A stretch of DNA of 64,000 bases, from the IMG/VR virus record IMGVR_UViG_3300043434_000210, positions 3,059 through 67,058 of that record. The stretch is one strand, 5' to 3'. Shown piece after piece: positions 1 to 64,000 of the stretch; the stretch's first letter is position 1; each line of letters opens with the position of its first letter. The translations under genes and the position numbers were made by a program. The notes under the pieces were generated by a model. That model was not told where the DNA came from. It did not search any database and was given only the letters and a program-made list of their open reading frames with translations. The DNA is from a virus.

Positions 1-762
1 CCAGTTATTGGTGTCTGTCAACCAGTGGTTAACGGTGTAGCCTTCAGGCACAGTACCCATTGCTTTAATCGCGTTGATGTCGTTATCGGCAGTAGCCACA
101 CGCAATTCAGTGTCAAGCAAGCGCTTAGCAACGAACATTAATGCAGGTGGAATTACCAATTTACGAATCTTAGCAGCGATCAAAAGACCACGCTCGTCTG
201 TCCAACCAGCGATTTGAATAGCAGCATTTTCGATCGCTGTTTCGTTCAAATCAGTAGCGGTAGCTGGGCTGTTATAGTTAACACCACCATTTACCAATGG
301 ATGACCAACGCGTGAACCGCCAGAGTTAACGCCGAACAATGAAACACCGTCGCCACCTGGGTATGCGCCGTTGAAACCGTTGTTCAATACGTTTGCAGAT
401 TTAACTTGCTTTGTGTAAGCCATACCACGAGCCAAAGCTTTGGTGTAGCGAGCAGACAAGCTGTCGTACAAGTTATCTTCAATCGCTTCTTCAGTGATTG
501 AGAAACCCATTGCAATAGTTTCGTGTGTATAACGTGCAGTGAAAGCTTCCTGAGCATTGTCATAAGCCATTGCTGCACCTTCAGACTTAACTGGGGCGGC
601 ACCAAAGCCTGACAATTTTGTTTCTTCTTCAAAAGAACGCTCAGATTTCTCTGTTTCGTATAACTCTTTGTGCTCTTCACCGTAGCGCTTGTACTCTAAT
701 CCGAACAAGGCGTTAAGGCCAGGCAATAGCTCTTTTAGGAGCTGTGAACGTGAAATAGCCAT
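1..762 (-). CDS. Major capsid protein (5' part; runs off the window start)
   Basis: Not in the ORF track because it is open at the edge. Manual translation from ATG at 762 gives MAISRSQLLKELLPGLNALFGLEYKRYGEEHKELYETEKSERSFEEETKLSGFGAAPVKSEG...ARYTHETIAMGFSITEEAIEDNLY, which I recognise as the N-terminus of a common aquatic-phage MCP family. AAGGAG RBS lies upstream; follows the scaffold and portal genes. Confidence 0.9.
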   Translation of the reverse strand, partial: MAISRSQLLKELLPGLNALFGLEYKRYGEEHKELYETEKSERSFEEETKLSGFGAAPVKSEGAAMAYDNAQEAFTARYTHETIAMGFSITEEAIEDNLYDSLSARYTKALARGMAYTKQVKSANVLNNGFNGAYPGGDGVSLFGVNSGGSRVGHPLVNGGVNYNSPATATDLNETAIENAAIQIAGWTDERGLLIAAKIRKLVIPPALMFVAKRLLDTELRVATADNDINAIKAMGTVPEGYTVNHWLTDTNNW

Positions 763-776
763 GTTTAAGCTCCTTC

Positions 777-1388
777 TTAGTTAGTTGCGCCAGCTGCTTG
801 ATAATATGAATGTACGCCGAAGTTAAACTTCACGATACAGTCAGTCTTAGCATCACCTGGAGTTGACAAAGGACCAACAACTAGATCAACGATACGCACT
901 GCGTATGTTGAAGTGTTTGCTGGAGTTGTAGATTCCAACGCAATTGTTGAGTTACCTGTAGTAGTAGAACCACCAAAGTTAGTCAACTCAGCGTTTAAAC
1001 CGATTTGTGCACGTGTAATCGCGCCGTCAGCCTGAATCTGATATAACTGATCTGGATCTTCAACAACGCGGATAGCCACGTTAGTGTAACCAGCAGAAAT
1101 AGCGTTAGCAGGTAAGAAGTTTGAAAACACTTGATACTTCAAAACTGGATCTACATAGCTGCAACCTACTGCAACACCAACTAAACCACGAGTAGAAGTC
1201 GTAGGTGTAGCTGTCATAGCTTCAGGTTGACCACCAGCAGTAGCGCCAATAGTGACGACATCGCCTTTAAAAATAGCCGTTGCACTGTTTGTTGTCATCA
1301 CGTAATCGCGGATTGAGCCGCCAGTAAATGATTGACCACCAATCAGGTTAATAGGCACTAGTCCGTAAGGACTTGCAGTTGTTGCCAT
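777..1388 (-). CDS. Putative capsid decoration/minor head protein
   Basis: 203 aa, Ala/Thr/Gly-rich, directly upstream of MCP, GGAGG RBS. Function inferred from position. Confidence 0.6.
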   Translation of the reverse strand: MATTASPYGLVPINLIGGQSFTGGSIRDYVMTTNSATAIFKGDVVTIGATAGGQPEAMTATPTTSTRGLVGVAVGCSYVDPVLKYQVFSNFLPANAISAGYTNVAIRVVEDPDQLYQIQADGAITRAQIGLNAELTNFGGSTTTGNSTIALESTTPANTSTYAVRIVDLVVGPLSTPGDAKTDCIVKFNFGVHSYYQAAGATN

Positions 1389-1404
1389 TTAAACCTCCAA
1401 AAGT

Positions 1405-1851
1405 TTATTTTGAACCATTTCCAAACCCACCGCGACTGGTTGATGATTTTTTGTCAGCAAACAGAGGCATGCGGGCATCGTTGTTGCGCATGAAGCTGCT
1501 ATCAACAGACTCCATTTGAGCTCTGGCTTGGTTCTCGTAATATTCTTTACGAGCCAGTACACGTTCAGTCGGGGCCTTGCACAACATAAGACCACCAATC
1601 TCTACGTTACCGTTGGTATCACCTTGCACCATTAGCTCAGGGTGGTCAACAGCCTTAACCGGCACCCAGCCGTCACGGAACTTCTGAGAGACGTTCGTGG
1701 GGTTGGCTTGGCCTAAGATCGCGGTAGCAATCCACCTATAGGTAAAACCAGGCTCCGGGGTAGGGTCAGGTAAAGTTGACGCTGGTACATATTCATATCT
1801 TGTTTCTTGTGCACGAGTATCTTGCTCGCGATTTGTGCGGTTATTAGCCAT
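1405..1851 (-). CDS. Head-module hypothetical protein
   Basis: 148 aa with YRWI...GWVPV...GGLMLCKAP; coupled to the scaffold gene. Confidence 0.65.
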   Translation of the reverse strand: MANNRTNREQDTRAQETRYEYVPASTLPDPTPEPGFTYRWIATAILGQANPTNVSQKFRDGWVPVKAVDHPELMVQGDTNGNVEIGGLMLCKAPTERVLARKEYYENQARAQMESVDSSFMRNNDARMPLFADKKSSTSRGGFGNGSK

Positions 1852-2827
1852 TTCTGCTCTCCAATTTTAAAACTTCGTTTGCATACTGCTCATAGGACAA
1901 ATTGTATTTATCAGCAATTGCCTTTTGAGTAGGTGTTAGTTTGACAACCTTTTTAGCGCCAGTCGTTCTGGACGAAGGTGCCACAACAGTTGCAGGTTTT
2001 CTAGTTGGGGCAGATGCCTTACGGCTAGGCTCTTCCTCATTTGAGACATACATCTCAGGGAAGGTACGCTTAAGGCGAGCATCAATTTGCTCGAAATATT
2101 CGTCTTGCTGCGGGTTATACCCGTTCGCTACTAATTTCTGGTGCAGCCCGAGCGCAAAGGCTGTAACTTCTTCGTAACCTACTGCTCCAAACCACTGGTT
2201 TTTTGCCTGCCAGCGCAGTGTTCTTTCATCAAGTTTGGGAGCTTCTGGTTGCTCTGAACGTATTTGTACATCTACTTCACGTGTTTGTAAAGAGGTTGGT
2301 GCAAAATTTTTCGCACTTTCCAATTTCATCTTTGCGTCTGTCAAAGCTTCCTGCGCTTCAAGCAGTGCATCGTTGTCGTAACTATCGGCAGCTTCTTTGT
2401 ACTTTCTACGCGCCATCTCAAGCTCTGCTTCAGCTTTAGCCTGTAGCGTTTCTTTGTACGTAGCCTCACCGGTCTTTACGTATTCCTTGAGTTTGCGGTT
2501 CTCATCAAGGATCTGTTGTGTAAGACGCTCGAGTTCCTGCTTCTCTCGTAACGCAGCTTCTTTAGCACGGCGCTCATCGTGACGCGCGTGTGTCAATTCC
2601 TTGATTCGGGACTGAACGCCTTTTGAATAGCTTTCAATTTCCTCATCGGTAGGGTCTTCAACCTCACGGTCTAAAGGCTTGGCCTTACGGTCTCTTTCAG
2701 GGGTGTCGTCAATAATCTCTAATTCAACATCGGTTTCAGCCGAAGTATCAATGTCAATATCGACGTTTGTATCTAAGTTCGCGTCATCCTGTTCATCAGG
2801 AAACTTGAACGGCTCTAAATCTGCCAT
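1844..2827 (-). CDS. Putative capsid scaffolding protein
   Basis: 327 aa, acidic N-terminus, long coiled coil, W..KNQWFG motif, between portal and MCP. Confidence 0.7.
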   Translation of the reverse strand: MADLEPFKFPDEQDDANLDTNVDIDIDTSAETDVELEIIDDTPERDRKAKPLDREVEDPTDEEIESYSKGVQSRIKELTHARHDERRAKEAALREKQELERLTQQILDENRKLKEYVKTGEATYKETLQAKAEAELEMARRKYKEAADSYDNDALLEAQEALTDAKMKLESAKNFAPTSLQTREVDVQIRSEQPEAPKLDERTLRWQAKNQWFGAVGYEEVTAFALGLHQKLVANGYNPQQDEYFEQIDARLKRTFPEMYVSNEEEPSRKASAPTRKPATVVAPSSRTTGAKKVVKLTPTQKAIADKYNLSYEQYANEVLKLESRNG

Positions 2828-2840
2828 GGTTTATCTCCTA

Positions 2841-3275
2841 TTAAGCGCGGCTAATGCCACGAGGGTCTTGCACAACAGCCTCAACTTGATCGTCATTAAT
2901 CAAGCGAAACTCCTTACCGTGGATTTTGATGCGTGTCCCGGTATACGGACGCGTCAGAACAAAGTCACCTTCTTTACACCAGGGTCCTTCAGGGAACTTG
3001 TCTGCATCTTTGTAAGCCAACGGACCTGCTTGTAATACAAACAATACAGGCGACGTAATTTCTTCCGTGCGCATGGTTTCGTCTGCTTTCAAGATACCGC
3101 TGTCGTACTTGTCATCCACATCAATCAAAACACACAAAAGCTTCCAGCCGGTTGGCTGTGGAATTTGGCGAGCTTTGACTTGTGGTTCCTGTGCTTCTAC
3201 TTCTTCCGTCGGCACGTTTTTAACGCCCGGTGGCAGAATCAATTCTGACTCTGGTAGTGCGATGGTTTCACTCAT
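2841..3275 (-). CDS. groES: Co-chaperonin GroES-like protein
   Basis: P-T-G-W-K-L-L, SGIL mobile-loop region, GP.AY, KEGDFVL...YTGTRIKIHGKEFRLINDDQVEAVV match the Cpn10 pattern. Confidence 0.85.
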   Translation of the reverse strand: MSETIALPESELILPPGVKNVPTEEVEAQEPQVKARQIPQPTGWKLLCVLIDVDDKYDSGILKADETMRTEEITSPVLFVLQAGPLAYKDADKFPEGPWCKEGDFVLTRPYTGTRIKIHGKEFRLINDDQVEAVVQDPRGISRA

Positions 3276-3474
3276 CGTCGTCTTCCTTCATTTTCTCAGC
3301 GAGGTCAATTAAGTGGCGCTCTGCTAGGGCTAGACCTCGAATCACCCCACAGAGCTCTTTGTACTGCGATAAATCTGAGCACTGACCAGTCGCCACGTCG
3401 TCAGCGTAATTGTTCATGTCCTGACGAAGCTTTCCCCTCATAGCTTCGATAAAGTCCATCACTAATAAATCCAT
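3268..3474 (-). CDS. Small hypothetical protein
   Basis: 68 aa, YKELCGVIRGL; overlaps the groES start, typical of the gene after the portal. Confidence 0.65.
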   Translation of the reverse strand: MDLLVMDFIEAMRGKLRQDMNNYADDVATGQCSDLSQYKELCGVIRGLALAERHLIDLAEKMKEDDDE

Positions 3475-3492
3475 CGTTTGTTTACCTTTCTA

Positions 3493-5907
3493 TCAATCTT
3501 TTTTTGGTTTTGGCTCAGTTTTGCTGGCAGGTTGTCTCGCTTTCGCAACATCTCCTGCTAACTTGAAGCCTTGAACTACATCTGCTGCAGCCTTCTTGCT
3601 CTTCTCAAGCTCGAGTTTCTCGCGCTCAAGATCGATTTGGTCAGCCTTAGCAGCGGCTTCCATTGCCACTTTCTTCTCTTTAATGTCGACGTCTTTCTGT
3701 TTAATCGCCAACTCTTGCTGCTGCAACTGCAACACTGGGTCTTGTGCGTTCTGCTGAGCTTGCTGCTGAGCAACCATCGCTTGAGACTGTGCCAATACCT
3801 GCGGTGCAGCCATCGCCAACATCTTAGAAACTTCTTTCTCCAAGTCCTCTGGCATCTCTTGGTCAGGCAACGGCAACTGCACGCCCATCGCAGCCTCCAT
3901 CTTCTGACGGTATGCGTAACCAACGTGCTCGGCAATATGCGCAGACAAGGCCGCTTGAATAGCTTGCGCTTGCGGATTCTGCCCAATTAACTGCTGAACC
4001 AGCGGGTCTTGCATAGCTGACTGGTGAACGGCAATATGAGCCTCGTGGTCTTGATAAATGAATGCTTTGAGTGGTTTGCCCTTCAATGCGTTCATGTTTT
4101 CTGTCACGGGGTCTTTCGGCTTTTGATCGTCTTCCAAAGGGACCAACTTGTCAGCGTTCTTAATTCCCAAAACGTCCAGCATTTGCCTGTGTAATTGGGG
4201 TAAGTCGTAAATCTGTGGGGCGCTTTGTGCCAACTGAATAACGGCTTGGTACTGGACCACTCTTTGTGAAAGAGTGGCTGCGTTAGGGTCTGATACAGGC
4301 AACACATCGACCATTGAGTAGTCGGAACGTTTTGCTCGTGCACTGCCTTTTTCTGGCTCATAGTTATAGTCCTCGTCCGTGTAGTCAGCAATGATTTTGG
4401 CAAGCAGCTGCAACTCTTGTTTCAATGAGTAGTGCACGCGTGCCTGCACAGCAGACATCACTTTCAAAGTTCTTTCCAAAATAGCCAATGTCGTACCAAC
4501 AGGTGCGTTGGCTGACATATCGCTAATCTTCATGTCAGAAGTAGCCGCAAAGCGACGACCTTCTTCAACAATCTTGTCCATCAAACCAGCTAAAACTGAG
4601 CTTGGCTCCTTGTATGGAAGTGGCAAGATGTTGTCTCTAATATTGCCTGACCCAAGATCGACGTCTCTAAACTCACCCGGAGCGATTGGGGTATCGTCTC
4701 CCTTGATTCGCAGACCCCTAGCCTTAAGACCACCAGGTAGATTAGAAAGAGTACCGGCATCAACCAACTGACGCATAATGCTAGTCGCACTCTTGGCGAA
4801 GCCACCGATGAGATGGAAAAGACCAAAACCGTATGCGCCATAACCTGGAATGTACTGATAATGAACAAAATGCTGTCGCTTAAGTTTAAGTGGATCATCT
4901 TCGTTCCAGTTTCTGCGGATAGATAAAATATCATTAGTACCGCGCACCATTGTCACTACGTATGGCAACGCAATACCTGTCTTTTCACCATCTTCTTCGT
5001 CTTCAAAACCTGGCAAGTCCAAGTCAACGTGAATCTCATACACTTCAAAACGATCGTCGTAACTAGCGTTGAAGCCTGTTTCCTTGTCTTTCTTGTCCTG
5101 AATATCTGACTTGAACTTCTGCGGTTCGCCCAACTCTACGTCCATGTAGAAGCCGGCGTGCATCAAACGGTTCAACTCGTTTTTAGTTTTACGCATGATG
5201 TGTGTCACACGTGGCGAAGCCATAATCTCGCTTGTGCCGTAAGGAATAATGATGTCTTCAGCAGGAATAAACACAGACACCTGGCGACCTAGACCTGGGT
5301 CAAAGTACACTTTCTTGAACGCTGAACCGGCTGATGGCAAGTTCCACAACATGCGCTCGTGTTCATTACGGAACTCAGGCATTTTCTCTGTTAGTTGGTA
5401 GTTCATGTCTTCTTCAACACGTACCGCTGCCTGCTGTTTAGCTGGAGTCTCTTTACCAACAATCTTTGTGCGTACAGGCCCCTTGGCTGGGAATGTCTCC
5501 ATGATGGTTTCTGACTGGAAGCGTACAACTGCTTCCGTAATCATCGGGTGGAACACACCGCAAGCGCCATCCCATGGTTCTGTGCGCTCTTCAAACTTCA
5601 AGCCAAGGAGGGTGATACCGTCCTTGTACATATCTTCCCAATCTTTACGGGCAGCTTTGTCGTCGTTAATGCTGCCTTCCAAATCACCCGCCAACTCTTG
5701 CAAGTCGCCTGGGTTCATGTCTTCCGCTAAGTTCTTATTGAACTCATCTTCGGGCATCGCATCTGGGTCAATCTCAATCTCCATGCCATCCATACCGATG
5801 GTCACTGATTCTGGGTCCTCAATCTCGATCTCGATATCAGGTTCCTCGTTACCCACAATGGCCTCGAGTCCTTGTGGTGCCTGATACAGTCCTTTATCTA
5901 CTGGCAT
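3493..5907 (-). CDS. Portal protein
   Basis: 804 aa directly downstream of TerL; PWDGACGVFHP, GSAFKKVY and YGFGL motifs; Gln-rich C-terminal coiled-coil barrel as in podoviral portals. Confidence 0.88.
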   Translation of the reverse strand: MPVDKGLYQAPQGLEAIVGNEEPDIEIEIEDPESVTIGMDGMEIEIDPDAMPEDEFNKNLAEDMNPGDLQELAGDLEGSINDDKAARKDWEDMYKDGITLLGLKFEERTEPWDGACGVFHPMITEAVVRFQSETIMETFPAKGPVRTKIVGKETPAKQQAAVRVEEDMNYQLTEKMPEFRNEHERMLWNLPSAGSAFKKVYFDPGLGRQVSVFIPAEDIIIPYGTSEIMASPRVTHIMRKTKNELNRLMHAGFYMDVELGEPQKFKSDIQDKKDKETGFNASYDDRFEVYEIHVDLDLPGFEDEEDGEKTGIALPYVVTMVRGTNDILSIRRNWNEDDPLKLKRQHFVHYQYIPGYGAYGFGLFHLIGGFAKSATSIMRQLVDAGTLSNLPGGLKARGLRIKGDDTPIAPGEFRDVDLGSGNIRDNILPLPYKEPSSVLAGLMDKIVEEGRRFAATSDMKISDMSANAPVGTTLAILERTLKVMSAVQARVHYSLKQELQLLAKIIADYTDEDYNYEPEKGSARAKRSDYSMVDVLPVSDPNAATLSQRVVQYQAVIQLAQSAPQIYDLPQLHRQMLDVLGIKNADKLVPLEDDQKPKDPVTENMNALKGKPLKAFIYQDHEAHIAVHQSAMQDPLVQQLIGQNPQAQAIQAALSAHIAEHVGYAYRQKMEAAMGVQLPLPDQEMPEDLEKEVSKMLAMAAPQVLAQSQAMVAQQQAQQNAQDPVLQLQQQELAIKQKDVDIKEKKVAMEAAAKADQIDLEREKLELEKSKKAAADVVQGFKLAGDVAKARQPASKTEPKPKKD

Positions 5908-5916
5908 TTTCTATCC

Positions 5917-7464
5917 TTAATAATACGCCGCACGTCTGCGGCGGTAGGCCAATGGCTCGTCAGCCATATCGCTATCTAAGTTAATAAACCCGCCTTGGCG
6001 GTAGCGCAATAGCGCTTGTGTGCAAGTATCCACGAAGTCGTCGTGTTCGCCAACAGGAAACGCTGCAATTTCTTCAATTACGTCTCGTGCCCACCTCGTG
6101 TCTGGTGCCCAGACTTTGCCAGAAGCAAACAAGTCGCTGACCGCGTTGAGACGCGCAATCTTGTCGTTACCTCGGCTGGGGGTGAACTCTTGGACGGGGA
6201 TACCCATTCGCCGGAGCTCTTGTATAAGAGGACCACCGGCAGCTTTTTTCTCGACAATGAACGCATCAGGCTCCCACTCCTTGTAGTGTTTTAGTGCAAC
6301 TGTCTTGAGTTCTGGGAACGCCATCCTGTCCTTGAAGGCATCGAGGAGTATGAGGTTCGGACTGTTGTTATCCTCCTCGTTGTACCAGACTCCCCACGTG
6401 GTGCAAGCACTATAGTCACTTGTCGTTTTCGTCTCATGCGCCGTATCCCAACTCTGAATCACATAATCACACCGAGGCGGGTCTTCTGCATCCCACACTC
6501 GCCAATCTGACCGCTTCACCAACGCCGCACTGTCCGCCGTCGGCTTCTGCATGTACTGCGCGTTCCAATATCGTGGGTCTAGTGACGCCTTTGTGTTCTT
6601 TAGTGCAGCGAGCGGCCACTGAGCTGGCCACAGCGACTTCTCGTCCTCAGTGTCCTCGTGCAGGATGGCCGGCAACTCAACTATCTCCCATGGAATAGTG
6701 TCTGGGTTTTTAATCTGGTAGTCAATGAGCCGCCCTGTCAGGTCAAGTAGTGACCAACGCGTCATGATAATTATGATGGCACCGCCCGGCATCAGACGCT
6801 GTAACGGACCGGTCTGGAACCATGACCACGCCGTGTCGAACGCCAAGCGACTGTTACTCTTTACGTCTTGTTCAGAGTGTGGATCGTCAATGACAAACAA
6901 GTCAGCACCACGACCTGCAAGAGCGCCGCCCACACCAGCGGCATAATACTGTCCGCCTGCTCCAGTAGACCACTTACCAGCCGCCTTCTGGTCATCTGCC
7001 ACCATTGTTTCTGGAAAAACTTCTTTATATTCATCGCTATCAATCAAGTTACGTACCCGACGTCCAAAGTCTTCTGACAGAGACGCCGTATGTGTGCCCA
7101 TAATAATCTTTTTCTCAGGGTATTTACCTAAGAAGAACGCAGGAAACAGGTAAGAGCTGAACTCAGACTTACCCATACGCGGTGCTATGTTGATAATTAC
7201 GCGCTTTTTCTTGCCATCAATCACATCTTGGAAGATTTTTGCCAACCGTTTGTGGTGTGGACCCACTTTAAACCCCGGATACACCTTTCTTGCGAAGGCA
7301 ATCGGGTCTGTCTGTGCCATTTTTAGCTCGTGCCGACGCTCTTTCTCTTCCAAATCACTAAGAAACTTGAGTTTTTCTTCTTTTGTCATGTGTGGCAGGG
7401 CTCTTTGCGCCGCCATCGCCTCTTCTGGAGTCAGACAAGTGAAGTCTTTTAGCTCAGTTGTCAT
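5917..7464 (-). CDS. terL: Terminase large subunit
   Basis: Walker A APRMGKS, Walker B FVIDD, coupling motif MTRW, nuclease residues SWDTA / DYSA / IVEKKAAG / HDDFVD. Confidence 0.95.
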   Translation of the reverse strand: MTTELKDFTCLTPEEAMAAQRALPHMTKEEKLKFLSDLEEKERRHELKMAQTDPIAFARKVYPGFKVGPHHKRLAKIFQDVIDGKKKRVIINIAPRMGKSEFSSYLFPAFFLGKYPEKKIIMGTHTASLSEDFGRRVRNLIDSDEYKEVFPETMVADDQKAAGKWSTGAGGQYYAAGVGGALAGRGADLFVIDDPHSEQDVKSNSRLAFDTAWSWFQTGPLQRLMPGGAIIIIMTRWSLLDLTGRLIDYQIKNPDTIPWEIVELPAILHEDTEDEKSLWPAQWPLAALKNTKASLDPRYWNAQYMQKPTADSAALVKRSDWRVWDAEDPPRCDYVIQSWDTAHETKTTSDYSACTTWGVWYNEEDNNSPNLILLDAFKDRMAFPELKTVALKHYKEWEPDAFIVEKKAAGGPLIQELRRMGIPVQEFTPSRGNDKIARLNAVSDLFASGKVWAPDTRWARDVIEEIAAFPVGEHDDFVDTCTQALLRYRQGGFINLDSDMADEPLAYRRRRAAYY

Positions 7465-8068
7465 CTTCTGCCGGTGGGTTGTCTTGCAAATCTTTGTCTA
7501 AATCAATAGCCTCTACATCAACAACGTCGGCCTTGCCCATATATTTGCCAAGCTTCTCGCGGATTCGCGCCTCTAGCTCTTCATCAGTAACTTCTGCCTT
7601 TTTAACCTCAACGCGCTCAGTAAACAGGGCCACTTCCGTGACTTTACCCAACATATCTAGCGCCTTGAGACGTATTCTGGCATCAGGATGGTCGGTCTCT
7701 TTGACAATTTTTGCCACCGCCATGGATCTAAGCTCTTCGGCCTGCTGGACAAACTGCCACTGATATTGAGAGAGCATCGCTACGCTTGAACGTACCTCTT
7801 CCGGTAGCTGCATCTGCAAGATTTTGTCTTTAGCGTCGGGTGCCTGGGTTACTAATGACTGGAATGTATCTGAAACTTTTTGTTGTTGTGCTGCCGTAAG
7901 AATCGCTTCGTCTTCTTTGGCAATCTCGGCTAGCCACTCGGTGGTGCCTATCTGTGAATTCAATGTTTCTGCTGCGGATAGTTTTGCTAACGGAACAAAG
8001 TCGCCTACGCCAGACTCTATGTCTGGCACATAATCTGCTGCCGCTGCTAAGACCAAATGATCTAACAA
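7454..8068 (-). CDS. Probable terminase small subunit
   Basis: 204 aa overlapping the TerL start; helical RLKALDMLGK...LFTER segment. Start codon uncertain. Confidence 0.6.
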   Translation of the reverse strand: MLDHLVLAAAADYVPDIESGVGDFVPLAKLSAAETLNSQIGTTEWLAEIAKEDEAILTAAQQQKVSDTFQSLVTQAPDAKDKILQMQLPEEVRSSVAMLSQYQWQFVQQAEELRSMAVAKIVKETDHPDARIRLKALDMLGKVTEVALFTERVEVKKAEVTDEELEARIREKLGKYMGKADVVDVEAIDLDKDLQDNPPAEDDN

Positions 8069-8122
8069 ACTACCTCCGCTGTTGCGCCGTGGGTGTGGCG
8101 TATGTCAGGGAGTATACACACA

Positions 8123-8152
8123 ATTCTAAAAAAGAAAACCCCTCCCTCGCAA
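8123..8152 (-). promoter_or_regulatory. Possible sigma70-type promoter for the packaging/head operon
   Basis: Minus strand TTGCGA (8152-8147), 18 bp spacer, TAGAAT (8128-8123). An alternative -10 TATACT lies at 8116-8111. Confidence 0.35.
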
Positions 8153-8155
8153 GCT

Positions 8156-8191
8156 CAAAAAGAAAACCCCCCGGTAAGGGGCCGGGGGGTT
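8156..8191 (-). terminator. Intrinsic terminator ending the predicted sRNA
   Basis: 10-bp perfect inverted repeat AACCCCCCGG (8165-8174) / CCGGGGGGTT (8182-8191), 7-nt loop, followed on the minus strand by a U-rich tract (TTTTCTTTTT). Confidence 0.8.
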
Positions 8192-8263
8192 AAGGGGTGG
8201 TTTCGCTCTCACACTCAACCAAGGAGACGTGCGCCAGACAAACGAAAGGAAAAGCCGACGCAC
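8157..8263 (-). ncRNA. Predicted ~105-nt trans-acting antisense sRNA complementary to early-gene RBS leaders
   Basis: Bounded by a promoter (8299-8270) and a terminator. The 5' hairpin GUGCGUCGGC-UUUUCCUUUCGUUU-GUCUGGCGCAC begins at the expected +1, and its G-U pairs work only on this strand. The loop complements the leaders at 10985, 12457, 15844 and 18644. Confidence 0.7.
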
Positions 8264-8269
8264 AAACAG

Positions 8270-8299
8270 AGCTTACCAGAGTTCACCAGAATGTGTCAA
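8270..8299 (-). promoter_or_regulatory. sigma70-type promoter of the predicted sRNA
   Basis: Minus strand TTGACA (8299-8294), 18 bp spacer, TAAGCT (8275-8270) preceded by TGG (extended -10). Confidence 0.65.
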
Positions 8300-8330
8300 C
8301 GCGTATCAACGGATATCAACGAGACTCAAA
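8291..8330. repeat. Four 10-bp phased direct repeats (core TCAAC)
   Basis: atgtgtcaac gcgtatcaac ggatatcaac gagactcaaa; the first copy overlaps the -35 element. Confidence 0.65.
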
Positions 8331-8494
8331 TAGCTGTCAAGAATTAGACAAGGTGGGGTGGAATTTTTACAAAATTTGACATGGAATTATTTTGCGGTTG
8401 TGGAATAGTGATCTATGGTCAATGCCATGCCATGCAGTTTTCGTGGGGGTCGGTGGTGGGTGGGGTCAAAACAGACGGCTTTTAACCTACGGAG

Positions 8495-8503
8495 TGGTAA
8501 AAT
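8495..8503 (+). promoter_or_regulatory. Extended -10 promoter for the early arm
   Basis: TGGTAAAAT (TGn plus TAAAAT) about 85 nt upstream of the first rightward gene; no good -35. Confidence 0.5.
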
Positions 8504-8548
8504 TTAATCATTGGAAATCGGGGAGAAATCTCCCCAAACCAATCTGAC

Positions 8549-8574
8549 GCCCACACAGTTTGTGGGCTTTTTTT
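8549..8574 (+). terminator. Intrinsic terminator/attenuator in the early leader
   Basis: GCCCACA-cagtt-TGTGGGC followed by T7, immediately before the RBS of the first early gene. Confidence 0.75.
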
Positions 8575-8587
8575 ATTGGAGTTTATT

Positions 8588-8989
8588 ATGAACAAGACTT
8601 TTACATACACACAATTTGCCTACGCTGTAGGTGCAAACGAACGCTTGACATACGAAGCGAGCAAGGTATTCCACGAGGAATACATGGCAAACGAGGATAA
8701 GGCTTTCAGAGCAAGAATGAGAGCCGATTGGGTTGTGAGCTATGTCGCTGGCAATCTCAAGCTCTCGCAAGCCAAAGCAATCAAGGTATGCGAGATGACT
8801 AGGGTAGAACGCAACGCCCTAGACACCGAGCTTGAGAAGGCTGTGAACCGAGCAGGCAAGCAGTTCGGCTACCATGTTGTGCGAGCCGAGCAAGGCACGA
8901 GCAAGCAAACTGACCTAGTCGCACAGGCTCTTGCACTATACGCAAAGATGTCAGGCAGTCAAAAGCGTAGCTTCAAGGCTCAACTTTGA
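8588..8989 (+). CDS. First early gene, hypothetical protein
   Basis: ORF 8576-8989; GGAG RBS places the start at ATG 8588 (MNKTFTY...). Confidence 0.75.
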   Translation: MNKTFTYTQFAYAVGANERLTYEASKVFHEEYMANEDKAFRARMRADWVVSYVAGNLKLSQAKAIKVCEMTRVERNALDTELEKAVNRAGKQFGYHVVRAEQGTSKQTDLVAQALALYAKMSGSQKRSFKAQL

Positions 8990-9014
8990 TATCAGGGAGA
9001 TTTCTCCCCAACAA

Positions 9015-9081
9015 GTTTGACAGAATTCCTGTGTGGTCGTGCAAGCGAGAGCTTTCATGGCTATTCGGTTTTCTGTCAAAC
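9015..9081 (+). other. Long intergenic RNA stem-loop (RNase III-site-like)
   Basis: 11-bp perfect outer stem GTTTGACAGAA/TTCTGTCAAAC, G-U-rich inner stem GUGGUCGUG/CAUGGCUAU, capped by AAGC-GAGA-GCUU (GNRA tetraloop). Confidence 0.7.
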
Positions 9082-9104
9082 ATCTCTCACAAAAGGAATC
9101 AATC

Positions 9105-9266
9105 ATGGAATCACTCGCACAAAAACTACGCAAAGCGTATGACCTAATCGCTACTGCGGATACATCAGACATAGATGCCTACTATCTAGCCGTTGAAGAA
9201 GCACAGGGCTACATAGCCGAGGCATTAGATATGGCAGACAACTTCACCAACGAATACAGGAGCTAA
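9105..9266 (+). CDS. Small acidic hypothetical protein
   Basis: ORF 9033-9266; AAGGA RBS favours ATG 9105 (MESLAQKLRKAY...). Confidence 0.65.
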   Translation: MESLAQKLRKAYDLIATADTSDIDAYYLAVEEAQGYIAEALDMADNFTNEYRS

Positions 9267-9268
9267 CC

Positions 9269-9385
9269 ATGCATCAACGAACCACAATCCAAATCATGTG
9301 GGCGAACCGCCACACGACAGACGGCAAAAGACTACACAGGTTCACACGCAAGGCAATCAACCAATCTCACAGGAGAATCAAATGA
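9269..9385 (+). CDS. Small basic hypothetical protein (38 aa, below the track cutoff)
   Basis: AGGAG RBS; MHQRTTIQIMWANRH...RRIK; its stop overlaps the next start (ATGA). Confidence 0.45.
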   Translation: MHQRTTIQIMWANRHTTDGKRLHRFTRKAINQSHRRIK

Positions 9386-9615
9386 AATCATTTATCGTAG
9401 CCCACTTCCACAATGGCGTAATCATTGAGTTCAAGCGTAAGCCCAAGGCTCAAACACCACAACCACATACACTCAATGTGGCAACCAACGCAGTCAAGAA
9501 ACTAAACGCCCTACTCGGGGAGGTTTCTCCCCAAGACCATTGGGCTTGCGTATCCATAGACAAGCTCGCCGAGCTAAACAAGAGGGGTTTATGGCAACAA
9601 GTTGCTGAGAAGTGA
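9382..9615 (+). CDS. Hypothetical protein
   Basis: AGGAGA RBS before ATG 9382 (MKSFIVAHF...); contains a palindrome copy read as GEVSPQ. Confidence 0.6.
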   Translation: MKSFIVAHFHNGVIIEFKRKPKAQTPQPHTLNVATNAVKKLNALLGEVSPQDHWACVSIDKLAELNKRGLWQQVAEK

Positions 9616-9626
9616 TTTTGGACACT

Positions 9627-9928
9627 TGTCCGCTTATTATTATGCGTAGACACAACCTAATCACCCTGCGAGCCTTTCAGTATATGGCACTGTCCACTAT
9701 CACACATATATTATTATATATAATAGATATAGATATATATAAATAAGTATATGTTTAAGTAGACATAGGTCAGCATTGAAAACCTTTTTAGGTTTAAAAA
9801 TTCTGAAAAAAGGTAAGATATGTATACACAACTTGACCAAACCCCTATAAACTATAGGCTCGCAGGGCGTCTACATCTGTGCGTCCTCTTCATCTCAATA
9901 AGCGGACAGAAAGGTAATTTAGTGGACA
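9627..9928. other. Putative replication origin: AT-rich core flanked by nested inverted repeats
   Basis: Nearly pure A/T run at about 9706-9760; 12-bp inverted repeats 9627-9638/9897-9908 and 9664-9675/9856-9867; 9-bp inverted repeat 9691-9699/9920-9928. Confidence 0.55.
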
Positions 9929-10620
9929 CTTTTTATACTGACGGGGAGGTTTCTCCCCAAGATGATTGGGTTATCACACCTGTATCCAAACACCTGACTC
10001 ATGCAATGTGCGTCAAGTGTGGTGAGATTAAACCTATTGGGCGATTCAAACACAGGCTCACGCTTGAAGAAACTGCCAAGCGATTAGATAAGAACATAGC
10101 CACGACACGCATGGAAGTAAACAGTAAATACTGCACGCCATGTAGGAGAAAAGAGATACCACGCAAGAGCCTACGACAGAAGAGTCGTGATGAAATTAAG
10201 CGTGCTGTTGCGTATGGTGATTTGAATATCGTGCAAGCCAAGATAGAGATAGCCAAGCGTGATGAGGATATGAACCTCAAGAAATCAGCAGGCGTCAAGC
10301 GTAGGTGGGAACGCATACGCAACGAGAAAGCCAAGGCATACGGCAAGCAACTACAAGAACAGGTCAATCGCAAGGCGTCCTACTTTCATGCTAACAAGCA
10401 CAACGGGGCAGATACTACACTCATCACCTTCGCACAGACCGACTACACCTATGCTCGCCTAGCCAAACAAACCTTAATGAGAGGCGTAGCTAGTGGGGAG
10501 GTTTCTCCCCAAACGACCAAGCTAGAAGACGCATACACATACGAGCAACGACAAGAACTACAACGGCTCAAGGCACAGATACCACATGAAATACTAACCA
10601 AGCAAAGGAGAAGGAAGTGA
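9820..10620 (+). CDS. Basic hypothetical protein with CxxC...CxxC (true start probably downstream)
   Basis: CVKC...CTPC zinc-binding pairs, Lys/Arg-rich. The N-terminal part overlaps the origin-like inverted repeats. Confidence 0.6.
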   Translation: MYTQLDQTPINYRLAGRLHLCVLFISISGQKGNLVDTFYTDGEVSPQDDWVITPVSKHLTHAMCVKCGEIKPIGRFKHRLTLEETAKRLDKNIATTRMEVNSKYCTPCRRKEIPRKSLRQKSRDEIKRAVAYGDLNIVQAKIEIAKRDEDMNLKKSAGVKRRWERIRNEKAKAYGKQLQEQVNRKASYFHANKHNGADTTLITFAQTDYTYARLAKQTLMRGVASGEVSPQTTKLEDAYTYEQRQELQRLKAQIPHEILTKQRRRK

Positions 10621-10714
10621 GCAAGCAAAAAGTAGATTGGCTATTAGTTACATTGGTGTTCGGTGGGTTATACCTGCTCGGACATTTGATCGCGTTCATT
10701 TACAGGGAGGTCGT

Positions 10715-10930
10715 ATGTTGCTAGATACAAAGACAGGCAAGCCCTTGTCCGAGGGCATGGAGATACAACGCAAGGACTATCGTGGCTTCAAGAAACGATA
10801 CAGGGTTCACGAGATACTGCCTAATGCGGTGGTTTTAATTTTAATCGGAGAATCAGCTCTCGCTAACCTATATCTCACAGTCCCTATGGCTGAGCTATCT
10901 CAATATAGCTTGGGCGTAACGTTGTTTTAA
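10715..10930 (+). CDS. Hypothetical protein
   Basis: ORF 10637-10930; GGAGG RBS favours the ATG at 10715 (MLLDTKTG...). Confidence 0.55.
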   Translation: MLLDTKTGKPLSEGMEIQRKDYRGFKKRYRVHEILPNAVVLILIGESALANLYLTVPMAELSQYSLGVTLF

Positions 10931-11002
10931 CGGGGAGATTTCTCCCCAAGATGTTTCACAAAGCAGTAGACAGTTAACCACAACCAAACGAAAGGAATCA
11001 TT

Positions 11003-12424
11003 ATGTTAAGGTTAATAGATAGATATCGTGAGCTCAGAGAGCACACAGGGAACGACAGGCCTATGTCTAACCCACGTTTTGTATCTGCCATGCGTGACGA
11101 GATACGCACTAACTTGGCAGGCGGTCCTCATGCTTGGCTCAAGAATCGTGCACCATCAATGTATAGATATGGTGATGTGCGTGAGCAGTTGGAGTATGGG
11201 TTCAATGGTCATGTGGGTAGAATGACTGAGTGGGTGCATCAGCAGAGAGCCAATCGCAAAGTGTTCGGTGGGTTCATGGGCGATGCGATACGCCAAGGGG
11301 ATTCAGACAGGGCGTTGGCGTTACTCAATGACCACACCAGTATCCGTGACGGCTCACGTGTTGATTGGACAGACCTGCTCAATGATAAGTTCACAGGCTA
11401 CTACCACTCATGCGAGGACTGCAACACCATCACGAGTGAAGACGATGGTAGCACCACCAGCTACGACAATTGGGTGTGTCAGGACTGTCTTGACAACAAC
11501 TACAGATGGTCAGACCGAGCTGATGGATACGTGACCAATGATGACTACGAAGATGAAGAGGAGGAGGACGAAGACAACGGCGTCATCGGTAGTTACCACC
11601 ACAGTAAGCGTCATGTGTGCCACATACCTAGCAAGTATGACCACATAGATAAGCCTGCCGTTCTGCTTGGGCTTGAGCTAGAGATGGAGTGTAGCGACAG
11701 TTATACCCGTAGCGACAAGGCTCAAGAACTGTATGACAAGATACACAAATACAACGTCATCAATGGCAGGTCATATCCATACGCGTTCTTTGAGGAGGAC
11801 GGCTCGCTTAACTATGGCTTCGAGATGGTGACTAGCTACACAGGTCTTGATGTCCATGCCGAGCAGTTGTTGGTGTTCAAGGATAACCCTGTGCGTGGGC
11901 TACGCAGTCACGACACTAGCAGTTGTGGTCTACACGTTCACGTCAGTCGTGCAGGTATGACGACATTCCATGCGTGTAAGTTGGCGTTCTTCATTCACGA
12001 TAGCGGTAACCAACGCTTATTGAGAGCCGTAGCACGTAGGTCTAACAGTCGCCATGCCAAGATGGTCAACAAGAAAGCGGATTCACAATGGATACGCAAT
12101 GCCAAGGTTGATGGTATCCAACGCTTGAATGACGACAGGTATGAGGCGGTCAACTTTCAGAATGGCAACACCGTTGAGTTCCGTCTGTTCAAGGGCACGC
12201 TACGCTACGAGTCAATCATGGCGTGCTTGGAGTTCTCATACATCACATGGTTCTTCGCTCGTGATATGGGTGTGACTGAGCTGACCGAGGATAAGTTCCT
12301 TGAGTATATCTGTCAGCCAAGCAAGCTCAAGCACACTAAGTTCTTGCGTGACTACTTGCGGTCTAAGAACTTCAGCCTACCTATCAAGGACAGACAACCC
12401 AAGCAAGATGCAGTTGAAGTCTAA
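11003..12424 (+). CDS. Putative amidoligase (glutamine synthetase-like COOH-NH2 ligase) with N-terminal Zn ribbon
   Basis: GLELEME, EEDGSL, GFEMVT, SCGLHVHVS, RYEAVN and TVEFRLFKGT motifs; CEDC/CQDC pair and an acidic linker upstream. Confidence 0.85.
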   Translation: MLRLIDRYRELREHTGNDRPMSNPRFVSAMRDEIRTNLAGGPHAWLKNRAPSMYRYGDVREQLEYGFNGHVGRMTEWVHQQRANRKVFGGFMGDAIRQGDSDRALALLNDHTSIRDGSRVDWTDLLNDKFTGYYHSCEDCNTITSEDDGSTTSYDNWVCQDCLDNNYRWSDRADGYVTNDDYEDEEEEDEDNGVIGSYHHSKRHVCHIPSKYDHIDKPAVLLGLELEMECSDSYTRSDKAQELYDKIHKYNVINGRSYPYAFFEEDGSLNYGFEMVTSYTGLDVHAEQLLVFKDNPVRGLRSHDTSSCGLHVHVSRAGMTTFHACKLAFFIHDSGNQRLLRAVARRSNSRHAKMVNKKADSQWIRNAKVDGIQRLNDDRYEAVNFQNGNTVEFRLFKGTLRYESIMACLEFSYITWFFARDMGVTELTEDKFLEYICQPSKLKHTKFLRDYLRSKNFSLPIKDRQPKQDAVEV

Positions 12425-12475
12425 CGGGGAGGTTTCTCCCCAACACGTTCTCACAAACAAACGAAAGGAAATACT

Positions 12476-13543
12476 ATGTGCTTATTAGTTACACAACCTG
12501 CTAACGCCCCTGCTCTCACAGACGCATGGCTCTCTGACTTCTACTCAGCTAACGCTGACGGCGTGGGTGTGATGTATGCCCAAGACGGCGAGCTTGTCGT
12601 TGAGAAGATACTGCCTGTTGATGAGAAGGACTTCATTCACTTCTACCGCAACCACATTGAGGGTAAGGAATGTGCGTTCCACCTACGCATGAAGACGCAT
12701 GGCAATATTGACATGGAGAACTGCCACCCATACGAGGTGTTGAATCATAGCGAGCATGGCATCAGCTTATGGCTCATGCACAACGGCGTGCTGTCTACGG
12801 GTAATGACGCTGACACTACTAAGTCAGACACATGGCACTACATTCGTGACTACCTCCGCCCTATGCTGACTGACAACCCTGAGTTTGCGTTTCACCCTGC
12901 GTTCGCAGACATTGTCGGTAGCCACATCGGTAGCAGTAACAAGTTCGTGCTGATGGACAACAACGGCAGACAAGTCACAGTCAACGAAGATGCAGGCGTC
13001 TATTGGGGTGGGCTATGGTTATCCAATACCTACGCATGGTCAGCAAGTAAGTCAGCTACCAAGGACTTCAACCCTGACTACGAGATCGCAGTTGAGCAGG
13101 TCAATGAGACGCCGACCAAGTATACGTATTCATACAAAGGCGGTTATGGGTATGGCACGTATGGCAAGGGGTATGGCTACTCAGGCACATGGGACAACGA
13201 TGACTACTATGACGACCCTGTCGGTGGCTACGTTACATCTAAGGTAGGTCAGAACTACGCTGATGAGATAGCGGTGCTTGAGATGGAGGTTGATGATGTC
13301 AGCACGCAGTTTGGTATCGCAGGTATGACACGTGCTGAACGATTCAGTCGCCGTCAGATATGGAACTTCATTGATAAGTTTGGCTTTGACTCATGGCTTG
13401 ACGTTGCATATATGTTGATTGATACGGACATTGATGAGGACGCATACATCAAGCTGATGTCTGACTTTGCGTATGCACGTGAGATGTTTCCGTTCCTGAT
13501 TAAAGAAGAGCAGAAGCTTGCTCGTGGTGAGTGGTTGAACTAA
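12476..13543 (+). CDS. Class II (Ntn) glutamine amidotransferase-like protein
   Basis: N-terminal Met-Cys, NADGVG, HLRMKTHG, NCHPY, HNGVL and SDT motifs; Tyr/Gly-rich linker and acidic C-terminal domain. Confidence 0.88.
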   Translation: MCLLVTQPANAPALTDAWLSDFYSANADGVGVMYAQDGELVVEKILPVDEKDFIHFYRNHIEGKECAFHLRMKTHGNIDMENCHPYEVLNHSEHGISLWLMHNGVLSTGNDADTTKSDTWHYIRDYLRPMLTDNPEFAFHPAFADIVGSHIGSSNKFVLMDNNGRQVTVNEDAGVYWGGLWLSNTYAWSASKSATKDFNPDYEIAVEQVNETPTKYTYSYKGGYGYGTYGKGYGYSGTWDNDDYYDDPVGGYVTSKVGQNYADEIAVLEMEVDDVSTQFGIAGMTRAERFSRRQIWNFIDKFGFDSWLDVAYMLIDTDIDEDAYIKLMSDFAYAREMFPFLIKEEQKLARGEWLN

Positions 13544-13555
13544 GAAAGGAGTTGT

Positions 13556-13717
13556 ATGTTTGAAAACGATGGCAATACCAAGTTTTTCTTGGACAGCGAG
13601 GAGGTGACGTGCGAGAAGTTCAATGACTTCTACTACGCCCACGATACGGGGTGGTGTGAAGACGTTGACGAGTATGGCACGCTACGCCTAACTATTTTTA
13701 CTGATGATGCAAACTAA
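13556..13717 (+). CDS. Small acidic hypothetical protein (53 aa, below the track cutoff)
   Basis: AAGGAG RBS; ATG 13556 to TAA 13717 fills the gap between neighbours. Confidence 0.55.
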   Translation: MFENDGNTKFFLDSEEVTCEKFNDFYYAHDTGWCEDVDEYGTLRLTIFTDDAN

Positions 13718-13732
13718 CTGAAAGGAAATTGT

Positions 13733-13963
13733 ATGACTAACGCAGAAGTATTCTTAATCGCATGGGCGGTAGTGGCTACCTTGTTGGCGGTGTATTACCA
13801 ACAGAAACACAAACAAGTTGAGATGAAGTATGACAACACAGGCAACCTACTATGTGATGTTGTGGTGGGTGATGTCAAGCCTAGAAAGAACAACGAGGGC
13901 TTTTGGGTTGTAGAGAATAGCCACACACGCATCGTATTTAAACGCAGAGAAATGGAGCTTTAA
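13733..13963 (+). CDS. Small membrane-anchored hypothetical protein
   Basis: N-terminal hydrophobic helix VFLIAWAVVATLLAVYY; GAAAGGAAA RBS. Confidence 0.65.
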   Translation: MTNAEVFLIAWAVVATLLAVYYQQKHKQVEMKYDNTGNLLCDVVVGDVKPRKNNEGFWVVENSHTRIVFKRREMEL

Positions 13964-13964
13964 T

Positions 13965-14399
13965 ATGGATACATCAACACTAGTAACAGGCGTATCAGGT
14001 GCAGTATACGCACCCGTGGATACATCACCGCAAGCAACCGCAGTCAATCAAGCAATGTCTTTGATTCAGGAGGGGCTGGCTCAACTTACTACACTCATCA
14101 ACTCTTTAGACAAACGCATCGGGGAGAATCCTCCCCAAAATGTAGATTTGCAGACAACTGTGGATTTGGTGTTGCATCAGTCTACTTGGTTTGATAACAA
14201 GGTCTCTGAGTTTCTCAAGAGCAAAGACGACCTCATTGAGAACGTCATTGAAGATGTTGTGCGTGACCGCATGGATACTGCCGTCAATGACTGGTTCAAC
14301 AACGAGTTCCAACTGAGTGACTACGTAGATATTGAAGACTTAGTCAAAGAAGTTGTGGAGGAGAAGTTACGCCGAGCAACAATAACTGTGGATATATAG
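13965..14399 (+). CDS. Hypothetical protein
   Basis: 144 aa, coupled to its neighbours; contains the last palindrome copy (GENPPQ). Confidence 0.65.
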   Translation: MDTSTLVTGVSGAVYAPVDTSPQATAVNQAMSLIQEGLAQLTTLINSLDKRIGENPPQNVDLQTTVDLVLHQSTWFDNKVSEFLKSKDDLIENVIEDVVRDRMDTAVNDWFNNEFQLSDYVDIEDLVKEVVEEKLRRATITVDI

Positions 14400-14407
14400 G
14401 AGGTAAT

Positions 14408-14806
14408 ATGCCAAGCACATGGGGCTACTATCGTAGCCTAGAATCAGGTGAAGCTGAAGAGCTCACCGAGCAGAACGGACACCCTTGCGTTGAGGGCGAG
14501 TTCTACTGCACAAACGAGTATGGCGATACGCCTGCGTGGGTAGAGATTACCTTTGCTGACGAGGGCGTGCTCATGATGAAGATGGCTAGAGGTTTAGTCA
14601 ACGACATCAAAGAATTCCAAGCGATACAGATGAGTGCCGATGACATTGGGCTCAGCATCAATATCAGCGAGGAGTGGGGCAACCATTCAGGCGTGCGTCT
14701 CAAGATATACGGCAAGCACGCATGGATTGAGGTATTCGCCAAACACACTAGCGAGATGCTAGAGATAGATGTATCAGAGCAAGTTAAACACATTATCGGA
14801 GGATAA
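14408..14806 (+). CDS. Hypothetical protein
   Basis: 132 aa, AGGAGG RBS. Confidence 0.65.
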   Translation: MPSTWGYYRSLESGEAEELTEQNGHPCVEGEFYCTNEYGDTPAWVEITFADEGVLMMKMARGLVNDIKEFQAIQMSADDIGLSINISEEWGNHSGVRLKIYGKHAWIEVFAKHTSEMLEIDVSEQVKHIIGG

Positions 14807-14807
14807 A

Positions 14808-15764
14808 ATGACTTTACTTTACAACGTAGCACACGAGCACTTCAACAAGACCAAGAAGCCACCACGCAGTAAGCACTACACAGAAGTAGAACGCCCGTTG
14901 CGTAGGGTTAACGAGAACCACATCAAGCTAGTCAAAGAGCCACACAGTTATGTATATAGATTTCTTGGGCATGACGCGGTGCGTGCATACGAGCCTGACG
15001 AGAACGGCAACTACCAAGTGTGCGTCATGTATGACGGCTACTATTCAACCGACAACTACATGGGTCAGTTCTGTGGTGTTTACTCTAACTGTGCTGTTGA
15101 GACAGATGATGGGCGTATGGTGCGTCTGCCACTCAACCACCACTACAAACAACAAGACAAAGACTTTACTGCGGTATTGATGTTCAACTCCAACGGCAAA
15201 CTTATTGTTGATCAATCATGGCACGCCGACATCTACAAGAAGCAGTCCAACCAAGCTGACAAAGATACACGCAAGTTCATCAAGCAACGTATTGAGGCAC
15301 TCGTTACGCTTCAGATGTTCAAGATGCCGTCATTCAAGGCAGGTGTAAAGATTGACTATCGTGCAGGTAGACCATTCGGCTACAACTATCTAGACATCAA
15401 CACACAACGCACGCTAATCACTAGCTTGAAGACAGGTGATGCGGTTGAGTCAGAGGAGTTCGTTACGGCGTTCGATACGCTATCGCAACACGCTTTCAAC
15501 AATTTGGTAAGCAAGCGTATCTACGATACCTATGGCTCTAAGGGTTTCTTCTCATCATGGAACGCACGTAGTAACCCCAACCACCAAGCTGAGATTGATG
15601 CTTTACACAAACCTGTTGTGGAGAACGTAAGCACCGATGACCTGAAGACTGTGCTTGAACGCAAGGTCTTGTCTCTGCTCAATCTGAATCAGGGTTCGGA
15701 CTTTGTTGCACTGCCACAATTCATGGAGTCGTTACCGACTAAGTTTTATTTGCAAAATAAATAA
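14808..15764 (+). CDS. Hypothetical protein
   Basis: ORF 14769-15764; GGAGGA RBS favours ATG 14808 (MTLLYNVA...). Confidence 0.7.
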   Translation: MTLLYNVAHEHFNKTKKPPRSKHYTEVERPLRRVNENHIKLVKEPHSYVYRFLGHDAVRAYEPDENGNYQVCVMYDGYYSTDNYMGQFCGVYSNCAVETDDGRMVRLPLNHHYKQQDKDFTAVLMFNSNGKLIVDQSWHADIYKKQSNQADKDTRKFIKQRIEALVTLQMFKMPSFKAGVKIDYRAGRPFGYNYLDINTQRTLITSLKTGDAVESEEFVTAFDTLSQHAFNNLVSKRIYDTYGSKGFFSSWNARSNPNHQAEIDALHKPVVENVSTDDLKTVLERKVLSLLNLNQGSDFVALPQFMESLPTKFYLQNK

Positions 15765-15773
15765 GAAAGGGGG

Positions 15774-15802
15774 TTGTCAAACATTTGATTCGGTCGTATT
15801 AT
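15774..15802 (+). promoter_or_regulatory. sigma70-type promoter of the AAA/vWA operon
   Basis: TTGTCA, 17 bp spacer, TATTAT; followed by the 12-bp direct repeat TATTAGTAGTAA at 15800 and 15820. Confidence 0.7.
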
Positions 15803-15859
15803 TAGTAGTAAATAACAAGTATTAGTAGTAACTCTCACAACACAACGAAAGGAAGTCAT

Positions 15860-16978
15860 ATGAAAGTGGTCAACTTTAACCAAGGCGTATCCGCCATCAA
15901 AGCGTGGGGTGCTAAACGCACTATCGTTTTCCAAGGGGAGAATGGTATTGGCAAGACAGCATTGCACCATCACATAGTCAAAGACCCGTTCTTTGCAAAT
16001 CACATTGCGATTAAGCCTATCGATTGCACGCAGTTGTCTGACGGCTCTGTTTGGATGCCCGACATTGACAAAGAACTAGGCGTATCACGTGAGCTACCCA
16101 ACGAACGCTTGGGTGTAAGCAAGCTCAACCAAAAGGGTGTCAACGGCAGTCGCCCTGTCATTATTTTCTTAGACGAGATTGCCAAAGCACGCCAATACAT
16201 CAAGGACATTCTCGCCCCTATCGTCTACGAGAGACGCGTTGGTAACTATGAGTTGCCCGAGGGTAGCGTGGTGTTCTGTGCAACCAACCTTGACTGCGAG
16301 GGATTGGGCGACAACATTCAGGCTCACTTGCGTAGCCGTCTAACATTCATGCAACTACGCAAACCAACGCAACCTGAGTGGAAAACTTGGGCGATCAACG
16401 TAGGTATTGCACCCGAGGTCATCGCTTGCACAGAAGAACACCCACAATGGTTTGATTCATTCCTTGACTACGAGCCTAACGGAAAGTATTACGGGCGTAG
16501 CCTAGAGAAAGACAACCCACACATCTTCAACCCACGTGGTTCACAGGAGTCATACGTCAACCCACGTAGCTTGCATGCGGTATCCGATATCGTGTATGAA
16601 CGCGAGCTTGTGGACAACGAGACATTCGTATCAGGTATGGTCGGCACCATCGGTGAGCCCGCGGCTGAGCTACTCAACTCATTCATCAAGTTCGGTGATG
16701 AGACGCCTGCATACGCTGACATCGTGGCTCGCCCTGACTCATGCCCTATCCCGTCTAACCCTGTGGCTCAGATTATTACGACTCTCAAATGCGTTACACA
16801 GACTAACAGTCGTGACGAGGCTGAGGCGGTTAGCGAATACATCATGCGTATGCGTAAGGAGATGCAGTCTATGTTCTGCAACAACGTGGCTAACTCCGCA
16901 CGTGCAGGCACCTTCATCACAGTCAACAACTTCAAGAAGATGATTGGCGACAACGCTATCTTCTTTTCAACCAAGTAA
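15860..16978 (+). CDS. MoxR/dynein-related AAA+ ATPase
   Basis: Walker A GENGIGKT, Walker B IIFLDE, sensor ATN, Arg finger LRSR, NPRS. Confidence 0.88.
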   Translation: MKVVNFNQGVSAIKAWGAKRTIVFQGENGIGKTALHHHIVKDPFFANHIAIKPIDCTQLSDGSVWMPDIDKELGVSRELPNERLGVSKLNQKGVNGSRPVIIFLDEIAKARQYIKDILAPIVYERRVGNYELPEGSVVFCATNLDCEGLGDNIQAHLRSRLTFMQLRKPTQPEWKTWAINVGIAPEVIACTEEHPQWFDSFLDYEPNGKYYGRSLEKDNPHIFNPRGSQESYVNPRSLHAVSDIVYERELVDNETFVSGMVGTIGEPAAELLNSFIKFGDETPAYADIVARPDSCPIPSNPVAQIITTLKCVTQTNSRDEAEAVSEYIMRMRKEMQSMFCNNVANSARAGTFITVNNFKKMIGDNAIFFSTK

Positions 16979-16987
16979 GGGGGTCAT

Positions 16988-18160
16988 ATGAGTAAGACTT
17001 GGAACAGTATGTCATTGCCCGACCGAATCACTGGCGTGCACGTTGACATCTCTAACAACAAAATCTTTGCAGGTATGTCAGGCTATACCTATATCGGTGA
17101 CGTAAAGGTTGACGATACACCAACGGCTTGCACCAATGGTCGTGACGTGCGGTATGGTGCTGACTTCATCAAGGACATGACACGCAAGCAATTACGCTAT
17201 CTTGTTCTGCATGAGAACCTACACAAAGCCCTGCAACATTGCACTAGCTACCTCGAGGTGGTCAAGCAACACCCACAACTCTCAGGCATGGCTATGGACT
17301 ACGTAGTCAACGGCACCATTGAAGAGATGGATAGCACGTTTGAGTTTGTAGAACGCCCTACCAACATACCGCCACTTGTTGACGCCAAGTATTTCGGGTG
17401 GTCATTCATTGAGGTGCTACGTGACTTGCTTAAGAACCCACCCCCTGATGGTGGTAGCGGTGGTCAGCTTGACGAGCATCAGATGGGCGAGCTTACTGAT
17501 GCCGAGGTTAAAGAAACACAGCAACAGTTGATCGATGCCCAACACCAAGGCGAGATACTTGCTAAGAAGTTGGCAGGTCGTGAGTCTAAGAACGATGTGC
17601 TCAGCCGTGCGGTGCAGAAACGCGATACTAATTGGCGTCAGCATATGCGGACATTCATTACTCAGATTTGTGAGGGCGATGATATGTCACGCTTTGTGCC
17701 ACCCAACAAGCGTCTGCTACCTGCAGGATTCATCATGCCTAGCCATTTCTCTGAGGCGACTGGCGAGCTTATCGTAGCCTGCGACACATCAGGTTCTATG
17801 GAGGGTGTATACCCCCTAGTGTTTGGTGAGATTGCACGCATCGCTGAGAACGTCATGCCTGAGTCTGTGCGTCTGCTCTGGTGGGACACAGAAGTTTGTG
17901 GCGAGCAAGTGTTCAAGCCTGCCGACTACCGCAACATCGCTAACGCCTTGAAGCCTAGGGGTGGTGGCGGAACTTCACCGCAATGTGTTGTAGACCACAT
18001 TGCCAAAAACCAATACAAGCCTCGTGCCGTTGTATGGTTGACCGATGGTTATTTAGATGGGTCAGCTACCGACACAGGTTTCCCTGCATTGTGGGGCGTT
18101 GTTGACAACGACCACTTTGTTCCGAGCAAAGGTAAAGTTGTTCGGATTTATTCTCACTAA
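16988..18160 (+). CDS. HExxH metallopeptidase-like plus vWA domain protein (DUF2201-like)
   Basis: TACTNG, LHENLH, MIDAS motif DTSGS, GGGGT, LTDG. Confidence 0.85.
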   Translation: MSKTWNSMSLPDRITGVHVDISNNKIFAGMSGYTYIGDVKVDDTPTACTNGRDVRYGADFIKDMTRKQLRYLVLHENLHKALQHCTSYLEVVKQHPQLSGMAMDYVVNGTIEEMDSTFEFVERPTNIPPLVDAKYFGWSFIEVLRDLLKNPPPDGGSGGQLDEHQMGELTDAEVKETQQQLIDAQHQGEILAKKLAGRESKNDVLSRAVQKRDTNWRQHMRTFITQICEGDDMSRFVPPNKRLLPAGFIMPSHFSEATGELIVACDTSGSMEGVYPLVFGEIARIAENVMPESVRLLWWDTEVCGEQVFKPADYRNIANALKPRGGGGTSPQCVVDHIAKNQYKPRAVVWLTDGYLDGSATDTGFPALWGVVDNDHFVPSKGKVVRIYSH

Positions 18161-18179
18161 TCAAATGAAAGGTAACAAA

Positions 18180-18632
18180 ATGAACGATATCGAAAAGAAA
18201 GTATTAGGTAACATGGAAAACGCTTTGAAAGCGTTGAAGTTGAAGTATGCAATCATCGACAGCGATGGTGAAGTGCATGGCGATTTGGAAGTAGTTGTTC
18301 CAAAGAAACGCAGAGGTTCTGTCTACGGGCATGGCGTTATGTCTAACTACATCAAGCCATACTTCAACACATTCCTTGACAACACAAGCAAGACTATCCC
18401 TGCAGGTCAGTATGACGTAGAGATTGTTCGTGGTTCAGTATGCAACATGGCAACTAAGTTGTTCGGTGCAGGTAACTACAAAACAACCCTAACAAACGAT
18501 CGAAAAGGTGTTGTGGTTACACGCTTGAACAAAGACGTAGCGGCTTTCTTAAAAGACAGCACAGTTGACGACATGTTCTCTTTTGAAGAGATTGAAGTGC
18601 CACAACGTCAACCACGCACGCTCTTCCGTTAA
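18180..18632 (+). CDS. Hypothetical protein
   Basis: ORF 18057-18632; GAAAGG RBS favours ATG 18180 (MNDIEKK...). Confidence 0.6.
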   Translation: MNDIEKKVLGNMENALKALKLKYAIIDSDGEVHGDLEVVVPKKRRGSVYGHGVMSNYIKPYFNTFLDNTSKTIPAGQYDVEIVRGSVCNMATKLFGAGNYKTTLTNDRKGVVVTRLNKDVAAFLKDSTVDDMFSFEEIEVPQRQPRTLFR

Positions 18633-18662
18633 CACTCTCACAAACAAACGAAAGGAAAACTT

Positions 18663-19535
18663 ATGACAAGGTATAACATCGACACATGCGCTATGTTGGT
18701 GGAGTTAAGCATATCCCAATGGACGGCGCGCAAACTAGATAAGTCTACGACAGATGAAGTCTTAGCCAACAAGCAGGCAGGTGACAAGGGCGCCGCCCGA
18801 GTAAACAAACATCTGCTTGCAGGTAGGACAGAACTTGAAGTTATCAACCAACACGTTGGTCAGGTGCGTGATTATGTTTACAGCAACACGTTGCCATGGA
18901 GTGACTCAGGTATCCGCCTACTGCCTACGGCTAAGTTCATGGAGTTCACAACCACAATCAAGGACATGGAAGATAGGTTCTTTGAGTTGGTCAACGACTT
19001 CGTAACAATCTATCCGACGCTTATCACCGCGCAAGCTATGGCTCTTGGCAATATGTTTAACAGAGCTGACTACCCTGACCCTAGCGATTTAAACCATCGT
19101 TTCAAGTTCAACATCAACTACATGCCTGTGCCAACCGCAGGTGATTTCCGTATTGATGTGGGTAACGACGCACAGAAGGAGCTACAGGATAAGCTATCCA
19201 AGCTTGCAGAGGAACGCGTAGACCACGCCATGCATGACATCAAGGCACGTCTCAAGGAACATTTAACGCGTATGTCTGACAGGCTGGGTAGCGATATCGT
19301 GGCGGGTGAAATCAAACCACGTAGATTCCACGACTCGTTGCTAGAAACTGCACATGAGTTATGTAACCTATCCCGTGATTTGAACCTGACCAATGACTAT
19401 GATTTGGAGCAAGCACGCTTAGCGTTGCAGAGTGCCATTCGTGGTCTAGACGTCAAGGACTTGCGTAAGGATATGCCGACACGCAACGACACCAAGGCTC
19501 AGGTCGATGACATATTGTCTAAGTTTTCTTTTTGA
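18663..19535 (+). CDS. Conserved phage protein (DUF3150-like)
   Basis: LSISQWTARKLDK...TLPWSDSGIRLLP...YP; a family I associate with AAA/vWA clusters. The family name is tentative. Confidence 0.6.
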   Translation: MTRYNIDTCAMLVELSISQWTARKLDKSTTDEVLANKQAGDKGAARVNKHLLAGRTELEVINQHVGQVRDYVYSNTLPWSDSGIRLLPTAKFMEFTTTIKDMEDRFFELVNDFVTIYPTLITAQAMALGNMFNRADYPDPSDLNHRFKFNINYMPVPTAGDFRIDVGNDAQKELQDKLSKLAEERVDHAMHDIKARLKEHLTRMSDRLGSDIVAGEIKPRRFHDSLLETAHELCNLSRDLNLTNDYDLEQARLALQSAIRGLDVKDLRKDMPTRNDTKAQVDDILSKFSF

Positions 19536-19544
19536 GGAGGGCGT

Positions 19545-19721
19545 ATGCCTAAATGGAATGTGATGATGACTACTGCTGACTACATTGAAGTAGAAGCAGA
19601 AACCCCTGCCGACGCAGAGATGCAAGCGTTCGGTATGTATAAACGCGGTGAGGTTCGCCCTGAGCACCCTATCTTTATGTGCGAGAAGGCGGATTTAATT
19701 GAGGAGGACGAAGATGCGTAA
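19545..19721 (+). CDS. Small hypothetical protein (58 aa, below the track cutoff)
   Basis: GAGGAGG RBS; MPKWNV...IEVEAETPADAE. Confidence 0.55.
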   Translation: MPKWNVMMTTADYIEVEAETPADAEMQAFGMYKRGEVRPEHPIFMCEKADLIEEDEDA

Positions 19722-19956
19722 AGGATTTGCACAAAACTTCTACGGTGCTATCAAACTTCTTGGGGAGGAACAAGAGTTACTACACTCATCAGCTCCAAAA
19801 AGTAAATACCGTGGCGTAATTAGCCCTGAAATGTATGCGCAACTGCGCGCACGTAACGACGCGCGTATCAAGCGCACGCTACAAGAGATGGGTAACAAGT
19901 GGCTCTGCCACCCTGACAACTACGTCAAACGTAAAGACGGAAAGGTATACAAATGA
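19714..19956 (+). CDS. Hypothetical protein
   Basis: GAGGA RBS before ATG 19714; coupled to the next gene. Confidence 0.55.
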   Translation: MRKGFAQNFYGAIKLLGEEQELLHSSAPKSKYRGVISPEMYAQLRARNDARIKRTLQEMGNKWLCHPDNYVKRKDGKVYK

Positions 19957-20177
19957 ACGAGATCAGACCAGGCTCAGCCATGGACACACGTGCGCCATTC
20001 ATGTTCTTGCATAGGGTACAGAATGAAAACGTCATAGAAATCAAAGCGGCTATGGATAGCTTGCTTGAGGTGCTACGCCACTTTGTTGACATGACGGCAG
20101 ACATATCAACCAGTCAAGACAATGACGGCGAACACACAGACATCAAGATTGTTATCCAAATCAAGGGGGTAAGATGA
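19953..20177 (+). CDS. Hypothetical protein
   Basis: 74 aa, ATGA overlaps at both ends. Confidence 0.55.
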   Translation: MNEIRPGSAMDTRAPFMFLHRVQNENVIEIKAAMDSLLEVLRHFVDMTADISTSQDNDGEHTDIKIVIQIKGVR

Positions 20178-20347
20178 AAGACGTTTGGGTGGAGAAGCTA
20201 CGTAACTTCTTGACTGTGTTGTTGATTGGTTTTGCTATCGGCAGTATCGTGACCAACGCTACATACACATATCAGATACAGAAAGACTGCGAACTGATGA
20301 AACAGTTTCGTGTAAACAACTTAGCCTACACATGCATGGTGAAGTGA
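20174..20347 (+). CDS. Small membrane protein (57 aa, below the track cutoff)
   Basis: MKDVWVEKLRNFLTVLLIGFAIGSIV...; ATGA-coupled. Confidence 0.5.
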   Translation: MKDVWVEKLRNFLTVLLIGFAIGSIVTNATYTYQIQKDCELMKQFRVNNLAYTCMVK

Positions 20348-20420
20348 TGGAATGGGCTTTCTTAGTTTGTTTGGTGGTAATCATTTACCGCCTTGAATGT
20401 ATCTTAAAGGAACTACGTAA

Positions 20421-20600
20421 ATGATGCACTGCAAAGAATGTGGCGAAGGGCGTCTACTCACCTTTGATACACGATACTATCAACAGAACACCGATTGGGT
20501 TCAACGCAGACGTAAATGCGAAAACTGTGGGGCTAAAATGGTTACTTTAGAAATACCACGTGACGAACTTGGTTGGGAGTATGAAGATGTACCTGATTAA
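20421..20600 (+). CDS. NrdR N-terminal-like zinc-ribbon protein (59 aa, below the track cutoff)
   Basis: MMHCKECG...DTR...VQRRRKCENCG..MVTLE matches the CxxC...DSR...RRRxCxxC...TxE pattern. Confidence 0.7.
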   Translation: MMHCKECGEGRLLTFDTRYYQQNTDWVQRRRKCENCGAKMVTLEIPRDELGWEYEDVPD

Positions 20601-20751
20601 AGATGAAGACGGCGAGATTATGCGCAAGGTTCACCGCAAGGAAGAAGCCGAGCAAATAATTAAGAATCGGGAGGGGTGGCGCTACGTTTACGTAGCCGAG
20701 CCCCGTAAAAAACCTATTAACTTTGATGACTTTGAAGAGGCACCATTTTGA
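20581..20751 (+). CDS. Small hypothetical protein
   Basis: ORF 20560-20751; GGGAG RBS before ATG 20581; ends FEEAPF. Confidence 0.5.
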   Translation: MKMYLIKDEDGEIMRKVHRKEEAEQIIKNREGWRYVYVAEPRKKPINFDDFEEAPF

Positions 20752-20960
20752 AAACAGAAGAAATCGTAGCAATGATGCGTGAGAACGCAGCACTATGTAA
20801 CCTAGAAACAGAGGTGATCCTAGCGCTTAAGGCGAACGCAGTAGGTGACCAAGAGATGTTGCAGAGACAGATTGTCAACATCATGGTTTGTTTACAACGA
20901 CTTGATGACATAAGGAGACGCAATGACACCCGAAGCCAAAGTGAAGAAGAAGGTAGTTGA
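20748..20960 (+). CDS. Hypothetical protein
   Basis: 70 aa, TTG start coupled to the previous stop. Confidence 0.45.
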   Translation: MKTEEIVAMMRENAALCNLETEVILALKANAVGDQEMLQRQIVNIMVCLQRLDDIRRRNDTRSQSEEEGS

Positions 20961-21240
20961 TGTTATCAAGAAACACAAGGCTTACTATTTTTACCCCGTT
21001 ACTGGCGGTTTTGGTAGGAGTGGCATCCCTGACATTATTGTTTGCCATTACGGCACTTTCCTTGGTATTGAATGTAAAGCAGGTAGTAACAAGCCTACGC
21101 CGTTGCAGCTTGCCGAGATGGAAAAAATAGTCAATGCGGGTGGGTACGCCTTTACCGTTAATGAAAACAGTATCGACATCGTTGAAGAGATGTTGACTTT
21201 TATAGGAGAAAATCGTGGACAGCAAAGACCAATTACTTGA
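20923..21240 (+). CDS. VRR-NUC family nuclease (putative Holliday junction resolvase)
   Basis: TPEAKVK, GIPDII, IECKA, PTPLQ (PD-(D/E)xK). Confidence 0.85.
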   Translation: MTPEAKVKKKVVDVIKKHKAYYFYPVTGGFGRSGIPDIIVCHYGTFLGIECKAGSNKPTPLQLAEMEKIVNAGGYAFTVNENSIDIVEEMLTFIGENRGQQRPIT

Positions 21241-21445
21241 GCGTGTGCAAAGCGCGATCAAGTTATGCGAACCTGACGGCTCAGAGTATTCAGCCGTCAT
21301 GCTAGTGGTTAACAACGAGTCAGGCTCAGTCAAGATATTTGGTTTGAATATCGATGAGCTTGATGTGCCTGTGTTACTAGCAGAAGCCGCCGCAGAAATT
21401 GGCGGTCGCATCACCGATGAGTACGAAAACCGAACACTTAACTAG
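21215..21445 (+). CDS. Hypothetical protein
   Basis: 76 aa, AGGAGA RBS, GTG start. Confidence 0.6.
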   Translation: MDSKDQLLERVQSAIKLCEPDGSEYSAVMLVVNNESGSVKIFGLNIDELDVPVLLAEAAAEIGGRITDEYENRTLN

Positions 21446-21454
21446 AAAGCGCCT

Positions 21455-23425
21455 GTGATACCTTTTGATCAAATCATGGTCGTAGACTTTGAAACGCGTT
21501 GGGCTAAGAAAGACTACACGCTATCAAAACTAACGACCGAGCAGTACATACGAGACCCTAGGTTCAAAGCCTTTGGTATGGGTTGGAAGTGGATAGACGG
21601 CGACGAGACAACGTGGGTTAGTCATGACGACTTGCCTGCGTTCTTTGAATCTATTGATTGGAGTCGGACGGCGGTGCTTGCGCATAATGCTCAATTCGAC
21701 GTAGCCATTCTGTCGTGGATCTATGGAGTAAAACCATCGTTCATCTTTGACTCACTCTCTATGGCACGTGCCCTACGCGGTGTAGAAGTAGGCAACAGCT
21801 TAGCTAAACTTGCTGACCACTACGGGCTACCGCCCAAGGGTGAGGCAGTCAATAGCTCTGATGGGCTTGACGAGTTGGCTTATGAGATAGAGCAAGAACT
21901 TGCTGACTATTGCAAGCACGACGTTTATCTATGTGAAGAAGTTTTTAAAAACTTGATGCATGAAGTTGAGGGCGGGTTCCCACGCAAAGAGCTTGAGCTG
22001 ATTGACATGACGCTGAAGATGTTCACCAACCCTGTGCTTGAGTTAGATGAGGAAATGTTGCATGAAGCGATTAAGGACGAGAAAGAAAAGAGGGAAGCAC
22101 TCTTGGCTAAAGTTGGGATTGAGGAAACTGCGCTTGCAAGCAACGACAAGTTTGCATCTGCGTTGCTTGAGCTTGGAGTTACGCCACCGAAGAAAATTAG
22201 CAAAACGACAGGTAAAGAGGCATATGCGTTTGCCAAGAACGACGCGCTATTCCAAGCGCTACTCAATTCCGATGATGAAGATGTATCGCTTATCTGTGAG
22301 GCGCGTCTCAAAGTTAAAAGCACGCTTGAACGCACACGAGCACAACGCTTTGTTGACATTTCGCAACGAGGTACGCTACCTGTTCCACTTAACTACTACG
22401 GCGCCCACACCGGTCGTTGGTCAGCAAGCAAGGGCTCGGGGCTTAATCTTCAGAACCTCAAGAGGGGGTCATTCCTACGTAAAGCTATCTGTGCGCCGAA
22501 CGGTTTTTCGCTCGTGGTTTGCGATCTTGCGCAGATCGAGCCTAGAGTCTTGGCATACCTCGCGGATTACTCAGGTCTACTCGAAATATTTTCGTCGGGC
22601 AAAGACGCATACTCGCAGTTCGGCGCGCAGATGTTTGGAATCCCAAATCTATCTAAAGAGACCCATCCTGACCTCCGCCAATCAGCTAAGTCAGCTCTAC
22701 TAGGGTGTGGTTACGGTATGGGTTGGGCGTCATTTGCGGCGCAGCTATTGACAGGTTTCTTGGGTGCTCCTCCAACCAGATACGATAAAGCTTTTGCTAA
22801 ACAACTTGGTGTATCAGCAGGTGATATAGAAAAGTTTGTATCTTGGGAAGTAAATCTACAGAAGCTACACGCTATTCCGCACACCTGCACAGAGCAGGAG
22901 TTGTTGATTCATGCGTTAGCAACGCAGGCTATCATTATTAAGTATCGTCAGGCGGCACAACCCGTCGTAGCATTTTGGGATATGTGCAACGAGCTTATCA
23001 ACGCTAGCCTAGCTAAAGGTAAACCATACACATACAAATGCCTGACATTTGATAAAGAAAGAATAGTCTTGCCAAGTGGGTTAGCTTTGAGGTATCCTGC
23101 TTTGGCTGGCAAGGCTGATGAGAAAGGTCGAGTCCAGTGGTTCTACGGCGAAGACGAAAAGAAACTGTATGGCGGTAAGCTGACAGAAAACATCGTACAA
23201 GCCGTGGCTCGGTGCGTCATGACAGATGGTATGTTGCGGATACAGAAGAGGTATCCGTGTGTATTGACCGTGCATGACGAGGTCGTTGCGCTAGTCCCTG
23301 ACAATGAGGCTGAAGAAGCTGAAAAGTGGGTCTTGGCGCAAATGGTCATGGAACCAAGCTACATGAAAGGGATTCCGCTTGATGCGGAAAGTAGTTTCGC
23401 TAAACGCTATGGAGATGCAAAATGA
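21455..23425 (+). CDS. polA: DNA polymerase family A with 3'-5' exonuclease
   Basis: Exo I DFET, Exo II AHNAQFD, Exo III YCKHD; HTGRWS, NLQN, motif A DLAQIEPR, motif B RQSAKSALLGCGYG, motif C TVHDE. Confidence 0.95.
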   Translation: MIPFDQIMVVDFETRWAKKDYTLSKLTTEQYIRDPRFKAFGMGWKWIDGDETTWVSHDDLPAFFESIDWSRTAVLAHNAQFDVAILSWIYGVKPSFIFDSLSMARALRGVEVGNSLAKLADHYGLPPKGEAVNSSDGLDELAYEIEQELADYCKHDVYLCEEVFKNLMHEVEGGFPRKELELIDMTLKMFTNPVLELDEEMLHEAIKDEKEKREALLAKVGIEETALASNDKFASALLELGVTPPKKISKTTGKEAYAFAKNDALFQALLNSDDEDVSLICEARLKVKSTLERTRAQRFVDISQRGTLPVPLNYYGAHTGRWSASKGSGLNLQNLKRGSFLRKAICAPNGFSLVVCDLAQIEPRVLAYLADYSGLLEIFSSGKDAYSQFGAQMFGIPNLSKETHPDLRQSAKSALLGCGYGMGWASFAAQLLTGFLGAPPTRYDKAFAKQLGVSAGDIEKFVSWEVNLQKLHAIPHTCTEQELLIHALATQAIIIKYRQAAQPVVAFWDMCNELINASLAKGKPYTYKCLTFDKERIVLPSGLALRYPALAGKADEKGRVQWFYGEDEKKLYGGKLTENIVQAVARCVMTDGMLRIQKRYPCVLTVHDEVVALVPDNEAEEAEKWVLAQMVMEPSYMKGIPLDAESSFAKRYGDAK

Positions 23426-23727
23426 AGATACCAAAATCAGTCAAGGTCGGTAAGACCAAGATACTTATCAATCAACCTGTCAGTCTTATGGTTGGTCGTA
23501 CCCCATGCAGGGGTAGTTTCAATCGTGCCGATGACACCATCGAAGTTGCCAAGAAAGATATTGACGGCGACAGCTACAGCGCAGCACAACGCGCCGAGAC
23601 TTTTTGGCATGAGCTAACTCACGCTATTCTGCACGACATGAAGAGTGGGCTCAGCATGAACGAAGAGTTCGTGACTAAGTTCTCCAAGCGTCTAGACCAA
23701 GCTATCAAAACGGCGGAGTTTAAATAA
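23422..23727 (+). CDS. Small HExxH zincin-like protein
   Basis: TFWHELTHAIL followed by NEEFV. Confidence 0.65.
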   Translation: MKIPKSVKVGKTKILINQPVSLMVGRTPCRGSFNRADDTIEVAKKDIDGDSYSAAQRAETFWHELTHAILHDMKSGLSMNEEFVTKFSKRLDQAIKTAEFK

Positions 23728-23729
23728 AA

Positions 23730-23987
23730 ATGACTGATAACGAACTTGCTGACTTGCTTGAGGAAGTCAATAAAGAAACAGGTAGACGCGCCATACGTGT
23801 GTTTGACCACGCAAAAATCTTATTAAGAAAGTTACAAGAGCGACAGCAATGGCAACACCTAACAGAAGATGAGATTAAAGAAATCATTGGGGGTTATGGT
23901 AATGAGGGCGGTATCGGTGGTTACACCCGTGAACTGTTTGACAAAATTGAAGCAAAGATAAGGGAAAAAAATGAAAGAAGATTTTGA
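23730..23987 (+). CDS. Hypothetical protein
   Basis: 85 aa, WQHLTEDEI...IEAKIREKN. Confidence 0.6.
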   Translation: MTDNELADLLEEVNKETGRRAIRVFDHAKILLRKLQERQQWQHLTEDEIKEIIGGYGNEGGIGGYTRELFDKIEAKIREKNERRF

Positions 23988-24189
23988 AGAGTGGGCTAAA
24001 GGTAAAGTAGCATTAGACCACTACAACACAGACTACGCTAACCTTGAAGCACAGATTGCATGGAAAGCTTGGCAACGTGCTTGGAACATCGCCATTAGAG
24101 CGCAAAGGCAAAGAGATGAAGAAGAGATTAACGCCCTTCGTCACAAGATCAACGCCGCAATGGCAGTATTGGGGGCAAGCATAAAATGA
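23971..24189 (+). CDS. Hypothetical protein
   Basis: 72 aa, FEEWA...AWKAWQ. Confidence 0.6.
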   Translation: MKEDFEEWAKGKVALDHYNTDYANLEAQIAWKAWQRAWNIAIRAQRQRDEEEINALRHKINAAMAVLGASIK

Positions 24190-24848
24190 CAGTTAAATGG
24201 AGTCACTCGGCGTTAAAAGACTACGAAGGTTGTGCAAGGCGGTACCACGAAGTCAAGGTTCTGAAGAACTACCCGTTCAAAGATACCCAAGCAACGCTAT
24301 ACGGCAAGGAAGTGCACAAAGCCTTTGAGGATTACATCAAGGACAAGACACCTTTACCACAACATCTTTTGGAGCACAAAGCTCTGCTAGACCAGCTCAA
24401 CGAAAAAGCAGGACGCAAACTAGCTGAGCATGAGATGGGCGTCAAGGAAGACCTGACACCGTGTGGGTTCATGGACGCGGACGTTTGGGTGCGTGGTATT
24501 GCCGACCTACTCATCATTGATGACGATGGGCTCAAGGCTTGGGTGATTGACTACAAGACAGGCAACGACAAATACCCTGACCGAGATCAACTGATATTGA
24601 TGTCTTTGATGGTGTTTGCGCACTTCCCACACATTCGTCAAGTTAACTCTGCTCTTTTATTTGTAGTGAAAAACAGTATGGTTAAGCATAAAATGACGAT
24701 AGATGAAAGAGACTTTCATTGGTGGCGTTACAGGGAGCGGGTAGCTAAGCTAGCTAACTCCTTTGCCAACAACGTATGGAATCCGACTAGCACTCCGCTA
24801 TGTAATTGGTGCGATGTCAAGACCTGTGAATTTAACCCTAAACATTAA
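24186..24848 (+). CDS. PD-(D/E)xK Cas4/RecB-like exonuclease
   Basis: WSHS...C, GKEVH, GIADL, IDYKTG, QL, C-terminal CxxCxxxxxC. Confidence 0.88.
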   Translation: MTVKWSHSALKDYEGCARRYHEVKVLKNYPFKDTQATLYGKEVHKAFEDYIKDKTPLPQHLLEHKALLDQLNEKAGRKLAEHEMGVKEDLTPCGFMDADVWVRGIADLLIIDDDGLKAWVIDYKTGNDKYPDRDQLILMSLMVFAHFPHIRQVNSALLFVVKNSMVKHKMTIDERDFHWWRYRERVAKLANSFANNVWNPTSTPLCNWCDVKTCEFNPKH

Positions 24849-24863
24849 GGAACTACACTCATC

Positions 24864-25133
24864 ATGCCTTCTTCACCAAACTACAAGCGTAACGTCAAAG
24901 AAGAATACGAAAACTATGGCTCCAAGCCCGAAGTTAAAAAGCGCCGTGCTCAGCAAAACAAAGCTAGACGTATGCTTGAACGTGAGGGCGTGGTAAGCAA
25001 GGGCGACGGTAAAGACGTTGACCACAAGAAACCATTAAGCAAGGGCGGTACAACGACACGCAGTAACTTGCGAGTCAAGTCGGCAAGCGCAAACAGATCG
25101 TACAAGCGCAAGTCCGACGGTTCGATTAAATAA
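24864..25133 (+). CDS. Small HNH endonuclease-like protein
   Basis: DVDHKKPLSKGG...NLRV...NR. Confidence 0.8.
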   Translation: MPSSPNYKRNVKEEYENYGSKPEVKKRRAQQNKARRMLEREGVVSKGDGKDVDHKKPLSKGGTTTRSNLRVKSASANRSYKRKSDGSIK

Positions 25134-25157
25134 GGGTAATTAACCAAGGAGAAACGA

Positions 25158-25535
25158 ATGGGAGCAATTAAACAAATGCAGCTTGAAGAACTAGAAGATG
25201 CGCAACAACAACTTGTGTCGCAGAATCAACAGTTATTACACAGGATGTCTCAAGGGCGACAACCTCTACGCATGCCTACGGCTAACCCCTACGAGCATGA
25301 TTTGGTAGGCAACGCGCCTACTGAAGACGAGCTTAAAAACGGCGCAATGATCGCATCAATCCCTGAGTTAGTTGACATGTGGGTTATTCGGTTTGGCGAT
25401 GAATGGGTCAGCGAAGACACAATCAAAGAAGATAGGTTTTGGGTGCTTGCGTTGCTACGCCTGTACGGCGTAGACCGAGTTGAGAAGATGCAACTATTTA
25501 ACCAATTCAAAAGCGTATACAAGGTTATCAAGTAA
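25158..25535 (+). CDS. Hypothetical protein
   Basis: 125 aa; RBS AACCAAGGAGA. Confidence 0.65.
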   Translation: MGAIKQMQLEELEDAQQQLVSQNQQLLHRMSQGRQPLRMPTANPYEHDLVGNAPTEDELKNGAMIASIPELVDMWVIRFGDEWVSEDTIKEDRFWVLALLRLYGVDRVEKMQLFNQFKSVYKVIK

Positions 25536-27094
25536 TGCAGATAGTTGACAATAAAGCGCTCTTGTTTAGAACAAGAACGCCGGAGAAATACTCCGTCATT
25601 CCTAAGAGCAGAGTCGTTGGTGAGAACGACGGTGTCTATGAAGTAGCCGTGTATTGGGGTTTAGATGAAGTGCGCGTCTTGCGCAACCTAGGTGTTAAGA
25701 ACCCACCGTCCCCAATCACCGCACGTTACGACTGGCCGGGCAGGCACAGACCGTTTGCACATCAGATGGACACCGCATCATTCTTGACTTTGAACCGCAA
25801 GGCATTTGTGTTTAACGACCCTGGGACAGGTAAAACTTTATCTGCGTTGTGGGCGGCTGATTATCTGATGCGTGTTGGTCAGGTACGTCGGTGCTTGATT
25901 CTATGCCCTCTGTCTATCATGGACGACGCATGGATGAGTGGTATCGGCAAGAGCATCATTCACAGGTCAGCAATCATTGCGCATCACTCCCAAGCGTCTC
26001 GGCGTATTGAGATGGTGCAGGGCGACTACGAGTTTGTAATCGTGAACTACGATGGTTTGAACCTCATCGCTGACGAAGTTGCGGCTGACGGGCGCTTCGA
26101 CCTCATAATAGTTGACGAAGCCAATGCATACAAGAACCCAACGACCAAGCGTTGGAAGTCGCTGAACAAGATTGTAAAAGGCGACACCCTGTTGTGGATG
26201 ATGACGGGAACCCCTGCATCGCAGTCACCTGTGGACGCTTATGGTTTAGCTAAACTTGTTAACCCAAGTGGTGTGCCTAAGTTCTACACAGCATGGCGAG
26301 ACAAAGTCATGAACAAGCTGACGCAGTTTAAGTGGGTGCCCAAGGGCGATGCTCAGCAGAAAGTCTACGACGCACTGCAACCTGCCATACGCTACACCAA
26401 GGAAGAATGTACCGACTTACCACCTGTGCTTACCGAGACACGCGAAGTGCCGTTGACTCCACAACAGAAGAAATACTACATGTTGTTGAAAGAGAAGATG
26501 CTCATCAGCGCGGCAGGTGAGACTATCACGGCAGTAAATGCGGCGGCTGGGGTCAGTAAGTTGCTACAAATATCGGCAGGTGCTGCCTACACAGATGGCC
26601 TAGAAGTAGTAGAGTTTGATTGCTCACCACGATTGAATGTGCTACTAGAAGTATTGGAAGAAACCAGTCGCAAAGTGATTGTGTTTGCGCCCTTCCGCCA
26701 CAGTATTGACACCATCACCAATCACTTGATCAAACACGGTGTGGCGGCTGAAGTTATTCATGGCGACGTGTCGGTAAATAAGCGCACAGATATTTTTAAG
26801 CGCTTTCAAACTGAAACAAACCCACGAGTTCTAGTAGTTCAACCACAAGCGGCATCACATGGCGTAACGCTGACTGCGGCCGATACTGTGGTGTTTTATG
26901 GACCGGTTATGTCTGTCGAGACCTACCTGCAGTGTATTGCGCGTGCTGACCGTATTGGTCAGGATTCCACCAATGTGACTGTGATACACTTACAGGGTAG
27001 TGAGATAGAAAAACGTATGTTCTCTCAACTTGAAAAGAGGGTTGAGGGCCATGACCTATTGTTGAGTCTCTATAAGGAAGAGCTCGGCAAATAG
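25535..27094 (+). CDS. SNF2-family (SF2) helicase
   Basis: PGTGKT, IVDEA, MTGTP, HGVTLTAA and QCIARADRIGQ motifs. Confidence 0.92.
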   Translation: MQIVDNKALLFRTRTPEKYSVIPKSRVVGENDGVYEVAVYWGLDEVRVLRNLGVKNPPSPITARYDWPGRHRPFAHQMDTASFLTLNRKAFVFNDPGTGKTLSALWAADYLMRVGQVRRCLILCPLSIMDDAWMSGIGKSIIHRSAIIAHHSQASRRIEMVQGDYEFVIVNYDGLNLIADEVAADGRFDLIIVDEANAYKNPTTKRWKSLNKIVKGDTLLWMMTGTPASQSPVDAYGLAKLVNPSGVPKFYTAWRDKVMNKLTQFKWVPKGDAQQKVYDALQPAIRYTKEECTDLPPVLTETREVPLTPQQKKYYMLLKEKMLISAAGETITAVNAAAGVSKLLQISAGAAYTDGLEVVEFDCSPRLNVLLEVLEETSRKVIVFAPFRHSIDTITNHLIKHGVAAEVIHGDVSVNKRTDIFKRFQTETNPRVLVVQPQAASHGVTLTAADTVVFYGPVMSVETYLQCIARADRIGQDSTNVTVIHLQGSEIEKRMFSQLEKRVEGHDLLLSLYKEELGK

Positions 27095-27112
27095 TGAAAA
27101 CCCTAGTTAGGG

Positions 27113-27141
27113 TTGCATTTGCATCTTTGCTGTTGTAAAGT
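27113..27141 (+). promoter_or_regulatory. sigma70-type promoter of the SSB/primase cluster
   Basis: TTGCAT, 17 bp spacer, TAAAGT; the palindrome AACCCT-agtt-AGGGTT (27099-27114) abuts the -35. Confidence 0.55.
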
Positions 27142-27161
27142 ATTTGACATAAGGAGAAAGT

Positions 27162-27566
27162 ATGACAAACGAAACAGTACCGCTAGATAAGCTAGCCAAG
27201 GTATATAGAAAGATTTCTTCGCGGGTTCAAGAACTCACGCAGGAATACGAAACTCAGATTGAAGAGCTCAAGGCTCAACAAGATGAAATCAAGAATGCTA
27301 TGAAAGACCAAATGCTTGCGCTTGGTGTGGGCTCTGTTCGCACTGACGGCGGCACGATAACGCTTTCACAGAAGACGCGCTATTACACAGACGATTGGGA
27401 TTCGTTCAAGTCATTTGTTGTAGAGCACGACGCCTTAGACTTGTTTGAAAAGCGCATCGCGCAAAAGAACATGGCTTTGTTTTTGGAGGAGAACCCCGGA
27501 AGCGTACCGGCGGGGCTCAACTCTTTGAGTGAATACACGGTAACCGTACGCAAACCAACCAAGTGA
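27162..27566 (+). CDS. Replication-module hypothetical protein (coiled-coil N-terminus)
   Basis: 134 aa, AAGGAG RBS, DWDSF...LFEKRI...PAGL. Confidence 0.7.
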   Translation: MTNETVPLDKLAKVYRKISSRVQELTQEYETQIEELKAQQDEIKNAMKDQMLALGVGSVRTDGGTITLSQKTRYYTDDWDSFKSFVVEHDALDLFEKRIAQKNMALFLEENPGSVPAGLNSLSEYTVTVRKPTK

Positions 27567-27573
27567 GATTGAA

Positions 27574-27753
27574 ATGCAAAAAATAGCAATTACAGAAATG
27601 GAAGTTGAGCAGATGTTTCGTAGCGCCGTAATGGCGCGCGGCAGTCTAGGTCAGCCTAGCATGGAAGGCGTAGTTGAAACAGAACTTGATTACGTCATCA
27701 GTATTTTAGAAAGAGAAGCAATGAAATTAGTTAAAGAAAAGGAAGCAGTATGA
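27574..27753 (+). CDS. Small hypothetical protein (59 aa, below the track cutoff)
   Basis: Fills the gap; its stop overlaps the next ATG. Confidence 0.45.
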   Translation: MQKIAITEMEVEQMFRSAVMARGSLGQPSMEGVVETELDYVISILEREAMKLVKEKEAV

Positions 27754-28658
27754 GCGAATTAGCCGTTTTTAACCCAACCCAACTCCCTGCCTTTGCTCGC
27801 AAAGGCGAATTGTCTGACTTGGCTCGTAGCCTTGCAGGTGGTTCAACTTCAACAATGAAGCGCATCTCTACCAAGGGCGGTGTATTCCGTTTGATCGCCG
27901 GTGGTAAAGAAGTTGCTGCAATCGACGACCGTCATCTTGACGTAGTTATCGTACAGGCTGCCCCCAAAATTAGCCGTACATACTATTCAGGAACGTACGA
28001 AGAAGGTTCAGCATCTGCGCCTAATTGTTGGTCTGCTGACGGTGAAAAGCCTGACGCTAGCGTGGAAGAGCCACAATGCTCTAACTGCGCGTCCTGCCCA
28101 CAAAATGCTAAGGGCTCAGGTCAGGGAGACTCACGTGCTTGCCGTTTCTCACAACGTCTTGCAGTAGTTTTAGCCAACGACATTCATGGCGATGTTATGC
28201 AGTTGAACCTAGCCGCCACATCAATCTTCGGTAAAGAAGAAGGCGACAAGCGTCCATTGCAAGCCTATGCCCGTTACTTGGCGGCACAGAGCATTAGCCC
28301 TGAGATGTTGGTTACCCGTTTGCGTTTTGATACAAAGGCGGCGGTGCCTAAGTTGTTCTTCCAACCAGTGCGTTATTTGGATGAAGACGAGTATGGTGTT
28401 GCTATTGAGAAAGGTCAAACAGAAGAAGCTAAACGCGCTGTTACAATGACCGTCGCTCAAACTGATGGGGTAAAGAAACAACCTGTACCACAGATCGAGG
28501 GCAAGAAGCCTGTAGCTAAGGCGGAGCCTGTTGAAGCGGTAGAAAGCGCTGAGGTTGATGAACCTGAAAAGCGTAAGGCACCTGCTAAGACAAATGCCGT
28601 CCCTGAGAAAAAAGCCAACTTGAATGAGTTGGTCGGTCAATGGGATACAGACGACTAA
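27750..28658 (+). CDS. Putative single-stranded DNA-binding protein
   Basis: CWS.DG..P...CxxCP....GS...RAC zinc motif and acidic/aromatic tail (WDTDD); lies between helicase and primase. Confidence 0.6.
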   Translation: MSELAVFNPTQLPAFARKGELSDLARSLAGGSTSTMKRISTKGGVFRLIAGGKEVAAIDDRHLDVVIVQAAPKISRTYYSGTYEEGSASAPNCWSADGEKPDASVEEPQCSNCASCPQNAKGSGQGDSRACRFSQRLAVVLANDIHGDVMQLNLAATSIFGKEEGDKRPLQAYARYLAAQSISPEMLVTRLRFDTKAAVPKLFFQPVRYLDEDEYGVAIEKGQTEEAKRAVTMTVAQTDGVKKQPVPQIEGKKPVAKAEPVEAVESAEVDEPEKRKAPAKTNAVPEKKANLNELVGQWDTDD

Positions 28659-28665
28659 TAGTTTC

Positions 28666-28734
28666 GGGGGAACGCTCAACCGTCGGCTCGGCGACGTTAA
28701 AAAACCTGTATAGATTGGCTATAGCTAGTACCCC
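28666..28734 (+). ncRNA. Putative structured cis-RNA (multi-stem junction with loop-E-like motif)
   Basis: GGGG-GAA...AGUA-CCCC closing stem; inner hairpins CGUCG/CGACG and UAUAG/CUAUA. Confidence 0.45.
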
Positions 28735-28755
28735 ACCCAAACAAACGGAAAAGAC

Positions 28756-29016
28756 ATGCCTTACTCAGACAAAATAAAAGAAACAATAGCTCGAGCGCCT
28801 AAGACGCTCGGCAACCAATTAGGTAGATGGGCGGTGCATTTAGATCTGCCCGTGATGAAGATCGCCGATTACACCGGCGCAACAAGACAGACTGTATATA
28901 ACTGGTTTAGTGGTAACGACGTGACCCCTGCTTATCGAGAGCGCGTGGCTCAACTACTAAGTATTTTGAGAACGTGTACAACCGCCGAAGAGGCGTTGCG
29001 TAAGATAAACAGATAA
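28756..29016 (+). CDS. Cro/CI-like helix-turn-helix protein
   Basis: VMKIADYTGATRQTVYNWFSG. Confidence 0.8.
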   Translation: MPYSDKIKETIARAPKTLGNQLGRWAVHLDLPVMKIADYTGATRQTVYNWFSGNDVTPAYRERVAQLLSILRTCTTAEEALRKINR

Positions 29017-29032
29017 GCATCAAGGGGGCATT

Positions 29033-31891
29033 ATGAGGTCGCAGGATTTCCTAGCGGCGGTTTTACCATCTTCGGCAGGCAACTACTGCGCCGTTGAGAT
29101 AAGCACCGCCAAGAAGGAGCACAAGTGGGTATGCACGGTCGACGAGCTATACGCTGAAGCCATGGCTTTTAGCGATAGGGGTTTGAACGCATACTTCGCA
29201 TTGGCATCGTTTAACGAAAACAACAAACGGCTTGCAGAGAACGCTTTGTATATGCGCTCTTTGTTTATTGATATTGATTGTGGTGAAGGAAAAGACTATC
29301 CTGATAAGCAGGCAGCCGGGGCAGCATTGGATATCTTTTTGTCCGAATCTAGGCTAGCTGAGCTAGGCACGCCTTTCATCCTATCTAGTGGTGGTGGCAT
29401 CCACGTATATTTTGCTCTTGAAGAGAATGTAGCAATAGCTTCTTGGAAACCTGTTGCTGAGAACTTAAAGCGTCTTGCCAAGAAATTAAACTTCAACATC
29501 GACTTTGCGGTGACGGGCGATGCGGCGCGTGTATTGCGTGTGCCTGACACCAAAAACTACAAGTTTGAAAAACCAAGAACTGTACGAGTTCTAGTAGAAG
29601 GTACTGTATTTAAACTAGAACAAGTAGCGTCGCTCCTAGTAGAACAGCTTGGTAGCTCATCATATGAGCCTGCCGTAACTAAATTAGATATTCCCGGAAC
29701 TAAGCCAACGGCTGCGCCTACAACTAATAGCGTCAAGCTCATTGAGAATAGCGTAACAATCTTTGGCAACATTGAGACCAAGTGCGAGCAGGTCAAGTTC
29801 TATATCAACAACGCACAAGACGACGGCATGGAGCCTCTATGGCGTGGCATCCTCAGCCTAGCTAAATACTGCGAGAACGGTGAAGACGAAGCCAAGCGCA
29901 TAACCGACTTGCATCCGTATGACCACGACCGTATGAATCAGAAGTTACGTGATATCAAAGGTCCGTATTCATGCGTCAAGATGGACGAGGTGAACCCAGG
30001 GGTCTGCGAGAAGTGCCCCCACTACGGCAAGCATACCAACGCCTTAGCTCTTGGACGGTCTATAGCTACACATACCGACTCTTCACAACTTGTTGTGGAG
30101 AAACAAATCTCAGCAAGCCATGTAGAGAAAATTGCCATTACCAAGCCTACCCCACCACGGGGGTTCCAATACGGCGCCAAGGGCGGTATCTTCATGGATA
30201 AAGAAGTCAAAGACGACGAGGGTAAGACAAGCAGTAAACCTATCATGGTTCTTCCCTACGACTTGTTTGCCGTAGATATTTTGAACAAAGGTGGTGATCA
30301 CCTAGTACACATGATGGCGTTCCGCCCTGAAGGCACAGTCGATGTGCTTATCCCACAGAAGTCTGTGGTCAGTAAAGATGAAACCGTCAAGGCGCTTGCT
30401 AACCAAAACATCATTGCTGCCTTCGGGTCTGGTAATGATAAGAACTTGTATGAATATGTTCGTGGTTGTGTTGAGCACGCAAGTAGCAACAAAGTGGCAG
30501 TTAAGATACCTGACAGCTGCGGTTGGCAAGCTGACAACACGTTTGTGTATAACAGTAAAGTTTTCTATGCTGATGGGCGCGAGGTGTTTGTACCTACCCC
30601 TGACCTAGAAAACGTCAACAACGCCACTGCCCCTGCGGGCAATCTACAGGATTGGCAGAAGGTATTTAATATGTTGGTCGCCAAAGAGTTGTGGGAAGTG
30701 CTAGCTATGGCGCTAGTTGGGCCTGCGTCTATCTTGATGAAGTTCTCAGGCTTCCGTGGTTGTGTGTATCACTTGGGTTCATCTGAGACCGGTACAGGTA
30801 AATCATTAGCCCTAGAGCTAGCGTCGAGCTTTTGGGGTCACCCTGAGCTGTATCGTGTTAGCCAATCAACGTCTGCTGTTGCGTCACAACAACGCCAAGG
30901 TGTATTGGGTAGCTTGCCTCTGATTACCGACGAGATTACTAACAAGAGCCGTAAAGACTTTGAATGGTTTCCTGAGTTCTTGCTAGACCTAACTCAAGGT
31001 AAAGGCAAAGACCGTATGGAGCAAGGCGCCAACCGAGAGCGTATCAACAAGTCTGTGTGGAATCTACTAGTGTTGTTTTCAAGCAACACCCACATCTTTG
31101 ACTACCTGTCAGGTCAACGCAAACATTCTTCACAAGCTGAGATGGTGCGTGTGCTTGAGCTAACCTTGAACAAGAAGCTTGAGTGGACTTCCGAAGAAGC
31201 CGCAACCCTAGACCTTTTGAAGAACAACTATGGTGTGGTGGGATATCACTTGGTTAAATGGATTGTTGCCAATCGTGCAGTAGCCAAAGAAGTTTTTGAT
31301 AAGACACGCGAAGACCTAAAAGTGGTTATGCAAGCCAACGATGACGAGCGCTATTGGACTGCAGGTAATTCATGCATCGTGGCTATGGCAATCCTGCTAG
31401 GCAAGAAGTATTCAGGCTTATTGGATATACCTGTGCAACCGATCATTGACGTGCTTAAAGCCATGACTACAAATGCTAGAGGCATCGTTTACGGTTCCAA
31501 GCGCACGGCTGAAGACATCTTGAACGCATATACCCGTGAGTTCTACGGTAAGTTCGTGGTTGTTAAGGTTGCTGACGGGGTGTATCAAGCCTCTCTAGGC
31601 GAGCATGGAATTATTGATGCATCGCTGACTCGAACGGATATTGCGGGTAGGGTGGAGCATGGTTTGACCCCAGGTCACGTAGATTATTTTATTGAGGTGC
31701 AGCTACTTAAATCGCACTGCGTAGCTATGAGTTATGGTTTCAAAGACTTGAAAGAACAGCTTGAAAAGAACCCGTACTACAAAGTGACGCCTGTAAAAAA
31801 AGATATGTTGTCGAAGACCCGCGGTCCCTCAATGCGAGTAAATGCACTTAGAATATCACGCCCAATAGTTGCAGATGAACAGGAAGATTAG
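29033..31891 (+). CDS. Primase-helicase (AEP/RepB-like N-terminus, DUF927-like region, P-loop domain)
   Basis: FIDID, SSGGGIHVY, RVLRVP.T.N; Cys cluster C..M...CEKC; GWQ; Walker A ETGTGKS; ITDE; GKGKDR. Confidence 0.85.
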   Translation: MRSQDFLAAVLPSSAGNYCAVEISTAKKEHKWVCTVDELYAEAMAFSDRGLNAYFALASFNENNKRLAENALYMRSLFIDIDCGEGKDYPDKQAAGAALDIFLSESRLAELGTPFILSSGGGIHVYFALEENVAIASWKPVAENLKRLAKKLNFNIDFAVTGDAARVLRVPDTKNYKFEKPRTVRVLVEGTVFKLEQVASLLVEQLGSSSYEPAVTKLDIPGTKPTAAPTTNSVKLIENSVTIFGNIETKCEQVKFYINNAQDDGMEPLWRGILSLAKYCENGEDEAKRITDLHPYDHDRMNQKLRDIKGPYSCVKMDEVNPGVCEKCPHYGKHTNALALGRSIATHTDSSQLVVEKQISASHVEKIAITKPTPPRGFQYGAKGGIFMDKEVKDDEGKTSSKPIMVLPYDLFAVDILNKGGDHLVHMMAFRPEGTVDVLIPQKSVVSKDETVKALANQNIIAAFGSGNDKNLYEYVRGCVEHASSNKVAVKIPDSCGWQADNTFVYNSKVFYADGREVFVPTPDLENVNNATAPAGNLQDWQKVFNMLVAKELWEVLAMALVGPASILMKFSGFRGCVYHLGSSETGTGKSLALELASSFWGHPELYRVSQSTSAVASQQRQGVLGSLPLITDEITNKSRKDFEWFPEFLLDLTQGKGKDRMEQGANRERINKSVWNLLVLFSSNTHIFDYLSGQRKHSSQAEMVRVLELTLNKKLEWTSEEAATLDLLKNNYGVVGYHLVKWIVANRAVAKEVFDKTREDLKVVMQANDDERYWTAGNSCIVAMAILLGKKYSGLLDIPVQPIIDVLKAMTTNARGIVYGSKRTAEDILNAYTREFYGKFVVVKVADGVYQASLGEHGIIDASLTRTDIAGRVEHGLTPGHVDYFIEVQLLKSHCVAMSYGFKDLKEQLEKNPYYKVTPVKKDMLSKTRGPSMRVNALRISRPIVADEQED

Positions 31892-32069
31892 AGTGCATTA
31901 CCCTTGGAAAAATACGCCACCGCAGAGTGGCTTCTTCGTACCTACGTTGAAATTAGAAGAGACAAGGCAGGACGGTTTAAAAGCCGCCCTGCACTACAGG
32001 ATTTTTGGCAAAGCCGAGTTTGGAACCAAAGACGGTAAGCTTGGCGTGTTCTTTATTCGCGTTCGCTAG
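31876..32069 (+). CDS. Small hypothetical protein, last rightward gene (start approximate)
   Basis: YPW....SGFFVP; converges with and overlaps the end of the giant gene. Confidence 0.5.
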
Positions 32070-35000
32070 ACAGTTCTTTGGCTAACTCGATCTTCTCCTG
32101 ACGTATTTCATCTAGCATCTTGCGTTTCTCAGGTCCACTCAAATCAGGGTCGGACTTGATAGCGCGCTCTTGCTTGGTCAACTCGCCCATCTTCTGACGG
32201 AAAGTACCTGCAAGAGATGCTAGACCAATCAGATCAGCCTTGGCATCTAGGTATGCATTCGCCTCACGAACTCTGTTTTCAGACTCCAACTTGTCGTATG
32301 TCTGCTTGGACTTGATGATGTCTTCCATGTCACGGTAGGCACGGTTGATAACACCACCTGCATCCACAGGTTGGAAGAACGAGCCAATCACCGGCATGTC
32401 GCTAGCACGCATCTCAGGTTTATTACCTGCTTCAGCAGAACGCATGATCGGGTTAGTCATAGACGCCACAGCTAGCGGCAACCCGCCTACATAACCACGT
32501 ATCAAATACTCAAGCTGGACTGGTGACAAGTAGTTGCCAAGAATAGGAATGCTGCCTGTCACGCTACCAACTAGTTTAGATAGCTCTAGCGTGTTGTCGT
32601 TGAACCGTTCAGCTGGGTCTAGGTCTTTCATACGGTCGCTGATAATTGGGCGCCCTGTGTAGAAAGAGTAGTTAGCCATAATCTCAATAGGTGACTTGAC
32701 CGCCTGCGGAATTGTGCTTGGGCCGATAGGTACAGACTCAGCAACAAGTTTGGTTAAAGCCCTTGCTGCCTCTGATGCACGCTTATCGCCGTACATTGTA
32801 TTGACCAATGCCTCTGGCACCGCCTTAAAGATGAAGCCCAATTCAAACGGAATAGGTACGCGCACAGGCTCGTCTACACCCGGCACATACACAAACCAAT
32901 TCTTGTAGCGCTCGTCATCGTTGGCGTTCTTGTAGGCTTCGTCGTCTTCCATCATCATGGCGTACATCATTGACAAAGAAGCCATCATCATGCCGCGACG
33001 GTATAACTTGCCTTTAATATCTAGCTTCTCGTTAAACGGCATCTTGCCACGGAATGATTTGTAAAGAACGTTCAAACCTTGAATCTGCGCGTTCAAGAAC
33101 GGAATCATTGTAGACAGCATGAACAAGCTAGGTGATGTACCACGTTGGCTGAACGGCATCATCTTATGCACCGCCACAATCGCTTCCATCTCAGTCAAGC
33201 CCTGCTTGATATAACTATCAAACGCCACAGTACGGGTAGCCGCGTCACCTTGCATAGCTAGCGTATCAGCTTTGGCTAGGTAAGATTCCCAACCTTTCTT
33301 GCCGCTAGTCAACTGCAACATAATCTTAGCCATGTCTTCTGACGTGCCTGTGAACACCTGACCGCCAATCAAACCATAGCTCTGTAAAGTTCTTTCGCCT
33401 TCGCTCTGACCGCGCATTGCTTTGTAAACTTCTTTGAGAGAAGAAAGAATAGGCACGGTGTCCACACCGCCACTCATTACAGCGACCATCGGATCACGGA
33501 CAACCTGACGTGCGGCGTAGGCTGGGTTACGTGTAACCCAAGAACGTAGCAATCTAGCAGGAGCGCCCATCGCCTTAACCATATTTGGCAAGCTGGTGTT
33601 TACACCTGACAAGCCGTGAACAAGCATACTAGATGGAACGCCTGCAGCATCGGTATTAACAACCGCATAGTGGTCAACACCATCTCTACGGAAGCGGATT
33701 GTGCGCTCACTAGCAGGGCCTGGACCTTTACGGATACCGCCATTTGGCTCGTCTTTGTTAGCCACTTCAAGCATACCCATGTCACGAAGCGCGTAAGCCA
33801 CGTTACGTGTAGCCATATTTCTCAATGCCATATCCATCAACAAGCTAGTGTTCTGTAGGGCGCCTGTGTATATATCCACTATACGCTCGTTGCCACCAAC
33901 AAGTTCATGTAAGTATGGTTGGTACTGAAGGTTACCAATATTGATGCGTGGGGCACCGCCAACATCCAAGAACACTTCGTCTTTTTCAACACGGTAGTAA
34001 GGGATGTAGTCGTTGTCTGCAACTAGGTCAGCAGCAATTTCAGGCTTCAATGCACCAACTTCTACCAACAAGTTCATCAAGTCTTTGTTGTATTGGTTGT
34101 AAATTTTGTCAGCTTCAGCAAACGCGCTCTTCAAATTAGGGTTGGAGTTAACGTCACGCATAACTGCGTCAAGCTCAGCCTGTGTAATCTTGCCTTCAAA
34201 GTTCAGCTTAGCCAAACCAACTTTAGGGTTTGCCGCACGCTTGGCAATACGATACAAACTATATGCATCTCGTACACCCGCAGCATCGCCCCAATTAGCT
34301 TTAGCCAAAGCCTCAGTAAGTTTTACTAGGTTAGCGCCTTCCAAAGACTCAAGAATATAGCCACCGCCTTTGCCTTTACGTAACTTAGGAATACCGTTTG
34401 ATACACCCTGCGCTGTCCAAGCCATGCGTTGATCGTGCATGCTCAAAGAATACTGAACCTGTGTAGCTTGAATAGAGTTTTCTAAACCTTTGTTACGGAA
34501 CACAGCCTCAATAGGTGCGGCACGGTTAACGTAGCGTGTTTCAAAAGCCAAACCTGTATTACCGCCAAACACACGCTCTTTCAAACCCTTTTGTTTAGGC
34601 ATCAACTTGTCAGCAAGAGACACAATACCTGGGGCACCGCCACCAAAGACAGGAGCTGTTGCTCTGTATTGGAACTCACCGTCACGACCTGTGTATGCGC
34701 CTGGGGCGTATTCTTTAAACTCTTTACGTGCTTTACGTAGAATCTTATAGACGTCGTTTGTGTTGATGTCTAGGTTAACACCCATCTTACGCAAGGCAGC
34801 GCGCACTGCGCCTACTAGCGCCTTGATAAACTCACCCGCTTTTTGCAAGAAGTTCTTGTCAACACGCGCTTCTTCTGTATGGGCAATAACCTCGCGTAGT
34901 GCTTTAGCTTGGGCAAAGGCTTCGTCTTTACCTGCACGTTTAGCTGCCATGTAGGCTGCCAACGCATCTTCACCAACGCCTAATTTGTCGGCAAGTTTAA

Positions 35001-38000
35001 ATACACCACCTTCTTGTTTAGCAACTTGTCGTGCTAAAGCATCCATACCGGCTTGACCAAGCGTTTGCTCAACACCCAAGTGACCTGTAATTTCGTGTGC
35101 TAAGGTAGCGTTTAAGTCTTTGATGTCAGCATGTGCCTCAGCAACAATAAACACGGTTCCGTCTGGCGTAACACCACCACGCAATCCATTTAAGTCTGCA
35201 TCAGTCAAACCGTGCTTCATGCCAGCACCGCGCAATGTAGGTGTCAGCTTAGATACAACAATAACTTTCAAGCCTTTTGGCAAACTTACGGATTTAATAT
35301 GCGACTGCACAGACGCCTTGGTTAACCCTTTACCGCCATGTGCCGGTTCAATACGTGGGTCAAAGTCATCGCGCATGCCTTGCCAGACTTCTCTAAAGTC
35401 GTCAAATGGCACGTCAGCGTCAGCACTTTCATTTTCCCAAACGTTAAGCTTTTGCTTTTCGGCTTTTGTAGTAAGTGCTTTATATTCTGAAGGAGTGAGA
35501 CCTGCGCGTCTAATACCTTCGACCTCGTAGTTATATCCTTTGAGCGCTTTCTCAAACGAATCGCTAAGAACTTTTTCATTGATAGCTTGCTTCTTAAAGC
35601 CAATACGCTCTTCAGTTTTCTTGGCAAGAGTAATCTTGCGCTTCTCTTCAGCCGTAGGTAGTGGCTGTTGTAATGCGGCTTCACGCGCTTTAGTAGCTTG
35701 TTCTGCTGCGATCGCACGTTCTTCAATATACCCTTGCGCGCCAATGCCTGTTTCTTTAGTTTTTGCGTCTTCAATGTATTTAAGAGAACCTTCAACTTTG
35801 GCGATACGCGCACGAAGTGATGGCGTGTCTTTTTCAGCCTGTTGTTTTTTAAGCTTCTTAAGTTCTTTTTCAAGCTTTATTTTAGATGGTGGTTTGTAGC
35901 GTAAGTCAGCCGCTTCACGAATATTTGCACGTTTGCGTAGTGTTTCAAAGTCAGCGTTTGTAGCTACTTCAAGTTGCGCTTTTAGACTATCCCGCTTGAT
36001 AACGTAGTTGTCGTGTGCTTTAGGTGCTGTCTTTTTGTCAGGCATAGGCTTAGACAACAACGTATCCAACTCTTTTTGGATTTCATCAACCATCTTAGCG
36101 CGCTGCTTAGCTGTTAAAGCATTACGCTTACGCTCAATACTGCGCTTGGTTTCTTCTGTCTGTTCGCTTTGAAGCTCTTTTACTTTTTCAACTTGTTCGG
36201 CACGAGTCTCAGGTGCGGCTACTTTCTTAGTAGTCGTGGACTCGCTAAAGCGCATAGCAATATTTTCGGCTTCTGCACGGTATTTTTCAATCCGCCCTTT
36301 TAGCTTGCTGGCTTCTGTCGAGTTTGCTTTTTGCTGAGCCAAGTCAATGAACAAACTACCAAATTCACCTTCAGCAGTACTGATACCTTCTTTGGCAGCA
36401 TACGCACGGAAGTCCGCAAGTTTGTCTTCATAGGCTTTGTCTAGCGTAGCCTGTTCTGCTTGGCGTTCATTTTCGTTTAAGTTAACACCTTTAGGCCCTG
36501 CGTTCTTAGCTTCATACGCTTTGCGTAAAGGACCAACTTTCTTAAACATGTTAGTGACAGCAATATTGCTAATCACTACTTGCTTTATTTCTCTAGTAGC
36601 GCTGATACCTGTTAAACCTAAACCTGTTTGACGGGCAGCCACTTGCTGACTACGACGGATAGCTTCGCCGGAACGAGTATCAACAGTAAGTGCTTCTTTA
36701 GCACGCTCAACACCTTCTTTAGCCATACGCGATGTATGGAACTCTTCAACAGCTTTGTCTATTTCTTTTGTAAGTGTGCGGTATTCTTCATTTAGCGCAG
36801 CTAGCTGTTTGTATGCGTCACGGTATGCGTCTTTGGCTTCTTTTGTAGCAGTGACTACGGCGTTAGTTGCCGTGGCTTTCATACTATCTAGTAGCTTATT
36901 GACACGTTTGTATGCGTCTTCGCGAAGCGTGGCGGCAGCATCGTGCATATCCGCCGTTATTTTTTCAGCGCTTTCTACACCAGCGTAGCTAATAGAATCT
37001 TGCGCATAGTTGCGTTGGAAGTTGGCAGCCTGTTTATCAAGCACAACCGCTTCATCAAAATCTTTAATGATGTTGCCTTGCTGCAACTCTGCAGCAATAT
37101 CAATAACTGAAGTCTTATCTTTATTAAATTTATCAAGCGTTGCTTTGGCTTTTCTAGCTTCGCTAGGCAAAAGCATGTTGATGGCTTCTCTGATACCTTT
37201 TGCGATACCTTGAGCCTGCAACATAATATTTTTAGCTTGATTTTGTAGTTCTGTAATTGAGTCTGGCATCTCCTGTTGCGGCATAGCAACAGCGGTTTCT
37301 TCTTCAATTTCAGGTTTTTTGTTTAGCTCTGGTGAACGGAACCCAAAGGTATACTTAAGCAAGTCCATGTCTTTACGGATATCAACACGCTCTTCCTCAC
37401 GCATACCGGTACGAATCTCACCTTTACCGCGCATCTCTCCCTTGGTAAATTCTTCACGAGCTTTTTCGTATTCTTTAACAGCCGCCTTGTACGCTTTTTC
37501 AAAACGCTGAACTTTTGGCTTGTAATATTCAATTGTGTCTGGGTCATTCTTTACGTTGGCTTCATTTAGCTTATCGGTAAAGTCGTTGTATTTATCTTCA
37601 AGTACAGAAACTGCTTTCTTAAGAATGTTGAGCTGCGCAGTGCCTTCGCCTTTATTGCTAAACAAATCGTTGCCAGACAACTCAGAACGCTCAAGCGCTT
37701 GCCTGTATTGTTCTTGGAAGTTATCGGCAGCTTTTTTAGTTGCTGCCTCTGTTTCAGTACCAAAACGCTGTTGCTCAGCACGCCACCCTGTAGCACGAAT
37801 GGCTTTACCAATTAGAATCTCATAAATGAGTGATGATAAATCTTGCTTTTGTACAGCGTTCAAAGGCTTCTTACCACGGCCTTCACGGTTTACGTTGATC
37901 TCAGATATTGTTGCGCGGATGTAAGTTTCTACATCATTCATAATTTCATCGATAGCTTGCGCACGAGTGCGTGTTTCTAGGCTACCTTCTTTACTTGCAG

Positions 38001-40680
38001 CACCACCAAAGAACTCACCCTTACGTAGCGAATCAATACCATCCATAGCGTCGGCAAGAGCGCCTTCAGCGCGTTTAGCAGGGACTACAAGGCGGCCACC
38101 TTCAGGAACAAATACTGCTTCTTCTTTGGCTTTAGCTCGGGCAAGTGCGCCTTCTGCTTTAGCTATTCGCTGGCGAATCTCAGGCGTATCGTTTTCAGCC
38201 TGCAAGTTTTTGAGCGTCTCAATACTAGATTCGATGCGTTGCGATACTTTTGGTTTAGCTTGAACTTCTTTTGCACCTAGCTGCGCATCTTTTAGGTCTT
38301 GCTCTAAACGAGTTTTACGGCGCTCTAAACGTGCGCGTGTTTTTTTATCAAGCTCTTTAGCAGGTTGAATGCCTTTAACTTTAGGTTGTGGGGCAAGCTG
38401 CTTTTTGATGTTTTCTAGGTCTTTACGGATACGCGCTATTTGAGCAGGGGTATAGTCAGAGATACCTTCTGCTTTGCCTTTAAATTTAGCAAGTACAGGA
38501 ATAACGGTTTCTTCGCCACGAGTTTTGCGTAGCAGCTCAACTTTAGATGGCGGTGCTTTCTCACGAGTAGCGGCAGGAAGTTCTTGTAGTTTAGCTAACA
38601 CACCCTGTAAATATGGTGTGCGTGGATCTGCAGGAATATCTAAGTTATATCTTTTTGCTAACTGTTCGTTGGCATCAATCTGATCAAGTAAATCTAAAAC
38701 TTGTTGCTGTAACTTGTCTGTGTCTTTAGAGCGCACATCAAAGCTACGTGGTTTAGATTTTTTAAACGGTTTGCCAGGAGTTTGCGCTTCGTCCAAGCCA
38801 AGTGCTTCTAGACCTTCGTGCGTTAATTTTTTAGCATTAATTTCTTTATCTAAGAATGTGCCCTTGGCGGTATCCAATAACTTGCTAAAGTAGTTAGCGG
38901 AAGCAATTGTCCCTGCTAAACGAGAATCGACATCTTTACGCGCCATCAAGTCGCGTTCTTCATCGGTAAACGTAGGTGCGCCGGCTTCTTCCTCTTCCAA
39001 TACACCAACACGTTGTGCTTGTTTAGCCGCAAGCGCTTTACTTTCAGCTTGGCGAACTTTATCTAGTTCAACTTTCTCTTGTACTTCAGCAACTTTAGCC
39101 TGCGCATCACGCACGGCTTGTGTGAGTTCGGCACGCTTTGCTGCATCTAGGGCAATAGTTTCATCTTCACTAGCAGTAGCCAATGCTTTCTTGGCAGCAT
39201 TTAATTCTTTATTGGCTGCACGTAGTTGTGCATTTACATCTAAAACACTGATGCCTGCATCTTGTGCGGCTTTAGATAAAACGTCTAACTCGACGCGACG
39301 CTTGTCCAACATAGCGCCAATCTCATCTACCTTAGCTGCATCACCCGCCTTCATGGCGTTTTGCAAGTCTGTCTGCAAACTATCTACTTCATTAGATAGC
39401 GCTTGGTGACGCTTTACGGTAATGTCTTCTTCTTCACGGGCTTTAAGCGCAGCTTCCTGACGTACCTTCTCTGCTTCCTGAGCTTGCTCAGTTGCAACGC
39501 GACGTTCTTCCAATATGTCGTCAACAGTCTTTTTAGCTGTTTCGGCAGGCGTTTCTTTTAGCTCAGCTAATACAGGGCGTAGTTCTGCCTTGAGTTCTTT
39601 GGCACGACGCGACGCTTCTGCACGGTCTTCTTTCTCAAGGTTCTTGTCTTTGGCTATAGCTTCAAGGGAACTAATCTGTGCCTGCAAGTCATTGCGCTTT
39701 GTTTCTAACTCTAGGCGATATTCAGGCGATGCTTTACGCGCATCTTCTTCAATTTGGCGTTGAACGTTGGCTTCGTCTTGTTCTTCTTTTGCTATCCTGC
39801 GTCCTTCAGCTTTAGCTTTACTACGCTCATAGGCTGTACCAGGTACGCTCAATGTGCCACCAAGGACGGCACCACCAATAAAACTATCAAAATATTCTTC
39901 ACGTGCAGCAGGATCAGAAATATCTAAACCAGCTTGCAAGCGCTCCAAGAACTGCTGCGCAACTTCGGTAGTACCTTCAATACCTGCGGTCTTTAAACCC
40001 TGTAGTGAGTATGCGCCGGCAGTCTTTAAGATACCCTGCTTGGCAATAGCTTCAGCAGTTTCTTTAGTAATCTCTTTACCAGCCGCCCCGAAGATACGCC
40101 CAATACCTGGAATCATGCGCAAAGACAATGTATCCAAGGCAGCTTGTGGAATAGCCGCCGCACCAGCAGCAACTAAGTCTGTATCTCTAAGGGCTTTGCC
40201 GGTCTCCATTTGGCGACCGATGTTTGTACCAGTGTACTGCAGAGCACCAGCACCAAGCGCAGCACCTGTAGCAATAAGTGGAGCAGAAGGCGCAGCAAGC
40301 GTTGCGGCACCCGCGGCAACGGCAGGAGCCGCTACATAAGGTAATGAACCACCAAGGGTTTCTTTGAATTTCTCAAGAGGTGCCTCAAGCCAACCTTCTT
40401 GCGTTGGCTGAAATATTTCTTGTGCTCGTTTGGATTGTTCTTTTTTGTAGGCTTCGGCGCGTGCCAAATCCATTAAACCAGCGCGTCCTAGTAACGCTGC
40501 TGTATCGCCTTTTAGCTCTTGAACACCTGCTTTAAATGCGCCTGTAAAACCGGTATCAGCTTTTTCAGGTTTTCTGAAAGCATCTGGAAACTTTTCTCTT
40601 GCTCTTGCTAACGCATCTTGGGCGGACACGCCCTCATCTACTTCGACGTATGAGCCGTTAGGCAAGCGCAAATATGGCAT
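32053..40680 (-). CDS. Giant internal virion / large polyvalent protein (2875 aa)
   Basis: Gly/Ala-rich N-terminus, long charged coiled coils, AHEITGH zincin-like motif, C-terminal PFLNAQIQG...VPIPFELG region resembling LPD38. Last gene of the ejection cluster. Confidence 0.8.
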   Translation of the reverse strand: MPYLRLPNGSYVEVDEGVSAQDALARAREKFPDAFRKPEKADTGFTGAFKAGVQELKGDTAALLGRAGLMDLARAEAYKKEQSKRAQEIFQPTQEGWLEAPLEKFKETLGGSLPYVAAPAVAAGAATLAAPSAPLIATGAALGAGALQYTGTNIGRQMETGKALRDTDLVAAGAAAIPQAALDTLSLRMIPGIGRIFGAAGKEITKETAEAIAKQGILKTAGAYSLQGLKTAGIEGTTEVAQQFLERLQAGLDISDPAAREEYFDSFIGGAVLGGTLSVPGTAYERSKAKAEGRRIAKEEQDEANVQRQIEEDARKASPEYRLELETKRNDLQAQISSLEAIAKDKNLEKEDRAEASRRAKELKAELRPVLAELKETPAETAKKTVDDILEERRVATEQAQEAEKVRQEAALKAREEEDITVKRHQALSNEVDSLQTDLQNAMKAGDAAKVDEIGAMLDKRRVELDVLSKAAQDAGISVLDVNAQLRAANKELNAAKKALATASEDETIALDAAKRAELTQAVRDAQAKVAEVQEKVELDKVRQAESKALAAKQAQRVGVLEEEEAGAPTFTDEERDLMARKDVDSRLAGTIASANYFSKLLDTAKGTFLDKEINAKKLTHEGLEALGLDEAQTPGKPFKKSKPRSFDVRSKDTDKLQQQVLDLLDQIDANEQLAKRYNLDIPADPRTPYLQGVLAKLQELPAATREKAPPSKVELLRKTRGEETVIPVLAKFKGKAEGISDYTPAQIARIRKDLENIKKQLAPQPKVKGIQPAKELDKKTRARLERRKTRLEQDLKDAQLGAKEVQAKPKVSQRIESSIETLKNLQAENDTPEIRQRIAKAEGALARAKAKEEAVFVPEGGRLVVPAKRAEGALADAMDGIDSLRKGEFFGGAASKEGSLETRTRAQAIDEIMNDVETYIRATISEINVNREGRGKKPLNAVQKQDLSSLIYEILIGKAIRATGWRAEQQRFGTETEAATKKAADNFQEQYRQALERSELSGNDLFSNKGEGTAQLNILKKAVSVLEDKYNDFTDKLNEANVKNDPDTIEYYKPKVQRFEKAYKAAVKEYEKAREEFTKGEMRGKGEIRTGMREEERVDIRKDMDLLKYTFGFRSPELNKKPEIEEETAVAMPQQEMPDSITELQNQAKNIMLQAQGIAKGIREAINMLLPSEARKAKATLDKFNKDKTSVIDIAAELQQGNIIKDFDEAVVLDKQAANFQRNYAQDSISYAGVESAEKITADMHDAAATLREDAYKRVNKLLDSMKATATNAVVTATKEAKDAYRDAYKQLAALNEEYRTLTKEIDKAVEEFHTSRMAKEGVERAKEALTVDTRSGEAIRRSQQVAARQTGLGLTGISATREIKQVVISNIAVTNMFKKVGPLRKAYEAKNAGPKGVNLNENERQAEQATLDKAYEDKLADFRAYAAKEGISTAEGEFGSLFIDLAQQKANSTEASKLKGRIEKYRAEAENIAMRFSESTTTKKVAAPETRAEQVEKVKELQSEQTEETKRSIERKRNALTAKQRAKMVDEIQKELDTLLSKPMPDKKTAPKAHDNYVIKRDSLKAQLEVATNADFETLRKRANIREAADLRYKPPSKIKLEKELKKLKKQQAEKDTPSLRARIAKVEGSLKYIEDAKTKETGIGAQGYIEERAIAAEQATKAREAALQQPLPTAEEKRKITLAKKTEERIGFKKQAINEKVLSDSFEKALKGYNYEVEGIRRAGLTPSEYKALTTKAEKQKLNVWENESADADVPFDDFREVWQGMRDDFDPRIEPAHGGKGLTKASVQSHIKSVSLPKGLKVIVVSKLTPTLRGAGMKHGLTDADLNGLRGGVTPDGTVFIVAEAHADIKDLNATLAHEITGHLGVEQTLGQAGMDALARQVAKQEGGVFKLADKLGVGEDALAAYMAAKRAGKDEAFAQAKALREVIAHTEEARVDKNFLQKAGEFIKALVGAVRAALRKMGVNLDINTNDVYKILRKARKEFKEYAPGAYTGRDGEFQYRATAPVFGGGAPGIVSLADKLMPKQKGLKERVFGGNTGLAFETRYVNRAAPIEAVFRNKGLENSIQATQVQYSLSMHDQRMAWTAQGVSNGIPKLRKGKGGGYILESLEGANLVKLTEALAKANWGDAAGVRDAYSLYRIAKRAANPKVGLAKLNFEGKITQAELDAVMRDVNSNPNLKSAFAEADKIYNQYNKDLMNLLVEVGALKPEIAADLVADNDYIPYYRVEKDEVFLDVGGAPRINIGNLQYQPYLHELVGGNERIVDIYTGALQNTSLLMDMALRNMATRNVAYALRDMGMLEVANKDEPNGGIRKGPGPASERTIRFRRDGVDHYAVVNTDAAGVPSSMLVHGLSGVNTSLPNMVKAMGAPARLLRSWVTRNPAYAARQVVRDPMVAVMSGGVDTVPILSSLKEVYKAMRGQSEGERTLQSYGLIGGQVFTGTSEDMAKIMLQLTSGKKGWESYLAKADTLAMQGDAATRTVAFDSYIKQGLTEMEAIVAVHKMMPFSQRGTSPSLFMLSTMIPFLNAQIQGLNVLYKSFRGKMPFNEKLDIKGKLYRRGMMMASLSMMYAMMMEDDEAYKNANDDERYKNWFVYVPGVDEPVRVPIPFELGFIFKAVPEALVNTMYGDKRASEAARALTKLVAESVPIGPSTIPQAVKSPIEIMANYSFYTGRPIISDRMKDLDPAERFNDNTLELSKLVGSVTGSIPILGNYLSPVQLEYLIRGYVGGLPLAVASMTNPIMRSAEAGNKPEMRASDMPVIGSFFQPVDAGGVINRAYRDMEDIIKSKQTYDKLESENRVREANAYLDAKADLIGLASLAGTFRQKMGELTKQERAIKSDPDLSGPEKRKMLDEIRQEKIELAKELSSERE

Positions 40681-40720
40681 AGCATTTCCACTAAAAAATG
40701 TTCAGCTGGCGAGGCTGGGG

Positions 40721-42022
40721 TTAGACTTTTCCTAAAACGTCAGCGCCTGAACCGATTGTATCAGTTAATAGCTTGTTGTTGATAGTATTGTAATAAGTTT
40801 CAAAGTCAACGTAATCACGTTTTTCTTTAGGACTTAACTTACCCCAAGCCGTTAAAGCTTTATCGCGAGGTACAGTTTCAGTTGGTTTTTTGGCAAGACT
40901 CATCGCTTGGAAACGCTTCATTAGCTCTGGGTCACCCAACGCTTGTAGTAGCTCTACTTGAGCACTTGGTTTGTTCAACATACCCATACGGTATTTGTTA
41001 GCGTTGGCTTCTGACATGTACTTGTAGCCCAACTCATCTTGACCTTGGTTAAACGCTTCTTCTGCTCTCTTAAGATTGAGGTCGTAGTCTCTAGCGTCTT
41101 TCTTAAGACCTGCAATTTCTTTACGTGTAAGACCAGCTTGTTCAGCAAGAGCCGCAACGCCTGCACCAAGACCTTTAGCACCTGGGGCAGATAATAGTCC
41201 AGCGCCTAAACGCATCAAACCTTCACCAAAGCCTTTGTCTTTTAAGCCTTCAAAGTCTACTTTTTCAGCAGACATTTCACCAAACGGGCTAGCACGACGC
41301 TCAAATTTGGTAGGCGCGCTGATGTCAATAGCAGACTTTGGTGGTTTAGCCGCTGGAGCTGCAGGAGTAATAGGAGGTTCTGATACACCAGGACCTCTTT
41401 CGTTTTGCTGTCTAACCAACTCTTCTATACTACGTGCGTTTGCTTTACCCTCTGGATCTTCATCCGTACGAAGTATAGGTTCTCCAAATTCAGGCTTTTC
41501 TTTAGCGTTCAAAAGTTGCTGTGCTTCAATATCAGCTTTTTTCTTAGCTGCAGCGCTGCCTGATATACCACCAGCGCCTTCAAAATTCTTTTTAAACCAT
41601 GCTTTAGACATAAAGACATTAGGGTCTTCTTCTCTAGCGCGTTGCTCTGCCCAAGGATCTCCGCCTTTATAAAACCCAGGAACTTCACCACCGTCTTCAA
41701 ACGCAACAATACCACCAGACGCCATATCAACAGAATCCATGTTTGGCGCTGGCAACGCAGCTAGGCCTGCCTCTTGAGCATCCGCCATTAACAACTGATC
41801 TTTAACAGACGGTTGTTGTGCTTGTTGTTGGGCTTGTGCACCTTTTACAGCATCACGTAGTTGCCGACGGCCCATGGCTTCTGCCATAGCCGCAAACTGC
41901 GGTATAGAAACATCTTTACCAGAAAGAATATCCGCCAGCTGAGAGTCCGACATCTTGCGGACTCTAGTCATAACTTGAGCCATATCTGACATGGCGTTGC
42001 CTGAACGGGTAACTGGTAACAT
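40721..42022 (-). CDS. Putative internal virion (ejection) protein
   Basis: MASGGIVAFEDGG motif, Ala/Gln-rich; position in the cluster. Confidence 0.6.
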   Translation of the reverse strand: MLPVTRSGNAMSDMAQVMTRVRKMSDSQLADILSGKDVSIPQFAAMAEAMGRRQLRDAVKGAQAQQQAQQPSVKDQLLMADAQEAGLAALPAPNMDSVDMASGGIVAFEDGGEVPGFYKGGDPWAEQRAREEDPNVFMSKAWFKKNFEGAGGISGSAAAKKKADIEAQQLLNAKEKPEFGEPILRTDEDPEGKANARSIEELVRQQNERGPGVSEPPITPAAPAAKPPKSAIDISAPTKFERRASPFGEMSAEKVDFEGLKDKGFGEGLMRLGAGLLSAPGAKGLGAGVAALAEQAGLTRKEIAGLKKDARDYDLNLKRAEEAFNQGQDELGYKYMSEANANKYRMGMLNKPSAQVELLQALGDPELMKRFQAMSLAKKPTETVPRDKALTAWGKLSPKEKRDYVDFETYYNTINNKLLTDTIGSGADVLGKV

Positions 42023-42031
42023 ATTTATTCC

Positions 42032-42976
42032 TTAAGCAAATGCTTTATACGCGCCTAATGCGCCAAGACCTAAACCAAGCGCTTGTTGTGCACCTGAAGG
42101 CTGAGCCTGATACATCTGTGTGCTGGATGCTTGCATCGGTAAACCACGCAACAAGTTTGACATAACGCCCAACTGCATAATTGGATACTGTTGTTGAGTA
42201 GCGTAGTCTTGAATAGCTTGGTTGATGATGTTCTGCTGATATTGCTGTTGAGCAGAGCCAAGCTGTTGTTGCAAGCCAATACGAGATATGTCCGCTTGTT
42301 GTTGAGCGCCAGCTAATTGACCTAGCGCAGAGCCGGCTTGTGTAGCCTGACCTAAACCTTGAAGACCTAGATTCTGACCATACTGCATGTTCTGCATTGC
42401 TTTATCGTATGCAGATTGCGTACCTTTAGCTTGAATTTCACCAAGACGTGAACCTAGCGCACGCTGTGCTTCAGCCATCTGAATAGCAGACCGAGAACCG
42501 CCAAACGCACCAGTACGAGCAGCCTGCGCCTGAAGCTCAGGAACAGCCTTTTGATAATCACGAATGGCGGCAGCTTTTTCAACATCTGTTACGTTTTGTT
42601 GATACGGAGACATATACGCGCTAATCGCATTAGGGTTAGTCGCCATTTGTTGGTAGTTTTGACCTGCGCGCATGGCTGCAAGTCCTGCCATACCTGTCAT
42701 AGCTTGAGCTGGAGCATATCCACCTGGAGTCTGCATGCCAGCAGCTTCGTTATAAGCAGAAGTCTGTAAGCTAGATGGGCCAGCAAAGTATTTAGTTGGA
42801 TCTGTTGAATACGGTGTGTACTCACGGAAACCTGTTATGGTATTGCCGTCAGTCTGAAATAGCTGGCGTTGGCCAGCTTCGAGCATATTCTCTACGTAGG
42901 GACGCGCATACTCAGGTATGTTCGTGTTTACGTTAGTTGTTTGTGTGGGTTGTCCACCACCGCCACCGCCACCCAT
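42032..42976 (-). CDS. Putative DNA-ejection/pilot protein
   Basis: MGGGGGGG start, YMSPYQQNV, GAFGGSR, Gln/Ala/Gly-rich, hydrophobic C-terminus. Confidence 0.7.
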   Translation of the reverse strand: MGGGGGGGQPTQTTNVNTNIPEYARPYVENMLEAGQRQLFQTDGNTITGFREYTPYSTDPTKYFAGPSSLQTSAYNEAAGMQTPGGYAPAQAMTGMAGLAAMRAGQNYQQMATNPNAISAYMSPYQQNVTDVEKAAAIRDYQKAVPELQAQAARTGAFGGSRSAIQMAEAQRALGSRLGEIQAKGTQSAYDKAMQNMQYGQNLGLQGLGQATQAGSALGQLAGAQQQADISRIGLQQQLGSAQQQYQQNIINQAIQDYATQQQYPIMQLGVMSNLLRGLPMQASSTQMYQAQPSGAQQALGLGLGALGAYKAFA

Positions 42977-42984
42977 AGGGCCTC

Positions 42985-43401
42985 CTAAATCTTTGCTTCT
43001 ACTAAAATAGAGCGCTCATCAAAACCAAAGCGTTTCCATAAACGAGCTACAGACTCACGGGCCATGCCTTGAATCTTTGTAGCGCCACATTCTTTCAAAA
43101 TCGCGCACATCTGTGCGTATGTATCTTCGTTAGATATCAATTTTCCACCAATAGCTGTGATAAATGCAACACGGTCGTTGGGGTAATTAATAAAATTTAC
43201 TGCTGCTGCGCCATGAATAGTCTTCTCTTCATCAGCGGCTACAAGGAGCATCCACTGCCCTGTAGTTAAATACACTTTAATATGCTCGGTGTTGTATTCA
43301 GTGGCACCAGACTTTTCTTCAGCACTCTTGATAAACGCCTCAACATCAGACCAAACCTGATTGACAAACTGCGTGGCTACCGGCTGAATACTTAAATTCA
43401 T
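42985..43401 (-). CDS. GNAT-like protein of the virion assembly cluster
   Basis: AFITAIGG...ARLWKRFGF; position between nozzle and ejection genes. Confidence 0.5.
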   Translation of the reverse strand: MNLSIQPVATQFVNQVWSDVEAFIKSAEEKSGATEYNTEHIKVYLTTGQWMLLVAADEEKTIHGAAAVNFINYPNDRVAFITAIGGKLISNEDTYAQMCAILKECGATKIQGMARESVARLWKRFGFDERSILVEAKI

Positions 43402-44918
43402 GCGAGCATAAACTTATCTGTTTTTACGGCAGGCGCTTGTTGCTTTTTGCCAGTGCGCGCTACACGTACTTTATCCATCATCTTATACAACTTTTTGGCG
43501 CCAGCATCAGAAGAGCCGTTACCTAGGTGGCTAACAACATCAGCAGGAATAACAAACTCACCATCCGCTAAACGGGCAGGTTGTTTATTGTTGATAGTTG
43601 CTGCAATGCTATCTGACATACCATCGCCAGGACCTTTTAGGTAGCGCCCTTGAGCTGCATTGATAACACCTAACTCTTCTACACTGCGCTTGGGCAACTC
43701 TACGTTACCGCTCATCTGCGCCATAGCACGGGCGTTGTTTAATTCAGCCAAACCGGCTTCCATTGGGTCCATACCTGCAAGTTGCGCAGCAGAAGTTCTT
43801 GTAGCTTTTCTAGGCTTTTTAACCATCTTGCCTTCATTAAACTGCGGAATGTTTCCATCAAAAGTTTGATCTGCTCCGTAACCATCGCGCATACCTTGTA
43901 AAGCAGCTAATCCACCTGCTGGCATATTATTTAGTTGAGGGGCAACACTGCCGCCTGCAGCATATCCGCTGTAACCTAAACCGCGTGGTGTGTAATATGG
44001 ATTTGGACGTTGTGGGGTATACCCACGGAAGTTTTCAGCAAGAGTCAGCTCAGGATACTTGCGCTTGTAGTCTTCTTGGTTTGTGTCAATAGGCTTTGGT
44101 TCTAACGCACCCGCAACTACTGGGGCGGCTAAACTAACTGCAGAACCTGTGGGCATTGCGTTATAGATAGCTGTTGGACCGGCTTTTAAACCGGCGCTTA
44201 CTGTTTGCATGCCTGTTGCACCAGCGCTCGCATTTTGTGCGCCAGCTGTACGCACTATGTCTGCTGGATTGTACGCACCTGAAGCAAGTGTATCGTTATA
44301 CGCTTGAAGCTGCGATGCGTTGAGCTTAGGGAAGTTTTGGGCATTGATTAAGTTCTGAGCACCGGCTTGTGTGTTTGCCGTGTTTGCTGTTTTTAACACG
44401 TCGGCTGTGTTGTATGCACCTGAGCTAGATGCGCTCTGTAAACCTTGGAGTTGTTCAGGACTTAAATTAGCTAGTTGATCTGCGCTCAATGTAGTTGCCT
44501 GTGAGCCTAGTTGATTTACTGCACCTTGGCCACCAGCTTCAGCAATAGAAGATGCGCCGGCACCAGCAATCCCGCTAGCCAAACCAGCACCACCATAAGC
44601 ACCCAAACCAGCCATCAAACCTTTACCTACGTCACCTGTACGCGCTGTTTCAAAAGCACCATACCCTAGGCCAACCATCCAAGGAGCGGCAGCACCACCT
44701 GTAGCAGCAGTTAAACCAGCACCAATAATCATCGGCATCAAATTCTTTAAGAACCCAGCTTCTACAAGACCTGTATCCGGGTTGATTGTCAGCGAACCAC
44801 CATGGGCTTTAGCAATAGCTTGTAAACCCTCAACTTCTTTTGGGGTCATATGAACGAGCATACGGTCGTCACCACGACCTTTTTTCTGTATTTCGTTAGC
44901 TAAATTATGTAGGCTCAT
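43398..44918 (-). CDS. Putative internal virion protein
   Basis: GRGDDRMLVHM...INPDTGLVEA N-terminus; GPGDGMSDSI...ARLADGEFVIPADVV C-terminus. Confidence 0.7.
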   Translation of the reverse strand: MSLHNLANEIQKKGRGDDRMLVHMTPKEVEGLQAIAKAHGGSLTINPDTGLVEAGFLKNLMPMIIGAGLTAATGGAAAPWMVGLGYGAFETARTGDVGKGLMAGLGAYGGAGLASGIAGAGASSIAEAGGQGAVNQLGSQATTLSADQLANLSPEQLQGLQSASSSGAYNTADVLKTANTANTQAGAQNLINAQNFPKLNASQLQAYNDTLASGAYNPADIVRTAGAQNASAGATGMQTVSAGLKAGPTAIYNAMPTGSAVSLAAPVVAGALEPKPIDTNQEDYKRKYPELTLAENFRGYTPQRPNPYYTPRGLGYSGYAAGGSVAPQLNNMPAGGLAALQGMRDGYGADQTFDGNIPQFNEGKMVKKPRKATRTSAAQLAGMDPMEAGLAELNNARAMAQMSGNVELPKRSVEELGVINAAQGRYLKGPGDGMSDSIAATINNKQPARLADGEFVIPADVVSHLGNGSSDAGAKKLYKMMDKVRVARTGKKQQAPAVKTDKFMLA

Positions 44919-44952
44919 GCCTGCCTCGCTGGGTTAATTATGTTGAATATTA

Positions 44953-45633
44953 TCATGTCGTTGGGCTAGATACAAACGTTATTGCACCTATTGCTGAAGG
45001 TATTGCTGGATGCGCATAAGGTGATGTTTGCGCTGGGGCAAACTCCATGTAAACGCCGTCTACTGGACCAGTTGTGTTATACGCTTGGTCTGTTGCCCAC
45101 CAAAGACCTACTTTATCGCCCACTTCCATCTCAAATACCACTGTTGAATACATCAATATGTAAGACGGAACTCCCGCACTTTTACGCTGGGGTAAAGTAA
45201 TTTTACTTGCAGAGTTGGCAACTTGTGTTGTAACACCGTTTCTAGTTATTTGAAGCCACACAACCACGTCATGCGCAGCGTTTGCTGTATTGGCAAACTG
45301 TAAGCTGTAGTCAATCTTATAAATGGCATTTACCAAACTTGTTGCTGTATTGTCCACATTCAACGTAAATCCAGCCCCTTGGTCAAGGGTGTTCCATTTA
45401 ACAATAGTTGCAGTGTTGTTTCCGCCAGCATACTGGTCGGTTGAATCTGACGCAGCAATATGCGGAATGTTGACGTACTGTCCACCTAACGGACCTAGTA
45501 AGTTCTGAGTAATGTTATCTAATGTGTTGAAGTACAAGCGTTGAACGTTAGTCAGCTGCTCCACATAGCGCTGTTCATACTGCGTCGGCGCAACGGGTAG
45601 GTTGGGGGCTTTTGAACCGTTTAAGACCGTCAT
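44953..45633 (-). CDS. Tail-associated structural protein
   Basis: 226 aa, beta-rich C-terminal domain, follows the nozzle gene. Confidence 0.55.
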   Translation of the reverse strand: MTVLNGSKAPNLPVAPTQYEQRYVEQLTNVQRLYFNTLDNITQNLLGPLGGQYVNIPHIAASDSTDQYAGGNNTATIVKWNTLDQGAGFTLNVDNTATSLVNAIYKIDYSLQFANTANAAHDVVVWLQITRNGVTTQVANSASKITLPQRKSAGVPSYILMYSTVVFEMEVGDKVGLWWATDQAYNTTGPVDGVYMEFAPAQTSPYAHPAIPSAIGAITFVSSPTT

Positions 45634-45635
45634 GC

Positions 45636-47705
45636 TTATCTTCTACCGTCTGGGCGAATATCAATACGCGGGCTACCCAACTGCCAAGCTGTACCTAAAT
45701 TGGCAGACTCAATACGGAACGCCATCTGACGACCGCGGATGCGGGTGTAAACCTGACCAGTAAATTCTTCAACAGGGTACTGTTGCGTTCTTGTAACTGT
45801 CGGAGCGTTGGGGGTACCATACGCACTACCCGCGTTCTGTCTTGGCTTAACAACCATGGTGCAGCTAGGATTAGTCGCATTAGAGCCAGCAAAGGTTACG
45901 TCAGGAAGAATACGCCATACAAACCCAAAATTGTGTCCATCACCGATGTCAATATCGGAAGACTGAATATATGCGTCAATCGCTACAGGCGCTGGACCAG
46001 CAACGTCATCTACACCAACTTCATGGTACAAAATACGGTTGTTGTAATCTGCACCCATAGGGTATTCCCTAATACCTGAATCTAACCAAGCAGTGCGCCC
46101 CATAGTGCCGTAATACCACACACGGTCCAAATAGTTGTACACCACATAGCTATCAACCACGGTGGAATTTGTAGATGGGTAGAACCACCAGATTTCTGAG
46201 TACGCTTCATTAGAGCCAGCAAAACACTGCCACGCTTGGTCAGCGTTTAAGTTCTGGAACACGAACTGGCGCAATGAACATGGTAACGTTTCCACACGAC
46301 CTGAGTACATGAAGAACTTGTCTTTACCCATCCAGTAAGTCACGTTGTTAACCGTGATGGCAGCGTTTGGTGACATGATGGAGATGTTGTCTTGCAGCAA
46401 AGTAAAGCCCCAAACATACGGCGGCCCTAGGTACTGCATAGAGAAAATCGCTGCGTCTGTCCAAACTAGAATCTCTTGGCGTGTGTTTTTAGCGCACATG
46501 ATGTAAGAGCCGTTGGTTAAACGCTGTTCACCAGACTGGTTTAGCGCACTAGGCACCCAATCGTAGGCATTTTCTTGGTCTGACCAACGTACTAACAAAG
46601 GGTCAAACGGTGTGTTTGCGTCTGTTGGGTCATAAGGGTTGGCACCAAACGCAATAACAAAACGTTGTACAGAAGAGGCAATAATTTGGTTTGTAGCGTT
46701 AGGTACAAAATCTCCATCAAAGCCGGCGTTGTCAGCGGCTGTGGACAGTGGGATAGAGCGAGCTGCAACACCTGTGGTTGCATCCCAGTAATACATAGCA
46801 CCGCCACGAGGAGCAATAATTAAATCTTCGCCAAAGTTGTCGTTAGTCCATAAACGGAGCTGCTGACCAATACCAGTCGTGTAGCCTGAACCCCAAGTAC
46901 CGCGTGACCAAGGACCTGCGCCCCAGCCTGTGCCAACTGTGTAAGTGTTCAAGCCTGAATGCTCTAAATAACTAACAGTTATGGTGCCGCCACTGTTTAA
47001 AACTTGAGATGTAGAAAACTCAGTTGTTGTGAAATAACAGAAACCGCTAGCAAACTCAACTACTTGATGCTCTTGGTTAATTGCAGTTGCTGAGATTCCG
47101 CCAATAGCTGCGGAGCCAGCAATGATAATGAAGTCGTTATTGTCTGCAAGGTTGGCTGTATCTTCTAGCGTTATTGTGGCGCAAGCTACGTTAGCACCTG
47201 TTGAATGTGTTGCTGCAGTTGTGCCGTTGTAACCCCGCTGAACGCCTAGTAGCACGTTGCCGGATTTGGCAGCGTAAAACAACTGTTCGCTGTCAATCTT
47301 AAGAAGCCCCTGTGGTGGGAAGTTTGTGGCGTTGGTAAGAGTTATTGTGTTTTGAATAGCCGTGATGTTGCCGTTTAGCGTATTAAACGCTGTTGACAAC
47401 TTGTTTGTGTATGTTTCAACATCAATAATTGGGGTAACGTCGTAATATGCGCCGCCTTTCTCAATGTAATACTTTAAGTTAGTACCAACACCAAGCAAGT
47501 TTTCGCTACCAAGAGTAGACCAGTTCCACAAGGTACGCGCTACGCCAAGATACTGTGAGTTTGATAAGCGTACCCAACCGCCAATTTTCTCTGGGAAACC
47601 AGAACGAAAACGAACTTTGTCACAATCGTACCAACCACCTTCACCAGAGTAGTTGGTATTTTCTTTGTTGACACCAGGACGGAAAACTAGCTTTTGTAGC
47701 GCCAT
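45636..47705 (-). CDS. Tail nozzle / P22 gp10-like stabilisation protein
   Basis: 689 aa; GWYDCDKVRFRSG.PEKIGGW, VRWSDQE, EIWWFYP, RIRGRQ, PDGRR; contains an inserted GYNGTTAATH domain. Confidence 0.75.
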   Translation of the reverse strand: MALQKLVFRPGVNKENTNYSGEGGWYDCDKVRFRSGFPEKIGGWVRLSNSQYLGVARTLWNWSTLGSENLLGVGTNLKYYIEKGGAYYDVTPIIDVETYTNKLSTAFNTLNGNITAIQNTITLTNATNFPPQGLLKIDSEQLFYAAKSGNVLLGVQRGYNGTTAATHSTGANVACATITLEDTANLADNNDFIIIAGSAAIGGISATAINQEHQVVEFASGFCYFTTTEFSTSQVLNSGGTITVSYLEHSGLNTYTVGTGWGAGPWSRGTWGSGYTTGIGQQLRLWTNDNFGEDLIIAPRGGAMYYWDATTGVAARSIPLSTAADNAGFDGDFVPNATNQIIASSVQRFVIAFGANPYDPTDANTPFDPLLVRWSDQENAYDWVPSALNQSGEQRLTNGSYIMCAKNTRQEILVWTDAAIFSMQYLGPPYVWGFTLLQDNISIMSPNAAITVNNVTYWMGKDKFFMYSGRVETLPCSLRQFVFQNLNADQAWQCFAGSNEAYSEIWWFYPSTNSTVVDSYVVYNYLDRVWYYGTMGRTAWLDSGIREYPMGADYNNRILYHEVGVDDVAGPAPVAIDAYIQSSDIDIGDGHNFGFVWRILPDVTFAGSNATNPSCTMVVKPRQNAGSAYGTPNAPTVTRTQQYPVEEFTGQVYTRIRGRQMAFRIESANLGTAWQLGSPRIDIRPDGRR

Positions 47706-47713
47706 GATTTACC

Positions 47714-48190
47714 TTAAGATTCGTAAAGGGCTTTTTCGCCCCTGCGACGTTTATCTAACCCTTTCAGCACTTTACCACCAGCTTTGTTCCACTTCAAGAA
47801 CTCTTCTGCTGCGGCAGCAAATTCACCGCGATTATGTTTCATGCGCAGTGTGCTGTTTTGAAGATTACCGAGACCGACGTTGAATGAGAATGACACCAAC
47901 GCATCAAACTGACCCTGCTTCTCTGTCTTAGGACACAAGCGCATCACACCAGCTTCAAACCTGTTTAGGTCTTTCTTGAGGATGTCGTTAACTTCATCCA
48001 TGCTTAAGGTTCTGTCCCAGCCGGCTGGAATTGGTAGCGCTTTTCTATCTTCTAACTTAACTCGTGCGTGCGTAGGGTCAATGACGTGGCCCACGCCTAT
48101 CGTCCACAATAGCGCAGGGCATTGATAAGGGCGCGTCATAACACCCTCATCGTGCTTAATCATCTCAATAAGCTTATCGCTTACTTTCAC
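47714..48190 (-). CDS. Endolysin, GH24 phage lysozyme
   Basis: E-x8-C-x5-T catalytic triad (EGVMTRPYQCPALLWTIGVGH), FDALVSFSFNVG, KWNKAGGKVLKGL..RR..E. Confidence 0.92.
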   Translation of the reverse strand: MKVSDKLIEMIKHDEGVMTRPYQCPALLWTIGVGHVIDPTHARVKLEDRKALPIPAGWDRTLSMDEVNDILKKDLNRFEAGVMRLCPKTEKQGQFDALVSFSFNVGLGNLQNSTLRMKHNRGEFAAAAEEFLKWNKAGGKVLKGLDKRRRGEKALYES

Positions 48191-48690
48191 TTTTTAGACC
48201 ATCCACGTGAACCGAACCAGTAGCCAATAATGCCGCCAAGCATAGCCATTTCGTCATCACTGAAAATCTCATCAGAAATTCTTAGCAAGTCATCAATGCT
48301 ATTGATAACACCTGGGTGGTTGAATACATAGATACCGATACCCACGTTGATAACAAACAACTCAGCCACAAACAAGTAAGTCACCATCGGACGCACAGTA
48401 GCCACGAACGTAGAAGCCCATGGAGCTGCCTTAGCCAAAACTTTAGCGTCATGCTCATACGCCGCCTTGGTCATTTCTGCATCGGTCTGCATCATGACTT
48501 GGTCAGTGCGAATCTCTTCCATCTTAGCTTGCGCAACATACCCGCGTTCTAGCATCTGGAGCTCGCGCTCTGTCTGCATCTTGGCAAGCTCTAGTTCATG
48601 CGCCTTGTCAGACTTATCTTGGAAGAAGCCCAGTACGCTTGGTAAGCCTGAGATTAAAAGACCACCTAGGGTCGAGATTAAAGATAGCAT
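48187..48690 (-). CDS. Putative holin
   Basis: Three hydrophobic segments, VRP motif, C-terminal YWFGSR; overlaps the lysozyme start. Confidence 0.7.
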   Translation of the reverse strand: MLSLISTLGGLLISGLPSVLGFFQDKSDKAHELELAKMQTERELQMLERGYVAQAKMEEIRTDQVMMQTDAEMTKAAYEHDAKVLAKAAPWASTFVATVRPMVTYLFVAELFVINVGIGIYVFNHPGVINSIDDLLRISDEIFSDDEMAMLGGIIGYWFGSRGWSKK

Positions 48691-48691
48691 T

Positions 48692-49144
48692 TTAGTTTCC
48701 TAATCGGTTTGTTGTTGCGCGTTTAAGCGTGTTCATCTCTGAGCGAAGTGTGGAACTTGTCACATCCAACTCAACTTTTTGTGCAGCCAAGCCAGAACGT
48801 AATTCTTTCTGTGTGCTTTCTGCAACAATCTTAGCTTCACGAGCAGCCATCAATGCTTCGGCTAGACGCTCCTGCATCTTAGCAATTACTTCACGCTGAT
48901 CCGCTACCTTCTCTTCTAGTATCTTGACCTTGCGCTCCGCGCTTGATGCTGAGGAAGCTGTGTCGCTGTAGCCCTCATACATCTCTTTAACTTCGTTGAA
49001 CTTGGTAATACCTGTGTAGCCAGCACCTAAGATAGCAGGTACACCAGCAATGATGAAGCCAGCCACCATGGTGTTCTGTTTGGCCCAAGTAATCCACTTA
49101 TCTACAAAGCCTTGTACTTGGTCTAGTTTTTCTAAATCGCTCAT
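48692..49144 (-). CDS. Membrane-anchored coiled-coil protein
   Basis: One TM segment (VAGFIIAGVPAILGAGY) followed by a long coiled coil. Confidence 0.65.
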   Translation of the reverse strand: MSDLEKLDQVQGFVDKWITWAKQNTMVAGFIIAGVPAILGAGYTGITKFNEVKEMYEGYSDTASSASSAERKVKILEEKVADQREVIAKMQERLAEALMAAREAKIVAESTQKELRSGLAAQKVELDVTSSTLRSEMNTLKRATTNRLGN

Positions 49145-50190
49145 TGCTCAAATCCTAAATCTTGGTTATATGCTGGCTGATTAAAGCCCGGTTGTTGTAG
49201 CAGGTCCATCATTATTAAGTCCTGCGTCAGTAGCTCGTTCGGTATCCCCTTCACTATGCTCACGTCCGGAAACACATTCGCTTGCTGAATCCCAGGCTTT
49301 TGGAAGAGCTCCAACGACAACACAAGGCCAACCACCGACTGTGTCTTTCCCTTTGGTGCTGGTGCTGGGGTAGGGGTTGCCTGCGTAGTCGAGGTTGTCG
49401 CTGAACCCGTCGTGGTCGCCGAGGCACTCGTTGGGGCAGACTCTGTTGTTGCAGATGCGCCCGCTGTCGGGGCAGCGCTTGTTTCCGTCGGTGTTGTTTC
49501 CGTCGGGGTCGTTACCGAGTTCGGCGCAGGTGTTGGGGTCGGCGCAGTTACAGGTGAGGATTGGATTGTTGGGGCAGATATGGTCGAACTTGGACTCACT
49601 GGACTTGCCGGGTTCACAGGCGAAACAGGGTTTGTCGGATTGTTTATCGACTTCTTGCAAGTGTCTGATGTAGTCACCCAAGGTTGCCACACTGGCTGTC
49701 CGTATGGGTCTGGGCACGTCGAGGAACGCGTCTGGGTAATGCTCCCCGTATAACCGGTCTGGCATTGAAGAGTTTGTTGTTGGCTGCTTATTTGGCATGT
49801 TGGCGGGTTTTGGACGCAGCTGTCTTGGATTTTGAACCAGTCGGTTTGGACTGGCTGACCATAGCTACCTGACGGGCAGTTGGTTTCTTTTTTCCAGGTT
49901 TGCGTGCCGCTGTAGTTGACGGGGCAGCTTCTTGTTTCGGTTTGCGCGGAGTAGGTGCAGGTGACGACTTGCGGGGCTTGGTAGTTTGGGCAGAAGGCTT
50001 GTTGCCAGCTCGTGGAGTACGCACCTTGGGCGCAGGCCCAGCAGTCGGCGTTGGCTGTGCAGGAGTTGGTTGTGTAATTCCAAGCAGACGTGCAATAGCA
50101 ATAATTAGATTGCGCATTACTATTCCTTATCGGTAAAAGACAGCTCAACAAGAGCAGGCTCGGGATTAGATAGCGGAGGTACTTTGCCAT
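49141..50190 (-). CDS. Exported Cys-rich protein with Pro/Thr/Ser-rich stalk
   Basis: ORF 49141-50250; the internal Met at 50190 gives a signal-peptide-like MAKYLRYLIPSLLLLSCLLP...SNA-Q; two Cys repeats. Confidence 0.65.
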   Translation of the reverse strand: MAKYLRYLIPSLLLLSCLLPIRNSNAQSNYCYCTSAWNYTTNSCTANADCWACAQGAYSTSWQQAFCPNYQAPQVVTCTYSAQTETRSCPVNYSGTQTWKKETNCPSGSYGQPVQTDWFKIQDSCVQNPPTCQISSQQQTLQCQTGYTGSITQTRSSTCPDPYGQPVWQPWVTTSDTCKKSINNPTNPVSPVNPASPVSPSSTISAPTIQSSPVTAPTPTPAPNSVTTPTETTPTETSAAPTAGASATTESAPTSASATTTGSATTSTTQATPTPAPAPKGKTQSVVGLVLSLELFQKPGIQQANVFPDVSIVKGIPNELLTQDLIMMDLLQQPGFNQPAYNQDLGFEQ

Positions 50191-50626
50191 ATAGTTTGAT
50201 GAACTTTTCAGGGTGTCGTTTAATCCACTCGTCACGAGCTGCATCGCCAACGAGACCGTCGATCGGGCATGGGGTACCAGACATCATCATGGCATCCCAG
50301 TTTTCTTGCCTTGCTGAACAAGCAATTGCTACAGCCGCAACCTTCAAGCCGTTATTAGATAAAAACGTAGCCCACTTACGTCTTGAACAGTCCTCGTCCA
50401 TCATGTAGCTACCGCCAGAAAAGCCAATCACTGTAGAGCTAATAGCCCCAGAGACAGCAACCAAACAGTTATCTTGACTGAATGATGAGATGCTCGGCGC
50501 CATAGCACCGGCGGGTGGCTGACCCTTGTAGTTAATCGTAGTGTCTTGCGCCATCGCAACAGCAAGCATGCCGCCTATGATGATGCCCCCTAAGAGCCAA
50601 CAGACTAGTTGAGCAATACGAATCAT
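50120..50626 (-). CDS. Exported/membrane protein with several Cys
   Basis: Hydrophobic N-terminus ending AMA-Q; C...C...C...GTPCP. Confidence 0.65.
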   Translation of the reverse strand: MIRIAQLVCWLLGGIIIGGMLAVAMAQDTTINYKGQPPAGAMAPSISSFSQDNCLVAVSGAISSTVIGFSGGSYMMDEDCSRRKWATFLSNNGLKVAAVAIACSARQENWDAMMMSGTPCPIDGLVGDAARDEWIKRHPEKFIKLYGKVPPLSNPEPALVELSFTDKE

Positions 50627-50835
50627 TAGAACGTAATCGCAAACGTTGGAACTGAAGTCACCGCTACGGCAACGTGTTGCTCAGGAGTAGATAGGTCTTG
50701 ACCACAGTCGTTACAAACCTTGGCAGTTAACTCAGTCTCGTCCACATCACGACCACAGTTTGGGCAGTAAATCTCAACCTTGGTAGCAACCTCAGTGACC
50801 GCGCCTTGAATCTTTGCTTGGCTCTCTACTATCAT
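50626..50835 (-). CDS. Small zinc-ribbon protein
   Basis: CPNC...CNDC. Confidence 0.6.
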   Translation of the reverse strand: MIVESQAKIQGAVTEVATKVEIYCPNCGRDVDETELTAKVCNDCGQDLSTPEQHVAVAVTSVPTFAITF

Positions 50836-50837
50836 GC

Positions 50838-51035
50838 TTACTCCTCTGTGTATGTAGCCACCGAACCGTCGGTGTAATAAAGCGTTAATGTTTTGCCTGA
50901 GATCACCATGCGAGCCTGCTCGCTACGGCAACACACAGGCGTGTTGATGTCTATGTCTTTTAAGTTGCCTTGTATCTTGTACATGTTGTACAAAACTTCA
51001 GCTTCGTTCTCGCATTGGCAATCTTGACTGGCCAT
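50838..51035 (-). CDS. Small hypothetical protein
   Basis: 65 aa, tightly packed between neighbours. Confidence 0.5.
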   Translation of the reverse strand: MASQDCQCENEAEVLYNMYKIQGNLKDIDINTPVCCRSEQARMVISGKTLTLYYTDGSVATYTEE

Positions 51036-51659
51036 TTAATATCCTAAACTTGTCCACGTTAAAGTAAGCGTTTCACCGCCGAAATCACTAATAAAACCGT
51101 TCCACCACTCGCTAACAGAAATACTTGTACCTGTATCACCTGTACCCCATGCGTTAGGGTAGATTGTGATTTGAACGCTGTTCACTGAGTTACGCGTAAT
51201 AATGTATGTATATCCCACGAGTGTATACGGCCAGTTTGGGGCGCGTGTTTGTGTGCTGCCACCTACGCCCAAAGAGCTTAAATTAACCTGCCACACGTTA
51301 GTCCAGCGTGGGTAGTTAGAGCCGTTTGTTGCACCGCCATATTGCAAGTATTGCCAAGGTACTGTCTGGCAGTTCGGTGGGTCTGTAGGCCATACACCCA
51401 TGGTCAAGAAAATATCGCCAGCTTCACCGTAACGGTCAATAGAGAACCCAGACTGAGCAGAGTAACAACGACCAGCCGATTGACGACCGGTTAAGTTCTG
51501 AACCCACGTTTTATTCTGTAGGTTCTGCATAGTGATTGTGCCGCTAACCTGACCTGCTAGACGGCGTACATTTTGTTGATTGAGGTTAATACCCGTCTGG
51601 CTGACGCTCAGCTCAGTAGCCACGTTGGCCATGGTTATTGTTCCGCTAGGCGTAGTCAT
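51036..51659 (-). CDS. Putative fibre-tip adhesin
   Basis: PSGTITMANVATEL...VRRLAG..SGTITM N-terminal anchor and aromatic-rich C-terminus; coupled to the upstream fibre gene. Confidence 0.55.
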   Translation of the reverse strand: MTTPSGTITMANVATELSVSQTGINLNQQNVRRLAGQVSGTITMQNLQNKTWVQNLTGRQSAGRCYSAQSGFSIDRYGEAGDIFLTMGVWPTDPPNCQTVPWQYLQYGGATNGSNYPRWTNVWQVNLSSLGVGGSTQTRAPNWPYTLVGYTYIITRNSVNSVQITIYPNAWGTGDTGTSISVSEWWNGFISDFGGETLTLTWTSLGY

Positions 51660-52456
51660 TAGATGCTACCGTATGCAGTCACGTTGCCAGTTACAGTTAA
51701 GTTACCTGATGTGTCCAAGCGCATTCTGTTTGTGCCACTAGACCTGAACAGCAACACACCACCAGACTCAACCACTGTCCATCCACCACCTAGAGCCACT
51801 GTTGTAGCCGTGACGGTTGTTCCTGTTATAGCTGCTGGGGTTGAACCGCCGATAACTGCACCGTTGATTGTTCCACCTGTTATGGCCACGCTTGCCGCGT
51901 TCTGAGTTGCCATCGTGCCAAGTGTTGTGGCTGATGCTGCTGTTAGACGACCTTGTGCATCCACAGTGATTGTGGCTGCTGAGTATGTACCCGCTGCTAC
52001 TGATGTGTTTGCCAGAGATACTGTGGCGCCTGATACTGTGATGCCTGTGCCTGCCACAACGCCTGAAGCCAAGAAAAAGTCCGTGCCATCACAGAACACG
52101 GTTTGTGTAGACCCTGTAGGGATTGTGACACCTGAGCCAGCAGATGTTTTAACTGTTACGCCCGCGCCTGTGTTGTTACGGATGATGTATGTTTTCTCAA
52201 CAGCTGGAGCGATTAGCTGACGTGTTGCTGTATTTGACCCACCAAGAACAAGGACCGCGTTACGTGACTCATCAGGTAATCCGTTAAATGCAGTAAGCGT
52301 GTAGTTAGCGTCTACCATTGTGATGTTCACAAGGCCTGTAATCGCCTGTTCAATCAGCGTACCCAAGTTGGTGTTGGTCGTTAAACCCCAGGTTCCGTCT
52401 TGTTCGCCAGAACCAATCATTTCTAGGCGTAGGGTTGGTGAGTAGGTACTTGGCAT
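51659..52456 (-). CDS. Tail fibre protein
   Basis: GEQDGTWG..TNTN N-terminus, TVDAQGRLT, AITGGTI repeats, ends GNVTAYGSI. Confidence 0.75.
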   Translation of the reverse strand: MPSTYSPTLRLEMIGSGEQDGTWGLTTNTNLGTLIEQAITGLVNITMVDANYTLTAFNGLPDESRNAVLVLGGSNTATRQLIAPAVEKTYIIRNNTGAGVTVKTSAGSGVTIPTGSTQTVFCDGTDFFLASGVVAGTGITVSGATVSLANTSVAAGTYSAATITVDAQGRLTAASATTLGTMATQNAASVAITGGTINGAVIGGSTPAAITGTTVTATTVALGGGWTVVESGGVLLFRSSGTNRMRLDTSGNLTVTGNVTAYGSI

Positions 52457-52486
52457 GACTTATCCTTTATTTACTGTTTTCAGCGT

Positions 52487-53476
52487 TTAGGCCGCTATAT
52501 CGCGCCAAACATCATTAGCTGGAGTGTATCTTATTCGTTGCACTGTGGATAGAGGGGACGTAGAGAAAGCTGACCCACCAAACATCGGTCCGTCTTCAAA
52601 ATCAATCGGTGCGTATGGGGTTCTAATGTCTGCCCACCCTGGGTTTTGGGTGTCGTTAATCTGCGTCCAGTTGGCGTTGTCGTCCGTGTTAATGTCTGAC
52701 CAAATTAAGGGGCTTCCAACGATGCCAGTGGCACGTACGCCTAAAACAAACACATCTGCATTAGCCTGAGCCTGGACTGAACCTAAAACTACTGTGCCAA
52801 GCACGCCAGTGACGTTAACAACCGCTTTTGCAGAGACCGTAGCAGTGCCCAACTGCATGGTTCCTACCACGCCTGTTACGTTGATTACCGCATCCGCTGT
52901 GGTTGTGGCTGTTCCTAGCTGAGTTGTACCCTGAACGCCTGTTACGTTGATGTTTGCGTCTGATGTGGTTGTGACGGTTCCTAAAGCAGTGGTTCCTACT
53001 ACGCCTGTGACGTTAACATCTGCTGTACCTGTGGCTTGAGCTGTACCCAAGAAGGCCTGTAATTCAAAACCAACCACCACAACATCAGCGTTTGCTTGAG
53101 TTTCTACTGTGCCTAGCTGGGTTGTGCCAAGGACTCCAGTGACGTTTGTATTTGCATCTGCGGTTACTTGAGCAGTGCCAAGCTGGGTAGTACCTACTAC
53201 GCCAGTAACGTTTACGTCAGCGTTTGCTTGAGTCTGGACTGTGCCAACATATCCAATAGCCTGTTCGCCATCTACGGCAGCCCCACTATCGGCGGAAGCT
53301 ACGGCTTGACCTAGGAATGTAGTACCAACAACGCCTGTGACGTTAACTATTGAATCTGCTGTGACCTGAACAGTACCAACAAAGCCAGTAGCCTGTACGC
53401 CAGTGACGTTGACAACCGCATCTATACCCCCCGTGTCAGCAAAGGGCGCTGCTGCAAACGGAGAGAAACCTAGCAT
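52487..53476 (-). CDS. Structural protein with about eleven 22-aa tandem repeats
   Basis: Repeat consensus A(D/N)AxVNVTGVxGTTxLGTxxxx. Confidence 0.7.
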   Translation of the reverse strand: MLGFSPFAAAPFADTGGIDAVVNVTGVQATGFVGTVQVTADSIVNVTGVVGTTFLGQAVASADSGAAVDGEQAIGYVGTVQTQANADVNVTGVVGTTQLGTAQVTADANTNVTGVLGTTQLGTVETQANADVVVVGFELQAFLGTAQATGTADVNVTGVVGTTALGTVTTTSDANINVTGVQGTTQLGTATTTADAVINVTGVVGTMQLGTATVSAKAVVNVTGVLGTVVLGSVQAQANADVFVLGVRATGIVGSPLIWSDINTDDNANWTQINDTQNPGWADIRTPYAPIDFEDGPMFGGSAFSTSPLSTVQRIRYTPANDVWRDIAA

Positions 53477-53480
53477 TTAA

Positions 53481-53708
53481 TTACTCAGCAGCGGCTTGTA
53501 AAGGGGTTAAATCTTCAGTAGTCCAAAAGTCTTTAGCAAGCATGATTTTAAGATGCTCTTTATTGCGAGCTACTGTATCAGCCCACTCTTGGTCATCCAT
53601 GCCTTCAGGTTTGTCACCATTGATTAAAGCTACTGAATCAAGTGCTGCTGCATAGTGGCGAGCAATTTCTTCGGCTGTAGGCGAAGCCTGTTCAATAATA
53701 TCTGTCAT
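53481..53708 (-). CDS. Small fibre-associated protein (paralogue of 58045-58251)
   Basis: Shares EWADTVARNKEHLKIMLAKDFWTTEDLTPLQ with its paralogue. Confidence 0.7.
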   Translation of the reverse strand: MTDIIEQASPTAEEIARHYAAALDSVALINGDKPEGMDDQEWADTVARNKEHLKIMLAKDFWTTEDLTPLQAAAE

Positions 53709-53709
53709 T

Positions 53710-55572
53710 TTATTTTCCTAGTTGTTGTTTAAGGGAATCTACTTCTGCTTTTAGTTCTTGAATTGCTTTAATGCACAATGAAACCATGTTGCCATAAGCA
53801 AGAGCATCTGGACTGCCATCTTCTGCATATTGAACAAACTCAGTTAAACCAGCTTCATGCACTTCTTCTGCAATTAAACCACCAAATATTTTATCGCCAT
53901 CTCTTTCCGATTTTCCTTGATATGTTACAGGTCTTAGTTTTAATAAATCATCTAAACCATGAACAGAATCTTGAACATTCTTTTTATATTTAAGAGATGA
54001 TGTTGAACGAGCAAAGCTCGCACCAGTACCAGAGCCTTCTACAACCAAATTGGCTGCTGCAGCAGTTGTATTGGAATAGGCTACTGGGCAGAAAATAACC
54101 CCAGAGCTAGAAAGCCAAAATCTTGGATTCCCATCACCATCACTCAAGACAATATAGTTACTTGCTGTGCGGATGTCTAAGCCACCTTGGTTGCCTGAAT
54201 AGCCACCTAGAATGGTGTTTTTAGCACCAGTTGTTACAAGTTCACCACAACCATTAGAGCCGTTATAAACACCAACAAAAGTGTTTTGAGTTCCTGTTGT
54301 TGATTTACCAGCAAAGTTACCAATATATGTGCAGTTATATGAAGTTGTATTGCTGTAACCAGCTTGATAACCAATGGCTGTAATTCCAGCACCAGTTGTG
54401 TTTGAGTATCCAGCTTGATAACCAAAAATCTGATTATTAAATCCTGTTGTAGTGCTATACCCAGCTCGATAACCTACTGCTGTATTGTTAGATGCTGTGG
54501 TGTTTGATTGCAACGCACCAGCACCAATTGCAGTGTTGTTTGAGCCAGTTGTGTTGCTATATAAAGCTAATGAGCCGTTTCCAGTGTTGTCTGCACCAGT
54601 AGTATTTCCATTTAAAGATGCGAAACCAATTGCAGTGTTGTTGTTTGTTGTTGTGGTTGCAGCTAAAGAATAAGCACCTAAAGCTGTATTTTGTGTGCCT
54701 GTAGTATTACTATATCCAGCCTGATAACCAACAGCTGTATTATTAGATGCTGTGGTGTTGCTAAATAAAGCACCAGTTCCCAAGCCAACATTATAAGAAC
54801 CAGTAGTGTTGTTATATAAAGCTGGAATAGTGCCTGAACCGCCCATTGCGATATTAGCCACACCAGTAGTATTTTTGTTTAAGACATAACTGCCAAATGC
54901 AGAAATGTTAGTTCCTGTGGTATTAGAATATCCTGATGCAATGCCAAAAAAGTCGTTGAAAGCACCAGTAGTATTACTAAACCCAGCCTGATAACCTACT
55001 GCTGTGTTATTAGATGCGGTAGTGTTGGCTTGTAAGGCTTGAGCGCCAACCGCCACATTTAAAGCTCCTGTTGTATTTAGCCTTAATGCTTGAACACCCA
55101 CAGCGGTATTTGCGTTACCTGTGGTATTGCTAGTTAAACTTTCAAAACCTAAACCTGAATTGCTATTTGAAGTGGTGTTTGCTGTTAATGAACTTATACC
55201 AACAGCAGTATTTTGGTATCCAGTAGTGTTTACTACTAAAGAATTTCCACCTAAAGCAGCGTTGTAATATCCTGTCGTATTGCCACTTAATGTTTGATAA
55301 CCAAAAGCTGTGTTATATCCGCTACCACTATTTGTAGCTGCTAAAGCACTAGCACCCACCGCAGTATTAGTAGCTACGTTACCTGCGCCACGGCCAATTG
55401 TGATACCTTGGATTGTTATACCGTTGTTTATTGAAACAACTTGGGCCGCACTGATTGAAAGCGCTGTTGTCCCATTGGTCTGTAAAGTCAGTACGCCGCT
55501 GTTATCGGCACTAGTTGTTAAACCTGAAATACCAGATATGGCACCAGAGTCAGCATTAAGGATTACAGGCAT
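53710..55572 (-). CDS. Tail fibre/spike with NTAVG beta-roll repeats and C-terminal intramolecular chaperone (S74-like)
   Basis: About 14-aa NTTGxxNTAVG repeats; STSSLKYKKN, LRPVTY, GLIAEEV, IKAIQELKAE. Confidence 0.85.
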   Translation of the reverse strand: MPVILNADSGAISGISGLTTSADNSGVLTLQTNGTTALSISAAQVVSINNGITIQGITIGRGAGNVATNTAVGASALAATNSGSGYNTAFGYQTLSGNTTGYYNAALGGNSLVVNTTGYQNTAVGISSLTANTTSNSNSGLGFESLTSNTTGNANTAVGVQALRLNTTGALNVAVGAQALQANTTASNNTAVGYQAGFSNTTGAFNDFFGIASGYSNTTGTNISAFGSYVLNKNTTGVANIAMGGSGTIPALYNNTTGSYNVGLGTGALFSNTTASNNTAVGYQAGYSNTTGTQNTALGAYSLAATTTTNNNTAIGFASLNGNTTGADNTGNGSLALYSNTTGSNNTAIGAGALQSNTTASNNTAVGYRAGYSTTTGFNNQIFGYQAGYSNTTGAGITAIGYQAGYSNTTSYNCTYIGNFAGKSTTGTQNTFVGVYNGSNGCGELVTTGAKNTILGGYSGNQGGLDIRTASNYIVLSDGDGNPRFWLSSSGVIFCPVAYSNTTAAAANLVVEGSGTGASFARSTSSLKYKKNVQDSVHGLDDLLKLRPVTYQGKSERDGDKIFGGLIAEEVHEAGLTEFVQYAEDGSPDALAYGNMVSLCIKAIQELKAEVDSLKQQLGK

Positions 55573-55799
55573 TATTCACTCACTTTCAATGTCTTTAGCT
55601 CGTCCAAAGTTTGTGCTTGGTCGGCCAGTTGTGTAATGTCACGTAAGCGTTGTTTTTCTGCCACGATAGGCGCTGTGTCAGCACCCGTTTCTAAAGCACG
55701 TTGGAACGCTACGTCTTGGGCTTGTAATAGTGGTGTGCGTTCAGCACGTAAACGCTCTTTGGTAATTTCTTTGGCTTTGTTTAGGTTAATTGTGATCAT
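55572..55799 (-). CDS. Tail fibre assembly-like protein
   Basis: LRAERTPLL..QD...KQRLRDIT. Confidence 0.65.
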   Translation of the reverse strand: MITINLNKAKEITKERLRAERTPLLQAQDVAFQRALETGADTAPIVAEKQRLRDITQLADQAQTLDELKTLKVSE

Positions 55800-56056
55800 T
55801 CTTGCTCCTTAGCCGCTTGTTCTGCAAACCACGCGTCTGGCCCGATACCAACACCATCTGGGTTAGAAAAGTCAGCTTCCCATGCGCTGAAAAACTCGTG
55901 GTCTTGCGGTAAATCTTCGTTGTTCATAAGTAAATACGGTACACCCGCTGGTACATCTTTGCGTGCAATTTCTTCAATAGAAAGACCGCACTCAGGAGCA
56001 GGAATAACTAAAGCAATTGAGCCGTCTTCTTGTGGGTAAATAATTGATTGAGCCAT
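55796..56056 (-). CDS. Fibre-associated small protein
   Basis: IARKDVPAGVPY...FFSAW. Confidence 0.6.
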   Translation of the reverse strand: MAQSIIYPQEDGSIALVIPAPECGLSIEEIARKDVPAGVPYLLMNNEDLPQDHEFFSAWEADFSNPDGVGIGPDAWFAEQAAKEQE

Positions 56057-56067
56057 CTTTATTCCTT

Positions 56068-57429
56068 TTATCTAAATACCGCCACGCCCATCCACGCAAG
56101 ATCAGTAGGGCCATTTGTCCACCCACCCCACGCATTTGCATAAGAAGTAGAATCATTGCCACCACCTGAACCAATATGGTAGCCGCCTGAGTTGGTGCTA
56201 GCGTTTGCACTTACAAGAACAGTAAAATTAAGGTCTGGCATTGCAGTCCCAAAGTTACATCTAAAATACCCTGTAGCTGATTTAGTAATAGAGCTTATAT
56301 TGCCGCTTCCACGAATTGCTGGCGTTCCAGTACCGTTGAAGTTTACCCAAGCCTGACATGGGTAAAGACTCCGCATTGTGGACGTACCAGCAATAACGCC
56401 TAGCAGTTGACCGTTTTGAGCAACTTGGAAACGTGATGTAAATGCTGAATCTCGAACATCGAAACAGTTGGTACCATCCCCGCCAATATACCCACCGCCA
56501 ACGCTTGTACCACTTCTAAATAAACCTAACTGAGCAGAGCCACTAGATTGAGTAATTCTTGCATAGCCGTTTGCATCGATAGACACAAAGGTGCTTCCTC
56601 CATCTACGACAGTAAGTTTTGCACTAGGGCTACTAGTACCAATACCCACGTTACCTGTGCTGGTTATACGCATACGCTCGTTAGCGCCACCACCAGTAAC
56701 AAATCGTAATTCATTTGCTGACCATAAAAGAGTAGCGGAATCAAAAGAACCACCAATAATTGAACTCCAGTTTCCAAAAGCACCATTACTTGTACCGCCT
56801 TGGGCAATAGCAAAAAATGAACCTTGGGTTGTGCCTGTTCCGCCATTTATTCTTGTCGAAACACTGCCTGTACCATCACCAATGTCCAATCTTGCTGCAG
56901 GACTACTAGTACCAATACCGACGTTACCACCCGATAACTGCATAGCAATATTAGCAGTGGCAGACAAAGCAGAATTTAATCCTTGTATTTGAGAAACGCC
57001 GCCAGTGTTTTGGATTGTTAAGATTGGGGAGCCTGAAGCATTTCTAAATCCAGCTACATACCCAGAACCGTTGTCTTTTTCTACGACTAACCCTAACGCA
57101 GGACTCGCCGTTCCAATGCCTAAATTTCCGCTTGAATTTAAGCGCATGCTTTCCACACCACCCTCAGTGAAGGCTATTGTGTCGGCACCTGGTGAGAAGA
57201 TACCTGTGTTGGTATCGCCTGTGAATGTGATTGATGGTGCGCCTGCTGAACCCAAACCAAACGCACTTGAACCAAAACTTACAGCGCCAGCAAATGTGGC
57301 TGATTGATCGGAGCCGAGCGTCAAAGCAGTAGTACCACTAGCACCTGTCTTAAAGACTAAGTTACCATTGGTGTCGCCTGTTTGGACTAACGCCGTGGTT
57401 AGCGTGGTTCCACTGGATATGACGCTCAT
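56068..57429 (-). CDS. Tail fibre protein
   Basis: Three GN(V/L)GIGTxSP repeats, APSITFTGDTNTGIF, C-terminal AWVNFNG...NISSI domain. Confidence 0.8.
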   Translation of the reverse strand: MSVISSGTTLTTALVQTGDTNGNLVFKTGASGTTALTLGSDQSATFAGAVSFGSSAFGLGSAGAPSITFTGDTNTGIFSPGADTIAFTEGGVESMRLNSSGNLGIGTASPALGLVVEKDNGSGYVAGFRNASGSPILTIQNTGGVSQIQGLNSALSATANIAMQLSGGNVGIGTSSPAARLDIGDGTGSVSTRINGGTGTTQGSFFAIAQGGTSNGAFGNWSSIIGGSFDSATLLWSANELRFVTGGGANERMRITSTGNVGIGTSSPSAKLTVVDGGSTFVSIDANGYARITQSSGSAQLGLFRSGTSVGGGYIGGDGTNCFDVRDSAFTSRFQVAQNGQLLGVIAGTSTMRSLYPCQAWVNFNGTGTPAIRGSGNISSITKSATGYFRCNFGTAMPDLNFTVLVSANASTNSGGYHIGSGGGNDSTSYANAWGGWTNGPTDLAWMGVAVFR

Positions 57430-57434
57430 ATTTA

Positions 57435-57662
57435 TTACTCCGCTTTAGGTTCTGTTGTTTCTGCTGCTTTTAGTGACTCTGTCAACATGCTCATGAACGC
57501 GTTGCGACCAACTTGCAGCTGATCTAGGTTGAATCTGGTTGACGCGAGCTTGCGGTCAAGGTCCGCTACGTGGTTGACAAGCGCTTGCTGCTCTTGCGTC
57601 ATGTCTTCAAATTGGTACTCAGTTCCATCGATTACTACTGGCGTTGTTTTTTTCTCGGCCAT
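57435..57662 (-). CDS. Small coiled-coil protein of the tail module
   Basis: 75 aa, AGGAGA RBS, IDGTEY motif. Confidence 0.65.
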   Translation of the reverse strand: MAEKKTTPVVIDGTEYQFEDMTQEQQALVNHVADLDRKLASTRFNLDQLQVGRNAFMSMLTESLKAAETTEPKAE

Positions 57663-57679
57663 GTCGTTCTCCTAAATGT

Positions 57680-57708
57680 GCCACCAAAAAGGGCTGGTGG
57701 CTTGCCCT
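57680..57708 (-). other. Compact H-type RNA pseudoknot candidate
   Basis: Minus strand AGGGC-AA-GCCACCA-GCCCU-UUU-UGGUGGC. Confidence 0.5.
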
Positions 57709-57712
57709 AATT

Positions 57713-58045
57713 TTATACCGCTGGCGTTGCCCAAGGCAATGGAAGACTTACTACTGGCGGGTTAATTTGGTTCTCAATTTGCTGACCAACCGCTGCTTCT
57801 GTTGCATCTTTATCAACGCCCGCTGCCCAAATCCAGTTTAAAACTTGGGCTTCTGTTAAATCGGCGTATGGTGTGAATGGTTCTGCTGGGTCAGTTGACA
57901 CTGATTGGGTGCTATATACAGACGCGCTATATTCGCCGTCAACACCAGAACAAGTCCAATGCACGTTAAAAACCACGTCCTGCTCGCCATCTTGCTCTGG
58001 ATACTCGTCCATTGCTGTTACTGTCCATGTGTATGTTGTTGCCAT
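57713..58045 (-). CDS. Fibre-associated protein
   Basis: YTWTV...VHW...FTPYADLTEAQVLNW...LPW. Confidence 0.7.
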   Translation of the reverse strand: MATTYTWTVTAMDEYPEQDGEQDVVFNVHWTCSGVDGEYSASVYSTQSVSTDPAEPFTPYADLTEAQVLNWIWAAGVDKDATEAAVGQQIENQINPPVVSLPLPWATPAV

Positions 58046-58251
58046 TATTCACTCGCTTGTTGTAGTGGTGTTAAATCTTCTGTTGTCCAAAAATCTTTTG
58101 CAAGCATGATTTTAAGGTGTTCTTTATTACGAGCCACTGTGTCAGCCCATTCAGCATCTTCCATGCCTTCAGGCTTTTCACCGTTGATTAGGTTTACGCT
58201 ATCCATACAAGCTGAGTAGTGTTTAGCGATTTGTTCTGCTGTTAGTTCCAT
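58045..58251 (-). CDS. Small fibre-associated protein (paralogue of 53481-53708)
   Basis: Near-identical core sequence; follows the second S74 fibre. Confidence 0.7.
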   Translation of the reverse strand: MELTAEQIAKHYSACMDSVNLINGEKPEGMEDAEWADTVARNKEHLKIMLAKDFWTTEDLTPLQQASE

Positions 58252-58253
58252 TT

Positions 58254-60104
58254 TTATACTCCTTTTAATAAATCGATTTCAGCTTTAAGTTCTTTGATGG
58301 CGGCTACAAGAAGCGGAATTACATCAGTATAAGCAACACCCATCATTGCTGGCGAGCCATCTTTTTCTGTTGCACCTTCTGGCGGAATATTAACTGCTTG
58401 TGGCAATACAGCTAAAACATCTTGAGCAATTAAACCTACTTGTGGTTTTTCTGATTCATCAGATTTCCAAGTGTATTCTGCTGCTCTTAATGAACAAACT
58501 TTTGTCAAACCATTCTGTATTTCACCAGTAATGTTTTTAAGTCTTTCATCAGAGTTTGAAGTCCAAGATGTGCCACCAGCAGCCAAATAAACGCCATTGG
58601 AAGAATTTTTAATAATAAAACGAGCAACCCCAACATCATAATATGCTTGACTTTTAATTGAACTACCTATTGAAAAGTTAATTGTGCAATAAGAGGCTCC
58701 AGTATTTCCATTGATATACCAGTCACTAGGTCCATCGGTGTAAGCTCTAGGATTACCATCACCATCACTCAAGACAATATAGTTACTTGCTGTGCGGATG
58801 TCTAGACCGCCTGTATTACCGTTATACATACCAAGAATGGTATTTTTAGCACCGCTTGTTACCAAATTACCTGAGCCACGACCAACAAAAGTATTAGAAA
58901 TACCAGTTGTTGCGTTACCAGCCAAACTACCAACAAAAGTGCAATAGCCGTTTGTAGTGTGTGAATAACCAGCCTGATAGCCAATAGAAACCATTTCGGG
59001 TGCTGTTGTTTGTGTATAACCAGCTTGATAACCCACTGCTGTATTACTACCTGCTGTGGTATTGTTAAATAAGGCAAGTCTACCAATACCTGTATTGTTA
59101 GACCCTGTGGTGTTTGCGTTTAAAGCACCAAAGCCAAAAGCGGAATTTTCACTTCCAGTTGTGTTTGCAAATAAAGCACCACCACCGCCAAAAGCTGAAT
59201 TGTTAGCTCCTGTAGTATTGCTATATGCTGTTTGACCACCAAATGCAGCAACACTACCTGTAGTATTTGAATATCCAGCTTGATAACCTACAGCTGTGTT
59301 ATTAGATGCTGTGGTGTTTGAAAATAATGAACGATACCCAATTGCTGTGTTATTAGAGCCAGTTGTATTTAGCAACAAAGTTGCCTGTCCATAACCGCTG
59401 TTATAACTTCCTGTCGTATTGCTATTAAGAGAGTTATGACCAAAGCCACAGTTTTCAGTACCGCTCGTGTTTACGACCATTACAGAAGTGCCAAAAGCAG
59501 AATTAGCACTTGCTGTGTTGTTGCTCAAAGCATTGTCGCCAACTGCTGTGTTGAAGTTTCCTGTTTGGTTTCCAAAGTTTGCTCGGTAGCCAACACCAAC
59601 GTTATTAACGCCAGTTGTGTTGTAGTACAGAGCTTGATAACCGACGGCAGTGATAGGTGAGCCTGTAGTATTACTACGACCAGCATCAAAACCTACTGCT
59701 GTGTTATTAGACGCTGTGGTGTTTGCGTTTAAAGCTGAATCACCTACTGCGGTATTAGAACCACCAGAAGTATTAGAAAAAAGTGCATTAATACCAAGGC
59801 TGGTGTTTGATAAACCAGAAGTATTTGTCTTTAAAGCGTTTATACCAAAAGCACTATTTCTGCTACCAGTAGTATTAGCTACCAAAGCATCAGCACCTAC
59901 AGCGGTGTTAGTAGCAACAGCACCAGCACCTCTACCTACTGTGATGCCTTGAATGGTTGTAATTGAGTTGATTACAAGGGTGTCGGTGTTGCTGTCACCA
60001 ATAATTGTATTGCCTGTAGTTGTTAAGTTAACAACTGTTTCAGAGCCTGTGTTAATCAGGCCAGGTGTTGTGATTCCCGTTGTGCCGTCAAGAATGATCG
60101 CCAT
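58254..60104 (-). CDS. Second tail fibre/spike with NTAVG repeats and S74-like chaperone
   Basis: Same repeats; SDERLKNI, GLIAQDV, LVAAIKELKAE. Confidence 0.85.
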   Translation of the reverse strand: MAIILDGTTGITTPGLINTGSETVVNLTTTGNTIIGDSNTDTLVINSITTIQGITVGRGAGAVATNTAVGADALVANTTGSRNSAFGINALKTNTSGLSNTSLGINALFSNTSGGSNTAVGDSALNANTTASNNTAVGFDAGRSNTTGSPITAVGYQALYYNTTGVNNVGVGYRANFGNQTGNFNTAVGDNALSNNTASANSAFGTSVMVVNTSGTENCGFGHNSLNSNTTGSYNSGYGQATLLLNTTGSNNTAIGYRSLFSNTTASNNTAVGYQAGYSNTTGSVAAFGGQTAYSNTTGANNSAFGGGGALFANTTGSENSAFGFGALNANTTGSNNTGIGRLALFNNTTAGSNTAVGYQAGYTQTTAPEMVSIGYQAGYSHTTNGYCTFVGSLAGNATTGISNTFVGRGSGNLVTSGAKNTILGMYNGNTGGLDIRTASNYIVLSDGDGNPRAYTDGPSDWYINGNTGASYCTINFSIGSSIKSQAYYDVGVARFIIKNSSNGVYLAAGGTSWTSNSDERLKNITGEIQNGLTKVCSLRAAEYTWKSDESEKPQVGLIAQDVLAVLPQAVNIPPEGATEKDGSPAMMGVAYTDVIPLLVAAIKELKAEIDLLKGV

Positions 60105-60114
60105 TTCTTACCCT

Positions 60115-60963
60115 TTATAAAACAATCCAACGCTGGCCAGCAGCCACCGTAATAGTCACGCCGCTTGCTGTCGTAATTGGGCCTACTGAGAAGCCGTTTG
60201 TACCTGTAGCAATTGTGTAACTGACTGAAGCTGTTGTGTTGTTAACTTGAATCGCACCACCCGCTTGCGCACCGCCGATGCCACCCCAATCTGTGCCGTT
60301 ATAGCCTTCGAACTGAGCCAAAGAGGTGTTGTAGCGCAACATACCCTGAGCTGGTGTGCCTGGACGCTGGCCTGTAGTACCGTTCTGTAGCTTGGTTGCG
60401 CCTGTGCCACTGAATGTCACATCGCCTGTTGCAGAAATCGTTGTGAACGCAGCTGAGTTAGCAGTACCAGAACCAATCGCTGGAGGAGCTGCCCAATCTG
60501 ATCCATCTAACAAGTCAACGTTTAAGTTACTTACTTTGGTTGTTGATGCAATCACCAACGGCGCTGTGCCTGTTGTAACTGTTGAAGTAACCTGACCAGT
60601 AGCTGAAATAGTGCCAGCCGCTAAAGACGTGATGTTAACTATGTTGCTTGCATCTTCATTAACAGACTTTTCAGCTGGGTAAGTAACGAACACATCTTTT
60701 GTACCAGCACTGAAGTTAACCAATGAACCGCTGTTAGAAGACGACAAAATGGTTGTACGAGCCAACTGACCCGCTGAAACAGTACCAATACCAACTTCCC
60801 ATTCATTAACGCCTGGGTTTGAGATTGTGTAGTAAGTTGTGTTGCCGTTACCAATGGCTGTTGAGAAAGTCTGAAAACCAACAACGGCACCAGTAAGTAC
60901 TAATGTACCAGTGCCAGTTGTGGTCGACTGCTCCCGTACGCGGTCAGCTAGAACCAATGCCAT
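60115..60963 (-). CDS. Tail fibre-like structural protein
   Basis: LADRVRE..TTTGTG, EWEVGIGT, GTTGQRP...GMLRYNT...FEGY. Confidence 0.7.
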   Translation of the reverse strand: MALVLADRVREQSTTTGTGTLVLTGAVVGFQTFSTAIGNGNTTYYTISNPGVNEWEVGIGTVSAGQLARTTILSSSNSGSLVNFSAGTKDVFVTYPAEKSVNEDASNIVNITSLAAGTISATGQVTSTVTTGTAPLVIASTTKVSNLNVDLLDGSDWAAPPAIGSGTANSAAFTTISATGDVTFSGTGATKLQNGTTGQRPGTPAQGMLRYNTSLAQFEGYNGTDWGGIGGAQAGGAIQVNNTTASVSYTIATGTNGFSVGPITTASGVTITVAAGQRWIVL

Positions 60964-60974
60964 GATTGGCTCCT

Positions 60975-61409
60975 TTAGGCGATACGAATAATTGCGTTGC
61001 TTGCGTCAGCAGCTGGGAAAATTACAGTAAAGTTGCCGTTCGTTGATGTCTTGTCGCTACCGAAGTCTAGTACGCAAACTGCATCGTTTGTTGTACCGTT
61101 TGCTAAGTAGATCAAAGCACCACGAGCTGTAATTGTTGCTGATGACCATGTGCTGTCTGCAAAGTCTAAGAAGGCTGTTGTGCCTGTTGAAGTCGGAACT
61201 TGAGATACCGTCAGCGTGTTGCCGCCGGCCGTGTAGCCTGTACCTGTTACTTCGTTAGACGTTGTGTAAGCTGTTGTCGTTGCATCTAAAGTCGCTGAAC
61301 TTGTGTAAAGCGCAATCTTAAATACTTGTGATGTGCCGGTACCAAAATCAAAGGTTCCGTCTAAAAGACCGACCTTGAAGCTGGTTGCCATTGCTTGGGT
61401 AATTGCCAT
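60975..61409 (-). CDS. Virion structural protein
   Basis: TSFK..LL.G...FKIALYTSSA...GYTAGG...ARGALIY...VLDFG.DKT. Confidence 0.7.
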   Translation of the reverse strand: MAITQAMATSFKVGLLDGTFDFGTGTSQVFKIALYTSSATLDATTTAYTTSNEVTGTGYTAGGNTLTVSQVPTSTGTTAFLDFADSTWSSATITARGALIYLANGTTNDAVCVLDFGSDKTSTNGNFTVIFPAADASNAIIRIA

Positions 61410-61418
61410 TTTCTACTC

Positions 61419-62081
61419 CTATAATTTGTTGTACTGCAGTTTTGTCTGGCCATCTCTGTAAGCGTCACCACGCTCCAAGCCATCACCAAGACGTTTAAGT
61501 TGCGCTAATGCCTCATTGTATTTCGCCTCTACGTTTTGAATCAAGTCTTGTTCACCCTTTTGGAATAAATAAGCTTCGCGCAGCGCGCCATACAATAAGA
61601 CGGGACTATAGTTATCACCAAGCCAGCTAGTGCCTGCCGTGACAATTGATTCTGGATAATAAAAGTAGTGCAGCTCAATGGAATAAGCTGCGTCTGGTGT
61701 AGGCCCCAAAATAAAAGCAAGCTCGTTAGAGTTGCCTGAACGTGGGCCAAACAACGCGTAGTACCTTGGCAGGCCTTGTGAATTAGGATTTGGGTACGCT
61801 TGACGGATAAAGTTCACGTCTTTATTAAGCATGTACTCATACCTACCAGTGGCATCAACAGCCGCCATTGAATAAACAGACAGAAAGTCGTCAGGACACG
61901 CCAAATACTTGTTAGTAGCTGTCGTGTTACCAGTAACGTTACGACGCAGCGCAGGGATCTGCACACTGTTGTATATACGCTCTTCTGCTTGTTCTACAAA
62001 AGTCGGTATATTTTGGACAAAAATTGTCTCGTCGGTTTCAGTGTAGTCCTGTATTGCCTGACGGAGTTCTGCGTAGTTCAT
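61419..62081 (-). CDS. Tail tubular/adaptor protein
   Basis: MNYAEL..AIQDY.E, AEERI, PRYYA, PTPD..Y, LLYGAL.EA. Confidence 0.7.
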   Translation of the reverse strand: MNYAELRQAIQDYTETDETIFVQNIPTFVEQAEERIYNSVQIPALRRNVTGNTTATNKYLACPDDFLSVYSMAAVDATGRYEYMLNKDVNFIRQAYPNPNSQGLPRYYALFGPRSGNSNELAFILGPTPDAAYSIELHYFYYPESIVTAGTSWLGDNYSPVLLYGALREAYLFQKGEQDLIQNVEAKYNEALAQLKRLGDGLERGDAYRDGQTKLQYNKL

Positions 62082-62278
62082 TAGGCCATCGGTCCTCTAG
62101 CAGTTTTACCTTTGGTAGCGCAACCGTTACCGCGAGTCACGATACCTGAAGTCTTAACGCCTTTGTACTCACCAACGCGAACGTTTGCGTCAGAGTGCGG
62201 GCTCTTTAAGTTTTCTTTGATGTCGGCAGCGCCAACTACTGGGCTAGCCACTTTCTTTTCTTGCTTGTATGTAGGCAT
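62081..62278 (-). CDS. Small basic protein
   Basis: KTSGIVTRGNGCATKG..ARGPMA. Confidence 0.6.
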   Translation of the reverse strand: MPTYKQEKKVASPVVGAADIKENLKSPHSDANVRVGEYKGVKTSGIVTRGNGCATKGKTARGPMA

Positions 62279-62280
62279 GA

Positions 62281-62478
62281 TTAACGTCCTCTTGAAGAAC
62301 CGCGTTTCTGAGCTGCAACTTTAGCCAAGTTACGACCCAATTTTTTCATATCTGCGTTAGTTTTACCACTACTTCCGCCTTTGCCAGTGAAATTACCTAC
62401 TGACGGACCTGTATCACCTAAGTTTTTACCTTCGGTTTTAGCTTTTTTGGCGATGCCATCTGCTGCTTTTTTAAACAT
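62281..62478 (-). CDS. Small basic protein
   Basis: GKTNADMKKLGRNLAKV. Confidence 0.6.
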   Translation of the reverse strand: MFKKAADGIAKKAKTEGKNLGDTGPSVGNFTGKGGSSGKTNADMKKLGRNLAKVAAQKRGSSRGR

Positions 62479-62481
62479 AAT

Positions 62482-62988
62482 TTACTCCAGAAATGAATTA
62501 CCTTTGGCTAAATTTGCAGCCTTGGTAATAACTTGTAAATTAGACGGTACGTGCAAACCAGAAACCGTCTTACCCTGTAGTGGAATTATATGGTCCACAT
62601 GCCACCGTTGTACACCATGTTTATTAAGCATGGCTGCTACTTCATATCTACATTTAATGCGCAGGTGGTCAAAATCACTTAACCACGCTGGCGTACGCTT
62701 TAAAACAGCTGCACGACGCCTTGCGTCCATGCTCTGCAGCGCTCCTGGGTTTTCAACTTTCCAAGTTTTGTTACGCTTATTAATAGTACTTTTATTTTTC
62801 ACATACTTGTTTGCGTCAGCTTTTTTACTATAGCTTTTTGCAAGTTCTGGATTTTTTAGCTTCCAGGCGTCTTTTCTTGCATTGTCGCACTTCTTGCAAT
62901 GACTTTGATATCCGTCTTTGCTGTTCATTTTTTGGGCGTAAAAGTCCGCATATGGTTTTACATCACCACATTTTGTGCAAGACTTCAT
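62482..62988 (-). CDS. Free-standing HNH homing endonuclease
   Basis: CxxC...CxxC N-terminus; TPAW, HVDHIIPLQG..VSGLHV..NLQVI...N..K.N. Confidence 0.85.
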   Translation of the reverse strand: MKSCTKCGDVKPYADFYAQKMNSKDGYQSHCKKCDNARKDAWKLKNPELAKSYSKKADANKYVKNKSTINKRNKTWKVENPGALQSMDARRRAAVLKRTPAWLSDFDHLRIKCRYEVAAMLNKHGVQRWHVDHIIPLQGKTVSGLHVPSNLQVITKAANLAKGNSFLE

Positions 62989-63374
62989 GACACCTCCACC
63001 GTTACAACACCGACCTGCCCTTTACCAACTAAATCGTTTGGCGTTAGGGCTGAATCAAAACTTTGAGCCATACCTACTGGGGCCCACCCCCATTGTATCT
63101 GCCTACTGCCGCCAGATGGGTCACCTTCAGCGTTTAAGCCCGACTGGTAATACGTAGTATCCCGTCTTGGATTTCGCAGCGCTTGCGGGTCGTTAACCGG
63201 ATACATACCCAACTGTAACTGCGGGTGATCAGGGTCCCAACAAGAATCGCACACCAAAAGGTTGTACTGCTTTGTTTTGATAATCTCAGTTTTAAGTGTT
63301 TTAAGCTTGAACTGTTGACCACATCTATCGCATATCGCAATAGCCCATTTCCCAGAAGCGAACGGATAAGACAC
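62985..63374 (-). CDS. Cys-motif protein of the head-tail module
   Basis: AICDRCG...VCDSCWDPDHPQL...DPQALRNPR. Confidence 0.7.
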   Translation of the reverse strand: MSYPFASGKWAIAICDRCGQQFKLKTLKTEIIKTKQYNLLVCDSCWDPDHPQLQLGMYPVNDPQALRNPRRDTTYYQSGLNAEGDPSGGSRQIQWGWAPVGMAQSFDSALTPNDLVGKGQVGVVTVEVS

Positions 63375-63383
63375 ACGTTACTC

Positions 63384-64000
63384 CTAGGTTATAAACATTC
63401 TGCGCGGCACAAATCGCTGGGCAGCTTTCTCACGGTCTTCTGTGGCAGCCATTTCCCAAGCTTCATCGTACTGCTGTTTCAAAATCGGTAAGCGAGCTTC
63501 CGCACCAGGAATCTTTAATGCCATGTAATACGCCAAACCAGCCGCTAAGCAAGGAATCATGCGAAACGGTACGTCAAATGTATTAACGCCATCTCCAGCA
63601 TCCTGAATACGACGCAAGCGCCAGTAAACGAACTGATACGGCTGGGAGCCATCTGGTGTAGGCCAAACAGTAATCTTTGGGTTATCAATATTTGTACTTG
63701 GGTTTGTACCATTAGGGCCGAGACCCACGGGATATTGAGCTCCAGACATACGCTGAATCCAAACTTGAATCGGGCGACCTTGGCTCAACTTGTTTGGGAT
63801 TGTTGTGTATGTATCCACGCTGATGCGTGTGATTGTCAAATCTGCTTGTGTGTACTGGTTACCAGCGCCTGTACGAATCTGGTGTTCAATCAGGTCGACG
63901 GTATCGACCGGCAGGTTGTATGTGTTTTGCCCCTGCACCAAGTTAATCGTGCCCTGCTCAATAGTCCACATGTTGATGCCGCGGTTAGCCCAGTCAGCAA
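63384..64000 (-). CDS. Head-tail adaptor-like protein (5' end outside the window)
   Basis: The frame stays open to the edge (ADWANRGINMW...); PNK...GRP, VWPTPD, P.RMIPCL.AGLAYY, A..EDRE. Confidence 0.7.
   Translation of the reverse strand, partial: ADWANRGINMWTIEQGTINLVQGQNTYNLPVDTVDLIEHQIRTGAGNQYTQADLTITRISVDTYTTIPNKLSQGRPIQVWIQRMSGAQYPVGLGPNGTNPSTNIDNPKITVWPTPDGSQPYQFVYWRLRRIQDAGDGVNTFDVPFRMIPCLAAGLAYYMALKIPGAEARLPILKQQYDEAWEMAATEDREKAAQRFVPRRMFIT

What the first reader, a model, noticed from the sequence alone, without database searches (positions are those of the whole stretch)
8157..8299. Phage-encoded sRNA whose hairpin loop is antisense to the shared RBS leader of several early genes
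Seen in sequence: on the minus strand, TTGACA-N18-(TGG)TAAGCT places +1 at about 8263. Exactly there begins the stem-loop GUGCGUCGGC[UUUUCCUUUCGUUU]GUCUGGCGCAC, whose G-U pairs form only on this strand. A single-stranded linker and an intrinsic terminator follow. The loop region (plus strand 8238-8253, ACAAACGAAAGGAAAA) matches the RBS regions of the amidoligase (13 nt, 10985-10997), glutamine amidotransferase (15 nt, 12457-12471), MoxR AAA (11 nt, 15844-15854), DUF3150-like gene (16 nt, 18644-18659) and the 13733 gene (9 nt, 13720-13728). The linker complements CTCTCACA or TCTCACA, which lies just upstream of the RBS at 9084, 9365, 12449, 15832 and 18635, and AACCAAGGAGA, the RBS of the 25158 gene (11 nt, 25142-25152). 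Established: P1 C4, P4 CI and P22 Sar antisense RNAs regulate a single locus each. Inference: this is a trans-acting, multi-target translational repressor that shuts off an early regulon spread over about 16 kb, acting either as an early-to-late switch or as an RNA-based immunity factor in a phage with no integrase in view.
Basis: partly seen in the sequence, partly recalled or inferred. Interest (0 to 1): 0.93.

Follow-up and report, generated by a model that had tools for sequence, protein, structure and literature searches.

The report
Phage small RNA mirroring ribosome sites
An uncultured 67-kb lake phage and dozens of relatives keep a roughly 105-base non-coding RNA gene beside their packaging genes whose exposed loops mirror the ribosome-binding leaders of the phage's own early genes, so it probably throttles their translation, although the RNA has never been observed.

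Summary
On the minus strand, 8299-8157 holds a sigma-70-like promoter, a 5' hairpin with a 14-nt anti-Shine-Dalgarno loop, a single-stranded linker and a strong intrinsic terminator. All quoted matches to early-gene leaders exist.

The unit is a real, conserved RNA gene. A terminator-ended unit with an anti-SD motif lies next to the terS-like gene in 42 of 49 distinct relatives. Across 14 variants the hairpin stem covaries (7 of 9 pairs compensatory, 95% paired) while the loop is invariant. The unit is inverted in 41 of the 42, so it is an autonomous, probably trans-acting gene and not a late-operon leader.

Accessibility-based prediction puts plus-strand (early-arm) leaders in the top 10 of 80 start sites. 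This is more than shuffled or SD-core-preserving controls give, and it repeats in a 64% relative. Lineage-specific leader boxes match lineage-specific sRNA boxes in several cases. Strict loop-leader co-variation was not found.

No transcript, timing or repression data exist. The immunity reading is unlikely: no integrase and no prophage relatives were found.

It works like the CU-rich double-hairpin sRNAs of Burkholderia and Neisseria, but it fails their Rfam models. This scan has noted similar anti-SD phage RNAs in other genomes.

The parts
8294..8320 (-). Three 10-bp-phased GTTGAYA repeats (8320, 8310, 8300). The last one contains the -35 TTGACA (8299-8294) of the sRNA promoter.
   Evidence: Read. 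The same phased repeats stand upstream of the sRNA in L026 and L021/L113. Binding by a regulator is inference.
8270..8278 (-). Extended -10, TGG-TAAGCT. The predicted +1 is G at 8263.
   Evidence: In window, L026, L013, L021 and L022, a -10 hexamer plus 6 nt plus G coincides with the first base of the hairpin. The window -10 was not called by the scanner.
8229..8263 (-). Hairpin 1. Stem 8263-8254 pairs with 8239-8229. Loop 8253-8240 is UUUUCCUUUCGUUU (anti-SD plus UUCGUUUG).
   Evidence: Fold. Covariation across 14 variants: 95.2% of cells paired, 7 of 9 pairs with compensatory change, 0 of 500 shuffles as high, slid controls 18-52%. Nine of the 10 invariant columns lie in the loop.
8192..8228 (-). 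Linker holding a second anti-SD, UCUCCUU (8227-8221), and UGUGAGAG (8213-8206) in a weak hairpin.
   Evidence: In L028, L029/L081 and L076 the homologous UCUCCU and GUGAGA motifs sit in hairpin loops whose stems differ by compensatory changes (seen).
8157..8191 (-). Intrinsic terminator: stem 8191-8165, then UUUUCUUUUU.
   Evidence: An equivalent terminator on the anti-SD strand is present in 44 of 49 distinct relatives' upstream regions.
8111..8117 (-). GTATACT box about 45 nt upstream of the terS-like start. Inferred -10 of the late (packaging/structural) promoter.
   Evidence: Conserved in window, L001 and the L002 group and in further relatives. In the inverted clade it lies about 20 nt from the sRNA -10, on the other strand. 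Its role as a promoter is inference.
12449..12471 (+). Leader of the GATase-like gene (start 12476): TCTCACA box plus ACAAACGAAAGGAAA. Best predicted target.
   Evidence: total -16.9 kcal/mol, covers -20..-4. The orthologous leaders in L001 and L002 keep the motif.
18635..18659 (+). Leader of the DUF3150 gene (start 18663): CTCTCACA plus the 16-nt loop complement.
   Evidence: total -16.7 kcal/mol.
10985..10997 (+). Leader of the amidoligase gene (start 11003), 13-nt loop complement.
   Evidence: -14.3 kcal/mol. Amidoligase orthologues are among the top predicted targets in G003 (rank 1) and G001 (rank 11).
15832..15854 (+). Leader of the AAA (MoxR-like) gene (start 15860): CTCTCACA plus an 11-nt loop complement.
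   Evidence: -11.4 kcal/mol.
25142..25152 (+). RBS of the 25158 gene, AACCAAGGAGA, complementary to the linker.
   Evidence: -10.2 kcal/mol. The 27574 leader is a similar linker target (-10.9 kcal/mol).
9085..9091 (+). TCTCACA box in the leader of a small gene starting at 9105. A second copy at 9365-9371 lies before the 9382 gene.
   Evidence: The orthologous leader 'ctgtcaaacatcTCTCAC' is also present in L026 and L076.

Best explanation
Bases 8263 to about 8157 on the minus strand encode an autonomous, non-coding small RNA of about 105 nt.

Anatomy and transcription:
- It is transcribed by host sigma-70 RNA polymerase from its own extended -10 promoter and ended by an intrinsic terminator.
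- It displays two CU-rich anti-Shine-Dalgarno stretches in unpaired regions: the 14-nt loop of a 5' hairpin, and a linker. It also carries non-SD specificity boxes (UUCGUUUG in the loop, UGUGAGAG in the linker).

Proposed action:
- It acts in trans by base pairing across the ribosome-binding regions (-20 to -4) of several of the phage's own plus-strand (early/middle) mRNAs. These include the amidoligase, GATase-like, AAA and DUF3150 genes, and the 25158 and 27574 genes.
- Pairing would occlude the 30S subunit and lower translation of these genes.
- It works like the CU-rich 'double-hairpin' sRNAs of Betaproteobacteria, and functionally like an RNA counterpart of the T4 RegA translational repressor.

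Shown:
- The gene's anatomy and its strand.
- Its conservation and its structural covariation.
- Its independence of orientation.
- The excess complementarity to early leaders.

Inferred:
- That it is transcribed.
- That it pairs in vivo, and that the outcome is repression.
- When it acts during infection.
For: 1. Anatomy.

2. Conservation.
- 92 relatives' loci were fetched through the neighbouring terS-like protein, so the sampling was blind to the RNA. They collapse to 49 distinct upstream regions.
- 42 of the 49 have a terminator-ended unit with an anti-SD pentamer. Two have a terminator without the motif, and 5 have none.

3. RNA structure under selection.
- 14 hairpin variants give 95.2% of 126 cells paired and 7 of 9 pairs with changes on both sides. 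No shuffle of 500 reaches this, and slid controls give 18-52%.
- 27 of the 126 cells are G.U. These would be A-C mismatches on the other strand, which fixes the transcribed strand.
- The loop is invariant.

4. Autonomy.
- The unit is co-directional with terS only in the window and L080. It is inverted in place in 41 of 42 relatives.
- The -10/+1 geometry is kept in both orientations.

5. Non-coding.
- The 45-codon frame from 8263 stops after 15 codons in L026.

6. Targets in the window.
- The top 10 of 80 start regions are all plus-strand (32 plus, 48 minus). Mean energy is -6.95 for plus and -3.59 kcal/mol for minus.
- Six sites reach -10 kcal/mol or better, against 0.88 +/- 1.1 in 60 loop/linker shuffles (0 of 60 reach 6).
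- With both anti-SD cores kept in place the control gives 1.07 (0 of 60 reach 6; top-5 sum matched in 1 of 60).

7. Replication in G001, a 64% relative with an inverted unit.
- Seven sites reach -10 or better, against 0.92 +/- 1.2 in shuffles (0 of 60).
- The early-minus-late difference is -3.55 against -1.55 +/- 0.63 (0 of 60).
- The top 14 of 107 start regions in G001 and the top 13 of 98 in G003 are on the early strand.

8. Lineage-specific boxes.
- TCTCACA leader boxes occur in lineages whose sRNA carries GUGAGA (window, L026, L029/L081, L076). They are absent from the early strands of G001 and G003, whose sRNAs lack it.
- The L013 GATase leader TAATCAATCA matches the L013 linker, and the L022 amidoligase leader AAACCATCAACA matches the L022 linker.
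- The own linker gives the longest, or tied longest, exact complement in 5 of 8 leader sets.

9. Precedent: CU-rich unpaired stretches covering RBSs of many mRNAs in Burkholderia double-hairpin sRNAs and in Neisseria NmsRs (PMC5688073, passages read).
Against: - No transcript evidence exists. The only public run holding a relative is kept as contigs, and its 'RNA' label is a guess.
- Strict co-variation fails for the main loop. The 61-65% clade has ..CCUCCUUCGUUUG (a 2-nt bulge) while its leaders keep CAAACGAAAGGAA. The perfect complement of that loop occurs only at the sRNA gene itself.
- In the whole-sRNA matrix, the own sRNA is the best partner for its own leaders in only 2 of 8 sets. The window-type sRNA pairs best with most foreign sets.
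- The single best energy is not exceptional. Shuffles reach -15.4 against -14.3 observed on the same coarse grid.
- A plain duplex model without accessibility shows no early/late difference (-26.07 against -25.58, P = 0.41).
- Early leaders are A/C-rich and the sRNA is G/U-rich, so part of the strand preference is compositional. Shuffled controls still give -0.9 to -1.55.
- The relatives are phylogenetically clustered, so the box co-occurrence may reflect only one or two evolutionary events.
- The window -10 hexamer is weak (3 of 6).
- A sigma-70 promoter suggests early synthesis, which sits awkwardly with a late shut-off role.
- Host mRNAs could be the real targets. The host is unknown.
Confidence: 0.5

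Rival explanations
1. A general anti-Shine-Dalgarno sRNA aimed mainly at host mRNAs (host shut-off or metabolic rewiring). The matches to phage leaders would be a by-product of shared SD-plus-A/C-rich leader composition.
For: - The only feature universal to all 42 units is a CU-rich anti-SD pentamer.
- In the largest clade the loop is a perfect CCUCCU 16S-like anti-SD and fits the phage's own leaders less well than the window's loop does.
- The Burkholderia 'toxic' sRNAs with such motifs inhibit growth (PMC5688073 and PMC4603805, passages read).
- There are weak sub-threshold Rfam resemblances to RF02278 and RF02837.
Against: - The non-SD part UUCGUUUG is invariant in 14 variants, and its complement CAAACGAA recurs in early leaders of every lineage examined.
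- Controls that keep the anti-SD cores lose most predicted targets.
- Late-gene RBSs of the same phage, which also carry SDs, are predicted much less well.
- Host targets cannot be examined because the host is unknown.
Confidence: 0.2
2. A cis-acting late-operon leader. A promoter and a short terminated transcript sit in front of terS/TerL/portal, with late expression by antitermination, as with lambda PR'-6S RNA-tR' and Q.
For: - In the window and in L080 the unit lies directly upstream of, and co-directional with, the terS-like, TerL and portal genes.
- The terminator is strong.
Against: - In 41 of 42 relatives with the unit it points away from terS, while the hairpin loop and geometry are conserved.
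- A conserved GTATACT box lies downstream of the terminator, so the late operon has its own promoter-like element.
- Nothing Q-like or N-like was looked for.
Confidence: 0.06
3. The shared motif is a double-stranded DNA site for a phage or host DNA-binding protein. The hairpin would be incidental, or the RNA would serve another role such as a protein sponge or replication primer.
For: - The same 13-16-bp word recurs at several places on one DNA strand in the window.
- Phased GTTGAYA repeats nearby suggest protein binding in the region.
Against: - The stem covaries through G.U intermediates, which is an RNA-level constraint.
- When the unit is inverted, the DNA word flips relative to the leaders, but the RNA stays antisense to them.
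- The word always lies at -20..-4 of start codons, overlapping the SD.
Confidence: 0.05
4. A non-functional relic: a duplicated early leader next to a terminator.
For: - The plus strand at 8206-8253 reads like a split copy of the 25-nt leader at 18635-18659.
- No expression data exist.
Against: - The unit is conserved down to 41-50% protein identity of the neighbouring gene.
- The stem covaries while the loop is invariant, and the unit survived an inversion together with a working-looking promoter.
Confidence: 0.02

Closest known systems
Burkholderia 'double-hairpin' / 'toxic' small RNAs (Rfam RF02278: ncS03, ncS05, ncS27, ncS62) and Neisseria NmsRs (PMC5688073, passages read; PMC4603805, passages read)
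   Same: Short RNAs of 57-92 nt made almost entirely of a 5' hairpin and a terminator hairpin. [quoted passage not shown] Many mRNAs are predicted as targets, with 55-80% of predicted sites at start regions.
   Different: Those are chromosomal bacterial genes regulating host metabolism. This one is phage-encoded, sits at the early/late divergent control region, and carries extra non-SD boxes that match the phage's own leaders. The window scores 22.3 bits against a gathering score of 50, so it is not a member.
Burkholderia anti-hemB RNA (Rfam RF02837)
   Same: A 5' hairpin with a UCUCCUCC-type loop plus a terminator. It gives weak matches in the window (21 bits), L036 (25.1 bits) and L078 (23.6 bits).
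   Different: All scores are far below the gathering score of 49.5. The resemblance is in architecture only.
T4 RegA translational repressor (PMC3014915, passages read)
   Same: A virulent phage represses about 30 of its own early/middle mRNAs by competing with the ribosome at translation initiation regions.
   Different: RegA is a 122-aa protein recognising A/U-rich unstructured sites. Here the proposed effector is an RNA that reads leaders by base pairing.
P1/P7 c4, P22 Sar and lambda OOP antisense RNAs (review PMC12197685, sections 2 and 7 read)
   Same: Phage-encoded RNAs that block ribosome binding by pairing. In c4 the complementary sequences are presented in loops.
   Different: Each controls one locus, is encoded at or beside its target, and serves lysogeny or immunity. 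Here the targets lie 0.8-19 kb away in at least 6 leaders, and the phage shows no lysogeny genes.
VpdS (phage VP882), PreS/LPR1 (lambda) and SviR (PLE satellite) (PMC12197685 sections read; abstracts of 10.1101/2024.10.31.621285 and 10.1101/2022.04.08.487710)
   Same: Trans-acting sRNAs encoded by phages or satellites, with several targets, some of them phage mRNAs.
   Different: They were found experimentally in temperate phages or a satellite, and VpdS and PreS depend on Hfq. None is described as aimed at a leader tag shared by a block of the phage's own early genes.
Lambda PR'-6S RNA-tR' late leader (6S is named in the review PMC12197685; the mechanism is recalled)
   Same: In the window, a promoter and a short terminated transcript lie just upstream of the packaging genes.
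   Different: The orientation is not conserved: 41 of 42 relatives are inverted.

Membership tests
Rfam RF02278 Betaproteobacteria toxic sRNA | Covariance-model score at or above the curated gathering score (50 bits) | tested here: not met
   Window 8160-8229(-) scores 22.3 bits, and the match covers only CGUCUCC plus the terminator. No hit at E <= 1 in 14 relatives' loci. No gathering-level hit.
Rfam RF02278 Betaproteobacteria toxic sRNA | Two hairpins with CU-rich, RBS-complementary stretches in unpaired regions | tested here: met
   Fold. The loop and the linker are the accessible interaction sites. This shows likeness of mechanism, not membership.
Rfam RF02837 anti-hemB | Covariance-model score at or above 49.5 bits | tested here: not met
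   21.0 bits in the window, 25.1 bits in L036 and 23.6 bits in L078.
Trans-acting base-pairing sRNA (general class) | Own promoter and intrinsic terminator, with no conserved reading frame | tested here: met
   Promoter geometry is conserved in 5 lineages. The terminator is shown. The reading frame is not conserved. Promoter activity itself is inferred.
Trans-acting base-pairing sRNA (general class) | Conserved secondary structure supported by covariation, with a conserved single-stranded seed | tested here: met
   7 of 9 pairs compensatory, loop invariant.
Trans-acting base-pairing sRNA (general class) | Seed complementarity to several unlinked mRNAs beyond chance | tested here: met
   window; G001.
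Trans-acting base-pairing sRNA (general class) | Seed and targets change together in relatives | tested here: inconclusive
   Against: (own sRNA best in 2 of 8). For: (box co-occurrence; own linker best or tied in 5 of 8).
Trans-acting base-pairing sRNA (general class) | The RNA is expressed and changes target expression in a pairing-dependent way | not testable with these tools
   No RNA holder is listed, and the one run is contigs only.
Cis-encoded phage antisense RNA (Sar, OOP, c4 type) | Encoded opposite or adjacent to its single target, with full complementarity | tested here: not met
   There is no conserved gene on the opposite strand. The complementary leaders lie at 9085-27569.
Lambda-type late leader (PR'-6S-tR') | Short terminated transcript upstream of, and co-directional with, the late operon, kept so among relatives | tested here: not met
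   Co-directional only in the window and L080. Divergent in 41 of 42 relatives.

The most novel reading that the evidence does not exclude
An RNA counterpart of T4 RegA. A virulent phage lineage would address a whole block of early and middle genes with bipartite leader tags: the SD-proximal word CAAACGAAAGGAA plus a lineage-specific upstream box such as TCTCACA, TAATCAATCA or AAACCATCAACA. One small RNA would read these tags through its hairpin loop and its linker. In most relatives the sRNA promoter is interlocked back-to-back with the late promoter, so the transcriptional early/late switch and the translational shut-off of early messages would be a single device. Newly acquired genes, such as the AAA-DUF3150 cassette that is absent from relatives, would join the regulon simply by acquiring the tag.
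Probability: 0.3. Interest if true: 0.8.

Novelty: new variant of a known kind. Interest (0 to 1): 0.62.

Why it matters
Phage-encoded small RNAs are only beginning to be catalogued. The studied cases are mostly from temperate phages and control one locus or host genes (review PMC12197685, sections read).

Here, comparative evidence alone defines a conserved, structured sRNA family in uncultured, apparently virulent freshwater phages. Its exposed sequences mirror the ribosome-binding leaders of the phage's own early genes.

If it acts as proposed, temporal control of phage translation could be run by a single RNA, where T4 uses a protein such as RegA. Leader 'tags' would then define a regulon that new genes can join.

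The pairing is directly testable with reporter fusions in E. coli, even though the host is unknown. This scan has noted similar anti-SD RNAs in other phage genomes (unchecked), so the phenomenon may be general.

I found no paper describing such a self-directed multi-target phage sRNA in the searches. These cover only the held open-access library.

Tried and rejected
- blastn (distant mode) of 7400-9400 against 50,697 phage records gave no match.
- Rfam at gathering thresholds found nothing in the window or in 12 relatives' loci.
- Expression: no RNA holder is listed. One run (X1) is labelled RNA only by a guess and is kept as contigs. Laying it on 5000-20000 showed contigs of a 90-99% relative. 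One 513-nt contig spans 8616-8167, with 121 other letters in place of 8338-8395. Contigs cannot show ends, strand or level, so this is not evidence either way.
- Plain RNAduplex without accessibility gave implausible long duplexes and no early/late difference. It was replaced by an accessibility-corrected window scan.
- Own-versus-foreign matrix with whole sRNAs: the own sRNA is best in 2 of 8 leader sets (L026, L022). There is no clean co-evolution.
- Linker-only matrix: the G003 linker could not be extracted by my rule and its row is empty, so 8 rows were evaluated.
- The orthologous-leader search by tblastn with strict filters returned only 5 distinct leader/sRNA pairs.
- The script stopped with an error after L076, so L026 was not processed there.
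- The terS-like alignment against one genome per 185,579 species found no relative. No host could be inferred.
- No tRNA genes were found. No integrase or resolvase was found.
- Rows dropped before the count of 92 loci: L064, L116, L117 and L118 (terS N-terminus cut off) and L120 (33% identity over residues 113-189 only). Many loci are the same contigs held in two collections; these were collapsed to 49 distinct upstream regions.
- Of the 20 pattern hits, 12 are sRNA loci of relatives and 8 are unrelated hits without the hairpin and terminator. I printed 12 of the 20. The other 8 are contigs already seen.
- No supplementary files of the papers were consulted. The target lists and figures of PMC5688073 that I did not see might refine the comparison.
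Full report
WHERE WE ARE.

The window is bases 3059-67058 of a 67,058-base IMG/VR virus record rated 100% complete. The record carries a terminal direct repeat of about 140 nt.

Bases 8069-8587 form the divergent control region of the phage.
- To the left, on the minus strand, lie a 204-aa terS-like gene (7454-8068, TTG start), the large terminase (5917-7464) and the portal (3493-5907).
- To the right, on the plus strand, run about 33 genes from 8588 to 31891. They include an amidoligase, a GATase-like protein, an AAA protein, a DUF3150 protein, DNA polymerase, helicase and primase.
- I call this plus-strand arm 'early' by position and content only. No timing data exist.

Read on the minus strand, the elements are:
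- TTGACA at 8299-8294, an 18-nt spacer, and TGG-TAAGCT at 8278-8270.
- Six further bases, then G at 8263, which is the first base of a 10-bp hairpin (8263-8229) with loop UUUUCCUUUCGUUU.
- A 37-nt linker containing UCUCCUU and UGUGAGAG.
- A terminator with stem 8191-8165 and a U-tract to 8157.

The fold has an MFE of -41 kcal/mol and z = -2.58.

The 13-mer CAAACGAAAGGAA with up to 2 mismatches occurs 8 times, against 2.0 expected (0 of 100 shuffles reach 8).

Two caveats apply.
- The -10 hexamer is weak (3 of 6), and the scanner did not call the promoter.
- TCTCACA is not over-represented as such: 9 against 8.9 expected. It is unusual only in strand (9 of 9 on the plus strand) and in place (5 of the 8 in the early arm lie within 35 nt upstream of a start codon, P = 1.2e-5).

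IT IS A REAL, CONSERVED RNA GENE.

Relatives were collected through the neighbouring terS-like protein, so the sampling was blind to the RNA.
- The scans returned 10 loci, then 52 from metagenomes and 45 from viral contigs using an alignment.
- 92 loci include the terS start. They collapse to 49 distinct upstream regions.
- 42 of the 49 carry a terminator-ended unit with an anti-SD pentamer within 75 nt upstream of the terminator. Two have a terminator without the motif (L073, L074).
- Five have none. L065 has no upstream sequence, L072 and L075 have a gene there, my finder missed an imperfect stem in L066, and L119 is only 26% identical.

Fourteen distinct variants of the 5' hairpin, aligned by MAFFT without reference to structure, gave the following:
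- 95.2% of 126 cells paired.
- 7 of 9 pairs with changes on both sides, and 25 doubly changed cells.
- 0 of 500 column shuffles as high.
- 18-52% paired when the 3' arm is slid by 1-3 columns.

Twenty-seven of the 126 cells are G.U, which would be A-C mismatches on the other strand. The transcribed strand is therefore the anti-SD strand.

Nine of the ten invariant columns lie in the loop (..C.UUCGUUUG). This pattern, a constrained loop on a freely covarying stem, is what one expects of a displayed recognition sequence.

In the sub-clade L028, L029/L081 and L076, the motifs UCUCCU and GUGAGA each sit in a hairpin loop whose stem differs between lineages by compensatory changes. An example is AAUCG/CGAUU against AAUCA/UGAUU. 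This was seen directly. With only three lineages I did not test it statistically.

The frame that opens at 8263 (45 codons) closes after 15 codons in the 78% relative, and the plus-strand frames are also broken there. No Rfam family reaches its threshold.

IT IS AUTONOMOUS, NOT A LATE-OPERON LEADER.

In the window and its closest relative (L001 = L026 = L080), the unit is co-directional with terS. That arrangement recalls lambda's PR'-6S-tR'.

In 41 of 42 relatives the same unit lies at the same place but inverted. It sits between the conserved early-promoter region and a conserved GTATACT box about 45 nt upstream of terS.

In both orientations a -10 hexamer, six pyrimidine-rich bases and a G that opens the hairpin are kept.

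A unit that survives inversion with its promoter, hairpin, linker and terminator intact, and whose RNA stays antisense to the early leaders while the DNA word flips, is best read as a trans-acting gene.

In the inverted clade the sRNA -10 and the GTATACT box lie about 20 nt apart on opposite strands. The two promoters probably cannot be occupied together. This is inference, and it does not tell which promoter fires first.

WHAT THE LOOPS MATCH.

A plain duplex model was uninformative. I replaced it with an accessibility-corrected scan of hybrid energy plus opening energies, applied to -35..+15 of 80 start regions.

Results for the window:
- The ten best sites are all plus-strand: 12476 (-16.9), 18663 (-16.7), 11003 (-14.3), 15860 (-11.4), 27574, 25158, 13733, 18180, 27162 and 23971.
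- The first four pair with the hairpin loop across -20..-4. The sites at 27574 and 25158 pair with the linker.

Controls:
- Six sites reach -10 kcal/mol. Sixty controls with loop and linker shuffled give 0.88 +/- 1.1, with a maximum of 5.
- Sixty controls that keep both anti-SD cores in place and shuffle only the rest give 1.07, with a maximum of 4. The complementarity therefore extends beyond the Shine-Dalgarno core.
- The single best energy is not exceptional: some shuffles are as good.

Replication in relatives:
- The same test on G001, a complete 67-kb relative whose terS-like protein is 64% identical and whose unit is inverted, gave 7 sites against 0.92 +/- 1.2 (0 of 60). The early-minus-late difference was -3.55 against -1.55 +/- 0.63 (0 of 60).
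- In G001 the top 14 of 107 start regions are on the early strand. In G003 the top 13 of 98 are.
- The amidoligase and GATase orthologues (confirmed by tblastn) recur among the better predicted targets. They rank 3 and 1 in the window, 11 and 8 in G001, and 1 and 10 in G003.

CO-VARIATION: MIXED.

It is not cleanly met.
- The leader word CAAACGAAAGGAA is kept in the 61-65% clade: 2-3 copies per genome on the early strand.
- The loop there reads UUUUCCUCCUUCGUUUG, which pairs with that word only through a 2-nt bulge.
- The perfect complement of this loop occurs nowhere in four full genomes except at the sRNA gene itself.
- In an own-versus-foreign matrix of eight sRNAs against eight leader sets, the own sRNA was best in only two.

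On the other side, the second, more variable contact does track lineage.
- TCTCACA boxes stand in early leaders of the window, L026, L029/L081 and L076, whose sRNAs carry GUGAGA. They are absent from the early strands of G001 and G003, whose sRNAs lack it.
- In L013 the GATase leader carries TAATCAATCA just upstream of CAAACGAAAGGAAA, and the L013 linker carries its complement just downstream of the hairpin.
- In L022 the amidoligase leader carries AAACCATCAACA, matching the L022 linker.
- In L081 the 3' tail of the sRNA is near-complementary to the SD-to-second-codon region of an early-strand 133-aa gene whose start follows a terminator-like sequence.
- The own linker gives the longest or tied-longest exact complement in 5 of 8 leader sets.

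These lineages are related, so the number of independent events is small.

MECHANISM AND ODDS.

I put about 0.85-0.9 on 'autonomous structured sRNA gene'. I put about 0.5 on the full statement that it pairs with RBS regions of the phage's own early and middle mRNAs and represses their translation.

The main rival, at about 0.2, is that host mRNAs are the chief targets. It is not exclusive of the main reading.

A 14-nt loop cannot form a 16-bp helix while its stem stays closed. Pairing would therefore start in the loop and spread by opening the stem, or be helped by the linker contact. This is inference.

Timing is open. A sigma-70-type promoter argues for early synthesis, while the interlock with the late box argues for coupling to the switch.

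The 'immunity' option is unlikely. There is no integrase or resolvase in the complete record, and no prophage relative was found.

COMPARISON WITH WHAT IS KNOWN.

It works like the Burkholderia double-hairpin 'toxic' sRNAs and the Neisseria NmsRs. Those are short RNAs with two hairpins and CU-rich unpaired stretches that cover the RBSs of many mRNAs (PMC5688073 and PMC4603805, passages read).

It is not a member of their Rfam family.
- RF02278 scores 22.3 bits against a gathering score of 50.
- RF02837 scores 21-25 bits against 49.5.

Functionally it would parallel T4 RegA, a protein that represses about 30 phage mRNAs at their initiation regions (PMC3014915, passages read).

Known phage RNAs either act on one adjacent locus (c4, Sar, OOP, aQ) or are Hfq-dependent sRNAs of temperate phages or satellites with host and phage targets (VpdS, PreS, SviR). 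The sources are the review PMC12197685 (sections 2 and 7 read) and two abstracts.

My four literature searches listed no paper on a virulent-phage sRNA aimed at a leader tag shared by its own early genes. The library covers open-access papers only.

Earlier notes of this scan describe similar anti-SD phage RNAs in other genomes. These notes are unchecked and are not independent evidence, but they suggest the pattern is recurrent.

VERDICT.

- Observation: confirmed.
- Interpretation: partly supported.
- Novelty: a new variant of a known kind, namely a phage-encoded CU-rich anti-RBS sRNA with self-directed, multi-leader complementarity.
- Interest: 0.62.

Noticed in passing
window 8519-8537, about 9000-9018 and about 12426-12443; also L001: GGGGAG(A)-N3-4-(T)CTCCCC palindromes followed by AA(C) recur in the early arm, one just before the 12476 leader. 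The copy near the early promoter is kept in L001. Their function is unknown; RNA processing or stabilising hairpins are possible.
   Followed up: no
window 8294-8340 (-); L026, and L021/L113 upstream of the sRNA: GTTGAYA repeats at 10-bp phase overlap the sRNA -35. Similar phased GTTGAT repeats precede the sRNA in L026 and L021, but not in the L030/L013-type relatives. This suggests a regulator acting on the sRNA promoter in some lineages.
   Followed up: partly
window 8376-8575 (+): The early side also has a TTGACA box, followed by a leader and a canonical terminator (8549-8567 plus a T-run) a few bases before the first early gene's RBS. A terminator at the same place is kept in relatives. 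It may be an attenuator or a second short RNA.
   Followed up: no
window 15860-19535 (+): Two genes flanking this block, the AAA gene (15860) and the DUF3150 gene (18663), have no tblastn match in L026, L013, L022, G001 or G003; the genes between them were not queried. Their leaders nevertheless carry the same 23-25-nt tag as the conserved GATase gene. These look like newly acquired genes with the regulon's leader.
   Followed up: partly
L029, L081, L048, L051-L053, 150-330 nt upstream of the terS start: A conserved stretch of about 90 nt (GGGGCCTAGATTT...GGCTTAAC.GCCCC) is shared by two distant clades. In L029/L081 it is preceded by a tRNA-like GGTTCGAATCC arm. No Rfam hit at gathering level. 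It may be another structured RNA.
   Followed up: no
window 8127-8146 versus 8157-8172: The 3' half of the terminator (AAAAAGAAAACCCC on the plus strand) is duplicated about 30 nt further on without its partner arm. It looks like a remnant of a tandem duplication between the sRNA and the late box.
   Followed up: no
G000 ends (outside and at the end of the window): The first and last 140 bases or so of the 67,058-b record are direct repeats, although the record is classed 'linear'. The assembly is probably circularly closed or terminally redundant.
   Followed up: no
window 32053-40680 (-): A 2875-aa ORF whose only PHROG matches cover its last 700 residues or so, in families of unknown function. 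It is the last gene of the long minus-strand arm.
   Followed up: no

Follow-up and report, generated by a model that had tools for sequence, protein, structure and literature searches.

Phage-specific palindrome arrays in the early operon of a freshwater phage clade, and a first early protein that may recognise them

The 64-kb stretch analysed here (64,000 nt; the window) comes from an uncultured, virulent-looking freshwater phage, and no RNA polymerase, sigma factor or integrase is recognisable in it. The clade to which this phage belongs is abundant and widespread in lake metagenomes, with at least 598 confirmed TerL relatives; parts of the stretch are present in sequencing runs of 13 studies, none of the listed runs being recorded as RNA. 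The early arm of the window carries eight co-oriented sites of the form (C)GGGGAG-N4-CTCCCC-AA, all on the plus strand, and these lie among the following features:

8495..8503, plus strand: putative early promoter, an extended -10 (TGgTAAAAT) read by eye, with a predicted start at about 8510
8520..8537, plus strand: copy 1, GGGGAG-AAAT-CTCCCC-AA, within the gene 1 leader
8549..8576, plus strand: intrinsic terminator downstream of copy 1 and upstream of gene 1, with a GC-rich stem of 7 bp, a loop of 5 nt and then T7 (RNA fold z = -3.0)
8588..8989, plus strand: gene 1, encoding gp1, a basic protein of 133 aa (pI 9.6) and the candidate cognate binder of the palindromes
8994..9011, plus strand: copy 2, AGGGAG-ATTT-CTCCCC-AA, 4 nt past the stop of the gene 1 ORF (8576-8989)
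9034..9073, plus strand: stem-loop with a T-rich tract 3' of copy 2; relatives have an orthologous intrinsic terminator here, behind gene 1 and copy 2
9517..9534, plus strand: copy 3, within ORF 9382-9615, reading GEVSPQ
9943..9960, plus strand: copy 4, close to the start of ORF 9922-10620, reading GEVSPQ
10495..10512, plus strand: copy 5, within ORF 9922-10620, reading GEVSPQ
10932..10949, plus strand: copy 6, 1 nt past the stop of ORF 10637-10930 and 53 nt 5' of an amidoligase-like gene
12426..12443, plus strand: copy 7, 1 nt past the stop of ORF 11003-12424, the next start being 32 nt on
14121..14138, plus strand: copy 8, within ORF 13965-14399, reading GENPPQ; the final copy of the array

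The initial annotation had described eight co-oriented palindromes at these starts, and this description is borne out. Exact matches to GGGGAG-N4-CTCCCC number seven in the window (8520, 9517, 9943, 10495, 10932, 12426 and 14121), against a mean of 0.00 in 100 dinucleotide-preserving shuffles, and a mismatch-tolerant scan brings in the site at 8994, which has A for the first G, to give eight plus-strand sites ahead of AA (shuffle mean 0.13); the minus-strand rows of that scan are these sites again, read as palindromes with one or two mismatches. The claim that no copy lies elsewhere holds for the full 67,058-nt virus record, where an exact scan finds these seven alone, none outside the early arm, and a backwards control pattern gives zero. 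The sequence CTCCCCAA occurs eight times in the window, every time inside a palindrome site, and TTGGGGAG occurs twice (19760 and 57024), both times outside the palindromes. Successive copies are 474, 523, 426, 552, 437, 1494 and 1695 nt apart, and the first six thus keep the reported spacing of 426-552 nt. The directionality read from the AA on the 3' side is also confirmed, in all eight copies; the base on the 5' side is C in seven and T in one. The combined flank asymmetry, C before and AA after in 7/8 copies, would be unexpected for a symmetric dimer.

The placement of the copies relative to genes likewise agrees with the first description. Copies 2, 6 and 7 begin 4, 1 and 1 nt past stop codons, and the four copies inside ORFs (9517, 9943, 10495 and 14121) share a frame in which GGG is a codon, giving GEVSPQ three times and GENPPQ once. 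Copy 1, said to sit about 10 nt past an early start and just before a terminator, occupies about +10 to +25 from the predicted start near 8510, and 13 nt beyond it come the stem-loop at 8549-8567 and its T-run, which form the sole clear plus-strand intrinsic terminator found by the scan of the early arm. The program's consensus promoter scan missed 8495-8503 and gave a weaker candidate at 8366-8393. None of the eight palindromes has a T-run directly on its 3' side, as an intrinsic terminator would, and neither the consensus scan nor reading by eye found sigma-70-like hexamers beside copies 2-8. All window copies have the 6/4 stem/loop form. Copies 3 and 4 have a nested inverted repeat between them (9627-9908).

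Every one of the 26 relatives for which 3 kb or more of the early arm is available (TerL 77-87% identical) has an array of the same kind at orthologous positions, and arrays were found in 42 of the 47 with at least 1.5 kb. The arm sequence differs from phage to phage, so that about 18 core/centre types can be told apart, with positions orthologous and flanks conserved, and the exact motif type of the window forms arrays at just 3 of 80 relatives' loci. The initial annotation had proposed that absence of the motif from the early region of close relatives would refute its reading; taken to the letter, this scarcity amounts to such a refutation, yet that result misleads because the motif has been replaced rather than lost. 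In each of six whole or near-whole genomes the phage's own hairpin family is confined to the early arm (for G001 the top family picked by the script was a scattered chance family, and the early-arm copies are those of GCGGACA). Inside an otherwise conserved protein, a site within the ORF reads GGEKVSPE, GGELVPQ or GGEKSPQ, recoded from phage to phage; in the L201 clade this recoded site is at the same relative place as copy 5, the window flanks not being recognisably alike. The architecture across phages is 7+3+7 or 6+4+6; once duplicates are removed, the stem/loop forms seen most often in relatives are 7/3 (39), 6/4 (35) and 6/3 (24). The copies are enriched between genes, with 49/156 inside ORFs compared with 71% of random positions, and 36/107 begin 0-5 nt past a stop codon. 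At the level of sequence, these comparisons support an array that is under selection, confined to the early operon and represented by phage-specific equivalents in relatives. To this extent the broad suggestion of the initial annotation, that the DNA expressed first is acted on through an array of protein-binding sites or hairpins, has stood up; one of its proposed analogues, the hairpin promoter of phage N4, is disfavoured (see below). A selfish palindromic repeat of the REP or MITE kind was also considered and rejected, in view of the orthologous positions, the concerted change among phages and the presence of copies inside a conserved ORF.

Among the ORFs compared on the short contigs of the close clade, gene 1 is the only one that co-varies with the motif. 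In this clade TerL is 86-96%, TerS 79-94% and the protein with the in-ORF site 80-89% identical, and gene 1 shows 90% and 70% identity to phages with the same motif and 46-52% to phages with a different one. A wider comparison of 38 sources, confined to pairs with TerL at least 90% identical, gave a gene-1 identity x coverage with a median of 75 and a minimum of 53 for same-motif pairs (n = 36), and a median of 0 and a maximum of 69 for different-motif pairs (n = 178); in the pair at the maximum of 69, the motifs differ at a single stem position. The gp1 proteins of phages with the window's motif type are just 29-35% alike. As gene 1 has a copy on either side (copies 1 and 2), some of its co-variation with the motif could reflect linkage inside a mosaic module. 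Two possible binders had been named beforehand. The first early protein (8588) gains from this comparison as a candidate, and the HTH protein (28756) loses, being 50% identical to its counterpart in the same-motif genome G004 versus 64% in a different-motif genome.

The predicted structure of gp1 is a helical fold (pLDDT 89) for which the searches returned no family or fold match (best Foldseek E 2, best VIA Z 4.6), and no likeness to Cro was found in sequence or fold. A helix-turn-helix may lie at residues 61-78, by our own reading only. A homodimer is predicted at 0.80 versus 0.01 for the best control, this value being reached in two of three runs (0.06 in the other), with contacts agreeing by at least 60% and a partner pLDDT of at least 79; in a benchmark, that level was attained by 20 of 30 proteins with structures solved as one-chain pairs and by 1 of 23 solved as single chains. 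The predicted interface spares residues 59-83. Gene-1 proteins are basic in 51/51 cases (pI 8.5-10.3) and modular, combining a variable specificity domain with a C-terminal module of about 30 aa that is common to two otherwise unrelated N-domain superfamilies. The second of these superfamilies weakly resembles in fold both the MarR type, which binds DNA, and the KH type, which binds single strands, KH domains making up 11 of the best 50 VIA rows listed (Z 3.9-5.1, where a Z near 5 is under the level that the tool treats as meaningful). Together with the co-variation, these features suggest that gp1 is a fast-evolving regulator with a fold that lacks a known match, and that the palindromes may be its private sites.

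The relatives also share the transcriptional setting of the array. A -10-like hexamer (TAAAAT, TAATAT, TAAACT, TAACAT or TACACT) lies 16-46 nt 5' of the first hairpin in the eight relatives with that region shown (L201, L206, L216, L188, L168, L172, L196 and L164), and the first copies in relatives mostly fall in the range of about +25 to +40 relative to the predicted start, a position that is far for a classical operator. A terminator fold follows gene 1 and copy 2 in 16/16 sequences, with copy 2 first and the terminator 6-25 nt behind it in 16/16 lineages. More broadly, 25 of the 53 terminators in early arms that do not belong to the hairpin family begin 0-29 nt past a family hairpin, compared with 1.4 expected, and a T-run is found downstream of 21/156 copies (mirrored A-run, 8).

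The order promoter, site, gene 1, site, terminator, gene 2 resembles the lambda pL-nutL-N-tL1 region, with a site between the early promoter and the terminators and a candidate factor encoded by the first gene, and it raises the possibility of antitermination like that by N or Q. An immediate-early gp1 would load onto host polymerase at the sites, either as an RNA hairpin (boxB-like) or as DNA (Q-like), and carry it past the terminator behind gene 1, and in this phage also past the one ahead of it, which would open the delayed-early genes to expression; a poorly processive factor would be reloaded at the repeated sites. The position of first copies within the transcribed leader is as this model predicts, the shared 30-aa module is expected if that module contacts a constant host target, and in both systems a small protein from the first gene is paired (here putatively) with a hairpin in a manner specific to each phage. 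Several observations fit a role at the transcript level or in antitermination better: copy 2 ahead of a terminator, the terminator between copy 1 and gene 1, the excess of T-runs, the distance of the first copy and the flank asymmetry. The 25 hairpin-terminator pairs, however, are mostly one orthologous site and hence represent few independent events; the order is reversed, terminator then hairpin, in L144 and L155; and the scan found no terminator behind window copies 3-8. There is also no boxA-like element, or any other flank element beyond C...AA, common to the window copies, and there are 3-8 sites rather than the two of lambda, with a loop that is variable and flips. Finally, gp1 is modelled as folded, helical and dimeric, whereas N is arginine-rich and largely unfolded, and Pfam N36 matched just 1/26 gene-1 members (E 0.12). 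We consider antitermination possible, though somewhat less probable than the reading preferred below.

The behaviour of the hairpin centre bears on whether DNA or RNA is recognised. The centre is very variable in some families, and within a genome it is reused identically in 82 and as its reverse complement in 72 of 385 pairs (permutation gave 20 and 17, mock relations 3 and 3). A reverse-complemented centre gives a different RNA loop and an identical duplex DNA. This result, with centres flipped about as often as they are unchanged, argues against hairpins in the early mRNA that gp1 would bind or cut for processing, for protection of 5' or 3' ends or for translational control of neighbouring genes, in the manner of RNase III punctuation of T7 early mRNA or of coat-protein operators. 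Such a signal would account for copies that directly follow stops and lie 5-12 nt 5' of Shine-Dalgarno sequences, for the restriction of every copy to the transcribed direction of one operon and perhaps for the KH matches of the second superfamily. The small distances to stops and Shine-Dalgarno sequences may just mirror very short intergenic spacers, however, sense-strand G.U is rare in single-mismatch copies (1/11, versus 7/11 for A.C), and the KH scores are low as noted; a role in RNA is improbable.

The same mismatches, in which a template-strand G.T is kept 7 versus 1 times, would suit the N4-type hairpin promoter, in which a phage polymerase that enters with the DNA reads the template-strand loop bases -11 and -10 and transcripts start about 11-14 nt past the hairpin centre. 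In the published accounts of N4 and LUZ7, early promoters have a conserved 3-nt loop, the stem being 4 bp or longer in LUZ7 and 7 bp in the N4 P2_7a structure, and early transcription of LUZ7 begins at nine places, some of them intragenic (PMC4496689; PMC9163698). The palindromes are comparable as short GC-rich hairpins in several copies, in the early region only and with a 7-bp stem and 3-nt loop in most relatives; 38/98 copies have the next start codon 15-34 nt beyond their end, where about 8 are expected; and a polymerase could be hidden in a 2875-aa virion protein with a lineage-specific middle of 1,400 aa, in which case transcription would also draw the first 5.6 kb into the cell. No polymerase was matched, however, among 80 ORF translations searched against PHROGs and 29 against Pfam, or by the 2875-aa protein against PDB sequences (at the sequence level, where a cryptic domain in its middle part may escape notice), and features in the Atlas give that middle a tape-measure-like character (score 0.87-0.89, a lead only). 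Moreover, a conserved sigma-70 -10 precedes copy 1, the motif tracks an early gene that itself needs prior expression, and the identity and orientation of the loop are not fixed, whereas N4 reads fixed loop bases. The N4 analogue is accordingly disfavoured, and we regard it as very improbable.

Only slightly less remote is a role for gp1 outside transcription, in which its binding along the leading 5.6 kb would aid DNA entry, end protection or the organisation of replication. Second-step transfer in phage T5 depends on early DNA-binding proteins, the array adjoins a non-coding region between two divergent arms, and the large palindrome within it (9627-9908) may be an origin. The record, however, looks like a circle, its ends overlapping by 134 nt, and does not display the physical genome ends, and the tracking of gene boundaries by the copies would be left unexplained by entry or protection.

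The reading that we prefer, at a probability of roughly 0.45, is that the palindromes are private recognition sites of gp1, operator- or stoperator-like, through which the protein negatively controls passage of host polymerase along the early operon. Host RNA polymerase would start at the conserved sigma-70 promoter just 5' of copy 1, so that gp1 is made first; in relatives copy 2 and the intrinsic terminator close off gene 1. We infer that gp1, small, basic and probably a symmetric dimer, occupies the 16-17-bp palindromes as double-stranded DNA rather than RNA, the arms being about one helical turn apart. The sites would punctuate the early operon at gene boundaries and in a few ORF interiors, and binding would act negatively in the manner of Cro and the stoperators, by autoregulation at copy 1 and by roadblocks downstream. 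The outcome would be a self-limiting pulse of early expression and possibly the exclusion of relatives with the same specificity. With regard to sign, shut-off is favoured over N- or Q-like antitermination, which is nearly as likely.

Lambda Cro, with its 17-bp operators, and Mu Ner are repressors made from first early genes, and gp1 would resemble them as a small (predicted) dimer from the first gene of the early operon, with two-fold symmetric sites of about 17 bp and a specificity that varies among relatives; Cro operators overlap promoters, however, and here copy 1 alone is near one. In the stoperators of cluster A mycobacteriophages such as L5 and Bxb1, many copies of one short site are likewise found in transcribed regions and at gene boundaries, oriented with transcription, with a phage-specific consensus that shifts with the cognate protein, the immunity repressor (here, by comparison of sequences, the candidate would be gp1) and with syntenic sites that differ among relatives (PMC6550527; PMC9283540). 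The window, with eight sites in 5.6 kb of transcribed regions, four in ORFs and three directly past stops, fits this pattern. Stoperators are asymmetric 13-bp sites that are bound by a monomer and number 20-30 genome-wide in temperate phages, whereas the present sites are 16-17-bp palindromes limited to the early operon, the protein proposed to bind them is encoded by the first early gene and predicted to be a dimer with no matching fold, and no integrase or known repressor family was found. The start-associated sequences (SAS) and extended SAS (ESAS) of cluster K mycobacteriophages are likewise conserved, partly inverted repeats of no known function that lie just 5' of the starts of some genes, the same ones in different relatives (PMC3203893). 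The SAS is an asymmetric 13-bp element that includes the ribosome-binding site, the ESAS has 17-bp arms and variable spacers, no cognate protein is known for them, and the sites are not confined to an early operon.

A more far-reaching view, which is possible if doubtful, is that the clade uses an undescribed class of regulator, with a swappable specificity domain drawn from at least two unrelated folds unmatched in the PDB and a shared 30-aa effector module, which loads at palindromic sites and switches elongation by host polymerase, protein and sites diversifying together. Were this true, many mutually orthogonal specificities would exist among near-identical phages, as a lytic-phage counterpart of immunity groups and, in effect, a natural library of protein-site pairs that are orthogonal to one another. 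As a practical rule, the test of whether a motif is absent from relatives fails for co-evolving sites, for which shared architecture rather than letters should be sought. If gp1 does bind the sites, the clade would offer a single small protein-site system in about 18 natural specificities, few changes apart and set in otherwise 80-95% identical genomes. It would then be a clean case of joint change of a regulator and all of its sites, and a source of orthogonal parts, and it would give a role to the first gene and to an early operon in which no gene has a known function.

The palindrome GGGGAG-N4-CTCCCC-AA occurs as eight co-oriented copies in the early arm, the rightward and first-expressed genes of this phage (copies 1 to 8, at 8520, 8994, 9517, 9943, 10495, 10932, 12426 and 14121). 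An exact scan of the window for GGGGAG-N4-CTCCCC found seven of them (8520, 9517, 9943, 10495, 10932, 12426 and 14121), with 0.00 matches in 100 shuffles, and a mismatch-tolerant scan added the copy at 8994, in which the first G is an A, giving eight plus-strand sites with AA behind versus a shuffle mean of 0.13. In the window scan CTCCCCAA was confined to these eight sites. The full 67,058-nt virus record, of which the window covers bases 3059-67058, had no copies beyond those in the window and no match to a backwards control pattern; the statement in the initial annotation that there is no copy elsewhere survived this exact scan. The ORF map and sequence likewise bore out its spacings between copies, its three sites 1-4 nt past stop codons and its four sites inside ORFs, all in one frame. 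The base 5' of the site is C in seven of the eight copies, and the asymmetry of the flanks is aligned with transcription whichever way the centre of the palindrome points. None of the eight copies in the window has a T-run behind it, and the copies are therefore not terminators themselves; the terminator proposed just after copy 1 does exist, 13 nt downstream (RNA fold z = -3.0). When contigs of four runs were compared with the window, no difference lay inside a copy among the 40 listed of 534.

Main features around the array (window coordinates)
1-8068 and 32053-64000, minus strand: leftward genes, with portal, terminase, tail fibres, endolysin and a 2875-aa polyvalent virion protein with an LPD38 domain
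32053-40680, minus strand: the 2875-aa virion protein, for which PHROGs and Pfam gave only LPD38 and C-terminal families
8495-8503, plus strand: -10-like element TGgTAAAAT, read from sequence, with equivalent hexamers in eight relatives
8588-8989, plus strand: gene 1, the first early gene, encoding gp1 (133 aa)
8588-31891, plus strand: rightward genes, small unknown ORFs first, later amidoligase-like and GATase-like genes
within 8588-31891, plus strand: further rightward genes for an AAA ATPase, a VWA-like protein, PolA, a SNF2 helicase and a primase

RNA polymerases, sigma factors, integrases and known repressor families were unmatched among 80 ORF translations compared with PHROGs and 29 compared with Pfam. 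A virion polymerase sought in the 2875-aa protein was matched by neither PHROGs nor Pfam, and the PDB sequences held no relative of this protein. The palindromes might be thought to be hairpin promoters of the N4 type, which, in the excerpts of the published work on N4 and LUZ7, have the same hairpin geometry and likewise form an array in the early region (PMC4496689, PMC9163698). Such promoters, however, depend on a phage polymerase and fixed loops, and this explanation is very improbable.

The 2875-aa protein is itself tripartite: its N- and C-terminus are conserved, and its middle (residues ~350-1750) is specific to the lineage. More than 100 large proteins have residues 1-300 and 1750-2875 in common with it, and only about 21 close relatives have the 1,400-residue middle, which resembles a swappable cargo region; its Atlas features are tape-measure-like (0.87-0.89), a resemblance to tape-measure proteins that is only a lead. 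At 11003-13543, an Amidoligase_2-like gene (E 3.8e-7) adjoins one with a weak likeness to class-II glutamine amidotransferases (E 0.004, short of the Pfam cut-off), a combination that also occurs in phage peptide-modification systems. The phage's own record begins outside the window on the left; its first 100 bases recur 134 nt before its end, and it is therefore a circular-looking assembly. Parts of the stretch occur in sequencing runs from metagenomes labelled freshwater, lagoon, lake-water and aquaculture, and none of the runs listed is annotated as RNA.

A TerL search of viral contigs confirmed at least 598 relatives, the best 80 of which (77-87% identity) were analysed. Among these 80, the motif type of the window forms an array at only three loci (L197, L203 and L216), with one stray match at a fourth (L188). 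Scanning viral contigs for the exact motif returned mostly single chance matches and was useful only for finding a few relatives and G004, a relative genome in which the motif has C...A(A) flanks like those in the window. In most of the same 80 loci, a search for repeated perfect hairpins of any sequence revealed an array of 3-8 hairpins with identical cores, lying upstream of the terminase genes. With five loci swapped for whole records, 46 of 81 sources held 204 hairpin copies; one of the 46 (G001) was a chance family, later set aside, in that the script's top family there is scattered and the GCGGACA copies of this genome lie in its early arm. Loci with at least 3 kb of early arm all had an array (26 of 26), as did 42 of the 47 with 1.5 kb or more and 45 of the 62 with 0.5 kb or more, and each of six whole or near-whole genomes has its own hairpin family restricted to the early arm. 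The closest cultured phages share only ~50% TerL identity; comparing the early arm with cultured phages at the nucleotide level gave no match and no detectable DNA similarity, and the examined parts of the distant cultured relatives HTVC027P (41 of 58 kb) and DSL-LC04 (34 of 62 kb) have no such array and a different gene order.

About 18 core and centre types occur among the relatives, eight with a 3-nt, seven with a 4-nt and three with a 5-nt centre, the usual forms combining 7-bp arms with a 3-nt and 6-bp arms with a 4-nt centre. The closing mismatch is C..A in 46 and T..G in 24 of 160, which amounts only to a Y...R preference. Between close relatives each copy has similar flanks, and the arms follow each genome's own type in all copies. 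At one in-ORF site the surrounding protein is conserved (KAEWDKVL..RYEINNA..GMRYGG / LAFSEYIR.MEKL), and the site itself encodes GEKVSPE, GELVPQ or GEKSPQ according to the motif of the phage, with small changes in length. Such concerted change at orthologous places requires a phage-encoded factor that reads the sequence.

Among the ORFs compared, the one whose protein tracks the motif is that of gp1. In a clade with 80-90% DNA identity and three motifs (GGGGAGA-3, GGGGAA-4 and GGGGAG-4), every ORF at positions 1500-11000 of the locus L201 was compared with its counterparts in six members, a comparison that covers genes on short contigs only.

Protein identity to L201 within the clade
TerL: 86-96%
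TerS: 79-94%
Protein with the in-ORF site: 80-89%
Gene 1 where the motif is the same: 90% and 70%
Gene 1 where the motif is different: 46-52%

In the gene 1 alignment the N-terminal ~115 residues follow the motif and the last ~40 are exchanged independently; the N-terminal part has a 7-residue insertion in phages with 7+3+7 sites. TerS was rejected as the binder, being 93% identical between L201 and L206 despite their different motifs, as were the L201 ORFs at 8018-8257 and 7675-7827, which are alike between different-motif phages. For a wider comparison, gene 1 was taken in each source as the first ORF after a conserved G-rich anchor, which gave 38 sources with gene 1, motif and TerL; L204 and L215, where the wrong ORF had been picked, were left out. 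At TerL identities of at least 90%, gene-1 identity x coverage had a median of 75 and a minimum of 53 for pairs with the same motif (n = 36), and a median of 0 and a maximum of 69 for pairs with different motifs (n = 178), the source pairs not being independent and gene 1 being flanked by copies 1 and 2. The maximum of 69 comes from two sources with motifs that differ by a single stem position. Against the pairing of gp1 with the motif, gene-1 proteins are only 29-35% alike among phages with the window's motif, and another pair with a common motif has a score of 27. A search for proteins with greater likeness between the window's own phage and the same-motif G004 than between different-motif genomes was also made, and none stood out. 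The positional orthologues of gene 1 fall into two N-domain superfamilies (32+3 and 14 members) that share only the C-terminal ~30 residues (hhalign E 4.6e-5, window residues 105-133).

Homologues of gp1 number 23 in a large protein collection, none with a Pfam domain, and Pfam searches with 26 and with 25 gene-1 members gave only scattered matches (E at least 0.01). The gp1 model, from a 26-row alignment, is all-helical (pLDDT 89.1, pTM 0.70). Its fold was unmatched in the PDB (Foldseek best E 2, VIA-wide best Z 4.6), its profile had no match among PDB sequences, and in BFVD only one uncharacterised phage protein matches the fold (E 1.6e-3). For the second superfamily (model pLDDT 84.8), MarR-type (E 0.6-4) and KH (Z 3.9-5.1) identities were both discarded, the rows being too weak to use. 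The 51 gene-1 proteins are basic without exception (pI 8.5-10.3). Homodimer prediction for gp1 scored 0.80 and the best control 0.01; of proteins solved as pairs of one chain, 20 of 30 scored that high, as did 1 of 23 of those solved as single chains. The score was 0.80 in two of three runs and 0.06 in the other, contacts agreed to at least 60%, and partner pLDDT was at least 79. Modelling thus supports pairing of gp1 as a homodimer, the predicted interface of which leaves residues 59-83 free; we read this stretch as possibly helix-turn-helix-like, with a putative recognition helix at residues 61-78, R75 invariant and A64 and R72 near-invariant. We put at about 0.65-0.7 the probability that the palindromes are the cognate sites of gp1 and regulate the early operon.

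Several properties of the sites favour duplex DNA bound by a dimer. The arms are separated by about one turn of the helix, and among 385 pairs within genomes the centre was reused unchanged in 82 and as its reverse complement in 72, versus 20 and 17 on permutation across genomes and 3 for each of two mock relations. A flipped centre leaves the same duplex but a different RNA loop, and its reuse was therefore counted towards duplex DNA read by a dimer. So were the 11 single-mismatch copies, in which the sense strand has G.U once, A.C seven times and other mismatches three times. Palindromy continues through the centre in 14 of 50 distinct 3-nt centres, which is the chance level, and in 11 of 22 distinct 4-nt centres (p = 0.01), a mixed result that counts for neither reading.

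Other properties were counted towards a role at the level of the transcript. Copies avoid ORFs (49 of 156 inside, versus 71% of random positions); among 98 intergenic copies, 38 have their end 15-34 nt ahead of the following start, a range in which about 8 would be expected, and 36 of 107 begin 0-5 nt past a stop, distances that very short spacers alone could produce. A T-run lies downstream in 21 of 156 copies versus a mirrored A-run in 8, and the transcription-oriented flank asymmetry in the window was counted on the same side. RNA-level processing or translation control would draw on these signs, and the reuse of flipped centres speaks for duplex DNA; we judge such control improbable. A role in DNA entry, protection or replication seems less probable still.

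A -10-like hexamer lies 16-46 nt before the first hairpin in the eight relatives' rows that show this region, often with TG one base upstream. Because this hexamer precedes the first hairpin, host polymerase most likely starts the early operon, with copy 1 transcribed. In 16 of 16 sequences folded, gene 1 is followed by copy 2, by a 10-14-bp stem-loop 6-25 nt further on and by UGUUUCnUUUC; the arms of the stem-loop differ between lineages and pairing is kept. RNAalifold on the region after gene 1 gave only copy 2, the terminator being shown by single-sequence folds. Early arms contain 53 distinct terminator-like hairpins outside the hairpin families, and 25 of them begin 0-29 nt after a family hairpin (1.4 expected), mostly at one orthologous site after gene 1; the second such case in the window is copy 1 with the terminator behind it, and the reverse order, terminator then hairpin, is seen in L144 and L155. 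This layout of sites and terminators makes gene 1 an immediate-early unit bounded by its own sites.

In the favoured mechanism, a gp1 dimer would bind the palindromes as duplex DNA and would act negatively from them, like Cro or a stoperator repressor; as a whole this scheme is tentative, its chance a little short of even. N/Q-like antitermination by gp1 at the same sites fits the promoter-site-gene-site-terminator layout, and the modular build of gp1, at least as well as negative action does. We hold antitermination to be only somewhat less probable.

The surroundings of the array hold further conserved elements. A G-rich block at 8444-8469 (GGGGGTCGGTGGTGGGTGGGGTCAA), ~50 nt upstream of copy 1, is near-identical in relatives of all motif types (GGTGGGGGATGGGTGGGGTCAA, ~100 nt upstream of their first hairpin) and may form a G-quadruplex or serve as a packaging or end-related site. 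Upstream of it, the block TGTGGAATAGTGATCTAT at 8399-8417, (g)tggaacagtgtttata in relatives, is by eye a poor sigma-70 or sigma-54 match. Most relatives have a leader element with a small inverted repeat (agaggyATCGGttgggacaagcctagCCGAT) directly 5' of copy 1, seen between the -10 and the first hairpin in L201, L206, L216, L188, L168 and L164; the window has the terminator after copy 1 instead. Past the gene-1 terminator, a T-rich tract at 9064-9085 runs into the cross-lineage motif GTTTCnTTTCYTGTCCAA (TTCGGTTTTCTGTCAAAC in the window), conserved beyond what a U-tract needs. About 165 nt at 9099-9264 are skipped in contigs of two runs from different studies, which removes a 53-aa ORF (9105-9266); this small early gene is a presence/absence polymorphism. 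In the non-coding gap between copies 3 and 4, nested inverted repeats at 9627-9908 (9627-9638/9897-9908, 9664-9675/9856-9867 and 9691-9722/9734-9765) enclose an A+T-rich, repeat-laden centre, the whole being possibly an origin of replication or a large structured RNA; relatives have a comparable ~130-nt inverted pair (e.g. L201 8261-8393 with 8493-8621). The best plus-strand sigma-70-like match, TTGTCA-17-TATTAT (15774-15802, 10 of 12), lies directly before the AAA ATPase gene, 1.6 kb past the last palindrome, and may start the next transcription unit.

The nearest known system is the stoperators of Cluster A mycobacteriophages, which, in the part of the account consulted, resemble this array in having many sites in transcribed regions, oriented with transcription and co-varying with the repressor (PMC6550527). 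Stoperators differ in being asymmetric, monomer-bound, genome-wide and a feature of temperate phages. Both lambda Cro and lambda N follow the same logic of a first gene of the early operon, and the phiC31 "conserved inverted repeats" are a further analogue. The start-associated sequences of Cluster K share the position before start codons and, in the excerpt available, have no known function (PMC3203893). Supplements aside, the literature searches yielded no account of an array like this one from the phage group. The kind of system, a regulator with a multi-site array, is thus a known one; what is new here is that the protein families are unmatched in PDB, Pfam and PHROG and that protein and sites diversify unusually fast.
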